Assembly (NCBI GenBank): GCA_029262275.1
Contig: JAJCZS010000009.1
Span: forward strand, 4,284-68,283
Source: Deltaproteobacteria bacterium
Lineage (GTDB): Bacteria > Desulfobacterota_D > UBA1144 > Nemesobacterales > UBA2774
Length of the DNA stretch: 64,000 nucleotides
Direction of reading: 5' to 3'
Position numbers and translations under genes: made by a program. Shown here in pieces: positions 1 through 64,000 of this stretch (positions are counted from its first letter, which is position 1; each line of letters starts with the position of its first letter). The notes below the pieces were generated by a model, which saw only the letters and a program-made list of their open reading frames with translations, searched no databases and was not told the origin of the DNA.

Positions 1-795
1 TGTATTTATTCTTGTTATGTAGGGATTATGGTCGTTTCTTACTTTAAGACCCATAACAATCTCTTCAAGCGAAGCATTACCCGCTCTTTCTCCAAGACCG
101 TTTATTGTGCACTCAACTTGCCTTGCGCCTGCTTGAACTGCTGCGGTTGAGTTTGCAACTGCAAGCCCGAGGTCGTTGTGGCAATGAACGCTAAGGGTTA
201 GATCGTCAAGTCCATCTACTCTTTCTAAGAGTGTAGTGATTATGTGAGCAAATTCCTCAGGCACTGTATATCCCACAGTGTCAGGAATGTTTATTGTTGT
301 TGCTCCAGATCTCACCGCCAGATCCACCGCCCTTACAAGGTAGTCAAGATCGGTTCTGGTGGCGTCTTCGCATGAGAACTCCACGTTTTCTGTGTAGTTC
401 CTTGCGTGTTTGACAGCACCACTTATGATTTCAAGTACTTCGTCTTGAGATTTTCTAAGTTTATGTTTTAAATGAATGTCCGAGGTTGCGATGAAGGTAT
501 GAATCCTAGGGGCTTCAGCTCCTTTCACTGCTTCCCAACCGCGGTCAATGTCTCTATAGTTGGCTCTGCAGAGCCCAGCTATCTCACAGCCACGAATGGT
601 ATCAGCAATGATTTTTACAGACTGGAAATCACCTTCTGAAGAAATCGGAAATCCGGCTTCGATAATATCGACACCCAACTTCTCGAGCTGGTGAGCTACA
701 CGTAGCTTTTCTTCTGCAGTCATCCCACAACCGGGAGCCTGTTCACCGTCTCTTAAAGTCGTATCGAATATCTTAACCATATTACTACTTCCCAT
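1..795 (-). CDS. leuA: 2-isopropylmalate synthase, N-terminal part (runs off the window start; not in ORF track)
   Basis: Manual translation [22 protein letters not shown]...[13 protein letters not shown]...[11 protein letters not shown]; GAGGAGG RBS upstream. Confidence 0.95.
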
Positions 796-875
796 TTCAA
801 TAACCTCCTCAAATTTAAACAAATATTTTAAGTCTGGACTAAGGTGTTGTCAATTGTTGTTAATGGATTAGAGCT

Positions 876-1646
876 TCACAAACCGGTAGGTAAATCAATA
901 AAAGAAGTGGAGACCTTGAGCTTTTTCCCAACAACTTTTGAGAGTGCTTTAAGACCTACAGTTTCTGTGGCATGATGTCCTGCAAATATTACATTCATTT
1001 CTGAATCCTTTGCTGTATAGTATACCTCAGCAGTGTCTCCAGTTATATATAAATCAGCTTTTAACGCTAAAGCCTCATAAAAACCCCCGTAACTACCCCC
1101 ACCGCTGCATACTGCTATTGTCTTTATGTTCTTTTTGCCAAATGGTAGAACGATGCATTTTGTCTCTATACTTTCATTTAACTTTTTCTCTATGTCCGTG
1201 ATTGAGATTGCCTTCTTCCTCTCACCAAGCCAGCCAATATTGCGGCCTTTATGAATCAGAAACTCTTTTTTTATAGGGGCTCCAAGGAGTTTTAGCAGCT
1301 CGGCATTATTGCCAACGTCTTTGTGTCTATCAAGAGGCAGGTGGCATGCATAAAGAGAAAGGTTGTTTTCATAGAGAAGGTCAATACGTTCTTTGGACCA
1401 ACCAATAACAGAAGGATTATGTGAACTCCAGAAATGGCCGTGGTGAACGATCAGCATATCTGCATTTAGCCTACTAGCTTCTTCAAAAGATTTGACCGAT
1501 GCATCAACTGCAAAGGCTATTTTCTTCACCACAGAGCAGCCTTCAAACTGAAGACCATTCCAGGATGAATCTTGAATATCATCAATTTCTAAATACTTAT
1601 CCAGAAAACCGACAACTTTATTTAGTGTTGGCATTTTATTGAGCAA
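876..1646 (-). CDS. Nif3-like dinuclear metal centre protein (YbgI family)
   Basis: NGLQ, AVDAS, IVHHG, YACHLPLD and GHHATE motifs. Confidence 0.9.
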   Translation of the reverse strand: MLNKMPTLNKVVGFLDKYLEIDDIQDSSWNGLQFEGCSVVKKIAFAVDASVKSFEEASRLNADMLIVHHGHFWSSHNPSVIGWSKERIDLLYENNLSLYACHLPLDRHKDVGNNAELLKLLGAPIKKEFLIHKGRNIGWLGERKKAISITDIEKKLNESIETKCIVLPFGKKNIKTIAVCSGGGSYGGFYEALALKADLYITGDTAEVYYTAKDSEMNVIFAGHHATETVGLKALSKVVGKKLKVSTSFIDLPTGL

Positions 1647-1679
1647 AAGTGAAAGATTTATGATATACGACTAAAATTA

Positions 1680-1931
1680 TTATCTTTTTACCATACGGTA
1701 GATAAGTAATAGTACTATTGAACCTATTACAGCAAAAATAAAGCTCTTTATGTCAAAACCTGGTTGAACACCCGCAAAACCAAGAATATTGGCAATAAAA
1801 CCACCTACAAGCGCACCGACTATACCTATTATGATAGTCATGATAAAACCGCCCGGGTCTTTTCCAGGAAGAATCATTTTAGCAACAGCACCTGCAATTA
1901 AACCAAAGATAATCCAAGATATTATTCCCAT
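1680..1931 (-). CDS. GlsB/YeaQ/YmgE family membrane protein
   Basis: WIIFGLIAGAVAKMILPG...GIVGALVGG pattern, 83 aa. Confidence 0.9.
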   Translation of the reverse strand: MGIISWIIFGLIAGAVAKMILPGKDPGGFIMTIIIGIVGALVGGFIANILGFAGVQPGFDIKSFIFAVIGSIVLLLIYRMVKR

Positions 1932-2015
1932 GTAGTGCCTCCTTGTGACAATTGGTTGAAAAGAATTTCTGACTATAAATAGTACTACTTTTTATTTGGA
2001 AGTTCAAAGGGAGTC

Positions 2016-2456
2016 TTATTCCATTCTTTGACTGTAGTCCCAGGAATATATCCGGATTGGTTCAATGCAAATGGCAACCTCAGTATCTTTTCTTGTAAGA
2101 AGCCAATTCGCTAAATCTTTATTTGTATCATCCAGAAAACGGTCGATAAGTTTCTCAAGTTTCTCAGCACCTTTTTCGGGTATGATAGAAACATGGCCTT
2201 TACCCCTAACCCCCATATAAGGACTAGCGTTAGGCCCTACCTCAAAACCACACTTATTATTGGCTTTTAATATATTTGCTACTGAGGAATCCTCTTGAAC
2301 TGCACACCAGATTTTTCCTCTATCATACAAATACCAAAGAGAAAAAACAGTTGGATAACCTGTTGATGTGATACCAGATAATCTCAATGGAAACTTTGTC
2401 TGGTTAAGATATTCCTCAACCCTTTTAATATCCCAATCGCCTTTTATTTCCAGCAT
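2016..2456 (-). CDS. pyridoxamine 5'-phosphate oxidase-like (FMN split-barrel) protein
   Basis: GYPTVFSLWYLYD...GVRGKG pattern. Confidence 0.7.
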   Translation of the reverse strand: MLEIKGDWDIKRVEEYLNQTKFPLRLSGITSTGYPTVFSLWYLYDRGKIWCAVQEDSSVANILKANNKCGFEVGPNASPYMGVRGKGHVSIIPEKGAEKLEKLIDRFLDDTNKDLANWLLTRKDTEVAICIEPIRIYSWDYSQRME

Positions 2457-2591
2457 AATTATTAATTGAGCTCCTAGTCAAAATGATCTTATATTTATTA
2501 TAGCTTGAATCTATGAAATTAGAGTAAACATTTGCAGATTAGAAAAATTACCTTATTCTATTAACTATAAACCAAGGAGGGTTTTTTCGTT

Positions 2592-2966
2592 ATGATTAGA
2601 ACAAAAATATTACTAAACTTTCTAGCTTTAATAGCAATTCTGTCATTTGGAACCTTTACACAGGCTCAGAATCAAAGCTCCAACTTGAAACCACTAGATG
2701 CTAAATATGTATGCATGATTACAAATCAGGAATTTGCCAAAGAGCAGATCCCGGTTGAGGTAGAGGGTAAAACATACTACGGATGCTGTGAGATGTGTAA
2801 GGCTAAAATAAAGAACAACCCTCAAAGCAGAGCAGCAATTGACCCAGTTAGCGGAAACGAGGTAGATAAAGCTGTAGCAGTTATCGGAGCTGCACCGGAC
2901 GGAAGCATTTTCTATTTTGAGAGCGAAGAGAATTTAAGTCAGTTTAGTCCTACAGCTGCTAATTAG
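2592..2966 (+). CDS. secreted TRASH/YHS-like metal-binding protein
   Basis: Signal peptide; VCM, KTYYGCCEMCK and DPVSG motifs. Confidence 0.7.
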   Translation: MIRTKILLNFLALIAILSFGTFTQAQNQSSNLKPLDAKYVCMITNQEFAKEQIPVEVEGKTYYGCCEMCKAKIKNNPQSRAAIDPVSGNEVDKAVAVIGAAPDGSIFYFESEENLSQFSPTAAN

Positions 2967-3019
2967 AATTGACTGATAAAGCTCAAACTTCCCATTAATC
3001 TCACGCTTCAAGAGATGTT

Positions 3020-4195
3020 ATGTATAAAAATAAACTTTCAAAGTTTACTAGCTCAATAGTTGTATTTACAATTTGTATTACAATATTCTCTGCTTTTCTT
3101 ATAAGCTCATCATGCAGCAATGATAATTCGTCCCTTGATCCTGAGCTATCACAGACACTTAGACAAATCCTCTCAGAGAATATGGATGAATATGGTATTC
3201 CTGGTGCACTCGTAGGAGTTTGGATTCCTGGAGAGGGCAAGCTAATTTTTGAAGAAGGCGTCTCTGATATTGATAATGATGAACCAATTGAAAGAGAGGA
3301 TCATATGCGAATAGGGAGTGTAACCAAATCCTTTACAGTCACAGTGATATTACAGCTTGTTGATGAAGGTTTGCTAAGTTTGGATGATCCTTTATCGAAA
3401 TTCTTCCCAGAAATAATAAATAGCAGTGCAACTGTCCGTGAATTAGCAAATATGAGAAGTGGAATTTTTAACTATACCGATGACATAGACTTTATTATTG
3501 TATTTCTCGAAGATCTTTTAAGAAAATGGCAACCCCAGGAATTGGTTGATGTAGCCGATGGCAATTTGCCTTACTTTGCTCCTGATGGAGGCTGGCACTA
3601 CTCTAATACCAATACGGTTATTTTAGGAATGATCATACAACAGGTCACGGGTAATTTTGTGGGTGCAGAGATTCAAGACAGAATAATTGAGCCACTTGGG
3701 CTTGGAGGAACAATTTATCCTCTATCCCCGGACATGCCTTTACCTTTTTCCAGAGGATATGCAGAATTTGACCAGGAAATTGGTTTGATGGACGTAACGT
3801 TCTCAGATCCATCAGCTTCTGCAGCTTCAGGTGCCATGATTTCTAGACTATCGGATTTGCGTAAGTGGGGTGAGGCACTAGGAACGGGGAGTCTGCTTAA
3901 GAAAGAAACTCACCAGATACAAATAAACAGCTTAAACCCAATCATGTTTGACCCATGCGATGATAATGACCCTGAAAGACCAAAGAGAACTTGTCCTGAG
4001 TATGATGAATATGGCCTTGGACTCGGAGAAATTGAAGGCTGGGTAGGACATACAGGCGAATACCTAGGCTACACATCTCTTGTAATGTTCAAGCCAGAGA
4101 GCAAATCTGTCATTGTAATCATGATGAATATATTTGATGTGGGAGAACATGTTCCGACTGTAGTTTTTAGAGATTATGCCGAGATTCTGAACTAA
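3020..4195 (+). CDS. serine hydrolase (class C beta-lactamase / D-Ala-D-Ala peptidase family), possible lipoprotein
   Basis: SxxK (GSVTK), YSN and GHTG motifs. Confidence 0.9.
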   Translation: MYKNKLSKFTSSIVVFTICITIFSAFLISSSCSNDNSSLDPELSQTLRQILSENMDEYGIPGALVGVWIPGEGKLIFEEGVSDIDNDEPIEREDHMRIGSVTKSFTVTVILQLVDEGLLSLDDPLSKFFPEIINSSATVRELANMRSGIFNYTDDIDFIIVFLEDLLRKWQPQELVDVADGNLPYFAPDGGWHYSNTNTVILGMIIQQVTGNFVGAEIQDRIIEPLGLGGTIYPLSPDMPLPFSRGYAEFDQEIGLMDVTFSDPSASAASGAMISRLSDLRKWGEALGTGSLLKKETHQIQINSLNPIMFDPCDDNDPERPKRTCPEYDEYGLGLGEIEGWVGHTGEYLGYTSLVMFKPESKSVIVIMMNIFDVGEHVPTVVFRDYAEILN

Positions 4196-4226
4196 CTGAA
4201 AACCTACATAATATGATTTTCGCTAA

Positions 4227-4406
4227 CTATGTTAACCCTACATAAATAGCCCAGAGAGCCAGAATCGTCCAGATTGAAATCATTATCCAGTAAAGCGCAG
4301 GTTCCTTAGCACGCATCACTTTACGATGAATCCATGTGCTGCCAGTAAAAATTTCATAGATATCCCATGCAAGTAGTGCTATTCCTACAAGTAACCAAAT
4401 ATTCAT
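4227..4406 (-). CDS. small membrane protein, 59 aa (not in ORF track)
   Basis: Manual translation MNIWLLVGIALLAWDIYEIFTGSTWIHRKVMRAKEPALYWIMISIWTILALWAIYVGLT; two hydrophobic segments; starts 18 nt after the ABM gene stop. Confidence 0.6.
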   Translation of the reverse strand: MNIWLLVGIALLAWDIYEIFTGSTWIHRKVMRAKEPALYWIMISIWTILALWAIYVGLT

Positions 4407-4423
4407 TTTGATAGAATGAGAAA

Positions 4424-4717
4424 CTATCCGTTTACAATATCTAAAAAGACCCTGTTAGGACGTCCGTCTAGGAAAGAACGAATTTTTTCTAAGTCTCCTC
4501 TCTCTTCTCTCCAATGGTGGTACTTTTCATAGTTCTCTTTTGCAGCCCATTTTTCAACTAAGAAGATACGGCTTGGATCCTCTTCATCTACGCATAAGGA
4601 AATACCTTCATTGCCCTCAAAATTACGTGTATCAGGTAGAATTTCTGCAAAGAAATCTGCGTACTCAGAAAGTTTATCCTCTTTAATTTTTGCATCTACA
4701 ATTAACATTATGCTCAT
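4424..4717 (-). CDS. antibiotic biosynthesis monooxygenase (ABM) family protein
   Basis: LPDTRNFEGNEG...LVEKW pattern. Confidence 0.85.
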   Translation of the reverse strand: MSIMLIVDAKIKEDKLSEYADFFAEILPDTRNFEGNEGISLCVDEEDPSRIFLVEKWAAKENYEKYHHWREERGDLEKIRSFLDGRPNRVFLDIVNG

Positions 4718-5010
4718 TTCGGAATCCCCCTCAATCTAAATGTATATTTTATATATACCCCTGGTTCTATATATAAAGACCTTTTATTGATCGTATCATA
4801 CAAAAAAAGTTTTACAATATCTAAAAATTCACATTTGAACAGGAGATTATGGCTGGGGCTCTTGGATACACTTCGAACCCCAGAACATTACACTTGCTTA
4901 ACCATCGAAGCAAGCTATTTTCAAGAATATGCTTTATCTGGTTGACAATATTTTTACTACCTTTTCGTCAAGCTCGGTTTAAGTTGGAATATCAAATATT
5001 ACAATTAAAC

Positions 5011-5034
5011 AAAAAGGGGAACCGAGGTTCCCCT
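5011..5034 (-). terminator. intrinsic terminator of the IPTL-CTERM gene
   Basis: AGGGGAACC/GGTTCCCCT stem followed by T5 on the minus strand. Confidence 0.7.
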
Positions 5035-5062
5035 AGTTCTTGAATTTAAGTGGTATTAGGTT

Positions 5063-6385
5063 TTAAGCAGTTGCTTTCCTTCTTCTCATAACCATAAAAC
5101 CAACTATTCCCAAAATACCAGCCATAGCTATAAGTCCCCACTCAGATAAAGTTGGAATGTCTTTGGGTGGGAATACCCAGTTTACCTCTACTGTGTTTGA
5201 TTCAACAGTCATGTCAGTTAAATCATCAAAGAATGAAGCTACAATCGTATCAGTACCCATAGATTGACTCGTATATGTCCAGGATACCTCGCCGTTTTCA
5301 TCTGTAGTGCAGTCATTATTAGGAGTACATTCTCCCTCACCGGGATTACTCATTTCTCCGGTGTTAGGTCCTGATGTTACTTCAAATGAAACCAAAATAC
5401 CTTCTTGAGGCTCGTCTCCACAAGTAATAGCAGCAGCAGTAACTGTGTAATCTGTTAGGACATTGTTTGTCGCAAAAGTGGGGAATAAACTTATACTATT
5501 TCCGTCGCTATTGCAGTTGCCCACAGGACATAAATCAGTGACTAGGACGTTATCAAAATAAAGCCCATTTCCGTCAAAGGATGGGTTCTCGTTACTAGTC
5601 TCAAACAGAAGTTGGTCAACCACACGGGCCCCAATGCACGACTCCCAACTCGAGCCTGTGTGAACCAGACAACCATCCACGTATATATTTACAATGTCGT
5701 TGCCCTCTGCGCCGGGTTGACCAGCAGTTCCAGACGCAAGTCCATCCACGAAAAATATCTCAATGCCTAGCCTATGCCAGTCTGTGTATGACAAATCTGT
5801 TGCAATTAGAGTGTTAGGAAAAGTACATCCATCAGCGGTCTGGACATATGTGAGATCGAAACCACTTACTCCATTGTCTACAATACGCACAAATGCTTGG
5901 CGTGTATCAGAAGAGTTGGCATCAATTATAAACTCCAAACCAGCCTGAGCGCTCCCTGTAGCGGAACGAAAGTCCACCTGGCCATAGAAATTGCTCGTGG
6001 TTGACGGCCCACAAGAATCATTAGGAAGGCTTACAGTCTCACCCGATATAACACCCGGATTACGAGGCGAATGAGGGTTTTGCCCCCCTGAACCTGAATC
6101 TACCGCTGTTGAAATTCGCCAAACCTTTCCGTGCGGGTCGGGACTCAAATCTACAACTTCCTCATCTGTTCCCGGTGTGGGGATAAACCAGGCTTCCCTA
6201 CAGCTATTACCAAAACTCATAGGCGGAGCTATAGTGTTGCCATTGGGCTCAAGATCGTCAACGGATTGACCAACCACAAAGCCTGGGGGTTCAAAGTCCG
6301 TAAAGGTCTCCGCCACGGCCATCTGAAAACCACCAAATCCGAATACTGCCGCCAAAGCAATAAACTTAAATAATGTTCTTCTCAT
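5063..6385 (-). CDS. secreted IPTL-CTERM sorting-domain protein (Ig-like region near the C terminus)
   Basis: Signal peptide; C-terminal IPTLSEWG + TM helix + RRRK. Confidence 0.85.
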   Translation of the reverse strand: MRRTLFKFIALAAVFGFGGFQMAVAETFTDFEPPGFVVGQSVDDLEPNGNTIAPPMSFGNSCREAWFIPTPGTDEEVVDLSPDPHGKVWRISTAVDSGSGGQNPHSPRNPGVISGETVSLPNDSCGPSTTSNFYGQVDFRSATGSAQAGLEFIIDANSSDTRQAFVRIVDNGVSGFDLTYVQTADGCTFPNTLIATDLSYTDWHRLGIEIFFVDGLASGTAGQPGAEGNDIVNIYVDGCLVHTGSSWESCIGARVVDQLLFETSNENPSFDGNGLYFDNVLVTDLCPVGNCNSDGNSISLFPTFATNNVLTDYTVTAAAITCGDEPQEGILVSFEVTSGPNTGEMSNPGEGECTPNNDCTTDENGEVSWTYTSQSMGTDTIVASFFDDLTDMTVESNTVEVNWVFPPKDIPTLSEWGLIAMAGILGIVGFMVMRRRKATA

Positions 6386-6561
6386 AATTATTGCCCTCCA
6401 TCTTAGTATCTATAATTTTTTTTTATATAATGTCAACCCGATGTAAAGAATCCGCCCTATAAGTTGAAATTTGCATGTATTTTCTTAAGAAGTATAAGTA
6501 GTATGAGTATGACAAAAAGTGGTTTTAAGAATATTTAACGTTTACATTATGTTAGAAATGT

Positions 6562-6635
6562 TGGCTGGGGCACAAGGATTCGAACCTTGATCTTCGGATC
6601 CAGAGACCGACGTACTGCCGTTATACTATGCCCCA
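6562..6635 (-). tRNA. tRNA-Gln(CTG)
   Basis: TGGGGCA/TGCCCCA acceptor stem, CT-CTG-GA anticodon loop, GGTTCGAATCC T arm, encoded CCA. Confidence 0.95.
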
Positions 6636-6744
6636 GTAGGGCTTTTAGTATTTATAATAATATGGGCTCAGTCAAGTTCTTTGCGTCATGAAAAGTATTA
6701 GATACACTTTAAAATAATATATCCGATTGAAAAGGTAAGAGGCC

Positions 6745-7107
6745 ATGGCAGACAAGCACTATGAAATATTAGAAACTTTTGAGAATCAATACCCTGGAAG
6801 GGAATACGAGATAGATATATCATGCCCCGAGTTTACGTGTGTTTGCCCAAAGACAGGGCAGCCCGATTTTGCGGTGATTAATCTCAAATACGTTCCCGAC
6901 AAACTCTGCATAGAGCTTAAATCGCTTAAGCTGTATATGTTTTCATACAGAGATGAAGGCGCTTTCCATGAACATGTTACAAATCAAATTCTAGACCATA
7001 TCGTCAAAGCCTGCAGCCCAATTAGGGCGGAAGTAACAGGGGACTTTAACGTTAGGGGTGGAATAAAAACTATAGTTAGAGCTAAATATTGTAGAGATAA
7101 AGACTAA
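6745..7107 (+). CDS. queF: preQ1 synthase (7-cyano-7-deazaguanine reductase)
   Basis: [24 protein letters not shown] and RGGI motifs. Confidence 0.95.
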
Positions 7108-7222
7108 GAACCAGGATTTACGTGACATAGTCACCTTTTTTTAAGAGAATTAGCAAAAGTTATATCTTTAGGAACAAATAGAAGTTAGTATTTTTCATAA
7201 CCATCTATAAGGTAGATATGAA

Positions 7223-8035
7223 TTGCTGCTAAAAGCTCAAATATACATTACTGGCGTTATTATATTACTTATCATAGCCACGGCCTTGGCGGCTCCCTAT
7301 ATTGCCCCATTTGCATACGACGACACTGATTTTTCAAACACCCTTAGCTCACCAAATAAAATAAATCTCATGGGCACGGATCAAGAAGGAAGGGACCTAT
7401 TTAGCAGAGTGATATACGGGTCCAGGGTTTCTATATCTGTTGCACTGGGTACAGCCCTAATTGCACTTATTATTGGAACTTTGTACGGAGCCCTATCAGG
7501 CTACCTTGGCGGGAAAGTAGATGAATTAATGATGAGAGTAGTCGACATATTCTATTCACTTCCCGATCTGTTATTGATAGTTCTTGTTACACTAGTAATT
7601 GGAAGAGGGGTTTTGGGGATTGTGCTTGCTCTCGGGTTCACAGCCTGGATGAGAGTTGCAAGAATAGTTAGGGGAAACGTGCTTCAAATAAAAGGGGTCG
7701 ACTATGTGCAATCGGCAAGAAGCCTTGGGGCATCCCCCGCTAGAATAATGGGGCTTCATATTATTCCTAATATCCTAAGCCCTCTCATTATTACAATCAC
7801 ATTTGCTGTACCATATGCAATATTGGCTGAATCGACGCTTAGTTTTTTAGGTCTAGGCATAGCGCCTCCAGAGTCTAGCTGGGGCACATTGGCAAGCACT
7901 GGGTGGCAGGGTATAAGGACATTTCCACATTTAATAGTATTTCCTAGTCTTGCGATTTTTATAACGGCATTTTCATTTAATCTATTTGGAGAAGGTCTAA
8001 GAGATATACTCGACCCTCAAAGAACAAAGAGATAG
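7223..8035 (+). CDS. peptide/nickel ABC transporter permease (OppC/DppC-like)
   Basis: GTDQEGRDLFSRVIYG, EAA-like loop, AESTLSFLGLG. Confidence 0.9.
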   Translation: MLLKAQIYITGVIILLIIATALAAPYIAPFAYDDTDFSNTLSSPNKINLMGTDQEGRDLFSRVIYGSRVSISVALGTALIALIIGTLYGALSGYLGGKVDELMMRVVDIFYSLPDLLLIVLVTLVIGRGVLGIVLALGFTAWMRVARIVRGNVLQIKGVDYVQSARSLGASPARIMGLHIIPNILSPLIITITFAVPYAILAESTLSFLGLGIAPPESSWGTLASTGWQGIRTFPHLIVFPSLAIFITAFSFNLFGEGLRDILDPQRTKR

Positions 8036-8075
8036 GGGTCATATTAAATTAAGATTTCTTGGAGGGAAATCATAT

Positions 8076-10124
8076 ATGAATCGGAACCATCTAATAGCAA
8101 TATTTTCAATTGTTATACTGAGCGTATTTCTTTGCTCCCCCTCTCACTCTACCACCAGGTTAAACTGTCAGTCCGAGATATATCAGCAAGTAACGGCCGA
8201 CCCTAAAGACAAATTTAAAAAAGGCTACTGTTTTATAAAACTCGGTCAATATCAGCAAGGTGTTACAAGACTAAATGGAGTCGCAGGTGAGTTACCGGAA
8301 ATTGGCGACTACGTAATCTATTTTCAAGCTGCGGGATATGAGAACCTTGGCGATTACAATAATTCAGCTGCTCTATTTAATAAAATTCTAAGCCAATACC
8401 CTGATAGTGGGCTCAAGAAAAAGGCTCTTTCACGTTTAGGAAACATCTATACTCAGTCAGGTGACTACGGCAATGCTGAGAGGATATTTAGATCCCTCTC
8501 GAATGAGGAAAAGAATAGAAGCCTAAAAGCTTCATATTTGCTTGGATTAGGTGAGGCAATGGAAAAACAAGGAAAATATTCAGAAGCCGTAGCTACTTAC
8601 AAACGTATCTGGGTTCAATTTCCTGAGACCAAATCCTCAAGTGAAGCTTACACAGCAGCTACTAACATTAGTAGTACTCAAGGAACCCCCTTTCAACCTA
8701 GCCAGTCTGATTACCTTCAGCGTGCAAATATTCTCTTTGATAAATCCAGATGGAGTGCGGCCCTTAGCAACTACAGCAAGCTCTCATCAAAAAGCACTGA
8801 AGTTAGAACAAACATGGGAATATCTATGGTTAAAACTAAGCGACTTAATGAGGCTGAGAACTTACTTAAAAATATCAACTCACCAAGGTCTCTTTTCTGG
8901 AGAGGGAAGCTGAAGACAAAACAGGGGCTCGACTCGCAGGCATCATCCCTATATATTCAAATACATAATCAATTCCCAAACAGCGCTCTTGCTGCAGAGG
9001 GACTCTACAATGCGGCCCGCCTATATCAAATAAATAATCAAACCCAGCAAGCTATAAAGACCTACGACATTTTAATAAGATCATATCCCAGAAATAAGTA
9101 TGCAGAGGACGGCGCCTGGAATTTAGGATGGATATATTACAGAAAAGGGCAGTATAGAGAAGCTCATGGAACCTTCTCTGCATTTACAGAATCTGAATCG
9201 TCATTTAATGCCTCAAACGCAAAATACTGGCGTGCTAGAACGCTTGAAAAACAAGGCAGATTAGATGAAGCCCAAGTTCAGTACAGAGAGCTTGCAGGTT
9301 CCACCACACCTACATATCACACCTATATGGCGCAGAAAAAAAGCGGATATAGTCCCACATATGCAAATATCAACCCTGAATCTATAGCGTTAAATTCCAA
9401 AGCTAGTACTAGAAAACAAAGGGCACAATTATTGATCGCACTTGGAATGCCTGAGGAGGCACAGCTTGAAATAGTAGCAATGGAAGATGAGGCAAATACA
9501 AAGGAAGAGTTTGTTATAGTAAGCCTACTTTATTCACAAGTAGATGATTATTACCAGTCTATTAAGGTTGCTCAGGGCATTGGGCTTCCTCAAGCCAACA
9601 GACTGTCATACCCAAAAGGGTATCAGGAATTTGTAGTGCCCTACGCTAAAAAATATGGGGTTGATGAGCTTATCGTTTACTCCATTATAAGGGAAGAGAG
9701 TAGATTTCAAAAAGATGTTGTGTCCCCAGCGGATGCTGTTGGGCTCATGCAGCTCATACCGCCCACAGCTAGAACAGTAGCTAGGCAGATAGGAATTAAC
9801 GGATTCTCTACAGCTATGCTCACAATACCCAGAATAAATATAGAAATGGGCATATTTTACTTCAAACAGGTGCTCGATAAGTTCAATGGAGACGTTGAAC
9901 TTGCACTAGCGAGTTACAATGCAGGCCCGCATAGGGCTGCTGATTGGAAAGCCAGATTCTATGGACTAGAGAAAGACGAGTTTATAGAAGAAGTACCATT
10001 TAGAGAAACCAGGAACTATATAAGAAGAATTCTTAGGAGCTATGGGGCATACAAAGCTATATACGGGAGCTCTTTAAGTCAGGACCAGCCAACTAGTAGC
10101 GAGCCTGCAAGTCCTTTGAACTAG
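8076..10124 (+). CDS. TPR-containing soluble lytic transglycosylase (Slt70-like)
   Basis: TPR-like helical repeats; EESRF, GLMQL and ASYNAG SLT motifs. Confidence 0.9.
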   Translation: MNRNHLIAIFSIVILSVFLCSPSHSTTRLNCQSEIYQQVTADPKDKFKKGYCFIKLGQYQQGVTRLNGVAGELPEIGDYVIYFQAAGYENLGDYNNSAALFNKILSQYPDSGLKKKALSRLGNIYTQSGDYGNAERIFRSLSNEEKNRSLKASYLLGLGEAMEKQGKYSEAVATYKRIWVQFPETKSSSEAYTAATNISSTQGTPFQPSQSDYLQRANILFDKSRWSAALSNYSKLSSKSTEVRTNMGISMVKTKRLNEAENLLKNINSPRSLFWRGKLKTKQGLDSQASSLYIQIHNQFPNSALAAEGLYNAARLYQINNQTQQAIKTYDILIRSYPRNKYAEDGAWNLGWIYYRKGQYREAHGTFSAFTESESSFNASNAKYWRARTLEKQGRLDEAQVQYRELAGSTTPTYHTYMAQKKSGYSPTYANINPESIALNSKASTRKQRAQLLIALGMPEEAQLEIVAMEDEANTKEEFVIVSLLYSQVDDYYQSIKVAQGIGLPQANRLSYPKGYQEFVVPYAKKYGVDELIVYSIIREESRFQKDVVSPADAVGLMQLIPPTARTVARQIGINGFSTAMLTIPRINIEMGIFYFKQVLDKFNGDVELALASYNAGPHRAADWKARFYGLEKDEFIEEVPFRETRNYIRRILRSYGAYKAIYGSSLSQDQPTSSEPASPLN

Positions 10125-10753
10125 GCTCTTAATTTTTCGCCGCAAATGGCAGCAAAATTTTGAACTATCTTAAGACCAAGGGTGCTACTCTTCTCAGGGT
10201 GAAATTGGGATGCGAAAATATTGTCTTTAGAAACCGCAGCTGTGAACTCAAACCCATAGGTAGTTTTAACTGCGCTTATACTATCGTCCTTGGGACTAGC
10301 ATAGTAGGAATGAACAAAGTAAAACCAGCTGTCTTGAGGGACTCCTTTGAGCACAGGAGTGTCTTTTACTATTTTTATTTCGTTCCATCCCATATGAGGA
10401 ACTTTAAGGCCTTCTTCTTTAAAATCAGGAAACTTGACCACCTTACCTTTAAAAATCCCTAGACCCTGGGCACCAGGAGATTCTTCACTTTCTTCAAATA
10501 GAACCTGAAGACCAAGACAAATCCCCAAAAAAGGTTTTCCTGAATCTATAAAATCTTTTATAGGAGAAATGAGACCATAGTCGTTCAGATTTTTAACGCA
10601 GTCCCCAAATCCTCCTACTCCTGGGAGAACAAGCCCGGAAGCATTTGAGATTTCTTTTGGATCCCTAGTTACAACAGCAGGGAACTCCTGGCTCTGAAAA
10701 GCTTTACTTACACTTCTCAGATTACCCATTCCGTAATCTACAATTGCGATCAT
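10121..10753 (-). CDS. hisH: imidazole glycerol phosphate synthase glutaminase subunit
   Basis: VDYGMGNLRSV, LGICLG, VPHMGWN and QFHPEKS motifs. Confidence 0.97.
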   Translation of the reverse strand: MIAIVDYGMGNLRSVSKAFQSQEFPAVVTRDPKEISNASGLVLPGVGGFGDCVKNLNDYGLISPIKDFIDSGKPFLGICLGLQVLFEESEESPGAQGLGIFKGKVVKFPDFKEEGLKVPHMGWNEIKIVKDTPVLKGVPQDSWFYFVHSYYASPKDDSISAVKTTYGFEFTAAVSKDNIFASQFHPEKSSTLGLKIVQNFAAICGEKLRA

Positions 10754-10756
10754 TTC

Positions 10757-11347
10757 TTAGAGTTTACCTTTGGTTGAGGGTATATCCTTAGACCTTGGGT
10801 CAAGCCCAGTAGCTTTGTCCAATGCGCGTCCTACTGCTTTGAACATAGCCTCGATTATGTGGTGCAGGTTGTCACCGTATTTAAGCTCTATATGTAGGTT
10901 AGCTTTAAGCGTATTAGTAAAAGACTTAAAGAACTCCTCTGCCAGCTCAACATCAAACTCGCCAACCTTAGACTTAGGAATTTCCACTCTGAACTCAAAA
11001 TGAGGTCTACCGCTTAGATCAACACAAGCAAACGCAAGTGTTTCGTCAAAAGGTACAAATGCTTCACCAAATCTGGTTATACCCCTTTTGTCACCAAGCG
11101 CGTTTAAAATTGCCTCACCCAGCGCAAGTCCAACATCTTCTACAGTGTGGTGAAAATCTATATCTATATCGCCTATGGCGTTTATCTTCAGATCAAAGTA
11201 ACCGTGCTTGGCAAATTGAGAGAGCATGTGGTTAAAGAAAGGTATGCCTGTGTTGATATCAAATTTGCCGCTCCCATCTAGGTTAATATCAATCTTCACC
11301 TTTACTTCTGATGTCTTTCTTTCGAGTTTTGCTTGTCTTTTACCCAT
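10757..11347 (-). CDS. hisB: imidazoleglycerol-phosphate dehydratase
   Basis: HHTVED and NLHHIIEA motifs. Confidence 0.97.
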
Positions 11348-11459
11348 GATTAATTAAGAATCTTATCTGAAATTATAGAAGTATCCAAGGTCTCTACCTA
11401 TTAAAGATATTAACCCCAAGGTATTTCTAAGCAAAGCGCGACTGAGTACAATAGTTTTT

Positions 11460-11891
11460 ATGAAGATAGGTATTTTAGATGAGACCAGTGGGCTTGATAG
11501 CAAAACTAAGAGCAGTATTAAAAAAATAGCGCGTCTAGTATTAAAAGAGCAGGATGTTCCAGGAGACTGTGAGTTGAGCATCACTTTTATAGATGACGCT
11601 CAGATGAGAGAGCTCAACCGCACCTATAGAAAGATTGATAGAACCACCGATGTGCTTTCATTTCCCCAAAGTGAATGGCCTGATTTTACTATTTTGGGAG
11701 ATATCATTATTTCCTTAGATACGGCTGAAAGACACTCAAAATCCTATGGGGTTTCACTACACGAGGAGCTAAAGAAGCTTATTGTCCACGGTATACTTCA
11801 CTTGCTGGGTCACGACCATAAGAAAAAGAAAGAAACCGAAATTATGAGAGAAAGGGAAAAAGAACTGTCTTTATTAATTAAGGACCTATAA
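11460..11891 (+). CDS. ybeY: rRNA maturation endoribonuclease
   Basis: TDVLSF, LGDI and HGILHLLGHDH motifs. Confidence 0.95.
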   Translation: MKIGILDETSGLDSKTKSSIKKIARLVLKEQDVPGDCELSITFIDDAQMRELNRTYRKIDRTTDVLSFPQSEWPDFTILGDIIISLDTAERHSKSYGVSLHEELKKLIVHGILHLLGHDHKKKKETEIMREREKELSLLIKDL

Positions 11892-11901
11892 GTAAATAAC
11901 C

Positions 11902-13134
11902 CTACTTACCCTTTTTAATCTTAAGTTTTACTTCTTCTATTGAGCGGGAAGTTGATTTAGTAACTGTAAAAATATAGTTGGTGTGCTTAACCTTGTCCCC
12001 TGTCTTAGGGATAGACCCTATCTCTGCTAGAAGAAAACCGCCGAGAGTTTCATAATCATCACTATCTGGAATGCCTAGGCCAAGATCATCATTTAAGGCC
12101 TCTATTTCTATCTTTGGATTTATTAAATAGTCTTCGTCCCCTGTTTTTCTCCAGAGTTTTATTCCCCTATCGTATTCATCCTCAATTTCACCAACTACTT
12201 CTTCTAAGATGTCCTCAAGTGTAATTGCGCCAACTGCTCCGCCGTATTCATCGACAACAACAGCCATACCAGCCCGGCCCTCTTTCATCTCTTCAAGCAA
12301 CTCATCCACGGGTTTTGACTCGGGAACATAGAAAGGCGACTGTGCATAATTTTTAAGAGCATCATTGGGATCAGCACCCAGAAGATAAAAGGAATGCAAC
12401 ATGCCCGTAATGTTGTCCACGCGATCAGAGAAGATAGGTATTCTTGAGTGCCCGGTTTCTTTAATCAGCCTTATGGCATCACCAACTTTTGAATCTTCGC
12501 TAAGGGCTCTGACCTGAATAAGCGGGATCATAATCTCATCCACGGCGGTTTCTGAAAACCTAAATATTCTCTTAATAATTCTCTCTTTATAATCAACCGT
12601 AGGGGCAGTGGTGTCACCCTCGATTACATCAAGGAGCTCCTCTCTTGTTATAAATGTGCTATCTGTTTTGCCTGTTAGGTCCAGAAGTTTTTTCGTAAAA
12701 ATGTTTACAAATATTAAGATAGGATAGAACAATTTTGATGCTACCCAAAGAGGATAAATTGCCCAGAGCACTATTGTATTTCTTCTTCTTTGAAAAACAG
12801 CCTTTGGAACTATTTGTCCAAAGATTATTATAAGTGGTGAGAGGATTAAAACTGTGTACAGCTCTCCACCCTGACCATATTTTTCATGTATATAGAAAGT
12901 GAGCACAATGGTGCTAATAATCAAAGAGAGGTTTATTCCAACAAGAGTTGTACTCAGAAAACGCTCTACCTGATCAAAGGCACTCAACACTAACTTTGCG
13001 CTCTTGGATCCACCCTCTGCTAGTGATCTCATCTTTACCTTATCACAGGATATAAGAGCTATCTCAGAGCCTGCAAAAAAGGCCTGCAATATAAGAGAAA
13101 CTATTATTATTCCTATTACTACTTCAAGCGACAT
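11902..13134 (-). CDS. CNNM/CBS/CorC (HlyC-type) transporter family protein
   Basis: FAGSEIA, HSRIP, VVDEYGG and CorC-like C terminus. Confidence 0.9.
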   Translation of the reverse strand: MSLEVVIGIIIVSLILQAFFAGSEIALISCDKVKMRSLAEGGSKSAKLVLSAFDQVERFLSTTLVGINLSLIISTIVLTFYIHEKYGQGGELYTVLILSPLIIIFGQIVPKAVFQRRRNTIVLWAIYPLWVASKLFYPILIFVNIFTKKLLDLTGKTDSTFITREELLDVIEGDTTAPTVDYKERIIKRIFRFSETAVDEIMIPLIQVRALSEDSKVGDAIRLIKETGHSRIPIFSDRVDNITGMLHSFYLLGADPNDALKNYAQSPFYVPESKPVDELLEEMKEGRAGMAVVVDEYGGAVGAITLEDILEEVVGEIEDEYDRGIKLWRKTGDEDYLINPKIEIEALNDDLGLGIPDSDDYETLGGFLLAEIGSIPKTGDKVKHTNYIFTVTKSTSRSIEEVKLKIKKGK

Positions 13135-14467
13135 CTGCTACCTCTTTTTTCATTCTTTGCACTCTAATCTCAGTAATACGTTTTCCGGAAACTTTATTTA
13201 CCGTAAAGGCTAAACTGCTATATGAAATGCTATCCCCCTGGGCCGGGAATCTGCCGAATAAATCAAACACGAACCCAGCTACTGTCTCGTGATCTTCCTC
13301 AGACGGAAGAACAGACTCTTCAAGCTCATCTCCTAAGTTTTCAATCCCACCATATCTAAGTATGGTAAACAAATATGTATCGTTGAATTCATCAATTTTC
13401 ATACTTCCTGGAATAATTAGCGACTCGCCCTGCCACCTGACCTCGGCAGTTTTTATAACTCTTCTCTCATCCTCAATCTCTCCAAAGAGCTCTTCAAGAA
13501 GATCCTCCATAGTGACAATACCATCAAAGCGTCCGTACTCATCAACAACAATTGCTATATGTATGCGCTGTTGCTGAAACTCTTTTAAGAGATCAAATGC
13601 CATTTTTGTACGAGGTATAAAATAAGGAGGTTTTAAAAACTTTTTAATAGTTTTTTCCTCTGAAAGATCGAAAGAAAGAAGATCTTTAGCATATAGAACC
13701 CCAACTATGTTGTCCTTACTATCTTTATAAACAGGTGTTCTTGAGAAGCCTCTTTTTTTAATATCGTAGAGAGCTTGGGATCTAGAAAGATTTACAGGCA
13801 GCAAGAAGCAGTCAATTGATGGGGTCATAATTTTATGAGCAGGAACGTCTTCAAGCTTAAACAAACTCCCTACAAGCTTTTTCTCAATCTCTGTAATAAC
13901 TCCCTCTTCACTACCAATGCCCACTAGAGTTTTTACTTCCTCCGCTGAGAACTTCTCGCTGTGCTCTGGTTCTATCTTTCCTCCCAATACTCTTGTGAAA
14001 CCGATTGAGAGAATCATCAATACCCATCTTATAGGAGTAATCAAAACATGGAACATGTGTAGCGGATAGGAAATTGCCGTAGCTATGACTCTAGGATACT
14101 TAACACCTAGGGTTTTTGGGCCAATTTCACCCAATAGAAGTAGACTAGGAGATGCAACTGCAACAGATACAAGCATTATTGTTTGCTCTGAAGAAGTAGT
14201 TAAAAGCGAGTTTACCGTAAGACCTATAACACTGGTGTAGGCTACATTTACTACCTCATCCGCAAAAAGAATAGTAATTATGAGTTTGTATGGGTCTTTA
14301 AGTAGCTTATCTATAAGTTTTGAGCTTTTAGTCCCTTCTTTTCTCAATCTGTCTAGCTGGTGTTTCCCCAAAGAAAATAGAGAACCCTCGGCTATACAGA
14401 AAAATCCTGAAAGAAAAAGAAGAATCAATATTAATATTAGATTATAGCTTAATGATATATCTTCCAT
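13124..14467 (-). CDS. CNNM/CBS/CorC (HlyC-type) transporter family protein, second paralogue
   Basis: AEGSLFSL, GEIGPK, FSRTP and VVDEYG motifs. Confidence 0.9.
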   Translation of the reverse strand: MEDISLSYNLILILILLFLSGFFCIAEGSLFSLGKHQLDRLRKEGTKSSKLIDKLLKDPYKLIITILFADEVVNVAYTSVIGLTVNSLLTTSSEQTIMLVSVAVASPSLLLLGEIGPKTLGVKYPRVIATAISYPLHMFHVLITPIRWVLMILSIGFTRVLGGKIEPEHSEKFSAEEVKTLVGIGSEEGVITEIEKKLVGSLFKLEDVPAHKIMTPSIDCFLLPVNLSRSQALYDIKKRGFSRTPVYKDSKDNIVGVLYAKDLLSFDLSEEKTIKKFLKPPYFIPRTKMAFDLLKEFQQQRIHIAIVVDEYGRFDGIVTMEDLLEELFGEIEDERRVIKTAEVRWQGESLIIPGSMKIDEFNDTYLFTILRYGGIENLGDELEESVLPSEEDHETVAGFVFDLFGRFPAQGDSISYSSLAFTVNKVSGKRITEIRVQRMKKEVADVA

Positions 14468-15472
14468 CTAATTGTTAAAGTGAACAAATCCCCTTTCGTT
14501 TATTGTTTTATACTCTCCGCTGACACTATTAACATCTAGTGAAGCAAGCTCTGTTATGCTGCCGATTTCTGTAATTTGAATCTCTAATTTCTCTGATATA
14601 GCTTGAATTTCTCCCTTCCTTGATTCGTCTGCGGTAAAAAGCAGCTCGTAATCTTCCCCGCCGCTTATAGCCGGTTTATAAATATCCTCATAATACTGCT
14701 CTACAAAGTCATTATATTCTTTAGATCTTGGCACCTTCTCAAGCTCTAACTTAGCACCAATATCTTGCTGAACTGTAATCCTCTCTAAATCAAGAAGTAG
14801 TCCATCACTAACATCAATCATCGAAGTAGCTAATTGCTCTAGCGCAAGTTCTCTTCCAAGAGCTAACCTTGGCAAAGGATTTATATGTCTATTTGTTAAA
14901 AGCTCAGCGCCTTGCTTTGGTTCTTCATCTTGAAGGATTTTGAGACCAAGCGCCGAATCACCCAAAGTGCCACTTACATATAGAAGATCTCCAGGTTTAG
15001 CTCCGGCTCTCCTAACCATTAAGTCAGGTTCAACCTCACCCAAAACAGTTATATCCAAAAAGAGCTTATTAGATGAAGATAAGTTTCCACCAATAAGTTC
15101 AACCTTAAACTCTTCAAGGGACGAGAGAAAACCTGAAATTAAACCGTCAAGATACCCCTCATCTTCCCCCTTAGAAAAACCTACCGATGCTAGTATAAAC
15201 CTGGGAACACCCCCCATGGCCCCTATATCACTTACCGAGACAGCTACGGCTTTTCTAGCAAGCTGTGCTGGGGTAATAAAGGATTTAACAAAGTGAACAT
15301 CCTCTACCTGGGTATCTGTTGTTGAAAGCACCAGCTTGCCTGAATCAAATCTTACAGCTGCTGCGTCATCACCAATTCCCAGCTCTACATCCTTAGATAT
15401 TTTATGAAACCGCTCTTCAATACTTCTAAGAGCACTTAGCTCATCTATCATAGTATTTAAATCCCGCAGCAT
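14468..15472 (-). CDS. thiL: thiamine-monophosphate kinase
   Basis: GIGDDAA, VSDIGAMGG, IDVSDGL and GGEDYELLFT motifs. Confidence 0.95.
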   Translation of the reverse strand: MLRDLNTMIDELSALRSIEERFHKISKDVELGIGDDAAAVRFDSGKLVLSTTDTQVEDVHFVKSFITPAQLARKAVAVSVSDIGAMGGVPRFILASVGFSKGEDEGYLDGLISGFLSSLEEFKVELIGGNLSSSNKLFLDITVLGEVEPDLMVRRAGAKPGDLLYVSGTLGDSALGLKILQDEEPKQGAELLTNRHINPLPRLALGRELALEQLATSMIDVSDGLLLDLERITVQQDIGAKLELEKVPRSKEYNDFVEQYYEDIYKPAISGGEDYELLFTADESRKGEIQAISEKLEIQITEIGSITELASLDVNSVSGEYKTINERGFVHFNN

Positions 15473-15727
15473 TCTATTATAGGATTAGAAGCTATAAAAC
15501 TGTTTTGAATAAAGAATTCTGGGAGTTGTATGAACTTAAGGTATAAATCACACAAATGAGGGTCTGGTTCTTTCATTTAGTTTGTAGTATAAATTTCCTA
15601 AAAATTTAAAACACTTAGGCCTCTATGCCACAATTAAAGTTTAGGATATTTAACAATATATGTCAATAAAAATACCTCATTATACACCCATCTTCAATTT
15701 AGAAAGAAATAAAACTCTTAGGTATAA

Positions 15728-16093
15728 TTGTTTGCTATGAGCCAAGAGAAAATAACTATATATGTAAAACCGACATGCACCACGTGCAGGAAAGTTCTCA
15801 AGATTCTAAGAGAAAGTGAGACGGATTTTGACAGTGTTAACTATTTTGAAGAGCCGCTAAACAAAAAAACATTAACTCAATTAGTAAAAAGCTTAGGTAT
15901 CCCGCCTAGAGATCTTTTAAGAAAGAACGAATCAATATATAAAGAACTAGGCTTATCCAATAAAGAGTTAAGCGACTCTCAAATTATAGATCTCATGATC
16001 AAGCATCCCGATTTGATTCAAAGACCTATTGTAGTTAAAGATAAAGAAGTAATCCTTGCCAGACCTGCTCTAGAGATTGAAAAGATTCTATAG
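15728..16093 (+). CDS. ArsC/Spx family protein
   Basis: CTTCRK and LIQRPIV motifs. Confidence 0.85.
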   Translation: MFAMSQEKITIYVKPTCTTCRKVLKILRESETDFDSVNYFEEPLNKKTLTQLVKSLGIPPRDLLRKNESIYKELGLSNKELSDSQIIDLMIKHPDLIQRPIVVKDKEVILARPALEIEKIL

Positions 16094-16273
16094 TCCTGCC
16101 TAAACAGATTCATACTTTATAGCGCACAAATCTTTAATCAACATATGATCACAGAATATTACTTATTTCAATATAGATCTAAATTGCTAAATATCTTTGC
16201 ATTATATGAACTTCCTGGTTAAATTTGTCTAATTATTAGACGAGAAATTTAGCAAAATAGTGGGGGAAAGATA

Positions 16274-17632
16274 ATGACCAAATTTAGAGCTTTATATGTA
16301 TCTTTGCTTGCTTCAATTTTATGTATCGCAATATATGCAACACCAAGTCATGCACAGTTTGCATGTCTTCCTACTTGCGACCTTGCTGATGGTGAATTTC
16401 TAGCATTAGCGGCAATGGGATTGTCCACTAGCAATAACAGAAACGCAGAGTTTCAGATTACCTCTGCTTCTATTAGTGAAACTTTTGAAATAGGAATATT
16501 TGATGGGGACGGCTCAGGTACGAACTGGGACGTAAATAATGAACCTTTCGTAGTATTAGAATATTCACTATATGCTGATCCTGAAGGCAACGGTACTGGG
16601 AATTCATTTCTTGTAGCCCGTTGGTCAAGTAACGGTGCATTTGGTGATAACATAGGGGAACCAATGCCGACTGATGAATGGTTTACGCGAGTACTGTCAA
16701 ATATACCTCAAGCACGTACTGCTGATGGGACTTACTCATATAGATTAGAAATGGAAAATTTAAATCCTGATGCTGTGGGTTTAAATGGTTACAAGGTACG
16801 AACTGACGGAGCAATTTTTATACCCGCAGGAGCTGCATTTAACTACGTAGCACCTCCTAGAGCACAAAAAGACTTTGAAACTTTGTTTCCGAATATTGAT
16901 ATCACAGACCCTGCATGTTTTGATATGAACCGCCCAGGAGGTTTCTGTGACCCGTTTACAGATCCCAGCTGCTGTTTAAATCCGACTTTATATACTGGGG
17001 AGTGGAGTTTTTGTTTTATGGTCCCTGATGACCTAGATACATTAGATATTTGGGATGGAGATTTTGATTTTGGCTCGGCCTCTTTTGACGATCAAGGTAA
17101 CTGTATCGTACCTGACAATGTAAACCTGGACACTGATGATCAAAATACCCCAATTCCTCTACCAGATTGGGCAATTGGTACCGATGCAATAACTCAGTCA
17201 GCAAGTATTCCCACAGACCCGGCTGATGATAATTTCTGTAACCCTTTATCCACTAGACCGCCTAGCGTCATTTACAACCTTGTAGGTCCGGGAGGCGTAT
17301 CATATATGAATACAAACCCTTCTGGGAATATTGAATGGGAACTTTTCAACATCAGTACTCTGCCATTTGATCCTAATTTATATGACATTCATGTAGATGA
17401 CATTCCAGGTGGACTTTGGTGTGTAGAAACATTTGGAAACGATATGCAAAATCTAAATTCTTTGAGACTACCATTTGCAGCTATTGGTGTTGATGATAAC
17501 GGAGAACCTGTAGTTGAACCTCCTGTAGATTTACCCATTCCTTCTCTAAATCAGTGGGGAGTATTAGCTCTAGCAGTAATATTAGGAATTGTGGGATTTA
17601 TGGCAATTAGAAGAAAAAAAGTGGCTGCTTAA
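16274..17632 (+). CDS. secreted Cys/Asp-rich IPTL-CTERM protein
   Basis: Signal peptide; C-terminal IPSLNQWG + TM helix + RRKK. Confidence 0.8.
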   Translation: MTKFRALYVSLLASILCIAIYATPSHAQFACLPTCDLADGEFLALAAMGLSTSNNRNAEFQITSASISETFEIGIFDGDGSGTNWDVNNEPFVVLEYSLYADPEGNGTGNSFLVARWSSNGAFGDNIGEPMPTDEWFTRVLSNIPQARTADGTYSYRLEMENLNPDAVGLNGYKVRTDGAIFIPAGAAFNYVAPPRAQKDFETLFPNIDITDPACFDMNRPGGFCDPFTDPSCCLNPTLYTGEWSFCFMVPDDLDTLDIWDGDFDFGSASFDDQGNCIVPDNVNLDTDDQNTPIPLPDWAIGTDAITQSASIPTDPADDNFCNPLSTRPPSVIYNLVGPGGVSYMNTNPSGNIEWELFNISTLPFDPNLYDIHVDDIPGGLWCVETFGNDMQNLNSLRLPFAAIGVDDNGEPVVEPPVDLPIPSLNQWGVLALAVILGIVGFMAIRRKKVAA

Positions 17633-17660
17633 ATCCAAAATCATTAATTCTTTAAAAACT

Positions 17661-17683
17661 AAAGGGAGCTTAGGCTCCCTTTT
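17661..17683. terminator. bidirectional intrinsic terminator
   Basis: AAAGGGAGC-TTAG-GCTCCCTTT between convergent genes. Confidence 0.75.
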
Positions 17684-17730
17684 ATTAATCCACTTCTGGA
17701 GAAATTAGCAACATGCTTTAATTTTTACTT

Positions 17731-19062
17731 CTACTTTTTTGGTCCTTTACCATTGCCATTGTTATTGTTATTCCCTTGGCCGATTCCACCACCATTGGCA
17801 CCGCCGCCAACAGACGGGCATTGATTATCATTTTGCCTAATGGGTGTGAAATCTGTGATAGACGGATTTTGCATCCATGCAGTGATGGTCGGTATATCAG
17901 TTGTTCCCCAATAATTTTGCCGTACATCCAATGTTGCTCCACCTAGAGCTTGGTCAGGCATAATTCCTGCTGGTATAAAATAGCGAACTCCATTGCCCGC
18001 AGTGGTAATTCCTGTAAAACAGTTTTTGCTAATATCCACTGTATTCCAACCTATACCACCAAGACTTGGAGAGGCACTTTGATAGGTGCTATGGGCACCA
18101 GCATATACAGCACTTGCGTCACTAGTGTCAGCTCTGTTCTTTGTAATAGTAATATCTGAAAAGACTGTCTGCCCCGTTATATTATCTGCATTAAAAAGCG
18201 CAAACACGGCATCCGTAGTACCTAACATAATATTTTCCCTAATTGTTACATCTGAAACAGGTACTGATGCCTGATACCATTTGAAAATCTGGATGTCGCG
18301 ACGGTTATTATTGAAGTTATTAGTCTCAATTAGAGCGTTCTGAACTTCCTCTAGGAACAAAGCAGCAGTTGTATGGTTATTGAAAGTACAGCCTGTTACA
18401 TCTATTCCATCAAGGGTGGAAACGCTACCGTCATTTGCTATGTATATACCTATGGCATTGTCTATAAAAGTAGAGTCAATAAACGACACATTGTTTAAAT
18501 GACCTGAAGAGGCAATCCTTAGACCGTGATGAGTGTTTTCAAAATTGCACTGGTCAACTAACAAATTCGTAACTGTTGTAGCGTTATGAACTTCTATGCC
18601 GCGTGAACTATTATCAAGCATAGAAACCAATTGTATCGTTGTACCATCAATTGTTTGACCTGCAAGTTCAAAACGTATTGCCTGGTCTGCATTTTGTATA
18701 GTCATATTTCTAATTATTACATTGTTAGCCTTAGGGTAGAAAACAACTGTAAATCCTCCTAGGCTTGAAGGGTCTATTATTGTTGAGCCAATTCCCTGAC
18801 CCTGAATTGTAAGTTCTTTTGTAATATCTATAAAATCTTCTACATGGGTACCAGCTAGAACATTTATTGTATCACCGTTTACAACACCAGCGTCATCAAT
18901 TGCGTCCTGAATTGTGGCAAAGTCTCCTGGAATGTCGAAAGTTGCTGCAATTGTATTGCCTGCAGAAATATATGTTATGATCAGAGCGAAAATTAATGAT
19001 AAACAGAATGAATACTTATTTAGTTTCCCCTTGTTTTCTTTTTTCATACTCATTACCCCCAC
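17731..19062 (-). CDS. secreted right-handed parallel beta-helix protein, paralogue 3 of the tandem array; Gly/Asn-rich tail
   Basis: DFATIQDAID...INVLAG start of pectin-lyase-like fold; repeated N/T/I-rich strands. Confidence 0.8.
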   Translation of the reverse strand: MGVMSMKKENKGKLNKYSFCLSLIFALIITYISAGNTIAATFDIPGDFATIQDAIDDAGVVNGDTINVLAGTHVEDFIDITKELTIQGQGIGSTIIDPSSLGGFTVVFYPKANNVIIRNMTIQNADQAIRFELAGQTIDGTTIQLVSMLDNSSRGIEVHNATTVTNLLVDQCNFENTHHGLRIASSGHLNNVSFIDSTFIDNAIGIYIANDGSVSTLDGIDVTGCTFNNHTTAALFLEEVQNALIETNNFNNNRRDIQIFKWYQASVPVSDVTIRENIMLGTTDAVFALFNADNITGQTVFSDITITKNRADTSDASAVYAGAHSTYQSASPSLGGIGWNTVDISKNCFTGITTAGNGVRYFIPAGIMPDQALGGATLDVRQNYWGTTDIPTITAWMQNPSITDFTPIRQNDNQCPSVGGGANGGGIGQGNNNNNGNGKGPKK

Positions 19063-19290
19063 CTATGTTATTGATTTTTTAACAAAAGAGTACAGTAACA
19101 TTACTGTAAAATATAGTACGAGATCTAGAACATATATGGATGTTAATTATATGATTAATTATGAACTGGCTTCAAGTAGGTTTTGTTTTAAATTAGAGAT
19201 TTGGCTCTAAAATATGATAGAGAGATTAAGATTCCTGAGCGGCATTCCTGCCGCTCAGGTTGAATATTAAGTTAGAGTGTAGGTAGAAGC

Positions 19291-20829
19291 TTAAAAAGTT
19301 TCTGTTACAACATTACTACCAGTACAGGTAGCCATATCCACTGCTTGAAATTTCAAAGTCTCACCAAACAATCTCGGTGATATATCAACAGAAACGGTAG
19401 CATTACCTTTTGCATCAGCGGTTGTCATATCCAAAACTCTTGGTCTGTCGATTCCCAAGACGAGCTTACGGCAAATCTCACTAGCTTCGACGTTTGGTGC
19501 TTCATTAACTCCGACAACAATTGCTACATCCCCATTTGAAGAAGCTTCACTGACGTTAAAGTCATTGACTACACCAGCATCTCCTGGGACAATCGGCTGT
19601 AAAGCTACAGTGGCACAAATATTAGTTGTTCTAAACGGCATGTAATCGTTCACAGCTAGGTCTGGTACTTGCATAAGTGCAGTAATTGCAGCAGCGTTAG
19701 CAGTACCCCACCAGTTATTTGTTATATTTACAGTAGCTCCGCCTAAAGGATCCAATGGATCAACTCCAGCAGGAACGAAGTATATTACGCCATCTCCAGC
19801 CGTTAGACCTGTAAAGCAGTTATTTCTAATACGAACTGTATTCCAACCGGTACCAGCACCGACACTAGTTCTGTAAGCTCCCGCAAAAACTGCGCTGCCT
19901 CCAGCACCAGTAGTATCAGCTTCGTTTCTCACAAACCTAACATTGTTAAACATGGTAGCACCACCGTTGTCTGCATTAAAGATTGCAAACACAGCGCTGG
20001 TAGTTCCAGTCATTGTATTGTTTGAGATAGTAATATTAGATACCGGAACGCCAGGATTATACCACTTCAAGATTTGTATATCCCTACGGTTATCTACAAA
20101 CGTATTTGCAAGAATTCTTATGTCCTGTCCTTCTTCGAAATATATAGCTTGACCGGTATTAGCCATGAAAGTATTTCTTCTGATTCTAACATCGCTCATT
20201 GTGGATGTATTGCCGTCGTTTGCCATATAAAAACCGATGACATTGTCAGAGAAGAAAGAATCTTGAATTTCTGCTCCATCCAAATGGCCTGAAGAGGCAA
20301 TTCTTAGACCGTGATTGTTATTTTCAAAGTTACACTCATCGATAAACAAATTTGTAATAGTTGTAGCGTTATGAATTTCTATACCACGGCTTGTATTGTT
20401 TAGCATCTCAACACGAATGAGATCTGTGCTATCTATGGTTTGACCTGCTAATTCAAAACGGATTGCTGTACCCCCATTTTGAATTGACATATCTCTAATA
20501 ATTATATTGTCAGCTTGAGGATAAAGCACAATCTGTAATGCAGGTGGAGGAGAAGGCTCTAACATCGTAACACCTATTCCCTGACCCTGAATTATGAGCT
20601 CTTTTGTTATAAATACAGCGGATTCGACATGAGTTCCGGCAAGAACATTAATTGTATCTCCATTCATAGTGCCTGGATCGTCAATCGCTTCTTGTATTGT
20701 TGCAAAATCCGTTGGAACATCAAATGTTGCAGCTTTTGCATCTTCAGAATATATATATGCATAGCTAAGAACGAACATTACCAACACATAAAAAAATAAT
20801 CTGTTTAAATTTCCATTAATAATTTTCAT
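19291..20829 (-). CDS. secreted right-handed parallel beta-helix protein, paralogue 2, with extra C-terminal domain
   Basis: DFATIQEAIDDPG...SRGIEIHNATT...NHGLRIASSGHL shared with its neighbours. Confidence 0.8.
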   Translation of the reverse strand: MKIINGNLNRLFFYVLVMFVLSYAYIYSEDAKAATFDVPTDFATIQEAIDDPGTMNGDTINVLAGTHVESAVFITKELIIQGQGIGVTMLEPSPPPALQIVLYPQADNIIIRDMSIQNGGTAIRFELAGQTIDSTDLIRVEMLNNTSRGIEIHNATTITNLFIDECNFENNNHGLRIASSGHLDGAEIQDSFFSDNVIGFYMANDGNTSTMSDVRIRRNTFMANTGQAIYFEEGQDIRILANTFVDNRRDIQILKWYNPGVPVSNITISNNTMTGTTSAVFAIFNADNGGATMFNNVRFVRNEADTTGAGGSAVFAGAYRTSVGAGTGWNTVRIRNNCFTGLTAGDGVIYFVPAGVDPLDPLGGATVNITNNWWGTANAAAITALMQVPDLAVNDYMPFRTTNICATVALQPIVPGDAGVVNDFNVSEASSNGDVAIVVGVNEAPNVEASEICRKLVLGIDRPRVLDMTTADAKGNATVSVDISPRLFGETLKFQAVDMATCTGSNVVTETF

Positions 20830-20919
20830 TAATTACCCCTATCCAACTTTTAGATTTATTTGCATAACTTATTTATACACTTATTAATTATACCCAATAA
20901 CCTCAGAGCTTGGTTAATC

Positions 20920-22122
20920 CTATATTTCACAACTCGTGTGGAAAGGCTCAAAATTCGTTATCGCAGGTATTTCCATTAGAGCAGTAACTCCTGGTAAGGT
21001 ACCAACACCCCAGAAATTATTAATAGAATTTAGAATAGCGCCGCCCAATGCTTGATTAGGAACTACTCCAGCTGGAACAAAAAACCTGACTGCATTGCCT
21101 GCACCAATACCAGTAATACAGTTTCGTTTAACTCTTACTGTGTTCCAACCGGTACCTCCGGCACCTGCACCAGTTCTATGTGCACTTGCCAGGATAGCGG
21201 TTCCACTAGTGGTTATGTCGTTTATGGCAAAAAGAACGCCGTTAAAAACTGTTTGTCCGCCATTATCCGCATTAAATAAGCTAAATACAACACCGGTTGT
21301 TCCCATAATAGTGTTTCTAGTGATACGGATATCAGATACAGGAATACCAGGTTGATACAACTTTGAGATTACTACATCGTTGAGGTTGTTCATGAATAAA
21401 TTGCCCGTGATCCTTGTATCCTGGGCTTCTTCAAGATATATTGCCGCACCGCGAGAGAATGTATGGTCAGAGAAGGTATTTCCTCTGATTCTAACATTGC
21501 TCATTGTAGATGTGTTGCCCCCGTTAAGAACATATATTCCAATATCATTATCAGTAAAGTTTGAATCCTGAATTCTGGCACCATCCAGATGGGCTCTGGA
21601 GTTAATCCTGAAACCATGTCTGTTATTTTCAAAGGTGCACTCATCTACAAGTAAATTTGTAGCAGTTGAAGCATTACCAACCTCAATGCCGCGTTTACTG
21701 TTTAACATCGCAACACGTCGGATGGTTATGTTATCAAGTGTTTGACTTTTGTTAGCAACACGTATTGCTTGGCGTGCATTTTGAATTGTCAGATCTCTAA
21801 TTAATACATTGTTGGCAGTAATTCTAAAAACACTTTCAAAACCGTTTGGATCAATGACAGTAGCTCCTAATCCTGCACCAGATATAAAGAGCTCTTTTGT
21901 CACCAATATGTTACTTTCGTTATATATACCTGCCAGCACATTAATTATATCTCCATTCATAGTACCGGGATCATCTATTGCTTCCTGGATTGTAGCAAAA
22001 TCACCTGGAACTGTGATAATTGCAGCAGATGCAGTGCTAGAACTAATATAAGTAATTCCTAAAAGTAGAACACCTAATAATAAAAATGAAAAAGCTTGTG
22101 ATTTTCTACATGTTTTTCTCAT
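20920..22122 (-). CDS. secreted right-handed parallel beta-helix protein, paralogue 1
   Basis: Same conserved blocks; ATG at 22122 follows a GAAGGGGG RBS-like tract (ORF track starts at 22143). Confidence 0.8.
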   Translation of the reverse strand: MRKTCRKSQAFSFLLLGVLLLGITYISSSTASAAIITVPGDFATIQEAIDDPGTMNGDIINVLAGIYNESNILVTKELFISGAGLGATVIDPNGFESVFRITANNVLIRDLTIQNARQAIRVANKSQTLDNITIRRVAMLNSKRGIEVGNASTATNLLVDECTFENNRHGFRINSRAHLDGARIQDSNFTDNDIGIYVLNGGNTSTMSNVRIRGNTFSDHTFSRGAAIYLEEAQDTRITGNLFMNNLNDVVISKLYQPGIPVSDIRITRNTIMGTTGVVFSLFNADNGGQTVFNGVLFAINDITTSGTAILASAHRTGAGAGGTGWNTVRVKRNCITGIGAGNAVRFFVPAGVVPNQALGGAILNSINNFWGVGTLPGVTALMEIPAITNFEPFHTSCEI

Positions 22123-22311
22123 GGTATTGCCCCCTTCACACATTTACAATTAACTATTAAAAGACATAAATAACCCAACCTCAGTACTATTAATTATATT
22201 ATCACTACAATATCAAGTCAATCTCATTTATTAGATATAATTATACATCAATTTATTTTATTTAATTATGTTCTGTATAAACAAAATCACAGGTTATAAT
22301 ACTTGGCTAAT

Positions 22312-22964
22312 ATGATCGCTAAAGTATTTAGCAGTGCAGTTTTGGGGGTGGACGCCTATCTTGTTGAGGTAGAGGTTGATATCGCACTGGGGTTTCCTCA
22401 GTTCGCTACTGTAGGATTGCCTGACGGGGCTGTGAAAGAGAGCAAGGAGAGGGTTAGAGCAGCAATTAAGAACTGCGGATACGAATTCCCACAAAGAAGA
22501 ATCACGGTAAACCTTGCCCCTGCAGATATTAGAAAAGAGGGGTCCGCGTTTGACCTTCCAATATCACTTGGAATCTTGGCGGCCACAGGGCTTATTGATC
22601 ATGAAAAACTCCGTGACTATATAATACTTGGAGAGCTGTCCTTAGACGGCAAAATAAAATCCATAAAAGGCGCTTTGCCTTCTTCAATATGTGCAAGAAA
22701 CTCTAAGCTAAAGGGCATTATTCTCCCAAAGGAAAACGCCGAAGAAGCTGCTGTCGTAGATGGGGTCCAAGTACTGGCGCCGGATTCTCTTCAAGATCTG
22801 GTTGAGTTCTTTGCAGGTAAAAGGGAAATCACCCCAACTACAATAGATATAAAGTCCCTATTCAATCAGGCGAAGGAATATCAGATTGATTTCCACGAAG
22901 TAAAGGGACAGGAGCATGTAAAAAGGGCTCTTGAAGTTGCGGCAAGTGGAGGCCATAACCTGCT
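22312..22964 (+). pseudogene. comM: ComM/YifB Mg-chelatase-like ATPase, 5' half, interrupted by the integrated element (ORF closes at 22980 with an element-derived TMWS*)
   Basis: VGLPDGAVKESKERV, NLAPADIRKEG...FDLPI, GELSLDG and GGHNLL motifs; continues at 48530. Confidence 0.95.
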
Positions 22965-22990
22965 TACGATGTGGTCTTAAAACCACTTAT
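22945..22990 (+). other. attL (comM B arm + CT core at 22963-22964 + P' arm)
   Basis: P' arm TACGATGTGGTCTTAAAACCACT is the near reverse complement of the P arm AGTGGTATTAAGAACACATCATA at attR. Confidence 0.9.
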
Positions 22991-23053
22991 TTTTACCCCT
23001 TCATAGCTATCGTTCAAGAGAGTATTAGACTTAGAAGCCGGCCTAAGTATTAG
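22964..23053 (+). other. cryptic 29-codon integrase C-terminal tail, fused in frame to the integrase only after excision/circularisation
   Basis: attP reconstruction gives ...TSY-LRCGLKTTYFYPFIAIVQESIRLRSRPKY*; frame and stop are conserved in the second copy at 38295-38372. Confidence 0.65.
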
Positions 23054-23184
23054 TTTTGGCTACATTCTCTTATTAGAGCACTAAATAGAGAATATTAGCA
23101 AGGAGCAAGAGGAAACAAATTAAAAATTGTAATTGCTATCGAAGCTCAAAACATTTGATATAAATCAAATTACAAACAATAGCT

Positions 23185-23676
23185 CTATACTAGTGAAATG
23201 ATAAATAAAACTGTAGACAATATGCAGGCTACAGTTCTAACATGATTCCAAGCAGTCCAGTTTAATAGATAGGTTGACCAAAGTTCAGCAGCCTCAACTG
23301 TATCTGGTATTGAACTATCAAGTGTCTTATTCATAGGAACATTATATACAACCGTTACAAGAAACATTCCAATCAGATAGACAAGAGCACCCATTATAAC
23401 GTAAATTGCTCCAGGTTCTCCCCACATCCAAATCATTGATAGAACCAGAACAAGAGAGAGTACTGCTGTTCCAAAAAAAACAAAAAAGAATAACGGATTT
23501 AGAATCTCTTTATTTATTGACTTCATCGATGCAATACCCTGGGGTGGTGGGAGCTTGCTGAGAGCCTTCATTATTGTATTTGAAAATATGAAGAATAGAC
23601 CCGCCATTATCCCTGAACCGACTGCCGATAATAAGACTGCCACAAAGTATATGCTAGCCACTAGATACCTCCTCAT
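23185..23676 (-). CDS. DUF1772 / anthrone oxygenase family membrane protein
   Basis: MAGLFFIFS...NVPMN...WNHVRT motifs; start uncertain (track 23688). Confidence 0.85.
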   Translation of the reverse strand: MRRYLVASIYFVAVLLSAVGSGIMAGLFFIFSNTIMKALSKLPPPQGIASMKSINKEILNPLFFFVFFGTAVLSLVLVLSMIWMWGEPGAIYVIMGALVYLIGMFLVTVVYNVPMNKTLDSSIPDTVEAAELWSTYLLNWTAWNHVRTVACILSTVLFIISLV

Positions 23677-24523
23677 TGCTCCATGCACCTTCAGCTGATG
23701 CTTTCTCTAAATAGTCTCTAAAATCTCTTGGCTCTCTCCCGAGAGCACGCTGAACGCCGTCGCATAGATAGGAGTTTCTTCCGTCTAAAACTGTTGTAAA
23801 AAGATAGTTAACTAGATCAATATATTCTTTTGGTACTCCTTCTTGCTCCATTCCGTCTGAGAAATCCTGTGCAGAGATCTGCATGTACTGAAGATCGATT
23901 CCTGCTCCCTCTGAAATCTCTTTAACTGCCTGGGTGAATGTCATAAGCCTTGGTCCGGTTAGCTCATAAAGCTCGCCACTGTGACCTTCTTCTGATAATG
24001 CAGCAACCGCAACGTCGGCTATGTCATCAGCATCGATAAAGGGCTCTTGAACATCTCCTGCTGGAAGTGCTAGTGTTCCTGAGAGAATTAAATCCCTCAT
24101 GAACGCCTCGCTGAAGTTCTGTGCGAACCAGCTAGCTCTGACAACTGTCCATTCAACACCCGAGTTCATCACGATCTGCTCACATCTCTGAGCTTCTTCT
24201 TCACCCCTGCCCGAGAGAAGTACTAATTTTTTAACGCCGCTTTTAACTGCAAGATCCGTAAATGCCTGAATTGCCTCTGGTGCTCCAGGCACTGCTAGGT
24301 CGGGATAGAATGAGACATAGACAGAGCTTATCCCATCAAGTGCAGGAGACCATGTGCTTTGGTCATACCATTCAAACCCTGGGTCTACGCTTCTAGAGCC
24401 TACCCTCACAGACAAACCCTTATCTCTTAATTGATCAACTATTCTACGACCTGTTTTTCCTGTACCGCCGAGAATTAAAATATTGTTCTTTTCTAATTCA
24501 TTATCGTTGGTATTATGCATCAC
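23654..24523 (-). CDS. NmrA-like NAD(P)H-binding protein
   Basis: GGTGKTGRR Rossmann motif; RASWFAQNFSE. Confidence 0.9.
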   Translation of the reverse strand: MMHNTNDNELEKNNILILGGTGKTGRRIVDQLRDKGLSVRVGSRSVDPGFEWYDQSTWSPALDGISSVYVSFYPDLAVPGAPEAIQAFTDLAVKSGVKKLVLLSGRGEEEAQRCEQIVMNSGVEWTVVRASWFAQNFSEAFMRDLILSGTLALPAGDVQEPFIDADDIADVAVAALSEEGHSGELYELTGPRLMTFTQAVKEISEGAGIDLQYMQISAQDFSDGMEQEGVPKEYIDLVNYLFTTVLDGRNSYLCDGVQRALGREPRDFRDYLEKASAEGAWSNEEVSSG

Positions 24524-24842
24524 ATGCTCCTTTTACAGTAGAAAGTTTTACTGAATATCTGGTATAAAATTTATTATAGCAAATATATTCCTTTTACAAA
24601 ATTGAATTTAATCTCCGTCTTTTTTTTAACTGAGAAAATCTTTAGATATGACAAGTGTGGAAACATTGTGACTTCTGCACACGACATTTCTTAAGTCATA
24701 TTCTTTTATCAATAGGACTAATCCAATCTTAACTTTAGTTGAATCTTACTTTGAAGAAACTACATCCTAAAAAGTAATATTTGATATGATTGCAAGATAC
24801 TAGGTTTTAATGCGATCTAAATTTTAAATTTAGGAGAATAAA

Positions 24843-25301
24843 ATGACTGATATAGCTGTTGCTAATGAAGATGATGCCAGCGTGCTAAGTAACATTTCCT
24901 TGATGGCATTTAAAGAAGATTATGATAAGTACGGTTCTTATCCTACCGGTATTGAATCCTCAAAATGGCATGAATCACAAATAAAAAAAGGCAATTATTA
25001 CAAAATAAAGTTCGATGATGTGGTTGTAGGTGGCATTGATTTAATTTGTAAGGAATCCGACCACATTGAAGTAGGGTTGTTCTATATAAGCCCAGATTAC
25101 CAAAACAAAAAAATTGGTGTGTCAACGATAAACTTGGTTGAAAAGAAATATCCAAACATTCGGAAATGGTCATTAGTAACACCTTACAAGGATTATAGGA
25201 ATCATCATTTTTATGAAAAATTAGGTTATGTAAAAATTGGTGAATATCGTCCTGAACCTGATTCGGATTTCACTTTGTATGAATATGAAAAAATAGTATA
25301 G
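24843..25301 (+). CDS. GNAT family N-acetyltransferase
   Basis: ISPDYQNKKIG and HHFYEKLGY motifs. Confidence 0.85.
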   Translation: MTDIAVANEDDASVLSNISLMAFKEDYDKYGSYPTGIESSKWHESQIKKGNYYKIKFDDVVVGGIDLICKESDHIEVGLFYISPDYQNKKIGVSTINLVEKKYPNIRKWSLVTPYKDYRNHHFYEKLGYVKIGEYRPEPDSDFTLYEYEKIV

Positions 25302-25330
25302 GATAATTAAGATCAGAAGAGGTATGTATA

Positions 25331-25762
25331 ATGAGTAAAGAAAAATTCCTGCTTCCTTCAATGTGGTTTCTAAGGATTGCTCTTGCGATTTCATTCCTTT
25401 CAGCTGTTGCAGATCGATTTGGCTTATGGGGATCGCCCGGAGCTGCAAATGTTGCCTGGGGTGATTGGCCGACATTTGTGGAGTAAGTTGCAGTACTGAA
25501 CTGGTTTGCTCCTTTTTTTTTGATCACAATATTAGCATGGGCAGCAACTATATTTGAATTAATAATTGCAATTGGATTGCTTATTGGCTGGCACTTACGC
25601 TGGTTTGCACTTTCAGGCGGAGTACTTCTGCTGTTATTTGCGATTACTATGACATTAGCGTTCGGAATTAAAACGCCTCTAGATTATTCAGTGTTTAGTG
25701 CTTCTGCTGGTGCATTTCTATTAGCAATAATTAGTTCTAAGGAAGTAACTGTGGAATTGTAA
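25331..25762 (+). pseudogene. DoxX family membrane protein with an in-frame TAA at codon 52 (25484-25486)
   Basis: LRIALAISFLSAVADRFGLWG...AWGDW before the stop; frame continues into the track ORF 25520-25762. Confidence 0.75.
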
Positions 25763-26111
25763 ATAATATGCTTTATTAAATGATCAATTTTTGAAATTCA
25801 AGACTTAAACCTATACTGCAGCATCTAAGACCTATGTAATGACCTTTGTACTAGCTTGGTTATAATCAGTTCTTAGTGGTAGAACAATATTCTCAAATAG
25901 TTAGAATTGCTGGATTTATTTCAAATCACTCTTACGATATGGTCCGATTATAAGGGAGCAGATCAATTCATTTTCTTAATCCCTTGGATTCTATTATTTT
26001 CTAAGTTTATATGATTCAGGTAGGTATTTTGGAAATAAAAGAAATTTTCCAGCTCATTAATAATGACTATAACAAACTAGGGGTTTGGTTCATATTAAGA
26101 CCAAGAAACTA

Positions 26112-26537
26112 TTAGTACTTGCATTCCCCAATCGATCCAGGCTCACACTGTCTTCCATTAACCCAGTAGGTATTATCGAAGATAGCTCCGTCCAACTTTG
26201 CACCACCTATTAATGATTTTGTGAGAAATGCAGAAATAACCTTAGCATCCTCAAAATTGGTTCCTTGAAGGTTTACTCCTAATAAAGAAGCTCCAGTAAG
26301 ATTGGCCTGAGAAAGATTAGCTCCTTCAAGATTAGCTAATTTTAAGTCTGCCCCAGAAAGGTTCGCGTTGCTTAAATCTATATCTTTTAAGTATGCACCG
26401 GCCTTATTGCAACCTTGCCAGTCTACACCTGGCCCCGGAGGATCATCGCACTTTGCAAAAGCAGTAAATGTAATTAGAAGAACAACAGAGCTACTTAGAA
26501 ATGTTCTGAAAAGTAACCTTAATAATTTTTTGTTCAT
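26112..26537 (-). CDS. secreted pentapeptide repeat protein
   Basis: A(N/D)L(S/T)x repeats bracketed by Cys motifs; signal peptide. Confidence 0.9.
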   Translation of the reverse strand: MNKKLLRLLFRTFLSSSVVLLITFTAFAKCDDPPGPGVDWQGCNKAGAYLKDIDLSNANLSGADLKLANLEGANLSQANLTGASLLGVNLQGTNFEDAKVISAFLTKSLIGGAKLDGAIFDNTYWVNGRQCEPGSIGECKY

Positions 26538-26608
26538 AAAGTATTACCTCTATTTATATAGACATATCACAAAAGTACCCACAGTCAATATAAAAAATCG
26601 AAATACTT

Positions 26609-27466
26609 CTATTGATTTTTGTCGGGAGTCCACATTACTGATCTCACACTACCTTCTAAGATCTCGAACATTTTATAATCAGGGTAGAGCTCCTTCATCT
26701 TATTTATTGCATCATCTATAGTTTCAGAATTGTTAGCCGACTCTTTAAAATTCATCAAATATTCCTCAGCCCGCTCCAGAATCTCAGCAGTTCCAACCGG
26801 CCCGTGTCCAGGATAAACACTAGTGATGGGACCGATGGAGCGAATGGTCTTAAGTTGTTCCAGCCAGTTATCAATATTATTTTCACCCAACCACATATGT
26901 ACGCCATTACTTGCTAGATCCCCAACGAATAAGGTTTCATGTGATGGAATATAGATGATGGTATTTTCAATGCTTTCGCCGTTTCTGAAAGTCTTGAAGA
27001 TAACAGTTGTATCTTCATGTTTAAAACTCTTATTTTCAAGAATAGTTATTTCTCCAAAATCCTGCGGTTCTCCTTCGGCATCTTTCCAGTATTTCATCGT
27101 GTTTTTAACCTCGGCAATAGTACGAGACCCCCCCATGATTTCGGCATCTTCAAACTCAATCCCCAGAACCTCAAGACCATAATAATGGTCTGGGTGAGGA
27201 TGAGTGATTACTATCTTTGATAACTTTTTACCAGTGGAGCTGATTAAATCTCTAGCCTTCCTACCCTCCTTAGAGGAAAATTGTGCATCAATTAGAATAG
27301 CTTCATTTTCTCCTATGAGGATATGGGAATTACTCAAAAACCCTTCCGGGGATGCTTTGTAAGTTACAACGGAGAAATTAACCTTTGTATCAGTCGGAGC
27401 AGACAAGGATATAAATGAAAAAGAAAACGTAAATGAAAAAAGAAAAATAGATATAAAGATCAGCAT
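26609..27466 (-). CDS. secreted MBL-fold metallo-hydrolase
   Basis: THPHPDH, GDL and PGHG motifs; start moved from 27658 because the track ORF overlaps the P460 gene. Confidence 0.85.
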   Translation of the reverse strand: MLIFISIFLFSFTFSFSFISLSAPTDTKVNFSVVTYKASPEGFLSNSHILIGENEAILIDAQFSSKEGRKARDLISSTGKKLSKIVITHPHPDHYYGLEVLGIEFEDAEIMGGSRTIAEVKNTMKYWKDAEGEPQDFGEITILENKSFKHEDTTVIFKTFRNGESIENTIIYIPSHETLFVGDLASNGVHMWLGENNIDNWLEQLKTIRSIGPITSVYPGHGPVGTAEILERAEEYLMNFKESANNSETIDDAINKMKELYPDYKMFEILEGSVRSVMWTPDKNQ

Positions 27467-27515
27467 AGAAGATCTATAAACCTGGCTAAAACTATAATTA
27501 TTAAGTTTGAATAAC

Positions 27516-28064
27516 CTACTTAAGAACCGGATAGCCTTCAATGTATATCCAATCGGTTTGTTTAGCAGGTATGTGACAGCCAAGGCAATCCTTTTTGTAA
27601 TTAGTTGAAACATCTTTTGAAGGGTCATCAGCATAATAAAGAGCCCATCCCCATCCATCGCCCCACTTAGGATTATCGGGGAATCTCCCTTTTTCGTCCT
27701 TTACCATAACAAACCAGAGCACAAGGTCTTGGGCATGCAATACCCCTTTTCCAGTAGTCATGTCCTGGACAGCTTCAGAAAGTACTTCCTTTACTAGCAC
27801 TGCCCCATCAGGGAACTTGTTGCCATTTTTCTTATATTTCTCGACCACTCCAGGCTCTGTGTATACGTTATGAATACCGCTCTTCCTGTCCTCGGGATGT
27901 ACCCAGGAACCCAGGTACGTCCATTTCTCACGGAACTCAGTAGGGCGTGTAATATTACCCTCTGAGTCCACATATCGCGAGAATGATTCATTTTCCTCGG
28001 CATGTGCGGAAAACAGTAATCCTAGCGTAAATATGGTAACTACTGTTAATAATAGGCTATTCAT
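27516..28064 (-). CDS. cytochrome P460 family protein (Phe at the distal Glu-equivalent position)
   Basis: C-terminal CLGCH, cross-link-type Lys in GAVLVKE, GWGW motif; GGAGG RBS before ATG 28064. Confidence 0.85.
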   Translation of the reverse strand: MNSLLLTVVTIFTLGLLFSAHAEENESFSRYVDSEGNITRPTEFREKWTYLGSWVHPEDRKSGIHNVYTEPGVVEKYKKNGNKFPDGAVLVKEVLSEAVQDMTTGKGVLHAQDLVLWFVMVKDEKGRFPDNPKWGDGWGWALYYADDPSKDVSTNYKKDCLGCHIPAKQTDWIYIEGYPVLK

Positions 28065-28130
28065 ATAATGCTTCCTCCTTATTTTGATTTCACGGCCCGG
28101 ATAAGCACATAATACTGTGCACTTACCCAA

Positions 28131-28757
28131 TCACTTACATGGACGCATAGCACGCGCATGCAGAGCATTAGTCTTCTTCTGGCTATTCAGCACAAGACCA
28201 TCGAAGAAATTCACAGTCCAAGCGTTGTCAGCAATGATTTTGCTTTCTGTAGAGGTCCAATAGTAGGTTGTAGCAGTTTCTCCAAAGACACTGCTCGCTG
28301 GACGAAACGAACTATAGTTTACTATGCTTTGTAATTTTTTTACATCCGGGATACACCAGTCCATATGTCCCGTGAATCCACATTTTTCACCCTTAGCACA
28401 GTCCTTATTACCTTCACAATCGGTTACTCCTTCACCTTCACATGTGTTGTTAAGCGCGTTTAGAAAACCTTCAAACAAAGACCCATCAAGACCGGTATCA
28501 TCATTACCCTCAGTCCAGGTATAGGTATTGTCCACATCATGAATGCTATCGTTGTCAGTTTTAATCTCCCACACGATATTAGTTTCCTCATCCGTAAATG
28601 TACCGTCTCCGTTGTCCTTGTAATTTGATGACGGACCGTACCTTTCTACCCCAATTGCATTGGGTATATAGTACCCTTCACCAGGAAAATAACCTGAGTC
28701 TATGTTCATAATAGCTAAAATTAGCATTGCCAAAAGTGCTAGAAAAAGCTTCCCCAT
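28131..28757 (-). CDS. DUF1566 (Lcl C-terminal) domain secreted protein
   Basis: NGDGTFTD...W, YWTST, AWTVNFFDG motifs. Confidence 0.85.
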   Translation of the reverse strand: MGKLFLALLAMLILAIMNIDSGYFPGEGYYIPNAIGVERYGPSSNYKDNGDGTFTDEETNIVWEIKTDNDSIHDVDNTYTWTEGNDDTGLDGSLFEGFLNALNNTCEGEGVTDCEGNKDCAKGEKCGFTGHMDWCIPDVKKLQSIVNYSSFRPASSVFGETATTYYWTSTESKIIADNAWTVNFFDGLVLNSQKKTNALHARAMRPCK

Positions 28758-28873
28758 TCAGTTACTTCTCCTCTAAAGTGAATTGGCATATATTAAATTC
28801 TTAGCTTGTAATCCACATTACAAGAAGATTTTATGACTTATATATAGATATTTATCTGATAATTATGTCCTTA

Positions 28874-29488
28874 TTATTTTTTCCCCTGCATCACAGATTG
28901 TGCTGCTCTTAATACAGGATAGTACTGTGTAAACACCCAGTCCTCAGCTGCAGCTGCCTGATGACAAGCGTTACAGGACGCCGCTGGCTGTAATTTAGCT
29001 GATTCAGGATAGGGAGGGGGCTTGTGACTGAATGAGAAATATACCCAATTGCCGGGCTCGTCAGGGTAGCGTTTTTTACTCTTATACGCGGCCTCGAGTC
29101 CTATAAATTCTCCCTCAAAAAAGCCTTTACCACTTACGGCCTGAGTCGCACCTACGCTCACAAGCTCTTTTATTAACAAAGTGCCTTCAGGGAATTCTCC
29201 GGTCTTTGAGTAATGCTCAAAGCTGTCGGGATCCATATAAACGTTGTGAAATTCAGGAAATGGTGCTTCAGGGGGATTAAGCGAATTTGGAGTAAGGGGA
29301 GTACCGACATATATCCATTTCCTCCACGCAAAATCCTTGGGCTGAATCAAGTTTCCTTCTTTATCGAATTGTGCATGCTCTTTCGATTCGGCTTGAGGAA
29401 TTGATAATCCTACCATCACAATGAATAAAAAGACGGCTACTGATGTAAAGACCCGATAAACAAAATACTTTGAAAAAACTCTAGACAT
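28874..29488 (-). CDS. cytochrome P460 (CytL-like, distal Glu retained)
   Basis: PLTPN...EFHNVY, GTLLIKELVSVG, IGLEA, CNACH, VFTQYYPVLRAA. Confidence 0.9.
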   Translation of the reverse strand: MSRVFSKYFVYRVFTSVAVFLFIVMVGLSIPQAESKEHAQFDKEGNLIQPKDFAWRKWIYVGTPLTPNSLNPPEAPFPEFHNVYMDPDSFEHYSKTGEFPEGTLLIKELVSVGATQAVSGKGFFEGEFIGLEAAYKSKKRYPDEPGNWVYFSFSHKPPPYPESAKLQPAASCNACHQAAAAEDWVFTQYYPVLRAAQSVMQGKK

Positions 29489-30042
29489 TTAAAACCTCCT
29501 TAAAAATGATTGTTTCAGAAAATCATATTCGCGAGGCTAAAAAGCAAGAACTTTCATAAAAAAATTATTTTTTAAGGACACAATTGGGAAACAACGAAAC
29601 GGTAGTGGAGATCTGTAAGAAGGGAAATATTGAACTGATAATTAAATTGAGACCCGCCGTAACCCATATGATAGCAAAGCTAAATATCCGCCCCCTAACC
29701 TAATTCCAACCTTATCACAATTATAAATTAATATCAAGGATTCTTTAATCATGCTTAATATGGCCGTGTTGTTTCACTGTGGTGCATTAAATAACTATGC
29801 TTCAGGGATATTTAGAATGTGTCCCCAATCTGTATTTTCTAAGAGCTTTGACATAACTATTCTTCACTTTACAGATCTGTATATCAAACTACATCCAATA
29901 ATTATGATTACGGTATGTCGACAAATAATGATATTTCATAACATAAAACTATTTGATTCATAACATTGAATTCCACGCTAAAAATAAATATTTTCATATA
30001 TTTAAGGCACTTAGGTGGTTTTGCTAATTGTGCAAACAAGTT

Positions 30043-30058
30043 TGGCACACCCCTTGCA
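30043..30058 (+). promoter_or_regulatory. sigma-54 -24/-12 promoter upstream of the cupin operon
   Basis: TGGCAC-ACCCC-TTGCA. Confidence 0.8.
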
Positions 30059-30096
30059 CTATATGAAGATAAATCAATTGTTAAGGAGGCAGTAAA

Positions 30097-30570
30097 ATGA
30101 GTGAAGCGTTAAGAATGAGTAGCGAATTTAAGCAAGACCCGATTTTAGTAATGCCAGGAGGTGGCGATGAAATACTCATGGGCGGAAGCCAGTTTCTTCA
30201 CAAAGTTAAGAGTGAAGCTACAAACAATGTGTTTTCCGTAATTGAGATTATCAGCCCACCTGGAAAAGGAGTTTCCATGCATGTCCACGAAAACGAGGAC
30301 GAGCTTGTATATCTTCTTGAGGGAGAAATAGAAGTCACCCTAGGGGATCAAACTATGACTGCTGTTGCAGGAGTAATGGCTCTCTTGCCAAGAGGTATCC
30401 CTCATGCGTTTGTAAATAAGGGAGATAAACCAAGCAGGCTTCTCGATACTATTTTGCCAGGCCCGTTTGATAATTATTTTGTTGAGCTTGCTGCGTTATA
30501 TTCCGCAGGCGAGCCTTCAGATGAAGAAGTAGATGCTTTATCAAAAAAATACTCAATCCAATATTTATAA
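30097..30570 (+). CDS. cupin domain protein
   Basis: HVHENEDE...GE and PRGIPHAF motifs. Confidence 0.85.
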   Translation: MSEALRMSSEFKQDPILVMPGGGDEILMGGSQFLHKVKSEATNNVFSVIEIISPPGKGVSMHVHENEDELVYLLEGEIEVTLGDQTMTAVAGVMALLPRGIPHAFVNKGDKPSRLLDTILPGPFDNYFVELAALYSAGEPSDEEVDALSKKYSIQYL

Positions 30571-30604
30571 TTGGATTGTTATAAAAAAAATAGGAGGAAT
30601 TAAA

Positions 30605-30961
30605 ATGAAACATTTAAGACTTATAACACTATCATTAGTATTGGCAATTGCTTTTTCTGTAGCTTTCAGCGGTTCATCTTTCGCAGATAGTAAGGATGAT
30701 CATGCGACAATAAATGGTAATGTCATTTGCTTATTGCCGGATTACAAAACCGGTACTGTTAATCCAGTTATTGCTACAGCACCATGTGACGGCTATCCGC
30801 CACATCATCATGTAGTTGTAACAGACACAGCTGTTTATTCGCTTCAAGGTTTACAGGATGGTTTAACCAAAATTGAAAAGAACCCTAATAGAACAAATGT
30901 TGCTCTCACTGGTAAGATTCAGGGAAGTGAACAAACCGGATGGGTGCTCTTTGTAAACTAA
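30605..30961 (+). CDS. secreted hypothetical protein (Cys/His motif)
   Basis: GGAGG RBS, signal peptide, ICLL...PCDGYPPHHH. Confidence 0.65.
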   Translation: MKHLRLITLSLVLAIAFSVAFSGSSFADSKDDHATINGNVICLLPDYKTGTVNPVIATAPCDGYPPHHHVVVTDTAVYSLQGLQDGLTKIEKNPNRTNVALTGKIQGSEQTGWVLFVN

Positions 30962-31081
30962 CAGAACAATAATATAAGGGAAAGGACTCATTACCTTTAA
31001 GAGTATTGAGTCCTTTTTTCAACACATAAGATCTAAATGTATAAGAATTGAATTTCAAGACAAATAGGAGGTAATACCATC

Positions 31082-31639
31082 ATGAGTAAAAATTCTTTTG
31101 GAATCTCAGTAGTAGTACTGGCAGTGGCTATAATAGTTTCCGTTTTTTCAGTTTCCGTAAATGCCGATAAGGCTCCGTCTCCCGCAGATCTAAATGATCT
31201 AGAAATAGCACATGTAGCATATACGGCAGACAATATAGATATTCGTTATGCTCACCTAGCACTCGCAAAATCCAAAAACCCGGTAGTAATAGAGTTTGCC
31301 GAAATAATGGTTCGAGATCATACTGGAGTTAACGAGCAGGCATTGGCTCTTCTTAAAGAACTCAATGCACAGCCGCAGGATAACTTCCTGAGCCAGCAGC
31401 TTAATCAACAAGCTGATAAGCTAGTTGAAGAGATGAGTGCTTTAAATGGAGCTGAGTTTGACAAAGCCTACGCAGAAAACGAGCTTGCTTACCACAAGGC
31501 AGTAAATGGTTTAGTTGAAGGTACTTTCATCCCAAATATTCAGAATCCACAAATGAAAGTGCTTTTCGAACAGGCACTTGTAATCTTTAAGGCCCATCAG
31601 GATAAAGCTCAAAATATGGTTGAGGCGGTTAACAAATAA
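31082..31639 (+). CDS. DUF4142 domain secreted protein (ferritin-like)
   Basis: LNDLEIAH...MVRDH...FDKAY...ELAYH pattern. Confidence 0.85.
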   Translation: MSKNSFGISVVVLAVAIIVSVFSVSVNADKAPSPADLNDLEIAHVAYTADNIDIRYAHLALAKSKNPVVIEFAEIMVRDHTGVNEQALALLKELNAQPQDNFLSQQLNQQADKLVEEMSALNGAEFDKAYAENELAYHKAVNGLVEGTFIPNIQNPQMKVLFEQALVIFKAHQDKAQNMVEAVNK

Positions 31640-31640
31640 T

Positions 31641-31997
31641 ATGACAATACTAAAAACATCGTTAAGGACTGTAATGGTTTTAACATTTACAGTCCTTATT
31701 TCTGGATCGTTGTTGCCCGGTTTAGTTGGTGACTCAAAGAGCGAAGAACATACTGTAGAGATAAGAAATCTTCAGTTTACTCCACAGGAGCTAAATGTGG
31801 CACCAGGTGATACAATTATCTGGATTAACCATGATTTTGTTCCACACACTGTCACAGCAGACAATGAAAGTTGGGACTCTGGACTCATCAAAGCAAATGG
31901 ACAATGGCAGCTAGTTGTCAAAGAAGAAATGCTCACAACCTATTTTTGTCGTTATCACCCGACTATGAAAGCAGGATTTCAAATAGGGCAAAAATAG
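31641..31997 (+). CDS. cupredoxin (plastocyanin/azurin-like) copper protein
   Basis: PHTV and CRYHPTM type-1 Cu ligands. Confidence 0.85.
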   Translation: MTILKTSLRTVMVLTFTVLISGSLLPGLVGDSKSEEHTVEIRNLQFTPQELNVAPGDTIIWINHDFVPHTVTADNESWDSGLIKANGQWQLVVKEEMLTTYFCRYHPTMKAGFQIGQK

Positions 31998-32000
31998 TTT

Positions 32001-32117
32001 AGTGAACACGTAGATAAAAACAGACAGACTGAATGGAAAAAAGATATAACAGGAAATATCGTAAAGGCTTACGAGAACTGGCCTAACATTAAAGATAAAG
32101 CCACATCAGACCTATAA
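32001..32117 (+). pseudogene. 3' remnant of a YHS-domain gene, paralogue of 35869-36333
   Basis: In-frame WKKDITGNIVKAYENWPNIKDKATSDL* versus WFEDIPGNIVKANKHWPNIKDKDPADL*; no start codon; followed by a terminator hairpin (32128-32168). Confidence 0.75.
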
Positions 32118-32443
32118 CCTCTTTCTGAGACCGGAAGGGCTTATTTTTACGTCCTTCTGGTCTTTTTTGCCACCACAACAATCTAAACTATAGTTATAAG
32201 TGTATTGGATACTATCTTCTTTACACCAAACGTAATTATGTTTCTCCCTATAGTATTTAAACTCAAAAGATCTCAATCCTTTGCTCCTTGGATTGTAAAA
32301 TACTATCTTTGTCTACTTGAAGAAATACAGCCTTTATATCTTCATTATTAGTTATATGAAAATATACTTTAAGTTGCATTCTTTATAAGATTATGATTAT
32401 AATGGGGATATCATGCGGGAGATGACAATTTGTATTCAAAAAT

Positions 32444-34048
32444 ATGAATAACAATAAGTCTGAGGCTAAAGAAACTTCACGGTTAATTACTACCGATGGT
32501 AAATTCTCTGATGAATCCATTAAGATTCTAGTTGAAAAAACTATATCCGTTACTGGCAAAGAGTTTTTTAATATACTTGTGAAAAACCTCTCAGATGTAT
32601 TAGGAGTTAACTATGTATTTGTGTCGAAATGTCTTAATATCGAAAGAACTAGAGTAAGAACTCTGGCTTTCTGGGAAAAGAACAAATTTGGTGATGCATT
32701 GGAATATGATCTTCAAGGAACTCCTTGTAAGAATGTTATTTCTGGTGAGTTTTGTTGTTATGATGATAATGTAATCAGCTTATATCCTGATGATAAGGAT
32801 TTAATATATTATGATGCCAAATGTTATTTGGGCATTCCTATTTATAATTCAAAAAACTTAGTCGTAGGACATCTTGCTATTTTTAATGATGAATCCTTTA
32901 GCGAAATTTCTAGATATTATTCAATCTTACAAATTTTTGCTCTGAGGGCTGGTGCAGAAATGGAAAGACTTAAGATGGAAGATTCATTAAGGCAGAGTCA
33001 TGACAACCTGGAAAAAGCCTTCAAAGAAATTGAAAAACTTAAAGATAAGCTAGAGATGGAAAACCAGTCTCTTCAGGAAGAAATAAAAACATCTCATAAC
33101 CATGAAGAGATAATCGGCGACAGCAAGATTCTTAAAGAAATAATGAGTAAGGTCGAAACCGTATCTCTTACAGATTCGACGGTATTAATCAGAGGAGACA
33201 CAGGAACGGGTAAGGAGCGTATAGCAAGGGCCATTCATAATCTAAGTTCAAGAAATGAAAGAGCACTAATCAAAGTCAATTGTCCTGCAATTCCCTCAGG
33301 ATTAATTGAGAGTGAATTGTTCGGGCACGAAAAGGGTGCATTTACTGGAGCACTTACTAAGAAAATCGGAAAATTCGAATTAGCTGACGGTGGCTCTATT
33401 TTCCTAGATGAATTAGGAGATCTCCCTATAGATGCTCAGGCAAAACTGCTTAGAGTTCTGCAGGAAAGAGAGTTTGAACGTGTTGGCGGAGCTGAAACTA
33501 AGGAAGTGGATGTCCGAGTAATTGCTGCAACAAATAGGGATTTGGAAACTGCTGTAAAGGAAGGTAAGTTTCGGGCAGATCTATATTACAGATTAAATGT
33601 GTTTCCATTAGTTCTACCTTCTCTTAAAGATCGTAAAGAAGATATCCCGATGCTTGCTACCTACTTTACACAGAAATATTCACGCAGAATGGGCAGAAAT
33701 ATAAGTTCCATAAATGAAGAAGATGTCGCTAGATTAAAATCCTATTCATGGCCTGGGAATATAAGAGAATTGGAAAATGTTATTGAAAGAGCGGTTATTC
33801 TCTCTAAAAGTAATAAACTCGAGATAAATGAAGAATTTTTTGGAGCATTGTCTGACTTGATTACTAGTGATGATAAGAGTTTAAACTTGGAGGATATTGA
33901 GCGAAACCACATTGTTGATGTTTTAAACAAAACCAATTGGAAAATAAATGGTGACGATGGTGCTGCAAAAATATTGGGTATAAACCCCAGTACTCTCAGA
34001 AGTCGGATGGCTAAATTAGGTATCGAAAAAATAAATGCACTTAAATAG
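32444..34048 (+). CDS. sigma-54-dependent enhancer-binding protein (GAF-AAA+-Fis HTH, FhlA-like)
   Basis: GDTGTGKE, ESELFGHEKGAFTGA, FLDE, WPGNIREL, C-terminal HTH. Confidence 0.95.
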   Translation: MNNNKSEAKETSRLITTDGKFSDESIKILVEKTISVTGKEFFNILVKNLSDVLGVNYVFVSKCLNIERTRVRTLAFWEKNKFGDALEYDLQGTPCKNVISGEFCCYDDNVISLYPDDKDLIYYDAKCYLGIPIYNSKNLVVGHLAIFNDESFSEISRYYSILQIFALRAGAEMERLKMEDSLRQSHDNLEKAFKEIEKLKDKLEMENQSLQEEIKTSHNHEEIIGDSKILKEIMSKVETVSLTDSTVLIRGDTGTGKERIARAIHNLSSRNERALIKVNCPAIPSGLIESELFGHEKGAFTGALTKKIGKFELADGGSIFLDELGDLPIDAQAKLLRVLQEREFERVGGAETKEVDVRVIAATNRDLETAVKEGKFRADLYYRLNVFPLVLPSLKDRKEDIPMLATYFTQKYSRRMGRNISSINEEDVARLKSYSWPGNIRELENVIERAVILSKSNKLEINEEFFGALSDLITSDDKSLNLEDIERNHIVDVLNKTNWKINGDDGAAKILGINPSTLRSRMAKLGIEKINALK

Positions 34049-34194
34049 GAATTCCTGATTGTTATTAAATCCCATAATATCTCTATATTTCATAAGTATT
34101 AATACACAAGATCTGTAATCAAATTATTATGTTTAATTCTAATAGTGCTATAATCCATTAACTTTTAGGCAGTATTAATTGTCTGACTTAATAG

Positions 34195-34210
34195 TGGCAT
34201 GGGTCTTGCA
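34195..34210 (+). promoter_or_regulatory. sigma-54 -24/-12 promoter upstream of the STAS gene
   Basis: TGGCAT-GGGTC-TTGCA. Confidence 0.75.
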
Positions 34211-34257
34211 ATATATCAAGTTGTGTAAATAAGAAGCTATTTTAGAGGTAATTAGTA

Positions 34258-34539
34258 GTGTTCAGAATCACTTTATTGTACAAAGATGATAGATCTATAA
34301 AGTTGAAGATCGATGGGAGACTATCGGGCTCATTTGTAATGGAATTAAAAAAAGAGTATTTAAAGCTTCAAGAAGAAAATAATATAATGTTAATACTAGA
34401 TCTCTCGGGAGTAAGTTATATAGAATCAGAGGCGATATTAATGTTAGAACAGCTACCCAGTGATAGTATGAAGATTGTTGACAGCCCAATCTTCATACAG
34501 AAACAATTGCAACATATCATATCCAAGGAAACGGATTAA
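34258..34539 (+). CDS. STAS domain protein
   Basis: LKIDGRL...LDLSGVSYIES pattern. Confidence 0.75.
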   Translation: MFRITLLYKDDRSIKLKIDGRLSGSFVMELKKEYLKLQEENNIMLILDLSGVSYIESEAILMLEQLPSDSMKIVDSPIFIQKQLQHIISKETD

Positions 34540-34778
34540 ATGTTTGTATTTATTCAAGAAAGCCTTGTTTTAAATCATATATAGAAAGTATTAACCTTAT
34601 CTCAGTATTTTTAGATTCCTTTCCATACAAAGTAGTACTCATAAATTCCTATTGTTTAATTTTCGAAGCAAATTAAGCAATCATATAGACAGGGTATATG
34701 AATAGTATATTAAATCGATAGGACTGATGTAAGCAAATTTCAATTCTAATAACATGTACCTCTCATATTTATCGTAGA

Positions 34779-34794
34779 TTGTGAAATTTCACAA
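34779..34794. promoter_or_regulatory. perfect 16-bp palindrome, candidate EBP enhancer site
   Basis: TTGTGAAATTTCACAA about 130 bp upstream of a -24/-12 promoter. Confidence 0.5.
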
Positions 34795-34922
34795 ATTTAT
34801 CACATAACATAAATATTTAGCTCTTCAGAAACAATTCAATATTCAAAATGTACCACTCCTACTTTAATTTAATGTAGTTATATAAGGTAGTTATGTTGTC
34901 TGTGCGCCCCTCAAATAATCTT

Positions 34923-34938
34923 TGGCACACTCTTTGCA
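34923..34938 (+). promoter_or_regulatory. sigma-54 -24/-12 promoter upstream of the ECF sigma gene
   Basis: TGGCAC-ACTCT-TTGCA. Confidence 0.8.
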
Positions 34939-34993
34939 CTTAGTACGATCGTGTTAGTTAACATTCTGAAAAATAGAATAAAGGAGAGAAAAG

Positions 34994-35722
34994 ATGAGAA
35001 ATACAAATTTGGCAGAAGTTAGTAGTGTGCAAGATTTAACATCCTATCAGGGTGAACAGAGAGTAATAAAGTACAAATTAAAGTCACCACTAATTGATCA
35101 TTCTGAGGAATTTTCATTCATAGGATATAGAAATGAGGATGATGAAAATTTGGTGAGACTATATCTCGAGCATGAAGATGAGTGGGCATTTAATGAGATT
35201 GTAAACAGATATAGCTGCAAGATATACAGATTGGCACTTAAATACACAAAAAATGAAAGAAATGCTGACGATATTCTTCAAGAAGTTTTCTTAACACTTG
35301 TAGAAAAGCTCGGAACATTTAGAAACGAATCTAAATTCTCTACTTGGCTATATAGCATAGCTAAAAATACTAGCCTGATGTATTTGAGAAGTAATAAAAA
35401 GTATCAAGATGAAAAACAGCTTATAGAAGAAACATTCGGTGAGAAAGAAGCTGCGTACAATATGCCAGCAGAAGATTGGAGATTTATTCCAGATCAAATA
35501 CTCATGGAAGAGAAGGAAAGGCAGAGAATCAACAAAGCATTGATGGAGATACCTGAAATTTACCGTACGGTTCTCCAGCTGAAAGACATGGAAGGACATA
35601 CAAATCAAGAAATTGGCAAATTATTAGGATTGAGCTTAAGTGCTGTTAAATCCAGAGCTAGGAGAGCAAGGATTCAGTTTAAGGATAAATTGTCTAAGTA
35701 CAACTTAGTGGGGCTGATCTAA
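34994..35722 (+). CDS. ECF (sigma-70 group 4) RNA polymerase sigma factor
   Basis: DILQEVF, FSTWLYSIAKN, EIGKLLGLSLSAVKSRARRAR. Confidence 0.9.
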   Translation: MRNTNLAEVSSVQDLTSYQGEQRVIKYKLKSPLIDHSEEFSFIGYRNEDDENLVRLYLEHEDEWAFNEIVNRYSCKIYRLALKYTKNERNADDILQEVFLTLVEKLGTFRNESKFSTWLYSIAKNTSLMYLRSNKKYQDEKQLIEETFGEKEAAYNMPAEDWRFIPDQILMEEKERQRINKALMEIPEIYRTVLQLKDMEGHTNQEIGKLLGLSLSAVKSRARRARIQFKDKLSKYNLVGLI

Positions 35723-35868
35723 GAGATCAGCTCCTAACAAATATTCTCACAAGGGGGTCATGAATATATAAACAAACAATTTGTTCAATGTCAGTGCATT
35801 AAAGAATTAGATATTTAGAGTACACATAAGGACGGAAAGTCTAACAAAAACAAACTAAATAGGAGGTT

Positions 35869-36333
35869 ATGATGAATAAAATTAAATCAATTATGTTAAC
35901 AGTTTTAGTTGTAGCGGTAAGTTTTTTTTCAGTTAATTCTTTTGCGGCATATGTACAAGAAAGCACAACTGGCGTTCTAGGTTATGACCTTGTTGCATAC
36001 CATACAGAAGGCAAACCTGTAAGAGGTGACGGAAACAACCTAGTTGTAATTGACGAAGTGACTTATCTTTTTGCCAACGAGGCAAACAAGAAGGCATTTG
36101 AAGCGAACCCTAATAAATATCTTCCTGCATACGGAGGTTACTGTGCATATGGTACATCAGTAGGTAAGAAGTTTGTCGGAGATCCTGAAGCATGGAAAAT
36201 AGTAGATGGAACTCTATATCTTAATCTCGATAAAAAGATCCAGAAAATATGGTTTGAAGATATTCCAGGCAATATAGTGAAGGCTAATAAGCATTGGCCA
36301 AATATTAAAGACAAAGATCCCGCAGATCTTTAA
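35869..36333 (+). CDS. secreted YHS domain protein (Cys form of the YHS seleno-protein family)
   Basis: GYDLVAY, YLPAYGGYCAYG, WKIVDGTLYLN. Confidence 0.9.
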   Translation: MMNKIKSIMLTVLVVAVSFFSVNSFAAYVQESTTGVLGYDLVAYHTEGKPVRGDGNNLVVIDEVTYLFANEANKKAFEANPNKYLPAYGGYCAYGTSVGKKFVGDPEAWKIVDGTLYLNLDKKIQKIWFEDIPGNIVKANKHWPNIKDKDPADL

Positions 36334-36360
36334 TTAAATATAGAATACAACTTGGCATAG

Positions 36361-36399
36361 AAAAGGAGTACAAGCTTAATTGTTTGTACTCCTTTTTTT
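36361..36399. terminator. intrinsic terminator between the YHS and TetR genes
   Basis: AAAAGGAGTACAA...TTGTACTCCTTTT stem with T tract. Confidence 0.7.
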
Positions 36400-36407
36400 A
36401 TGAGATA

Positions 36408-36977
36408 TTACTTATTATCTAATAGCATGTTTGGCAAGTTTTTAAGAAAGCTTTTAAAAAGTTTTGGGTCATTCATTCCTCTAGACATAACTAGAGAGCC
36501 CTGAAGCATGGCAATAGCATTTTCTGCTCTCTTTCTGCTTTCTTTCCTGCTTAATCCGCTTTCAACAAGCACATTTGACAGTGTTTTAATCCAAACTTCA
36601 AATGCTTCTTTAATATGACTTGTAAAGGGACCTTTTACCATCTCAGGAGATGCCAACATATTTAGTAAACAGGAGTTGTTCCCGCCTGTGTAAAATTCAT
36701 CAAGTTTTTTTGACATTATTTTGATTTTTTTCTCTGGACTTATATCTGTAGTTAATGGAGCCACAATATTTTCTCCTACCCAATTTCCTGCTCGGTTGAG
36801 CACCTCAAGTGCCATTTCTTCTTTTCCACCTGGGAATCTATGATAAAGGCTCGCTTTTTGAAGACCAGTTGCTTTAGAGAGTATGTTTAACGAAGCACCT
36901 TCATAACCATAATCACGAAAGGTTTGAGTAAGTTTTGTCATCAGAGTATCGTCATCAATCCTTTTAGTTCTAGCCAT
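36408..36977 (-). CDS. TetR/AcrR family regulator
   Basis: GYEGASL...GLQKASLYHRFPGGKEE. Confidence 0.92.
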   Translation of the reverse strand: MARTKRIDDDTLMTKLTQTFRDYGYEGASLNILSKATGLQKASLYHRFPGGKEEMALEVLNRAGNWVGENIVAPLTTDISPEKKIKIMSKKLDEFYTGGNNSCLLNMLASPEMVKGPFTSHIKEAFEVWIKTLSNVLVESGLSRKESRKRAENAIAMLQGSLVMSRGMNDPKLFKSFLKNLPNMLLDNK

Positions 36978-37066
36978 TAGTATCTCCTTTGAGTATCCAG
37001 TTCAGTTCATGTCAAGCCCCCAGAAATAGGTCCACCTTTTAAGTTATAAATTTTCATATATTTTCT

Positions 37067-37948
37067 CTAATGAGTTGATATAAATATTTGTTCATTTTCT
37101 TTGGTTTTTTTGTCTTTAACAATAGCTCTTGGAGCTGGTGGTTTGTATCCAAGTGAGCTGTGTGGTCTAACCTCATTGTAGTGTCTTCTCCACTGCTCTA
37201 TCAGTATCTGTGCTTCTTTGAGTGTGTAAAATATCTCTGTGTTAAGTAGCTCATCCCTTAGCTTTCCATTAAAACTCTCGTTGTATCCATTCTCCCAGGG
37301 TGACCCAGGTTCTATATATGCAGTCTTTACTCCAAGGCTTCCTATCCACTCCCTTGTGATTTTTGCTGTAAACTCACTACCGTTATCTGAACGTATGTAG
37401 TTAGGAACTCCCTCTGTAATGAACAGAGTGCTTAGTGTGTCTAATACATCGTCAGCTTTTAAAGATGAACCTACACGTATTGCAAGACACTTTCTTGTAT
37501 ATTCATCTATCACAGTAAGCATCCTTATCTTCTTTCCGTTATGAAGTCTGTCTGAAACAAAGTCATAACTCCACACATGGTTCTTATAGAGAGGTCTGAG
37601 TCTTATACAGGAGCCGTCATTTAAGTAAAGTCTTGCTCTTTTAGGTTGTTTCTTGGGTACTTTAAGTCCTTCCTCTTTCCATATCCTCTCCACTCTTTTA
37701 TGATTCACTACCCATCCCTCAGCTCTAAGTAATGCTGTAATACGTCTATATCCGTATCTTCCGTATTTACCAGCAAGACGTACTATATCTTCTCTTATTA
37801 CCTCTTCTTCCCCTGATTTGTTTGGTTGATGACGCTGCACCGAGCGTGGCTGCCCTAAAACCCTACATGCTCTACGCTCTGATACTCCTAGTTTTTGCTG
37901 TATATGCACTACACATCTGCGTCTACGTTCGGTGCTTAGTAGTTTCCC
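37067..37948 (-). CDS. IS3 transposase OrfB (DDE), reached by -1 frameshift
   Basis: [28 protein letters not shown] motifs; frame open back to the slippery site. Confidence 0.92.
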
Positions 37949-38214
37949 TCTGATGATTCCTTAAGTATTTGATTATCCAGTGTAAGGTCTGCTACTGCTC
38001 TCTTTAGTCTTGAGTTCTCTTTCTCTAGTTCTTTTAGCCGTTTTGCCTGATTGACTTGCATACCACCGTATTCCTTCCTCCAGCGGTAATAAGTGTTCAC
38101 TGTTACCCCTATCTCTCTGCATATCTCTGATAGATTCCTGCCCTCAGAAGAGAGTACTTCTGCTTGACGAAGTAGCCTTATTATCTGCTCTGGGGTATAA
38201 CGTTTCCTGCCCAT
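37936..38214 (-). CDS. IS3 transposase OrfA (HTH)
   Basis: KRYTPEQII...[11 protein letters not shown]...LEKENSRLK. Confidence 0.92.
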
Positions 38215-38294
38215 TCATCTGTCCTCCTATGTATAGGGTTTTCTCTCTAAAAAATATCTTAACTTATGGTCCTATTATAGGGGGGAAGGTCACC

Positions 38295-38372
38295 CTTAAA
38301 ACCACTCATTTTTACCCCTTCTTAGCAAGTATACAGGAGAGAGTTAGACTCAGAAGCCGACCTAGGCATTAG
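38295..38372 (+). repeat. second copy of the element left end (P' arm remnant + integrase tail), 64/78 nt identical to 22976-23053
   Basis: Manual alignment without gaps; translates LKTTHFYPFLASIQERVRLRSRPRH*. Confidence 0.85.
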
Positions 38373-38488
38373 CTATCAGTAAACCCTTCGAACGATTGTT
38401 CTTTTAAAACTTCTTGAATTAACTTATGAAACTGTGATAAAATTTCTGCATCTAAGCAGGAGAGAAAACACATTTTAGGAGCTGAAGG

Positions 38489-39382
38489 ATGAAGAGATTA
38501 AATACTATTCATATTACTATATTATTTGTTTTCACTGTGTTATTTGGTATAGAAACCACATGGGCACAACCAGAAGAAATCACATTTAACTTCACAGGGG
38601 ATCAACAATCATTTGTAGTTCCACCTAATGTTTTTAGTATCCATATCCAAGCCTGGGGTGCTCAAGGTGCAAATGTTGTCGGTCCTCAAACTACGGGACT
38701 AGGGGGATTAGGGGGTATGGCAGAGGGAGATTTAGAGGTTACTCCTGGACAAGTACTTGAAATATTTGTAGGGGGTCAAGGTTGTGTCCAGTCTACATTT
38801 GAATTAGGGTGTGGAGGTTTCAATGGTGGTGGAAATGCACAAGGTTCAACAGGGAATGAACGAGGTGGTGGTGGTGGAGCTTCCGATGTTAGAGTAGGTG
38901 GAACAACTTTGAATAACAGAGTGATAGTTGCGGCAGGTGGCGGAGGAGCTTGTCCTTTTTCAGTTAGACCGGGTGGCAATGGAGGAGGACTAATAGGTGA
39001 TGCTGGAGGTGGTTTAGCTGGACAAGGTGGAACACAGAACGCTGGAGGGGAGGGTTTCTCTGTTCCACTGTGTCTGTCTGGGGGATTTGGTTTCGGCGGT
39101 GATGCCGCTGTTGCGATTGGAATATGTTCTGGCGGTGGTGGTGGCTGGTATGGCGGTGGTAGCGGCTGCGGTGCAGGCGGTGGCTCATCCTACATTGACG
39201 GTGTAACCAATGGTAATACGGCTCCTGGAATTAGAGATGGAGATGGTATGGTTGTTATTATGTTTACACCCCCAGTAGTGAGAAACGTCCCTACCCTATC
39301 CGAATGGGGTCTAATTGCAATGGCTACTCTTTTTGGAATCGTAGGATTTATAGTAATAAGAAGAAGGGAACTAACAACGTAG
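38489..39382 (+). CDS. glycine-rich (ALK/LTK-type Gly-rich domain) IPTL-CTERM surface protein
   Basis: AWGAQG, GGGGASDVR, GGGGGWYGGG; C-terminal VPTLSEWG + TM helix + RRR. Confidence 0.85.
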   Translation: MKRLNTIHITILFVFTVLFGIETTWAQPEEITFNFTGDQQSFVVPPNVFSIHIQAWGAQGANVVGPQTTGLGGLGGMAEGDLEVTPGQVLEIFVGGQGCVQSTFELGCGGFNGGGNAQGSTGNERGGGGGASDVRVGGTTLNNRVIVAAGGGGACPFSVRPGGNGGGLIGDAGGGLAGQGGTQNAGGEGFSVPLCLSGGFGFGGDAAVAIGICSGGGGGWYGGGSGCGAGGGSSYIDGVTNGNTAPGIRDGDGMVVIMFTPPVVRNVPTLSEWGLIAMATLFGIVGFIVIRRRELTT

Positions 39383-39529
39383 AGAAAAATTGCTATTCCA
39401 ATTAATTTCTTCAAGGGAGCTTGGCACAAAAGTGTCCGCTCCCTTTTTTATTTTAAAATCTTTTTAGTTATTGGTATTGATTAATGTGTTCTCAGCATGA
39501 TAAAGTGAGATTTAGATAAAGGAGGATGC

Positions 39530-40201
39530 ATGATATCAAAGTACAGAAGAAGAAAATTATATATCTACCCAAAGATAACAGAAGAAGAATTTGTAAAAAA
39601 AGTTAAAGAAAACCCTTTCTGTATACACAAAGATATAAAAGTTATTAGGTCTTTATATGTTTTAGAAACCTGTTGTTTATCTAGGAATACAAAAATTAGT
39701 GATACAGCCAAGAACATCCTTAGTAAAGTTGGTCTAGAGGCGTTTATTCCCAAAGGCTCAAAGAAGCGTAAGAGTACAGATGTAAATTTAAAAAGAATAG
39801 GTCCTAGAAAGATCTATTTTTCTATAAAGAGTTATGAATATGAATTAAAAACTACACTTGATAAAAGATACTCTTCAAAACAGATAGATAAAAAGAAGAG
39901 AGATATAAAACGAGTCTATAAGAACCTCTTTAATGTCGACCCTTCAGAATCGGACCTTGTTATGTTTTGTAAATTAGAAGGTAAAAGAAACATAGCAATA
40001 ATGTTTTTCTGTTCAGTTCATAACATTAAACATAGATATGAATCAGTGAGAGTGAAATATCACGAACTTATAAAAAATAATATAAAAGAAAATTTGATGT
40101 CTGAAGTACCTAGATTGTTTATAGATTTACAACATCTGAAGTACTTTATTAAAAATAAGTATTACAGTAAAATGTTCCTGTATTATAAAAACATCCCTTA
40201 A
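39530..40201 (+). CDS. hypothetical basic (Lys-rich) protein
   Basis: 223-aa ORF with AAGGAGG RBS; no motif recognised. Confidence 0.6.
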   Translation: MISKYRRRKLYIYPKITEEEFVKKVKENPFCIHKDIKVIRSLYVLETCCLSRNTKISDTAKNILSKVGLEAFIPKGSKKRKSTDVNLKRIGPRKIYFSIKSYEYELKTTLDKRYSSKQIDKKKRDIKRVYKNLFNVDPSESDLVMFCKLEGKRNIAIMFFCSVHNIKHRYESVRVKYHELIKNNIKENLMSEVPRLFIDLQHLKYFIKNKYYSKMFLYYKNIP

Positions 40202-40632
40202 AAATTAACCTTATCCTTGTCTCAATTTAGTTGAAAGAAACCTTTTGATTTTTCTTAACCATTTAACTACTCCATTTTAAGTTAAGTTCTATTCATAGTA
40301 ATTAAAGTAGCAGAAACGGACTAGTTATAATGGAAATTAATAACCAAAAAAACCACATTATAAAAGTTAAATATAAACCAGTTAGCTCATCAGCAAATAA
40401 GCTAGAAGACTTAATAAAGCTACTTGCTAATTCAAGAAACACGAAGTCCTATAAAACTCATGAACCAAAGTGTGATAGTCATAAAAAGAGTAGAAAATAG
40501 ATGATTTTCAACAAACAAGTCGGGGAAATACGAGGGGTTTATATATATAGTTTATTTAACTTGATTACATACTACTCCCTTCAAAATACAAACTTACTAT
40601 TATCAATTCTAATTTTTTTAAGGAGAATAGAT

Positions 40633-49504: not shown

Positions 49505-50956
49505 GTGGAAAAAGATAAAAAAAATGAAAAATCAAAAGAGACTAAATCAGGTGCAAGCCGTCGTGACTTTCTCAAAAACACAACAATTGCTGCAGGAGCT
49601 GTAGCAGCGGCAATGACTGTTCCTGGGGTTTCTTCGGCTTCAGCTAAGGAGGAATGCCAACCGACTAATCCATACGGATCACGTCCGGGTGGTGGTGTAA
49701 GTCTTCCAGATTACTATAAGCCGTGGCCTGCAATTAAGAACAATAACTTCTATATCCCAGGCCAAGAAATACTACCTAAAAATGAAATGAGGATTTTTTT
49801 CCTAGGTAGCACACCATGGCCTCCGACACAATTGCAGTCAGGGACCTCTATGCTTGTGGAGCTTGGGAACGGAACAATGCAGCCGCGCCGCTTTTTCTTC
49901 GATATGGGTAACGGAAGTATACGAAATGCTATAGCACTCCAGGTACCCGCACCTCTTATCAACGACATATTTCTTAGCCATCTTCACTCTGACCATTTTG
50001 CAGATCTTCCGTATATGTATCCCTTCCGAGCTTTTTCGGGAGGATTTGAAGCGCTTAGGGTATACGGTCCATCAGGCAGAACCCCAGAGCTTGGAACCAA
50101 GCACATGATAAAACATATGCGTGAGATGAACCGCTGGCATGAGGAAAGTTTTAACGTCAACCCAATGGGGGACGGTTTGGAGATAGAGGTAACAGAGTTT
50201 GACTGGAAAGAAGAAAATGGAATTGTCTATAATAAGGACGGCGTTGTTGTCAGACACTGGCCACGCTCACACGTTAAGGACGGAGCCTCGGCATACCGTT
50301 TAGACTGGGAAGACGCAGGTCTTTCATTTGTCTGGACAGGTGACGGCCGACCTGATGAGCTCTCCGCTAAATACGGTAAGGGTGCTGACGTGTTTGTCTC
50401 AGAAGGGACTATCGACACCCCGACGCTTTCGTCATATAAGCTGGGTGCGCCACCAGAGCTATGGGAATACACTATCGACATTTTCCACACCATGTACTAT
50501 GCAGCGGGGTATTTATTTAAACAGGCTCAGCCCCGAATTGGATGCATTTGCCACTACGAGTGGTCTGGCGCCGGTCTGGATGCAGAATCAGTGGCTGAAG
50601 TTCGCTCAAACTGGGATGGATTGTTTATGTTCGGCGGACCAGATGTTCAAGTTCTTAATGTTTCTAAAGATGCCATTTGGGCTCGTGAGGCTCTGATGCC
50701 TGAAGGAGCTGCTCCACCTTCAATGGACCCTAGGTGGTTACTGAAACCGGGTGAGAAACTGCCTGAGACAATGACACTACCTACACCAACACTGCCTCGT
50801 GAGAAACAGCAGGAGCAGTTTGTGCGTGATCTGGAAATCGACCCTCATAAATACTACCCACCTGGTGAGTACAGAAAGCCTGTACAGAAATGGCCGGGTA
50901 TTACATTGAACCCGCGTGAGATGCTTGCAGCACGAGGAATCAAGGTAGACGACTAG
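49505..50956 (+). CDS. Tat-exported MBL-fold hydrolase (RNase Z/arylsulfatase-like, GntH-like)
   Basis: SRRDFLK twin-arginine signal; HLHSDH motif. Confidence 0.75.
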   Translation: MEKDKKNEKSKETKSGASRRDFLKNTTIAAGAVAAAMTVPGVSSASAKEECQPTNPYGSRPGGGVSLPDYYKPWPAIKNNNFYIPGQEILPKNEMRIFFLGSTPWPPTQLQSGTSMLVELGNGTMQPRRFFFDMGNGSIRNAIALQVPAPLINDIFLSHLHSDHFADLPYMYPFRAFSGGFEALRVYGPSGRTPELGTKHMIKHMREMNRWHEESFNVNPMGDGLEIEVTEFDWKEENGIVYNKDGVVVRHWPRSHVKDGASAYRLDWEDAGLSFVWTGDGRPDELSAKYGKGADVFVSEGTIDTPTLSSYKLGAPPELWEYTIDIFHTMYYAAGYLFKQAQPRIGCICHYEWSGAGLDAESVAEVRSNWDGLFMFGGPDVQVLNVSKDAIWAREALMPEGAAPPSMDPRWLLKPGEKLPETMTLPTPTLPREKQQEQFVRDLEIDPHKYYPPGEYRKPVQKWPGITLNPREMLAARGIKVDD

Positions 50957-50990
50957 ATAAAATATTAACCGCGCTGCCTATCAATGTGCG

Positions 50991-52037
50991 GTGTGTAGAA
51001 AACACATAATGAACAAAGACAAAATACTAGCACCTGCACCTAGAACGGAACCTATTGTCATACCGGGACGCGACCCAGTACCGGTCACGCTTTTGACCGG
51101 GTTTCTTGGAGCTGGGAAAACAACACTGTTGAACCGCATCTTAAACGGGGACCACGGCCTTAGGGTCGGCGTACTGGTAAACGACTTCGGTGCTATCAAC
51201 ATTGACGCAGAGCTAGTTGACGGTGTAGAGGAAAACACCATTCACCTCTCAAACGGATGCGTGTGCTGCGAAATCCGTGATGACCTTGTGGAATCACTGG
51301 AACAGCTACTTACCCGAGATGAGGTTGTGGACTACGTTCTCCTGGAGGCAAGCGGAGTTTCAGATCCAGGGAGCATCACTGCAACTTTTCTCAATCCTAA
51401 ATATGAAAAACTACTCCGGTTGGACAGCATTACCTGCGTTGTAGATGCGGACGGTATTTTTAAGCATGGTGACAATGAGGAGTTAAACTTTTTGAAGATG
51501 CGTCAGATAGGATATGCTGACATGGTCGTCCTTAACAAAGTTGACCTTGTCGGTCCCGTACATATTGAGGTTATTAAAGAGTGGATCGATCATCATCTGA
51601 AAAGAGTACGAATCATTGAAGCTGTAAATTGCGATGTGCCTTTAGATATCCTACTCGCAGTTGGACGTTTCCATCCCAAAAATGCACTACTAGAAAATGA
51701 GAAATCTGAGTCCAGCCACAAGCACGTATCAGCTAAAGGAATGTTCGAGAGATGGAGCTACGAAACAAATAAACCCTTTTCACTAGAAGCACTGAGGAAA
51801 ATGGTACAGAGAGAGCTTCCGGCATCAGTTTACCGGTGTAAGGGGATTGTTTTTATAGCTGACACCCCTGAGAAGCGCTTTGCCTTGCAGATAGTGGGGC
51901 GCCGCACTGAGATCTCAGAGCTGGACGACTGGAGCGACCGCAGTCCGCACACTCAGATCGTTGCCATAGGTGAGTCGGGTGGGATTGATTCTAATGAGCT
52001 CAGTAGCAAGTTTGATGAGTGTTTAGAACAATCATAA
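50991..52037 (+). CDS. CobW/COG0523 metallochaperone GTPase
   Basis: TGFLGAGKTT, VNDFG, GCVCC, EASG and NKVD motifs. Confidence 0.92.
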   Translation: MCRKHIMNKDKILAPAPRTEPIVIPGRDPVPVTLLTGFLGAGKTTLLNRILNGDHGLRVGVLVNDFGAINIDAELVDGVEENTIHLSNGCVCCEIRDDLVESLEQLLTRDEVVDYVLLEASGVSDPGSITATFLNPKYEKLLRLDSITCVVDADGIFKHGDNEELNFLKMRQIGYADMVVLNKVDLVGPVHIEVIKEWIDHHLKRVRIIEAVNCDVPLDILLAVGRFHPKNALLENEKSESSHKHVSAKGMFERWSYETNKPFSLEALRKMVQRELPASVYRCKGIVFIADTPEKRFALQIVGRRTEISELDDWSDRSPHTQIVAIGESGGIDSNELSSKFDECLEQS

Positions 52038-52058
52038 CCTAAGGTATTAAATTGGTTC

Positions 52059-52139
52059 TTGGATACATCCGAAACTGTACTCTCCCATCACATCTCTTAA
52101 GCCATTTAGTATAGATCACTTGACCGGAGTTTGGTTTAG
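52059..52139 (+). pseudogene. decayed duplicate of the last 27 codons of comM (direct repeat of 49326-49406)
   Basis: [24 protein letters not shown] versus [26 protein letters not shown]. Confidence 0.85.
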
Positions 52140-52171
52140 AATCTTATAATGTATATGCTTTAATTAAATAG

Positions 52172-52771
52172 ATGACTAAACCTATCCACTACCAAATAGG
52201 CTTGTCTGAGCCTTGTCGCCAAAGAGCTGCGGAGCTTTATGAAGAGGCTTTCCAACAAAAATTCACACCTATTGTTAAATCCAGAGAGAAAATGGTTGAG
52301 ATTCTGGTTGATGGTATACAGCCAGAACTTTCGGTGGTCGCTCTTGAAGGAGACCGCCTGGTTGGGCTTGCTGGTTTTTACCACTCCTCAAATTCCTTCA
52401 CTGGAGGAATTAATACTTCAAATATTATCAAACGGCTTGGTTTAATTAGAGGACTTTGGACAGTAGTACTATTTGGAATTCTCTATGAGAGAAAAGTATC
52501 AGAAGGTGAGTTGTTTATGGATGGAATTGTAGTAGATCCAGAGATGAGGGGGAGAGGAGTTGGAACTGCAATTTTGGACAAGCTCTCTGAGTTTGCAAAA
52601 GAGAGCGGATATAGAACAATAAAATTGCAAGTCATTGATACAAATAACCGAGCAAGAAATCTATATGAAAGCCAGGGATTTATAGAAATAAAAACAGAAC
52701 ACTACTCTTACCTTAAACCATTTCTTGGTTTTTCTTCGTCAACTACGATGGTTAAGGAGCTAGGAGAATAG
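52172..52771 (+). CDS. GNAT family N-acetyltransferase
   Basis: VDPEMRGRGVG and ARNLYESQGF motifs. Confidence 0.88.
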   Translation: MTKPIHYQIGLSEPCRQRAAELYEEAFQQKFTPIVKSREKMVEILVDGIQPELSVVALEGDRLVGLAGFYHSSNSFTGGINTSNIIKRLGLIRGLWTVVLFGILYERKVSEGELFMDGIVVDPEMRGRGVGTAILDKLSEFAKESGYRTIKLQVIDTNNRARNLYESQGFIEIKTEHYSYLKPFLGFSSSTTMVKELGE

Positions 52772-52787
52772 AGAGAATTAATAATAT

Positions 52788-53210
52788 TCACGCATCAGTA
52801 TGTACTGCTAGTTCCCAAATATTTTGGATTTTTGAGTCAACTATTTGAAAAATTGAGATGAACTTTTCGGCTTTTACTACTCCGTCTTTCGAATACATCT
52901 TTTCAGTGAATTTAACAGTGACATAATCCCCACTTACGAGAATCATTTCAAAAGGAAGGAACTTTACTCTTTCATATTTCGAATTTAGATCTTCAAGATA
53001 ATTAAAAGTTAAATTGTAATCCCAGACTTCATTGTTTTTATAAATCCTAAGATCAGGACTCATAAGAACTGAGAAGAGAGATAGGTTTTTTTGTTCTATC
53101 AAAGTGTAGAACGCAGTGGCCGTGATGTTTATATTGTTCCTTGAAAGCTCCGGGTTGGCTTCATCCAGAACTTCAACTTCGGCAATATTGTTTGAGAGCA
53201 TATCTGCCAT
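52788..53210 (-). CDS. NTF2/SnoaL-like protein
   Basis: SGDYV...SIFQIVDSKIQNIWE pattern. Confidence 0.6.
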   Translation of the reverse strand: MADMLSNNIAEVEVLDEANPELSRNNINITATAFYTLIEQKNLSLFSVLMSPDLRIYKNNEVWDYNLTFNYLEDLNSKYERVKFLPFEMILVSGDYVTVKFTEKMYSKDGVVKAEKFISIFQIVDSKIQNIWELAVHTDA

Positions 53211-53334
53211 TGTTAACTTACTCCATAATTTTAAATTTTAGGTTAGCAGATATCTAAAAAACTCTAAGCGCTAATACAATAGACTTATAAAAAAGCCAAT
53301 TCCCATTATAATTAATAAGAAAAGGAGTCCTATA

Positions 53335-53616
53335 ATGAAAGCAATTTGGAAAGGTCAGATAATAGCAGAAAGCGATAATACTGTGGTTGTAGAAGGCAAT
53401 CATTATTTCCCTGCCGGAAGCATTAAAAAAGAATTTTTTAAAGAGAGCACTAAAAATACGAGCTGCCCTTGGAAGGGAGTTGCAAGCTACTATCATATTG
53501 AAGTAGGTGGCAATGTTAATGAAGATGCCGCGTGGCATTACCCTGATCCAAAGGAAGCTGCAAAGGAAATTAAAGACCACCTCGCATTTTGGAAAGGCGT
53601 GGAAGTTACATCTTAA
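53335..53616 (+). CDS. DUF427 domain protein
   Basis: VEGNHYFP, CPWKGVASY, DAAWHY. Confidence 0.92.
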   Translation: MKAIWKGQIIAESDNTVVVEGNHYFPAGSIKKEFFKESTKNTSCPWKGVASYYHIEVGGNVNEDAAWHYPDPKEAAKEIKDHLAFWKGVEVTS

Positions 53617-53624
53617 GAAATATC

Positions 53625-54230
53625 TTAGGAATAGTTTTTCTTATAGAACAAGAGCGCGTCTTCTAGTCTGTCATTTCCCCAAAATATCTCGTCGCCAATG
53701 ACAAAAGTAGGCGCACCGAATATTCCTTTATCTGCCGAGAGCTGTGTTTGCGCTCTGAGTTTATCCTTATTTTCTTGCACTTTTGCCAGCTCCATTATTC
53801 CAGGCGCATCTAACCCCAAAGATAGTAGAATAGAGCCTATTACTTCTTCATCAGCTATCTCTTGGTCTTCAGCAAAATTAGCAATAAACGTTTTCTTAAT
53901 GAACTCTGGAACCCAGGTCTCATCCTCAAAAGCTAATGTAATCCTTGCTGCAAGAATGCCATTTCTTGGAAACTCAGCAGGCTTCTTAAAGGGGATAATA
54001 TACTTTTGAGACAGGCGTTCAATATCACGCCACATATATTTTCCCTTGGCCTCATGAATATTAAAAGGGGACGTATTCCATCCTTGGTCTTTAAATACCG
54101 GACCCAATAGAAATGGCTTCCATTCAATAGTTATGCTCGCCTTCTTGGCAATTTCTTCAATACGGAACACTGATAGGTATGAGTATGTGCTTGCAAATTC
54201 AAACCAGAACTCGAATTTAGGTTTATCCAT
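53625..54230 (-). CDS. 2-hydroxychromene-2-carboxylate isomerase / DsbA-like protein
   Basis: FEFASTYSY, WKPFLLG, GIFGAPTF, FWGNDRL. Confidence 0.9.
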   Translation of the reverse strand: MDKPKFEFWFEFASTYSYLSVFRIEEIAKKASITIEWKPFLLGPVFKDQGWNTSPFNIHEAKGKYMWRDIERLSQKYIIPFKKPAEFPRNGILAARITLAFEDETWVPEFIKKTFIANFAEDQEIADEEVIGSILLSLGLDAPGIMELAKVQENKDKLRAQTQLSADKGIFGAPTFVIGDEIFWGNDRLEDALLFYKKNYS

Positions 54231-54324
54231 CTCTAAGGTCCCAAAAAAAATCCCACCTGGTTTTATAGCCCCAAATGGGATTTTTGTTTAATTTGAAATA
54301 CAATGAATGAACAATAATCTACAG

Positions 54325-54822
54325 CTACGCAGCAGTACTTCTCTCTGAGAGCTGCGTATCCAAAATAAGGAGAGCTGAACTACTGTCACCTGCTAAATTT
54401 AATTTATCTAATATCTCTTGAGCACTCTTTTCTTCCTCTACTTGCTCTTGAATAAACCACTGAAGTTCGACAGAAGTAGCATGATCATTTTCACTCAATG
54501 CCTGCTCATATAGCCTATTTATCATTCCAGTTACCTCTCTTTCCTGATCGAGAACTAATTGGAAAATTTCTTTAAGTGATTTAAATTTAGTCTGAGGTTT
54601 TCCAATTGACTGAAGCACCACACGTCCATCACGATTAAGAACATAATCAAATATTCTCATAGCATGTGTTAATTCTTCTTGACTCTGCATTCTCATCCAG
54701 TTGGCAAAACCCTGCATGTTGATAGACTCGCAATATGCAGCCATGGAAAGATATGTATATGAGGCGAAGTATTCATTTTTAATCTGATCATTGAGTGCAT
54801 CTTGAATTTCTTTGCTTAGCAT
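54325..54822 (-). CDS. ftnA: non-heme ferritin
   Basis: QIKNE...QSQEELTHA...EQVEEE ferroxidase residues. Confidence 0.9.
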   Translation of the reverse strand: MLSKEIQDALNDQIKNEYFASYTYLSMAAYCESINMQGFANWMRMQSQEELTHAMRIFDYVLNRDGRVVLQSIGKPQTKFKSLKEIFQLVLDQEREVTGMINRLYEQALSENDHATSVELQWFIQEQVEEEKSAQEILDKLNLAGDSSSALLILDTQLSERSTAA

Positions 54823-55116
54823 TTTAGCCTCCGTAGGAATTGTTGTCTTGTTTTATGACACTAACTTTATCATACCAATAAACTTCTATTTATTATGTCA
54901 TAAATTAAGACTAATTCCAAGTGATTACTAGGTGGAAATAACTACCATTTAGATTTTGAATCAAAATTATTGAGATTCTACGTATCTATCTGTAATAAGC
55001 TTGCAGTTTCATTGGAGGAGTCTCATATAATTTACGATAAATTCTTAAGTCATTGGCTTTTGGTTTATTTCCAATAATAATAGTAACAAACACTCTGTAA
55101 ATGCTTATCAAAGGTA

Positions 55117-56400
55117 ATGATGTCTACTTCTTATTCTCATAAAACTAAACGTGGAGAAATACTGAGCTGGTGCATGTACGACTGGGCTAACTCCGCCTTT
55201 GCAACAACTATTATGGCAGCCGTGCTCCCTGTTTATTACAGCCAGGTTGCTGGAGCTGATTTAGCGGCAAATACTGCAACAGTTTACTGGGGCTATACCA
55301 CAGCCGGAGCGCTACTAATCACAGCCCTCCTTGCACCCATCATGGGTGCAATTGCTGATTATTCGGGAGTAAAGAAAAAACTCTTGATGACCTTTGCGGC
55401 AATAGGAATATTCGCAACAGCACTTCTATACTTTGTAACCACTGGCGATTGGCTACTAGCCTCTATACTTTTTATTGTAGGAAACATAGGGTTTGCAATA
55501 TCAGAGGTCTTCTACAACTCCCTCCTGCCGCATGTGGCGGCGCCTGAGAACATAGACCAGGTATCTACAAAAGGATACGCCTTGGGATATCTGGGAGGAG
55601 GAATCTTACTTGGAATAAACGTATTAATGATAGAGTTTATGTCCGATAAGTTGCTTGCCACTCGCCTTTCTTTTATAACCGTCTCAATTTGGTGGGCCCT
55701 ATTTACAATCCCTATTATAAAAAATGTTAGGGAGCCCAAGGTTAGTAAAAGCAAAGAGCCGCATACAAATCCTCTAACAGGTGGGTTTACAAGACTTAGG
55801 AAAACATTTAGAGAACTTAGAAGCTACAGACAATTATCTCTCTTCTTGTTAGCGTTTTGGATATATAACGATGGAATAGGGACCATAATAAAAATGGCAA
55901 CTATATACGGAGCTGAAATAGGTATAGATCAGACAGCTTTGATTGGGGCTCTTCTCATGACGCAGTTTGTAGGCATCCCGTTTGCCTTCGCTTTTGGAAG
56001 ATTAGCAAGATTTATCGGAACTAAAAATTCGATCATGATTGGACTATTTGTATACACCGTCATTTCAATTAGCGGCTACTTTATGCAGACTGCTCTTCAC
56101 TTTTGGATACTAGCCTTCTTGGTAGGCACAGTCCAGGGGGGAACTCAAGCTTTAAGCCGCTCACTTTTTGGCTCAATGCTGCCTAAATCAAAAACTGGAG
56201 AATTTTACGGTTTCTATGGAATGAGTTCAAAATTTGCAGGTATAGTTGGCCCCTTGGTATTTGCCGTTGTATCTCAGATTGCGGGCTCAAGTAGGCTAAG
56301 TATTGTCTCCCTAATTGTGTTCTTTATTGTGGGTGGATTTTTACTAAATAGGGTAGATGAAAAAGAAGGCATTAGAGTCGCTCAGGAAAACAATTTTTGA
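55117..56400 (+). CDS. MFS transporter (UMF1/Atg22-like)
   Basis: SWCMYDWANSAF and GGTQALSRS motifs. Confidence 0.9.
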   Translation: MMSTSYSHKTKRGEILSWCMYDWANSAFATTIMAAVLPVYYSQVAGADLAANTATVYWGYTTAGALLITALLAPIMGAIADYSGVKKKLLMTFAAIGIFATALLYFVTTGDWLLASILFIVGNIGFAISEVFYNSLLPHVAAPENIDQVSTKGYALGYLGGGILLGINVLMIEFMSDKLLATRLSFITVSIWWALFTIPIIKNVREPKVSKSKEPHTNPLTGGFTRLRKTFRELRSYRQLSLFLLAFWIYNDGIGTIIKMATIYGAEIGIDQTALIGALLMTQFVGIPFAFAFGRLARFIGTKNSIMIGLFVYTVISISGYFMQTALHFWILAFLVGTVQGGTQALSRSLFGSMLPKSKTGEFYGFYGMSSKFAGIVGPLVFAVVSQIAGSSRLSIVSLIVFFIVGGFLLNRVDEKEGIRVAQENNF

Positions 56401-56501
56401 GCGCAAAATATAGCTTAAAAATCACTTAAAAAATAGTGTTAGATTTTTGCTAAAAAATCTATGTTTTCGGTTGTTTGCATATCAAATTGGGTCTTTAGGC
56501 C

Positions 56502-56724
56502 TGTGGATAACTTGAAAATAATTTGCAATTTTTGTGAAAAAAAGGCTCAAAAATTTGAAGCTAAAAAACATGTGTAACCCCCTGTAATCACGTAACAATA
56601 AAAAAAAACTTGACAAGGTATTTTGCGATCTGTTAGGATGTATTCTACTGGATTGGATGGGACTCTTCACAAACTAAATTTCTACACAAAAGTTATCCAC
56701 ATGCTGTTGATGATTTGTGGATAA
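56502..56724. promoter_or_regulatory. DnaA-box cluster upstream of dnaA
   Basis: Perfect TTATCCACA boxes at 56502-56510 (rev), 56693-56701 and 56716-56724 (rev). Confidence 0.85.
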
Positions 56725-56756
56725 GTTGTCTTTTGTCAACGGGTATCGGAGGATAA

Positions 56757-58259
56757 TTGACTACTAAAAGAACACCCCTAAATAATGATCTCAGATCCTT
56801 GTTTTCGGAAAGCGCTAATGATGATAGGGGATTAGAATTTTTTATCAGTGATCCACAGCTCCCTATATCGATTTCACAGCAAAGAGAAAACTCGGGTTTT
56901 TCTTCAAAGAAAGTAGACTGGCAAGAGGTGCTTGAGAGGATAGAAAAGAAATCTAATCCACAGGTATTTTTCTGGTTTGCACCCCTAAAAGCACTGACTG
57001 AAACTGAAAAGTCTCTTGTACTTGAAGCAAACAACGAATTTGATAGAGACTGGATAGAAAACCATTATGTGGAATTCATTGCAGATACTGTAAAAGAAGT
57101 ATATGGCATTGATGTAGAAGTAAAAATAGTGGCAAATAATAATGATACAGTTGAGAAAACCACAAATAAATCAAAAAATAATGTTGTTAGTAGAAGAGAG
57201 CCGAGATCTGATTTATTTACAGGATTCTTAAGCCCTAACTACACCTTTGACAGATTCATAGTGGGATCAAGTAACCAGTTTGCACACGCTGCCTCCACCG
57301 CGGTTGCAAGAAAACCTGGGGAGGCTTACAACCCGCTTTTTATCTACGGAGGAGTCGGGCTTGGGAAAACACACCTTATAAATGCAATTGGAAACGAAGT
57401 ATTAAAATCAAGCTCCAATATGGCCAGGGTATGCTGTATATCGGCAGAGCACTTCACCAATCAGGTTATAAACAGCATTAAGTCCAACAAGATGGAAGAG
57501 TTTAGGAACAGATACCGTTTTGGCTGTGATGTGCTCCTAATAGACGATATACAATTTATTGCTGGTAAAGAGAGCACCCAAGAGGAGTTTTTCCACACCT
57601 TCAATACTCTCTATGAATCCAAAAAACAGATAGTTCTAACTAGTGATAAATCCCCTAAGGACATGTCGTATTTAGAGGAAAGGCTAAGATCCAGATTTGA
57701 ATGGGGTCTCATAACAGACATTCAGCCTCCTGAGACAGAAACTAGGATTGCTATTATCAAGAATAAGGCTGAGAGTGAGGGAGTGGTGCTTCCAAATGAG
57801 GTTGGGCTCTATATAGCCAAAAACACAACCTCTAACATCCGAGAGCTAGAGGGCACTCTCACAAACATTATTGCTCATGCAAAACTGCTAAATGCCGAGA
57901 TATCTGTTGACCTAGCAAAAGAAGTTCTAAAAAACATTGTAAAGAACCAAGACAATAGATTTGTAACTATAGAGAGCATTCAGAAAGAAGTAGCAAACTT
58001 CTATGGGATGAGGGTACAGGACCTAAAATCGGATAGAAAACAAAAAAACATAGCCGTGCCAAGACAGGTGACTATGTATTTAGCACGCAGATACACTGGT
58101 GCCTCATACCCGGAGATAGGAGAGAAATTTGGTGGTAAAGATCACTCGACAGTAATTCACGCAGTTAAAAAAATGGAAAGGCTCTTGGGTAATGACCCTT
58201 CTTTAACCAAAAACATAGAGGCTTTATCAAGAAAAATAGAAACATTAATGAGTGGATAA
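56757..58259 (+). CDS. dnaA: chromosomal replication initiator
   Basis: YTFDRFIVG, YGGVGLGKTH, LLIDDIQF, RELEG, GGKDHSTV. Confidence 0.98.
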   Translation: MTTKRTPLNNDLRSLFSESANDDRGLEFFISDPQLPISISQQRENSGFSSKKVDWQEVLERIEKKSNPQVFFWFAPLKALTETEKSLVLEANNEFDRDWIENHYVEFIADTVKEVYGIDVEVKIVANNNDTVEKTTNKSKNNVVSRREPRSDLFTGFLSPNYTFDRFIVGSSNQFAHAASTAVARKPGEAYNPLFIYGGVGLGKTHLINAIGNEVLKSSSNMARVCCISAEHFTNQVINSIKSNKMEEFRNRYRFGCDVLLIDDIQFIAGKESTQEEFFHTFNTLYESKKQIVLTSDKSPKDMSYLEERLRSRFEWGLITDIQPPETETRIAIIKNKAESEGVVLPNEVGLYIAKNTTSNIRELEGTLTNIIAHAKLLNAEISVDLAKEVLKNIVKNQDNRFVTIESIQKEVANFYGMRVQDLKSDRKQKNIAVPRQVTMYLARRYTGASYPEIGEKFGGKDHSTVIHAVKKMERLLGNDPSLTKNIEALSRKIETLMSG

Positions 58260-58490
58260 CCGGTGCAAAACCCTGTGGGAGTTTTTGTGGATAAAAAGTT
58301 AAAAAGTGTATATCCTTAAAATCCTGTGGATAGATGTTAATAACTCATCAAAACAATCAACATGTATATCAACACAAATAATAGGGAATATCGCTTTGAA
58401 TATGGGGTAATTAAGATATTCATCCACAAATTCACAGACCCTACTATTATTACTACTATATATTAGAATAATATTTAATATTATAGACAT
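58251..58490. other. oriC unwinding region: DnaA boxes + DnaA-trios + AT-rich tract
   Basis: TGTGGATAA 58286-58294, 1-mismatch boxes at 58251, 58325 and 58420; CTACTATTATTACTACTA trios at 58441, then an AT-rich run. Confidence 0.8.
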
Positions 58491-58502
58491 AGGAGTAGAG
58501 AC

Positions 58503-59603
58503 ATGAAATTCAAAACCCAGGTACAAGATTTTTCACTAAAATTAGGATTGGTTCAGGGAATTTCAGAAAGGCGTGCAACTATGCCTGTTCTTTCTCATGT
58601 TCTAGTTACTCTAAAAAATAATAAGATTGAGATTTCAGCAACTGATCTGGAAACTACCATGAGTACCTGGTGTGAAGCTGAAGTTATGAAAGAAGGTAGT
58701 TTGGCAATACCTGCAAGAAAGTTATATGAAATTGTTAAGGAGCTTCCCGACGGTCAAATAGAGGTTGAAGAGATTGGAAACCATTGGGTAGAGATTAGAA
58801 GTTCTTCTGCAAACTTTAAGGTCGCAGGGCTTCCAAGTGAAGATTTTCCAATTGTGCCTGAGCTGGATTCAGCTAATTTGTTTAGTGTTGAGAGTTTTGT
58901 AATAGAGGACATGATATCAAAGACAATATTTGCTGTCTCCCCTGACGAGCTAAGACGAAACCTTGCTGGAATTTATTTTGAAGAGTCTGCTGAGAAAAAC
59001 TTAAGACTTGTTGCCACAGACGGGCACCGCCTATCTTTGGTTGAGAAAAAGATAGATGGAGGGGTTAAGTTTGATAAGGGGTTTGTTGTTCCTAAAAAAG
59101 GCGTTGCTGAGCTAAGGAAGGTGCTCAGGTTATCAGAGACAGTTAGGATTGGTGTGGGGGATAATTTCTTTATGGCTGAAGGGGAAGATATTGTTCTTAT
59201 AGCTAGACTTATAGATGCAGATTTTCCTGACTACAAACAAGTAACACCTGAGGTTACAAAAGTTACTATCAGCATTGGAAAAGACGAGCTCTTAAGCGCG
59301 CTTAAGAGGGTGTCTATACTTTCCTCAGAGAAAACCAGAAGTGTTAAACTCAACATAGAAAAAGATGCAATTACTCTTGTCTCTGTCTCCCCAGAATTTG
59401 GAGAAGCCAAAGAATCCATTTCTCTAGACTATTCGGGAGAGCCTGCGGAGCTGGGTTTTAATGCCCGATATCTAATGGACGTACTAGAGGCAATTACTCA
59501 GGAAAAAGTTCAAATTGGACTGATCGATGAGCTTAGCCCGGCAGTTATTAGACCTGATGACGATGAGGTTTACATGTCTGTTATTATGCCAATGAGAGTG
59601 TAG
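58503..59603 (+). CDS. dnaN: DNA polymerase III beta clamp
   Basis: ATDLE, VATDGHRL, FPDY, GFNARYL, VIMPMR. Confidence 0.97.
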   Translation: MKFKTQVQDFSLKLGLVQGISERRATMPVLSHVLVTLKNNKIEISATDLETTMSTWCEAEVMKEGSLAIPARKLYEIVKELPDGQIEVEEIGNHWVEIRSSSANFKVAGLPSEDFPIVPELDSANLFSVESFVIEDMISKTIFAVSPDELRRNLAGIYFEESAEKNLRLVATDGHRLSLVEKKIDGGVKFDKGFVVPKKGVAELRKVLRLSETVRIGVGDNFFMAEGEDIVLIARLIDADFPDYKQVTPEVTKVTISIGKDELLSALKRVSILSSEKTRSVKLNIEKDAITLVSVSPEFGEAKESISLDYSGEPAELGFNARYLMDVLEAITQEKVQIGLIDELSPAVIRPDDDEVYMSVIMPMRV

Positions 59604-59705
59604 CTAGTTCTTTTTGTTATTTTTGACATCCGCCTTTATAAACATTAAAGCCGGTATTTGAATAAACAATGTTCTTATTAATTATAACAAGCAAATAGTT
59701 TATTT

Positions 59706-60443
59706 ATGCTAGATATATTATTTCCACAGAGATGCACTTCCTGCTACAAAGTACCCCTTAACAGCAATAGAATCTGCGGTACGTGTTACGATGACATAAA
59801 GTTTATTAGTAATTGGTCTTTTTGCTGTAAATGCGGCATTCCCTTTGGATTTTTTAATGCAGGAGATGAGGAATACTCCGAATCTAACTTTGAAGGGCAA
59901 GATAACCTGTGTGGTAAATGTATTGAGGACTTCTATTCTTTTCACAAGGCCAGATCAATTGCTATTTATGAAGGTAATATAAGGGATCTAATAATAAGTT
60001 TTAAGTACGAGGGAAAGCTGAGCAAAGCAGATTCTCTTTTAGAGATATTGTTCTCTAATTTCCCTAATGATTTGGACGAGTTTGACTCTATAGTGGCTGT
60101 ACCTCTACACATAGAAAAATTAAGAAAACGAGAGTATAACCAGTCTGTTATTCTGGCCACTGGAGTAGCAAATCATTTTGGCATAAAATGCGATTTGTTT
60201 GGGCTTAGAAGAATAAGAGATACTAGACCGCAGATAGAAATTACAAATGCTACTGAGAGAAGAAGAAACGTAAAGGGCGCCTTTTCAGTCTCAAAAGATA
60301 ATGGTTTTAAGGGTAGGTCTATATTGCTTATAGACGATGTATTCACAACAGGATCGACTAGTGATGAATGTGCTAAAATGTTACTTAAATCAGGTGCTTA
60401 CAAAGTTCAGGTACTTACACTCACAAGAGCCAGGGCTATGTAA
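59706..60443 (+). CDS. comF: ComF family phosphoribosyltransferase-like competence protein
   Basis: N-terminal Cys motifs, VPLH...REYNQS, LLIDDVFTTGST. Confidence 0.85.
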   Translation: MLDILFPQRCTSCYKVPLNSNRICGTCYDDIKFISNWSFCCKCGIPFGFFNAGDEEYSESNFEGQDNLCGKCIEDFYSFHKARSIAIYEGNIRDLIISFKYEGKLSKADSLLEILFSNFPNDLDEFDSIVAVPLHIEKLRKREYNQSVILATGVANHFGIKCDLFGLRRIRDTRPQIEITNATERRRNVKGAFSVSKDNGFKGRSILLIDDVFTTGSTSDECAKMLLKSGAYKVQVLTLTRARAM

Positions 60444-60546
60444 TTTCATTTGACTTTAAAGTACCTTTACTTTAGATTTAAACTATAAGATTTAAGTAAA
60501 TTACTTAAAATAATTGGCTTACATAAACATTTGGCTTACTAAAACT

Positions 60547-62046
60547 ATGTACGGAAGATTTGTCGGATTAGATATAAGTAGAAAGGACATTAGAGTCTCT
60601 CTTATCAAAAGAGGTCTTAGGGATGTCCAATTACTACAAACAATTAGTGCCGAGAGAGGGCCCTTAGCTGCAGGGGACTCTGACCCACTTGCGGAGACGT
60701 TTAAAGCTTATTCTCTTCCAAAGGGCGATATAGCGGCATCAATTGCTGAAACTCCTACTTCATTTAGAGTTGTAAGCTTTCCATTTTCAGATCCCAAGAA
60801 GATAGACCAGGTTTATGAATATGAGCTTGAGAATATTTCAACCTTTGATCCAAGGGACAAATTTCATGGCTACCATCTAGTTAAAAACGAAGCGGGCAGT
60901 GAAGCTCTAATATGTGTTTTTGAAAAAGAGCAAGTAGCTGATGTAGTCGAATCTTACAATGAGCATGGAATAGATCCCAAAATTATTACCTACACTCCTC
61001 TGGCCTTAGGTGCTTTAGATGAGTTTGTTTCAAGCAAGAGGCCTTTGTTGCTTATAGATTTTGGAGATCGTGAAATTAGCTATTCTCTTTTTGATGATAA
61101 TGGAATTAAAAGAGCTAGGTCGTCTACAAAATCTGTTCAAATGTTTATAGATAATCTCTATAAAAATAAAGAGCCTGACTATGATTGCGATTTTAGCCAA
61201 CTCACAATTGGAAGTGGGGACCCGGAGAGCATAGAAGAGTTCTTTGCCCCAATACTTAGTGAAATTAAAAAGACAATACAGTTTTTCGAGCTTGAGGTAA
61301 AAAACAATATTAAGAGTGTTGAGATTTCAGGCCCATTGTCTCTCATAGGCGGTATGAGTGATTATCTTAAGGATACGCTTAGCAAGGATGTGAGAAAAAT
61401 ATATATTCCTGACCTTGGTACTGATAAATCCCCACTATATGCAAAGTCATATGCACTAGCTCTTTATGGAAGTTCTTTTAAGAATGGATATTTAAATTTT
61501 AGAAAGGGCGAATTTAAATACGTGGGCATCGATCATGAATTAAAAAAGGTGTTCATGGTTCCAGGGGTGCTGTTAGCAATCTTAGTACTTTTCCTAATAT
61601 ATACTTCGGCTTCCTCATACTACGATCTTAAAAGTGATGTTAATGAAATAGAGGCACAGATTGCCCAGGTGGTGAAAAGCACATTTCCAGAGGCTAAAGT
61701 TATCCCAAAACCTATTGGGTTTATGAAGAGCGAAGTTGCTGATGTTAGAGAAAAACTTGATTTGATAGAAGGGGTTCAGGGCTCGCAAACACCACTTGAT
61801 GTACTTAAGGATATTTCGAGCAGTCTGCCAGAGAACCTTAAGTTAACTGTAAATGAGATAAGGTTTGAGAACTCTAGCACAATAAAGATACAGGGAGTAT
61901 GTGGATCCTATCAGGAAGTTGCTGAAATAGAAGAAGCGCTTACGAAGTCTGGGATATTTGAAACAGTTACTAGAAACCAAACTGGAAATGCTATCGATGG
62001 TAATACAAAATTTGAGATATCTGTTGTACTAAAATCAAAGGTTTGA
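60547..62046 (+). CDS. gspL: type II secretion system protein L (actin-like PilM domain + PilN-like domain)
   Basis: VGLDIS start, LLIDFG, single TM helix, periplasmic fimbrial-assembly-type domain; followed by GspM/GspN-like genes. Confidence 0.7.
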   Translation: MYGRFVGLDISRKDIRVSLIKRGLRDVQLLQTISAERGPLAAGDSDPLAETFKAYSLPKGDIAASIAETPTSFRVVSFPFSDPKKIDQVYEYELENISTFDPRDKFHGYHLVKNEAGSEALICVFEKEQVADVVESYNEHGIDPKIITYTPLALGALDEFVSSKRPLLLIDFGDREISYSLFDDNGIKRARSSTKSVQMFIDNLYKNKEPDYDCDFSQLTIGSGDPESIEEFFAPILSEIKKTIQFFELEVKNNIKSVEISGPLSLIGGMSDYLKDTLSKDVRKIYIPDLGTDKSPLYAKSYALALYGSSFKNGYLNFRKGEFKYVGIDHELKKVFMVPGVLLAILVLFLIYTSASSYYDLKSDVNEIEAQIAQVVKSTFPEAKVIPKPIGFMKSEVADVREKLDLIEGVQGSQTPLDVLKDISSSLPENLKLTVNEIRFENSSTIKIQGVCGSYQEVAEIEEALTKSGIFETVTRNQTGNAIDGNTKFEISVVLKSKV

Positions 62047-62047
62047 T

Positions 62048-62644
62048 ATGGATATAGATTCTATAAAACAAAAAATTAGAGAGCTTATTGAGAAATCTCG
62101 TGAGAAGTTCGACGGCTTAGTTAAAACAGAGCGAGACAAGAAAGTACTGATGCTGGGTGGATCAGCTATAGTTGTTATAGTTATCTATCTTATTTTTCAT
62201 TCGTATTCTTCTGGAGCCGATAATATGCAAAAAAGATATGCCCAGCTTGAAAGAGATCTTGTAGAAGTAAAAGCGTTAAAAGCAGAATATGAAGATTCTA
62301 AAAAGCAGCTTGTTGAGTTATCAAGCAAAATAAAGAAGGAAAACGAAGCGCTTATCTCAGTGGTTGAGAAAATATTATTAAATGAAAACCTTGATAGAAA
62401 GAATTTTTCAATTAGAGATGTAAATTCCAGGACAAATTCTGAAGAAGATTTTTATGAAGAAAAAAGCGTTGATGTAGAACTAAATAGAATATCTCTTAAT
62501 AGTTTAGTAGAGATTTTGTATAAACTGCAAAAAAGACCTTCTCTTAAGGTCTCTAATTTGAATATAAGCACAAAATTTGATAAATCTGATTCGATGAAAG
62601 TGAAGCTGCGTGTGTCCACTTTCGAGTTCAAACAGGTGAGTTAA
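62048..62644 (+). CDS. type II secretion system protein M-like
   Basis: ER+K then TM helix, coiled coil, LVEILYKLQ; position between gspL- and gspN-like genes. Confidence 0.65.
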   Translation: MDIDSIKQKIRELIEKSREKFDGLVKTERDKKVLMLGGSAIVVIVIYLIFHSYSSGADNMQKRYAQLERDLVEVKALKAEYEDSKKQLVELSSKIKKENEALISVVEKILLNENLDRKNFSIRDVNSRTNSEEDFYEEKSVDVELNRISLNSLVEILYKLQKRPSLKVSNLNISTKFDKSDSMKVKLRVSTFEFKQVS

Positions 62645-62645
62645 A

Positions 62646-63551
62646 ATGAAAGGTTTCAAAGAAAAAATAAAAAATTATAAACATATAGTACCTCTGTCAT
62701 ACATTTCATTTTTTGTAGTGGCTTTTTTCGTTTTTTTATTATTAACTTTTCCTGGCGATATAGTTAAGAAAAGGCTCATATCAGAGATACAAAACAGCAC
62801 TCCCTATAATGTTGATATCAAAACTGCAAATGTTTCGCCTCTACTAAATATTAATCTGAAGGGAGTCACAATACATAAATCGCGCACCCAGTTTATAGAG
62901 CTGGACAGTGTAGCTATAAAACCCTCACTCTTATCAATATTCTCAGACTCACAGAAAATACCTTTCACAGCTAAGCTGCATGGCGGGCAGGTGAATGGAA
63001 CTCTTAAAGTAAATAAGAAAACAAATAAAGTTGAAGAGATTGAAGCAAATATAAAGGATTTAAAAGTTGATTCTATTCCTGATTTTCTCTCTAAACAAGG
63101 CAAATCAGAGATACTTATTCATGGCAGACTCAATGGAGACCTATTCGTTGAGTTTATTCCACAGCCTAAGGGCGAATTTGATTTTGTTGTAGAGGGACTT
63201 GAATTGGACAACCTAAAGGTAAAGGGGATGAAGCTTCCTCCTTTAGCTAACCTTACATCAAAATTTAATGGCAATATTGCAAATGAACTTACAAACATTG
63301 ATGAGTTAAGTATTGTGGGTGATGGTATTGATATAGAAATCACTGGTGCTGCCCCACTGATTTGGGATATGTCCCACGGCGGTATTCTCGACTTGGGTTA
63401 CCGGGTAGAAATAACAAATAACGATCTTGTAAAATACAAAGCATTTCTATCTCCTTATTTAGCTCAGCATAGGGACGGAAGCCTGGGTGGTAAGATATTG
63501 GGTACTGTTAACAACCCAAGATTTGAGAAGGATTCAGTAAAGATTCGTTAA
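62646..63551 (+). CDS. gspN: type II secretion system protein N (deltaproteobacterial type)
   Basis: FLLLTFPGD N terminus, IKPSLLSIF, GTVNNP C terminus. Confidence 0.7.
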   Translation: MKGFKEKIKNYKHIVPLSYISFFVVAFFVFLLLTFPGDIVKKRLISEIQNSTPYNVDIKTANVSPLLNINLKGVTIHKSRTQFIELDSVAIKPSLLSIFSDSQKIPFTAKLHGGQVNGTLKVNKKTNKVEEIEANIKDLKVDSIPDFLSKQGKSEILIHGRLNGDLFVEFIPQPKGEFDFVVEGLELDNLKVKGMKLPPLANLTSKFNGNIANELTNIDELSIVGDGIDIEITGAAPLIWDMSHGGILDLGYRVEITNNDLVKYKAFLSPYLAQHRDGSLGGKILGTVNNPRFEKDSVKIR

Positions 63552-63573
63552 TAAGTAAAAGGATCAACAGAAT

Positions 63574-63840
63574 TTGAGCGAAAAAGAGTTAGAGGAACAA
63601 CTTAGGAATGAGGGCTTTTCAGGTATTTTCGTTCACCGTGACTCACCAGGCGCTTACTATCCCGACCACACACACTTAGGCATAACTGCCCATATTGTTT
63701 TAGAAGGTGAAATCACAGTTACCTCCCAAGGACAAACAATCACATATAAATCTGGAGAAAGGTTTGATGTTCCCTCAGGTGAGGTTCATTCTGCACAAAT
63801 AGGCCCACAAGGCTGCCGATATATGATCGGCGAAAAATAG
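63574..63840 (+). CDS. small cupin domain protein
   Basis: HTH...HIVLEGE...VPSGEVHSA. Confidence 0.85.
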   Translation: MSEKELEEQLRNEGFSGIFVHRDSPGAYYPDHTHLGITAHIVLEGEITVTSQGQTITYKSGERFDVPSGEVHSAQIGPQGCRYMIGEK

Positions 63841-63940
63841 TCTTTCCTAACTTTACAATCTTTTTTTCCTAGCAAGAGTCCAATTAAATATTTAAGTTTT
63901 GATGCCCAATTTGTGATATTCTTTTGGTAGGGGTGAAATC

Positions 63941-64000
63941 ATGAAACACAAATTCTTTCTTAGAGTTTTGGCTATCAGTTTTATACTGATTTTTTTGGGA
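63941..64000 (+). CDS. start of a probable secreted protein (runs off the window end)
   Basis: MKHKFFLRVLAISFILIFLG after an AGGGGTG RBS-like sequence. Confidence 0.5.
   Translation, partial: MKHKFFLRVLAISFILIFLG

Follow-up and report, generated by a model that had tools for sequence, protein, structure and literature searches.

An IS3-family insertion sequence and a truncated 78-nt repeat lie side by side in an island of 25.6 kb inside the competence gene comM, and the locus raises the question of which units were joined at this place and how. The initial annotation of the window, i.e. the whole analysed stretch of 64,000 nt, described two related elements stacked at comM, with an IS3-associated deletion that had removed the integrase of the first element together with the internal junction. 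A head-to-tail stack was indeed found, the count of two was too low: at least three modules (A, B and C), each acquired separately, are stacked in comM, and a recombinase is present only in the last one, C. Along the + strand the order is comM5'-CT-[A, 3 kb]-J1-[B, 11 kb]-IS3-J2-[C, 10 kb with the large serine recombinase, LSR]-CT-comM3', where J1 and J2 are relics of internal junctions. The following features were assigned:

22303–22964, + strand: 5' half of comM including the attL core CT at 22963–22964 (Pfam ChlI/Mg_chelatase)
22965–23053, + strand: P' arm positions 1–22 (22965–22986) and tail 1, the left end of module A
22965–25930, + strand: module A, a recombinase-less cassette of 3.0 kb with Anthrone_oxy-like, NmrA-like and GNAT genes (Pfam)
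25925–25965, + strand: junction relic J1 (nhmmer profile match, 20-mer pattern match)
25966–35704, no strand assigned: core of module B, cargo genes (Pfam; collinear with contig L097 of a relative)
35705–37010, no strand assigned: YHS-domain gene and TetR gene (87% identical to locus L070 of genome G101)
37011–38292, − strand: IS3-family insertion sequence of 1282 bp (Pfam; ends from the copies in relatives)
38295–38372, + strand: junction relic J2, consisting of P' positions 12–22 and tail 2, the left end of module C
38295–48527, + strand: module C, the LSR-bearing element of 10.2 kb (Pfam and PHROGs)
46951–48534, + strand: LSR gene (Resolvase, Recombinase and Zn_ribbon_recom domains)
48528–49406, + strand: attR core CT (48528–48529) and 3' half of comM

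Module B extends over 25966–37010. Its core codes, according to Pfam, for a pentapeptide protein, an MBL hydrolase, two cytochrome P460, Lcl_C, cupin and DUF4142 proteins as well as a cupredoxin, a sigma54 EBP, a STAS protein and an ECF sigma factor. Module C contains the genes for a glycine-rich IPTL-CTERM protein, two unknown proteins, an XRE repressor, UmuD, UmuC, a Schlafen/AlbA helicase-like protein, a 334-aa protein and the LSR. PHROGs added little for the unknown proteins, a close relative of the left part of module C was not found in 100 related genomes, and an Rfam scan of 22–49.5 kb matched no family. The description of the right part as the carrier of the mobility genes and the left part as pure cargo was accurate, with the LSR, the XRE-type repressor, UmuDC and the helicase-like protein encoded only in the right part, and the cargo of the left part comprising redox, metal-related and regulatory genes. 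The right part is also the more AT-rich one, as had been noticed: the GC content was 32.7% for 38295–48527, the 0.5th percentile of genome windows of the same size, 36.7% for 22971–37010 and 39.6% for the genome.

The LSR gene has a probable TTG start at 46951 (527 aa; the longest open reading frame starts at 46909), and the product is 100% identical to P0002 (527 aa). It carries the catalytic serine motif YARVSTERQ and the domains Resolvase (E = 1.5e-27), Recombinase (E = 3.3e-19) and Zn_ribbon_recom (E = 1.7e-14). The last 22 nt of the gene before the core (48506–48527) constitute the P arm, and the stop codon TGA falls in comM sequence. An uninterrupted comM site was present in a relative (L045) and reads cataatctgCTcatgattgg; this empty site, together with the reconstructed attL and attR, fixed the core CT and the boundaries of the island. 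The attP rebuilt from both ends, GTGGTATTAAGAACACATCATA-CT-TACGATGTGGTCTTAAAACCAC, is a near-palindrome with arms that are inverted repeats, symmetric at 19 of 22 positions. The locus combines the characteristics of an LSR integrative element: the recombinase domains, a split target with a shared 2-bp core and inverted-repeat arms. comM is a single-copy gene in the assembly, present as two halves that bracket the island in the correct order and orientation. In the integrated state its frame continues past attL into the element and stops at the TAA at 22978–22980. The LSR at the right end would integrate a circular element into codons 222–224 of comM with a crossover at the CT dinucleotide, and the predicted attP is a 46-bp near-palindrome within the 3' end of the recombinase's own gene. 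In the circular form, 22965–23053 would lengthen the LSR reading frame by 29 codons. Relatives of the LSR were not found in a search of genome contigs, and in 100 related genomes the matches were distant only, with the exception of fragmented copies in G075. The earlier proposal that the left part depends on the integrase of the right part agrees with these results: the left units lack a recombinase and could be mobilised only by an enzyme from another source, for which the LSR is the only candidate in the genome.

The repeat next to the IS3 was reported as a copy of the P' arm and tail without the CT core and the first part of the arm, and this was confirmed in detail. 22976–23053 and 38295–38372 are 82% identical over 78 nt without a gap (E = 5e-16 in the 2.48-Mb assembly, with no further comparable copy), and a profile search revealed one diverged relative site, at C13:25248. 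With the attL core at 22963–22964, P' position 1 is 22965 and 22976 is position 12; thus J2 begins at P' position 12. It is devoid of the core and of P' positions 1–11 and is directly preceded by CC (38293–38294). Both copies are open in frame 0 only and end at the same TAG, with 16 of 25 residues identical, and their likeness ends at this shared stop codon. The 78-nt repeat is the surviving outer half of an LSR junction with the structure P arm-CT-P' arm-tail. Through the junction behind J2, module C with its LSR would once have been connected to a module without a recombinase; neither an intact B|C nor an intact A|C junction turned up among the relatives, and for module C no close relative was present in the collections searched. 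The tail closest to that of J2 was present in L085. Three further candidate features around these junctions were rejected. The string TCACCCTTA, common to the IS3/J2 boundary and to solo junctions, does not represent a 13-nt deletion in P', its TCA being the IS3 end that is seen in seven other copies. A reverse-strand mini-ORF of the form AAGGGG-N5-ATG has only 8 codons in every copy and is not a gene. A solo junction followed by an IPTL-CTERM gene in G101 is not a mirror of the left end of module C, with the sorting signal alone in common.

Junctions of the same family were searched for in public contigs and genomes with a degenerate and then an exact-core pattern, and the sites obtained came from related Thermodesulfobacteriota. 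Nineteen sites were present in 5 genomes versus none for the reversed-pattern control. A full site consists of ~50 nt resembling the LSR 3' end, the CT, the P' arm and a tail. The sites often occur in direct arrays, 0.1–5 kb apart around 1–4 cargo genes; the complete chromosome of G102 has four of them in 7.4 kb, three sites lie inside the comM island of the same genome, and pairs of sites were present in G103 and G104. Sites were often located downstream of terminators. A degenerate tail pattern applied to metagenomes had 12 matches, among them three true relatives (L038, L045 and L047), and the rest was forced by the pattern. No recombinase reading frame ran into any of the 24 full junctions in relatives, including the one at the right end of B in L097; upstream of all 24 were cargo genes or a terminator, followed by the ~50 nt resembling the LSR 3' end. 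The four searchable site-bearing genomes had no close relative of the LSR, the best match being 26–28% identical. The motif AAWACCACNYATTTYTAYCCCTTC is conserved on the DNA level, even at third codon positions, at junctions without an upstream recombinase. In the left arms of the solo junctions the 15 nt with the distal partner of the palindrome are missing; solo junctions are doubtful substrates.

A profile built from 22 junction sites of relatives matched the window at three places: at attL (60.7 bits), at J2 (profile positions 68–138, 49.8 bits) and, weakly, at 25886–25944, the place of J1. J1 retains the P-arm end ATCACT, the core CT (25931–25932) and P' positions 1–12 (25933–25944), so that 25925–25944 reads ATCACT-CT-TACGATATGGTC. 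The corresponding 20-mer ATCACNCTTACGATNTGGTC had its only zero-mismatch occurrence in the genome at J1, and the only further match within two mismatches was a real site at the start of contig C41. J1 also includes a 28-nt remnant of the orfA-proximal end of IS3 (25938–25965), which overlaps the P' portion by TATGGTC and matches at 23 of 28 positions, the best non-self match of this IS end in the genome. Due to the J1 relic inside, the left part of the island has to be seen as a composite of modules A and B. Over its last ~180 nt, which comprise the P-arm remnant, module A has no orthology to the relative's copy. attL, J1, J2 and attR are all on the + strand in direct orientation, with J1 and J2 being partial. 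The break is at P' position 12 in J1 as well as in J2: J1 keeps profile positions 10–68 and J2 68–138, and the two joined give an ungapped, in-register alignment of 77.1 bits, which exceeds the sum of the parts. A subterminal sequence of IS3, CTTAACTTATGGTC, resembles CT plus P' 1–12 (CTTACGATATGGTC) at 11 of 14 positions; hence targeted insertion or microhomology may explain the shared break position.

The separate existence of the modules became apparent in a relative, whose metagenome contig of 153 kb (L097/L099) contains blocks B and A together with three junctions. In the orientation of the window its order is, from the left, X | P-CT-P'(1-12)-IS remnant | B | 90-aa ORF, continued by P-CT-P'-tail 1 | A | full site | D; B precedes A, the reverse of the order in the window. 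Block B (window 25912–35704) is collinear and 90.9% identical to L097, and block A (window 22963–25748), bounded there by the full sites S1 and S2, is 91.8–94.5% identical to L097/L099. The CT core is the point where high identity sets in for both blocks, with unrelated sequence before it; upstream of block A this is the comM arm in the window versus a P arm in L097, where the segment 22965–23053 has its nearly identical counterpart in S1. The left end of module A is also syntenic with L047. The right end of block B in L097 consists of the ECF sigma gene, the 90-aa ORF and a P arm-CT, and no integrase is present. To the left of B the same J1 hybrid was found as in the window, there without IS3 and without J2. 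High identity is lost 183 nt (block A) and ~540 nt (block B) before the next core, thus the history involved more than clean site-specific exchanges. Modules A and B recombine separately between genomes, exchanged at the crossover point. The initially suggested search for stand-alone versions in related genomes revealed A and B apart from C, in another order and at another site, and the whole 25.6 kb was not found as one unit in the relatives, where A and B are reordered without C.

The IS3 consists of orfA (HTH_Tnp_1) and orfB (HTH_21, rve and rve_3) on the minus strand and is present as a single copy in the assembly. Its ends, TG...CA with imperfect inverted repeats, were fixed by seven copies in relatives and one in L034. 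It has the orfA/orfB organisation, the DDE (rve) transposase and the TG...CA ends of the IS3 family, but not the target duplication of 3–5 bp. The flanks TTCA and CCCT and the position next to the TetR upstream region are as initially reported; 33 nt separate the IS from the TetR start codon. Three other complete copies in relatives (G006, G044 and G030) are likewise without a duplication, therefore its absence is only weak evidence for a deletion. Empty sites for the IS3 copies of the relatives were searched for in the genome of the window, where the flanks are not conserved. The YHS-TetR segment resembles, with the identity given above, a chromosomal gene cluster in G101 (L070). There (L070/L071) and in L073 the TetR gene is divergent from genes for a PAS-sigma54 EBP and hydrolases, and in L072 a cut, unannotated divergent gene lies opposite TetR. 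The TetR gene of the window lacks the divergent partner gene that is present in these four related contigs, and the homology stops at 36977–37000, at the IS3. The segment occupies the place where L097 has the 90-aa ORF and the P arm-CT; the YHS-TetR segment has a history different from the rest of B. The replacement of the stretch after the ECF sigma gene by YHS-TetR and IS3, together with the stop of homology at the IS3, points to an IS3-linked replacement or deletion that removed the original right end of B with its P arm, the core and P' 1–11. Of the deletion that was initially postulated, the destruction of the internal junction is borne out; the loss of an integrase is not, in view of the recombinase-free full junctions of the relatives and of the right end of B in L097.

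A tandem accretion of the recombinase-less modules A and B before C, with the B|C junction hit by IS3 afterwards, is probably the history of the island. The anatomy of the island, the modularity seen in the relative, the empty comM site and the loss of the B|C junction are direct observations. In the order of events that we infer from them, modules A (3 kb) and B (11 kb), each starting at a CT-P' junction, would have been stacked in front of module C. The stacking may have proceeded with a circle that the LSR, provided that it is active, recombined into a resident junction, or by homologous recombination within the ~150-nt site. After the stacking, IS3 would have struck the B|C junction, and IS3 plus the YHS-TetR segment, derived from a related chromosomal gene cluster, would now replace the right end of B, the P arm, the core and P' 1–11. 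None of the internal junctions should be usable, with only P' 1–12 left in J1 and only P' from position 12 onwards in J2. As only attL and attR could recombine in an excision, the 25.6 kb appear to be welded into one unit dependent on the LSR of module C, and comM would stay split and inactive. A broader role of the recombinase is a tentative idea: in this group of Thermodesulfobacteriota the LSR may service a pool of recombinase-less cassettes, each starting with CT-P'-tail, that are inserted side by side by junction-by-junction recombination. A reaction of two attP-like sites, or of attP with attL or attR, would then generate integron-like arrays inside and outside of comM, and the reversed order of A and B, broken at the CT core, would directly record this reaction.

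Other histories were weighed against tandem accretion. The join of J1 and J2 in the profile without a gap, at the bit score given above, would be expected if both were halves of one junction, in which A and C were neighbours until an IS3-bounded segment of 12.35 kb (IS3, block B, IS3) was inserted at P' position 12; the left IS3 would later have been lost by deletion between the 7-nt repeats TATGGTC, leaving J1. The 28-nt IS remnant in J1 has the orientation of the intact IS3 and overlaps P' by this heptamer, block B is without a tail at the left and without a P arm at the right, its genes resemble chromosomal clusters in relatives, and a single IS3 without an own duplication would be explained. 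However, L097 has the same J1 hybrid, yet B ends there in its own P arm-CT joined to A, and neither IS3 nor J2 is present. Of a composite transposon only the 28-nt remnant of a left IS copy is seen, 5 of its 28 positions deviate from the intact IS3, and the bracketing triplets (GTC versus CCC) do not form a duplication around the segment. The split of one junction was downgraded on account of the J1 hybrid without a J2 partner in L097 and of the differing triplets, and we regard it as unlikely. Two complete elements, each with its own LSR, of which an IS3-mediated adjacent deletion took the left integrase and the internal junction, are in our estimation quite unlikely, although the truncated junction, the IS3 without target duplication and the missing upstream partner of TetR, a sign that DNA has been lost or replaced there, fit this history. 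Also the ~50 nt to the left of every solo junction, with their resemblance to the LSR 3' end, indicate that recombinase genes were lost from such positions sometime in the past of the family. Against this stand the 24 full junctions of relatives without a recombinase reading frame, the orthologous right end of B in L097 with a 90-aa ORF in place of an integrase, the composite nature of the left part (A, J1, B) and the three other IS3 copies without duplication, which deprive this trait of diagnostic value.

The genome is a draft of 47 contigs and the flanks of IS3 share no duplication, so a contig that joins two places through IS3, or skips DNA between two IS3 copies, had to be considered. Such an artefact is very improbable: the assembly has a single IS3 and none of its contigs ends in IS3 sequence, the halves of the single-copy comM bracket the region in the right order and orientation, and both flanks bear relics of one junction family, on one strand. 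The conservation of AAWACCACNYATTTYTAYCCCTTC even at third codon positions in junctions without an upstream recombinase, and the frequent position of the sites behind terminators, would also suit a conserved element with a regulatory role, as DNA or RNA, with which gene cassettes start. That the repeat is such an element and not a recombination relic is very unlikely, however, as an island whose empty site is known has this sequence as its attL, where it continues the palindrome of the LSR 3' end, the high-identity blocks of the relatives begin at the CT core, and no Rfam family matched.

The case of tandem accretion in comM demonstrates how a serine-recombinase island grows at this gene by the stacking of recombinase-less cargo modules, how modules of this kind can be welded into a larger unit by an insertion sequence, and that they are recombined individually between genomes, with the 2-bp core as the point of exchange. 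If the LSR itself catalyses the stacking, the substrate rules would be wider for serine integrases, which are used as tools in genome engineering. In the annotation of these genomes, module boundaries can be recognised in practice by the P'-tail motif AAWACCACNYATTTYTAYCCCTTC. Mobile elements land in comM repeatedly, and without this gene transformation with heterologous DNA is reduced (PMC11472951). Our literature search found no paper that links comM with large serine recombinases, and islands with serine recombinases made up less than 1% of the islands in one recent survey.

Canonical serine integrases, e.g. those of phiC31, Bxb1 and A118, act by a 2-bp crossover between sites with inverted-repeat attP arms and integrate into a host gene. 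The LSR of the comM island shares the domain set, the 2-bp crossover, the inverted-repeat arms and the integration into a host gene with them. It differs in the arrays of attP-like junctions and in the location of attP within the integrase reading frame; to our knowledge, reactions of attP with attL or attR are forbidden for the canonical enzymes, and we know of no cassette arrays formed by them. The layout, and only the layout, resembles integron arrays, with short, promoter-poor cassettes of 1–4 genes bounded by sites in direct arrays, but an IntI tyrosine recombinase, attI and folded attC sites are not part of the system. Staphylococcal cassette chromosomes (SCC/SCCmec) at rlmH also employ LSRs (CcrAB, CcrC), stack cassettes, include recombinase-less pseudo-SCC units and are frequently remodelled by IS elements. 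The comM island differs from SCC in the target, which is comM and not rlmH, in the structure of the site and probably in the recombinase clade, and membership is not claimed.

The closest resemblance is to islands that grow by accretion. In the accounts cited here for ICESt1 and the CIMEs of Streptococcus thermophilus (Pavlovic et al. 2004, cited through PMC3146451 and bioRxiv 10.64898/2026.01.13.699239), tandem accretion and cis-mobilizable elements are described. As far as these accounts describe them, units with flanking att-type sites but no recombinase share one chromosomal site with an element that has the enzyme, stacked head to tail next to it, and decaying internal junctions weld the units, as in comM. 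According to the same accounts, that system works with tyrosine recombinases and identical direct repeats, whereas the comM island has an LSR, a 2-bp core and full P-CT-P' junctions. The ssrA islands of Dehalococcoides are tandem serine-recombinase islands, of which some units have no integration module and were read as cis-mobilizable (McMurdie et al. 2011, PMC3146451). Common to both is the tandem of serine-recombinase units at a single-copy gene; the Dehalococcoides islands target ssrA with a 20-bp direct repeat of the gene end and have the integration module adjoining attL (PMC3146451), whereas the element described here has entered the coding sequence of comM and split the gene, and its attP is located inside the recombinase reading frame. 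Tandem accretion is thus an established mode of island growth, met here in an unusual family of recombinases; the present case differs in comM as target, an attP inside the recombinase reading frame and the full P-CT-P' junctions.

The longest open reading frame of the large serine recombinase (LSR) at the right end of the comM island begins at TTG 46909 (region 46909-46953) of the window, and the start in relatives and in a database entry (527 aa) is the equivalent of TTG 46951 (M-N-R-A-V-I-Y). Solo junctions are sites of the type P arm, CT, P' arm and tail without a recombinase frame reading into the P arm. Their left arms align with the LSR 3' end (48470-48527 of the window) but lack 15 nt, aaatgtagtggtatt; within these lies GTGGTATT, which forms a palindrome with the distal P' motif. 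Loci with a relative of this LSR or with junctions of its family were located as follows:

1-1760 of ENA ERZ27237539 k141_1476751: L034, LSR relative
4268-9050 of Ga0209633_10000149: L045, comM locus
25248-25333 of C13: further junction site in the own genome, outside the window
1-27 of C41: further junction site in the own genome, outside the window
860000-874000 of G102:C1: L096, comM island of a complete related chromosome

In L034, an LSR of 79 % identity has its 3' end fused to the 5' half of comM, in inverted orientation. The central dinucleotide of this junction is the palindromic AT instead of CT, and with it the control of orientation would be lost. An IS3 copy, its end 91 % identical, is placed exactly at codon 2 of this LSR gene. 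Four complete copies of the IS3 element (window 37011-38292, L051, L052 and L054) all lack a target-site duplication. Such a lack is unusual in the IS3 family and could be explained by chimeras in the draft assemblies or by a peculiarity of this IS3.

The comM of L045 is uninterrupted. Its stop codon is followed immediately by 30 nt duplicated from the comM B arm, then by CT, a P' arm and a tail; beyond these come two cassettes with a solo junction between them, and then a duplicate of comM codons 458-514. This arrangement looks like an old array shifted downstream of a restored comM. The C41 site is truncated at P' position 19 and forms the contig start; C13 carries, besides its junction site, paralogues of the Anthrone_oxy-like and NmrA-like genes of module A, a recombinase-less cassette of the island.

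In the related chromosome G102, comM is interrupted by another LSR (26 % identical) at another comM position (…ILPDMTFEE…). Inside this island are three sites of the junction family of the window, in inverted orientation, which bracket DUF1254/1214, IPTL-CTERM and nitrilase-type genes.
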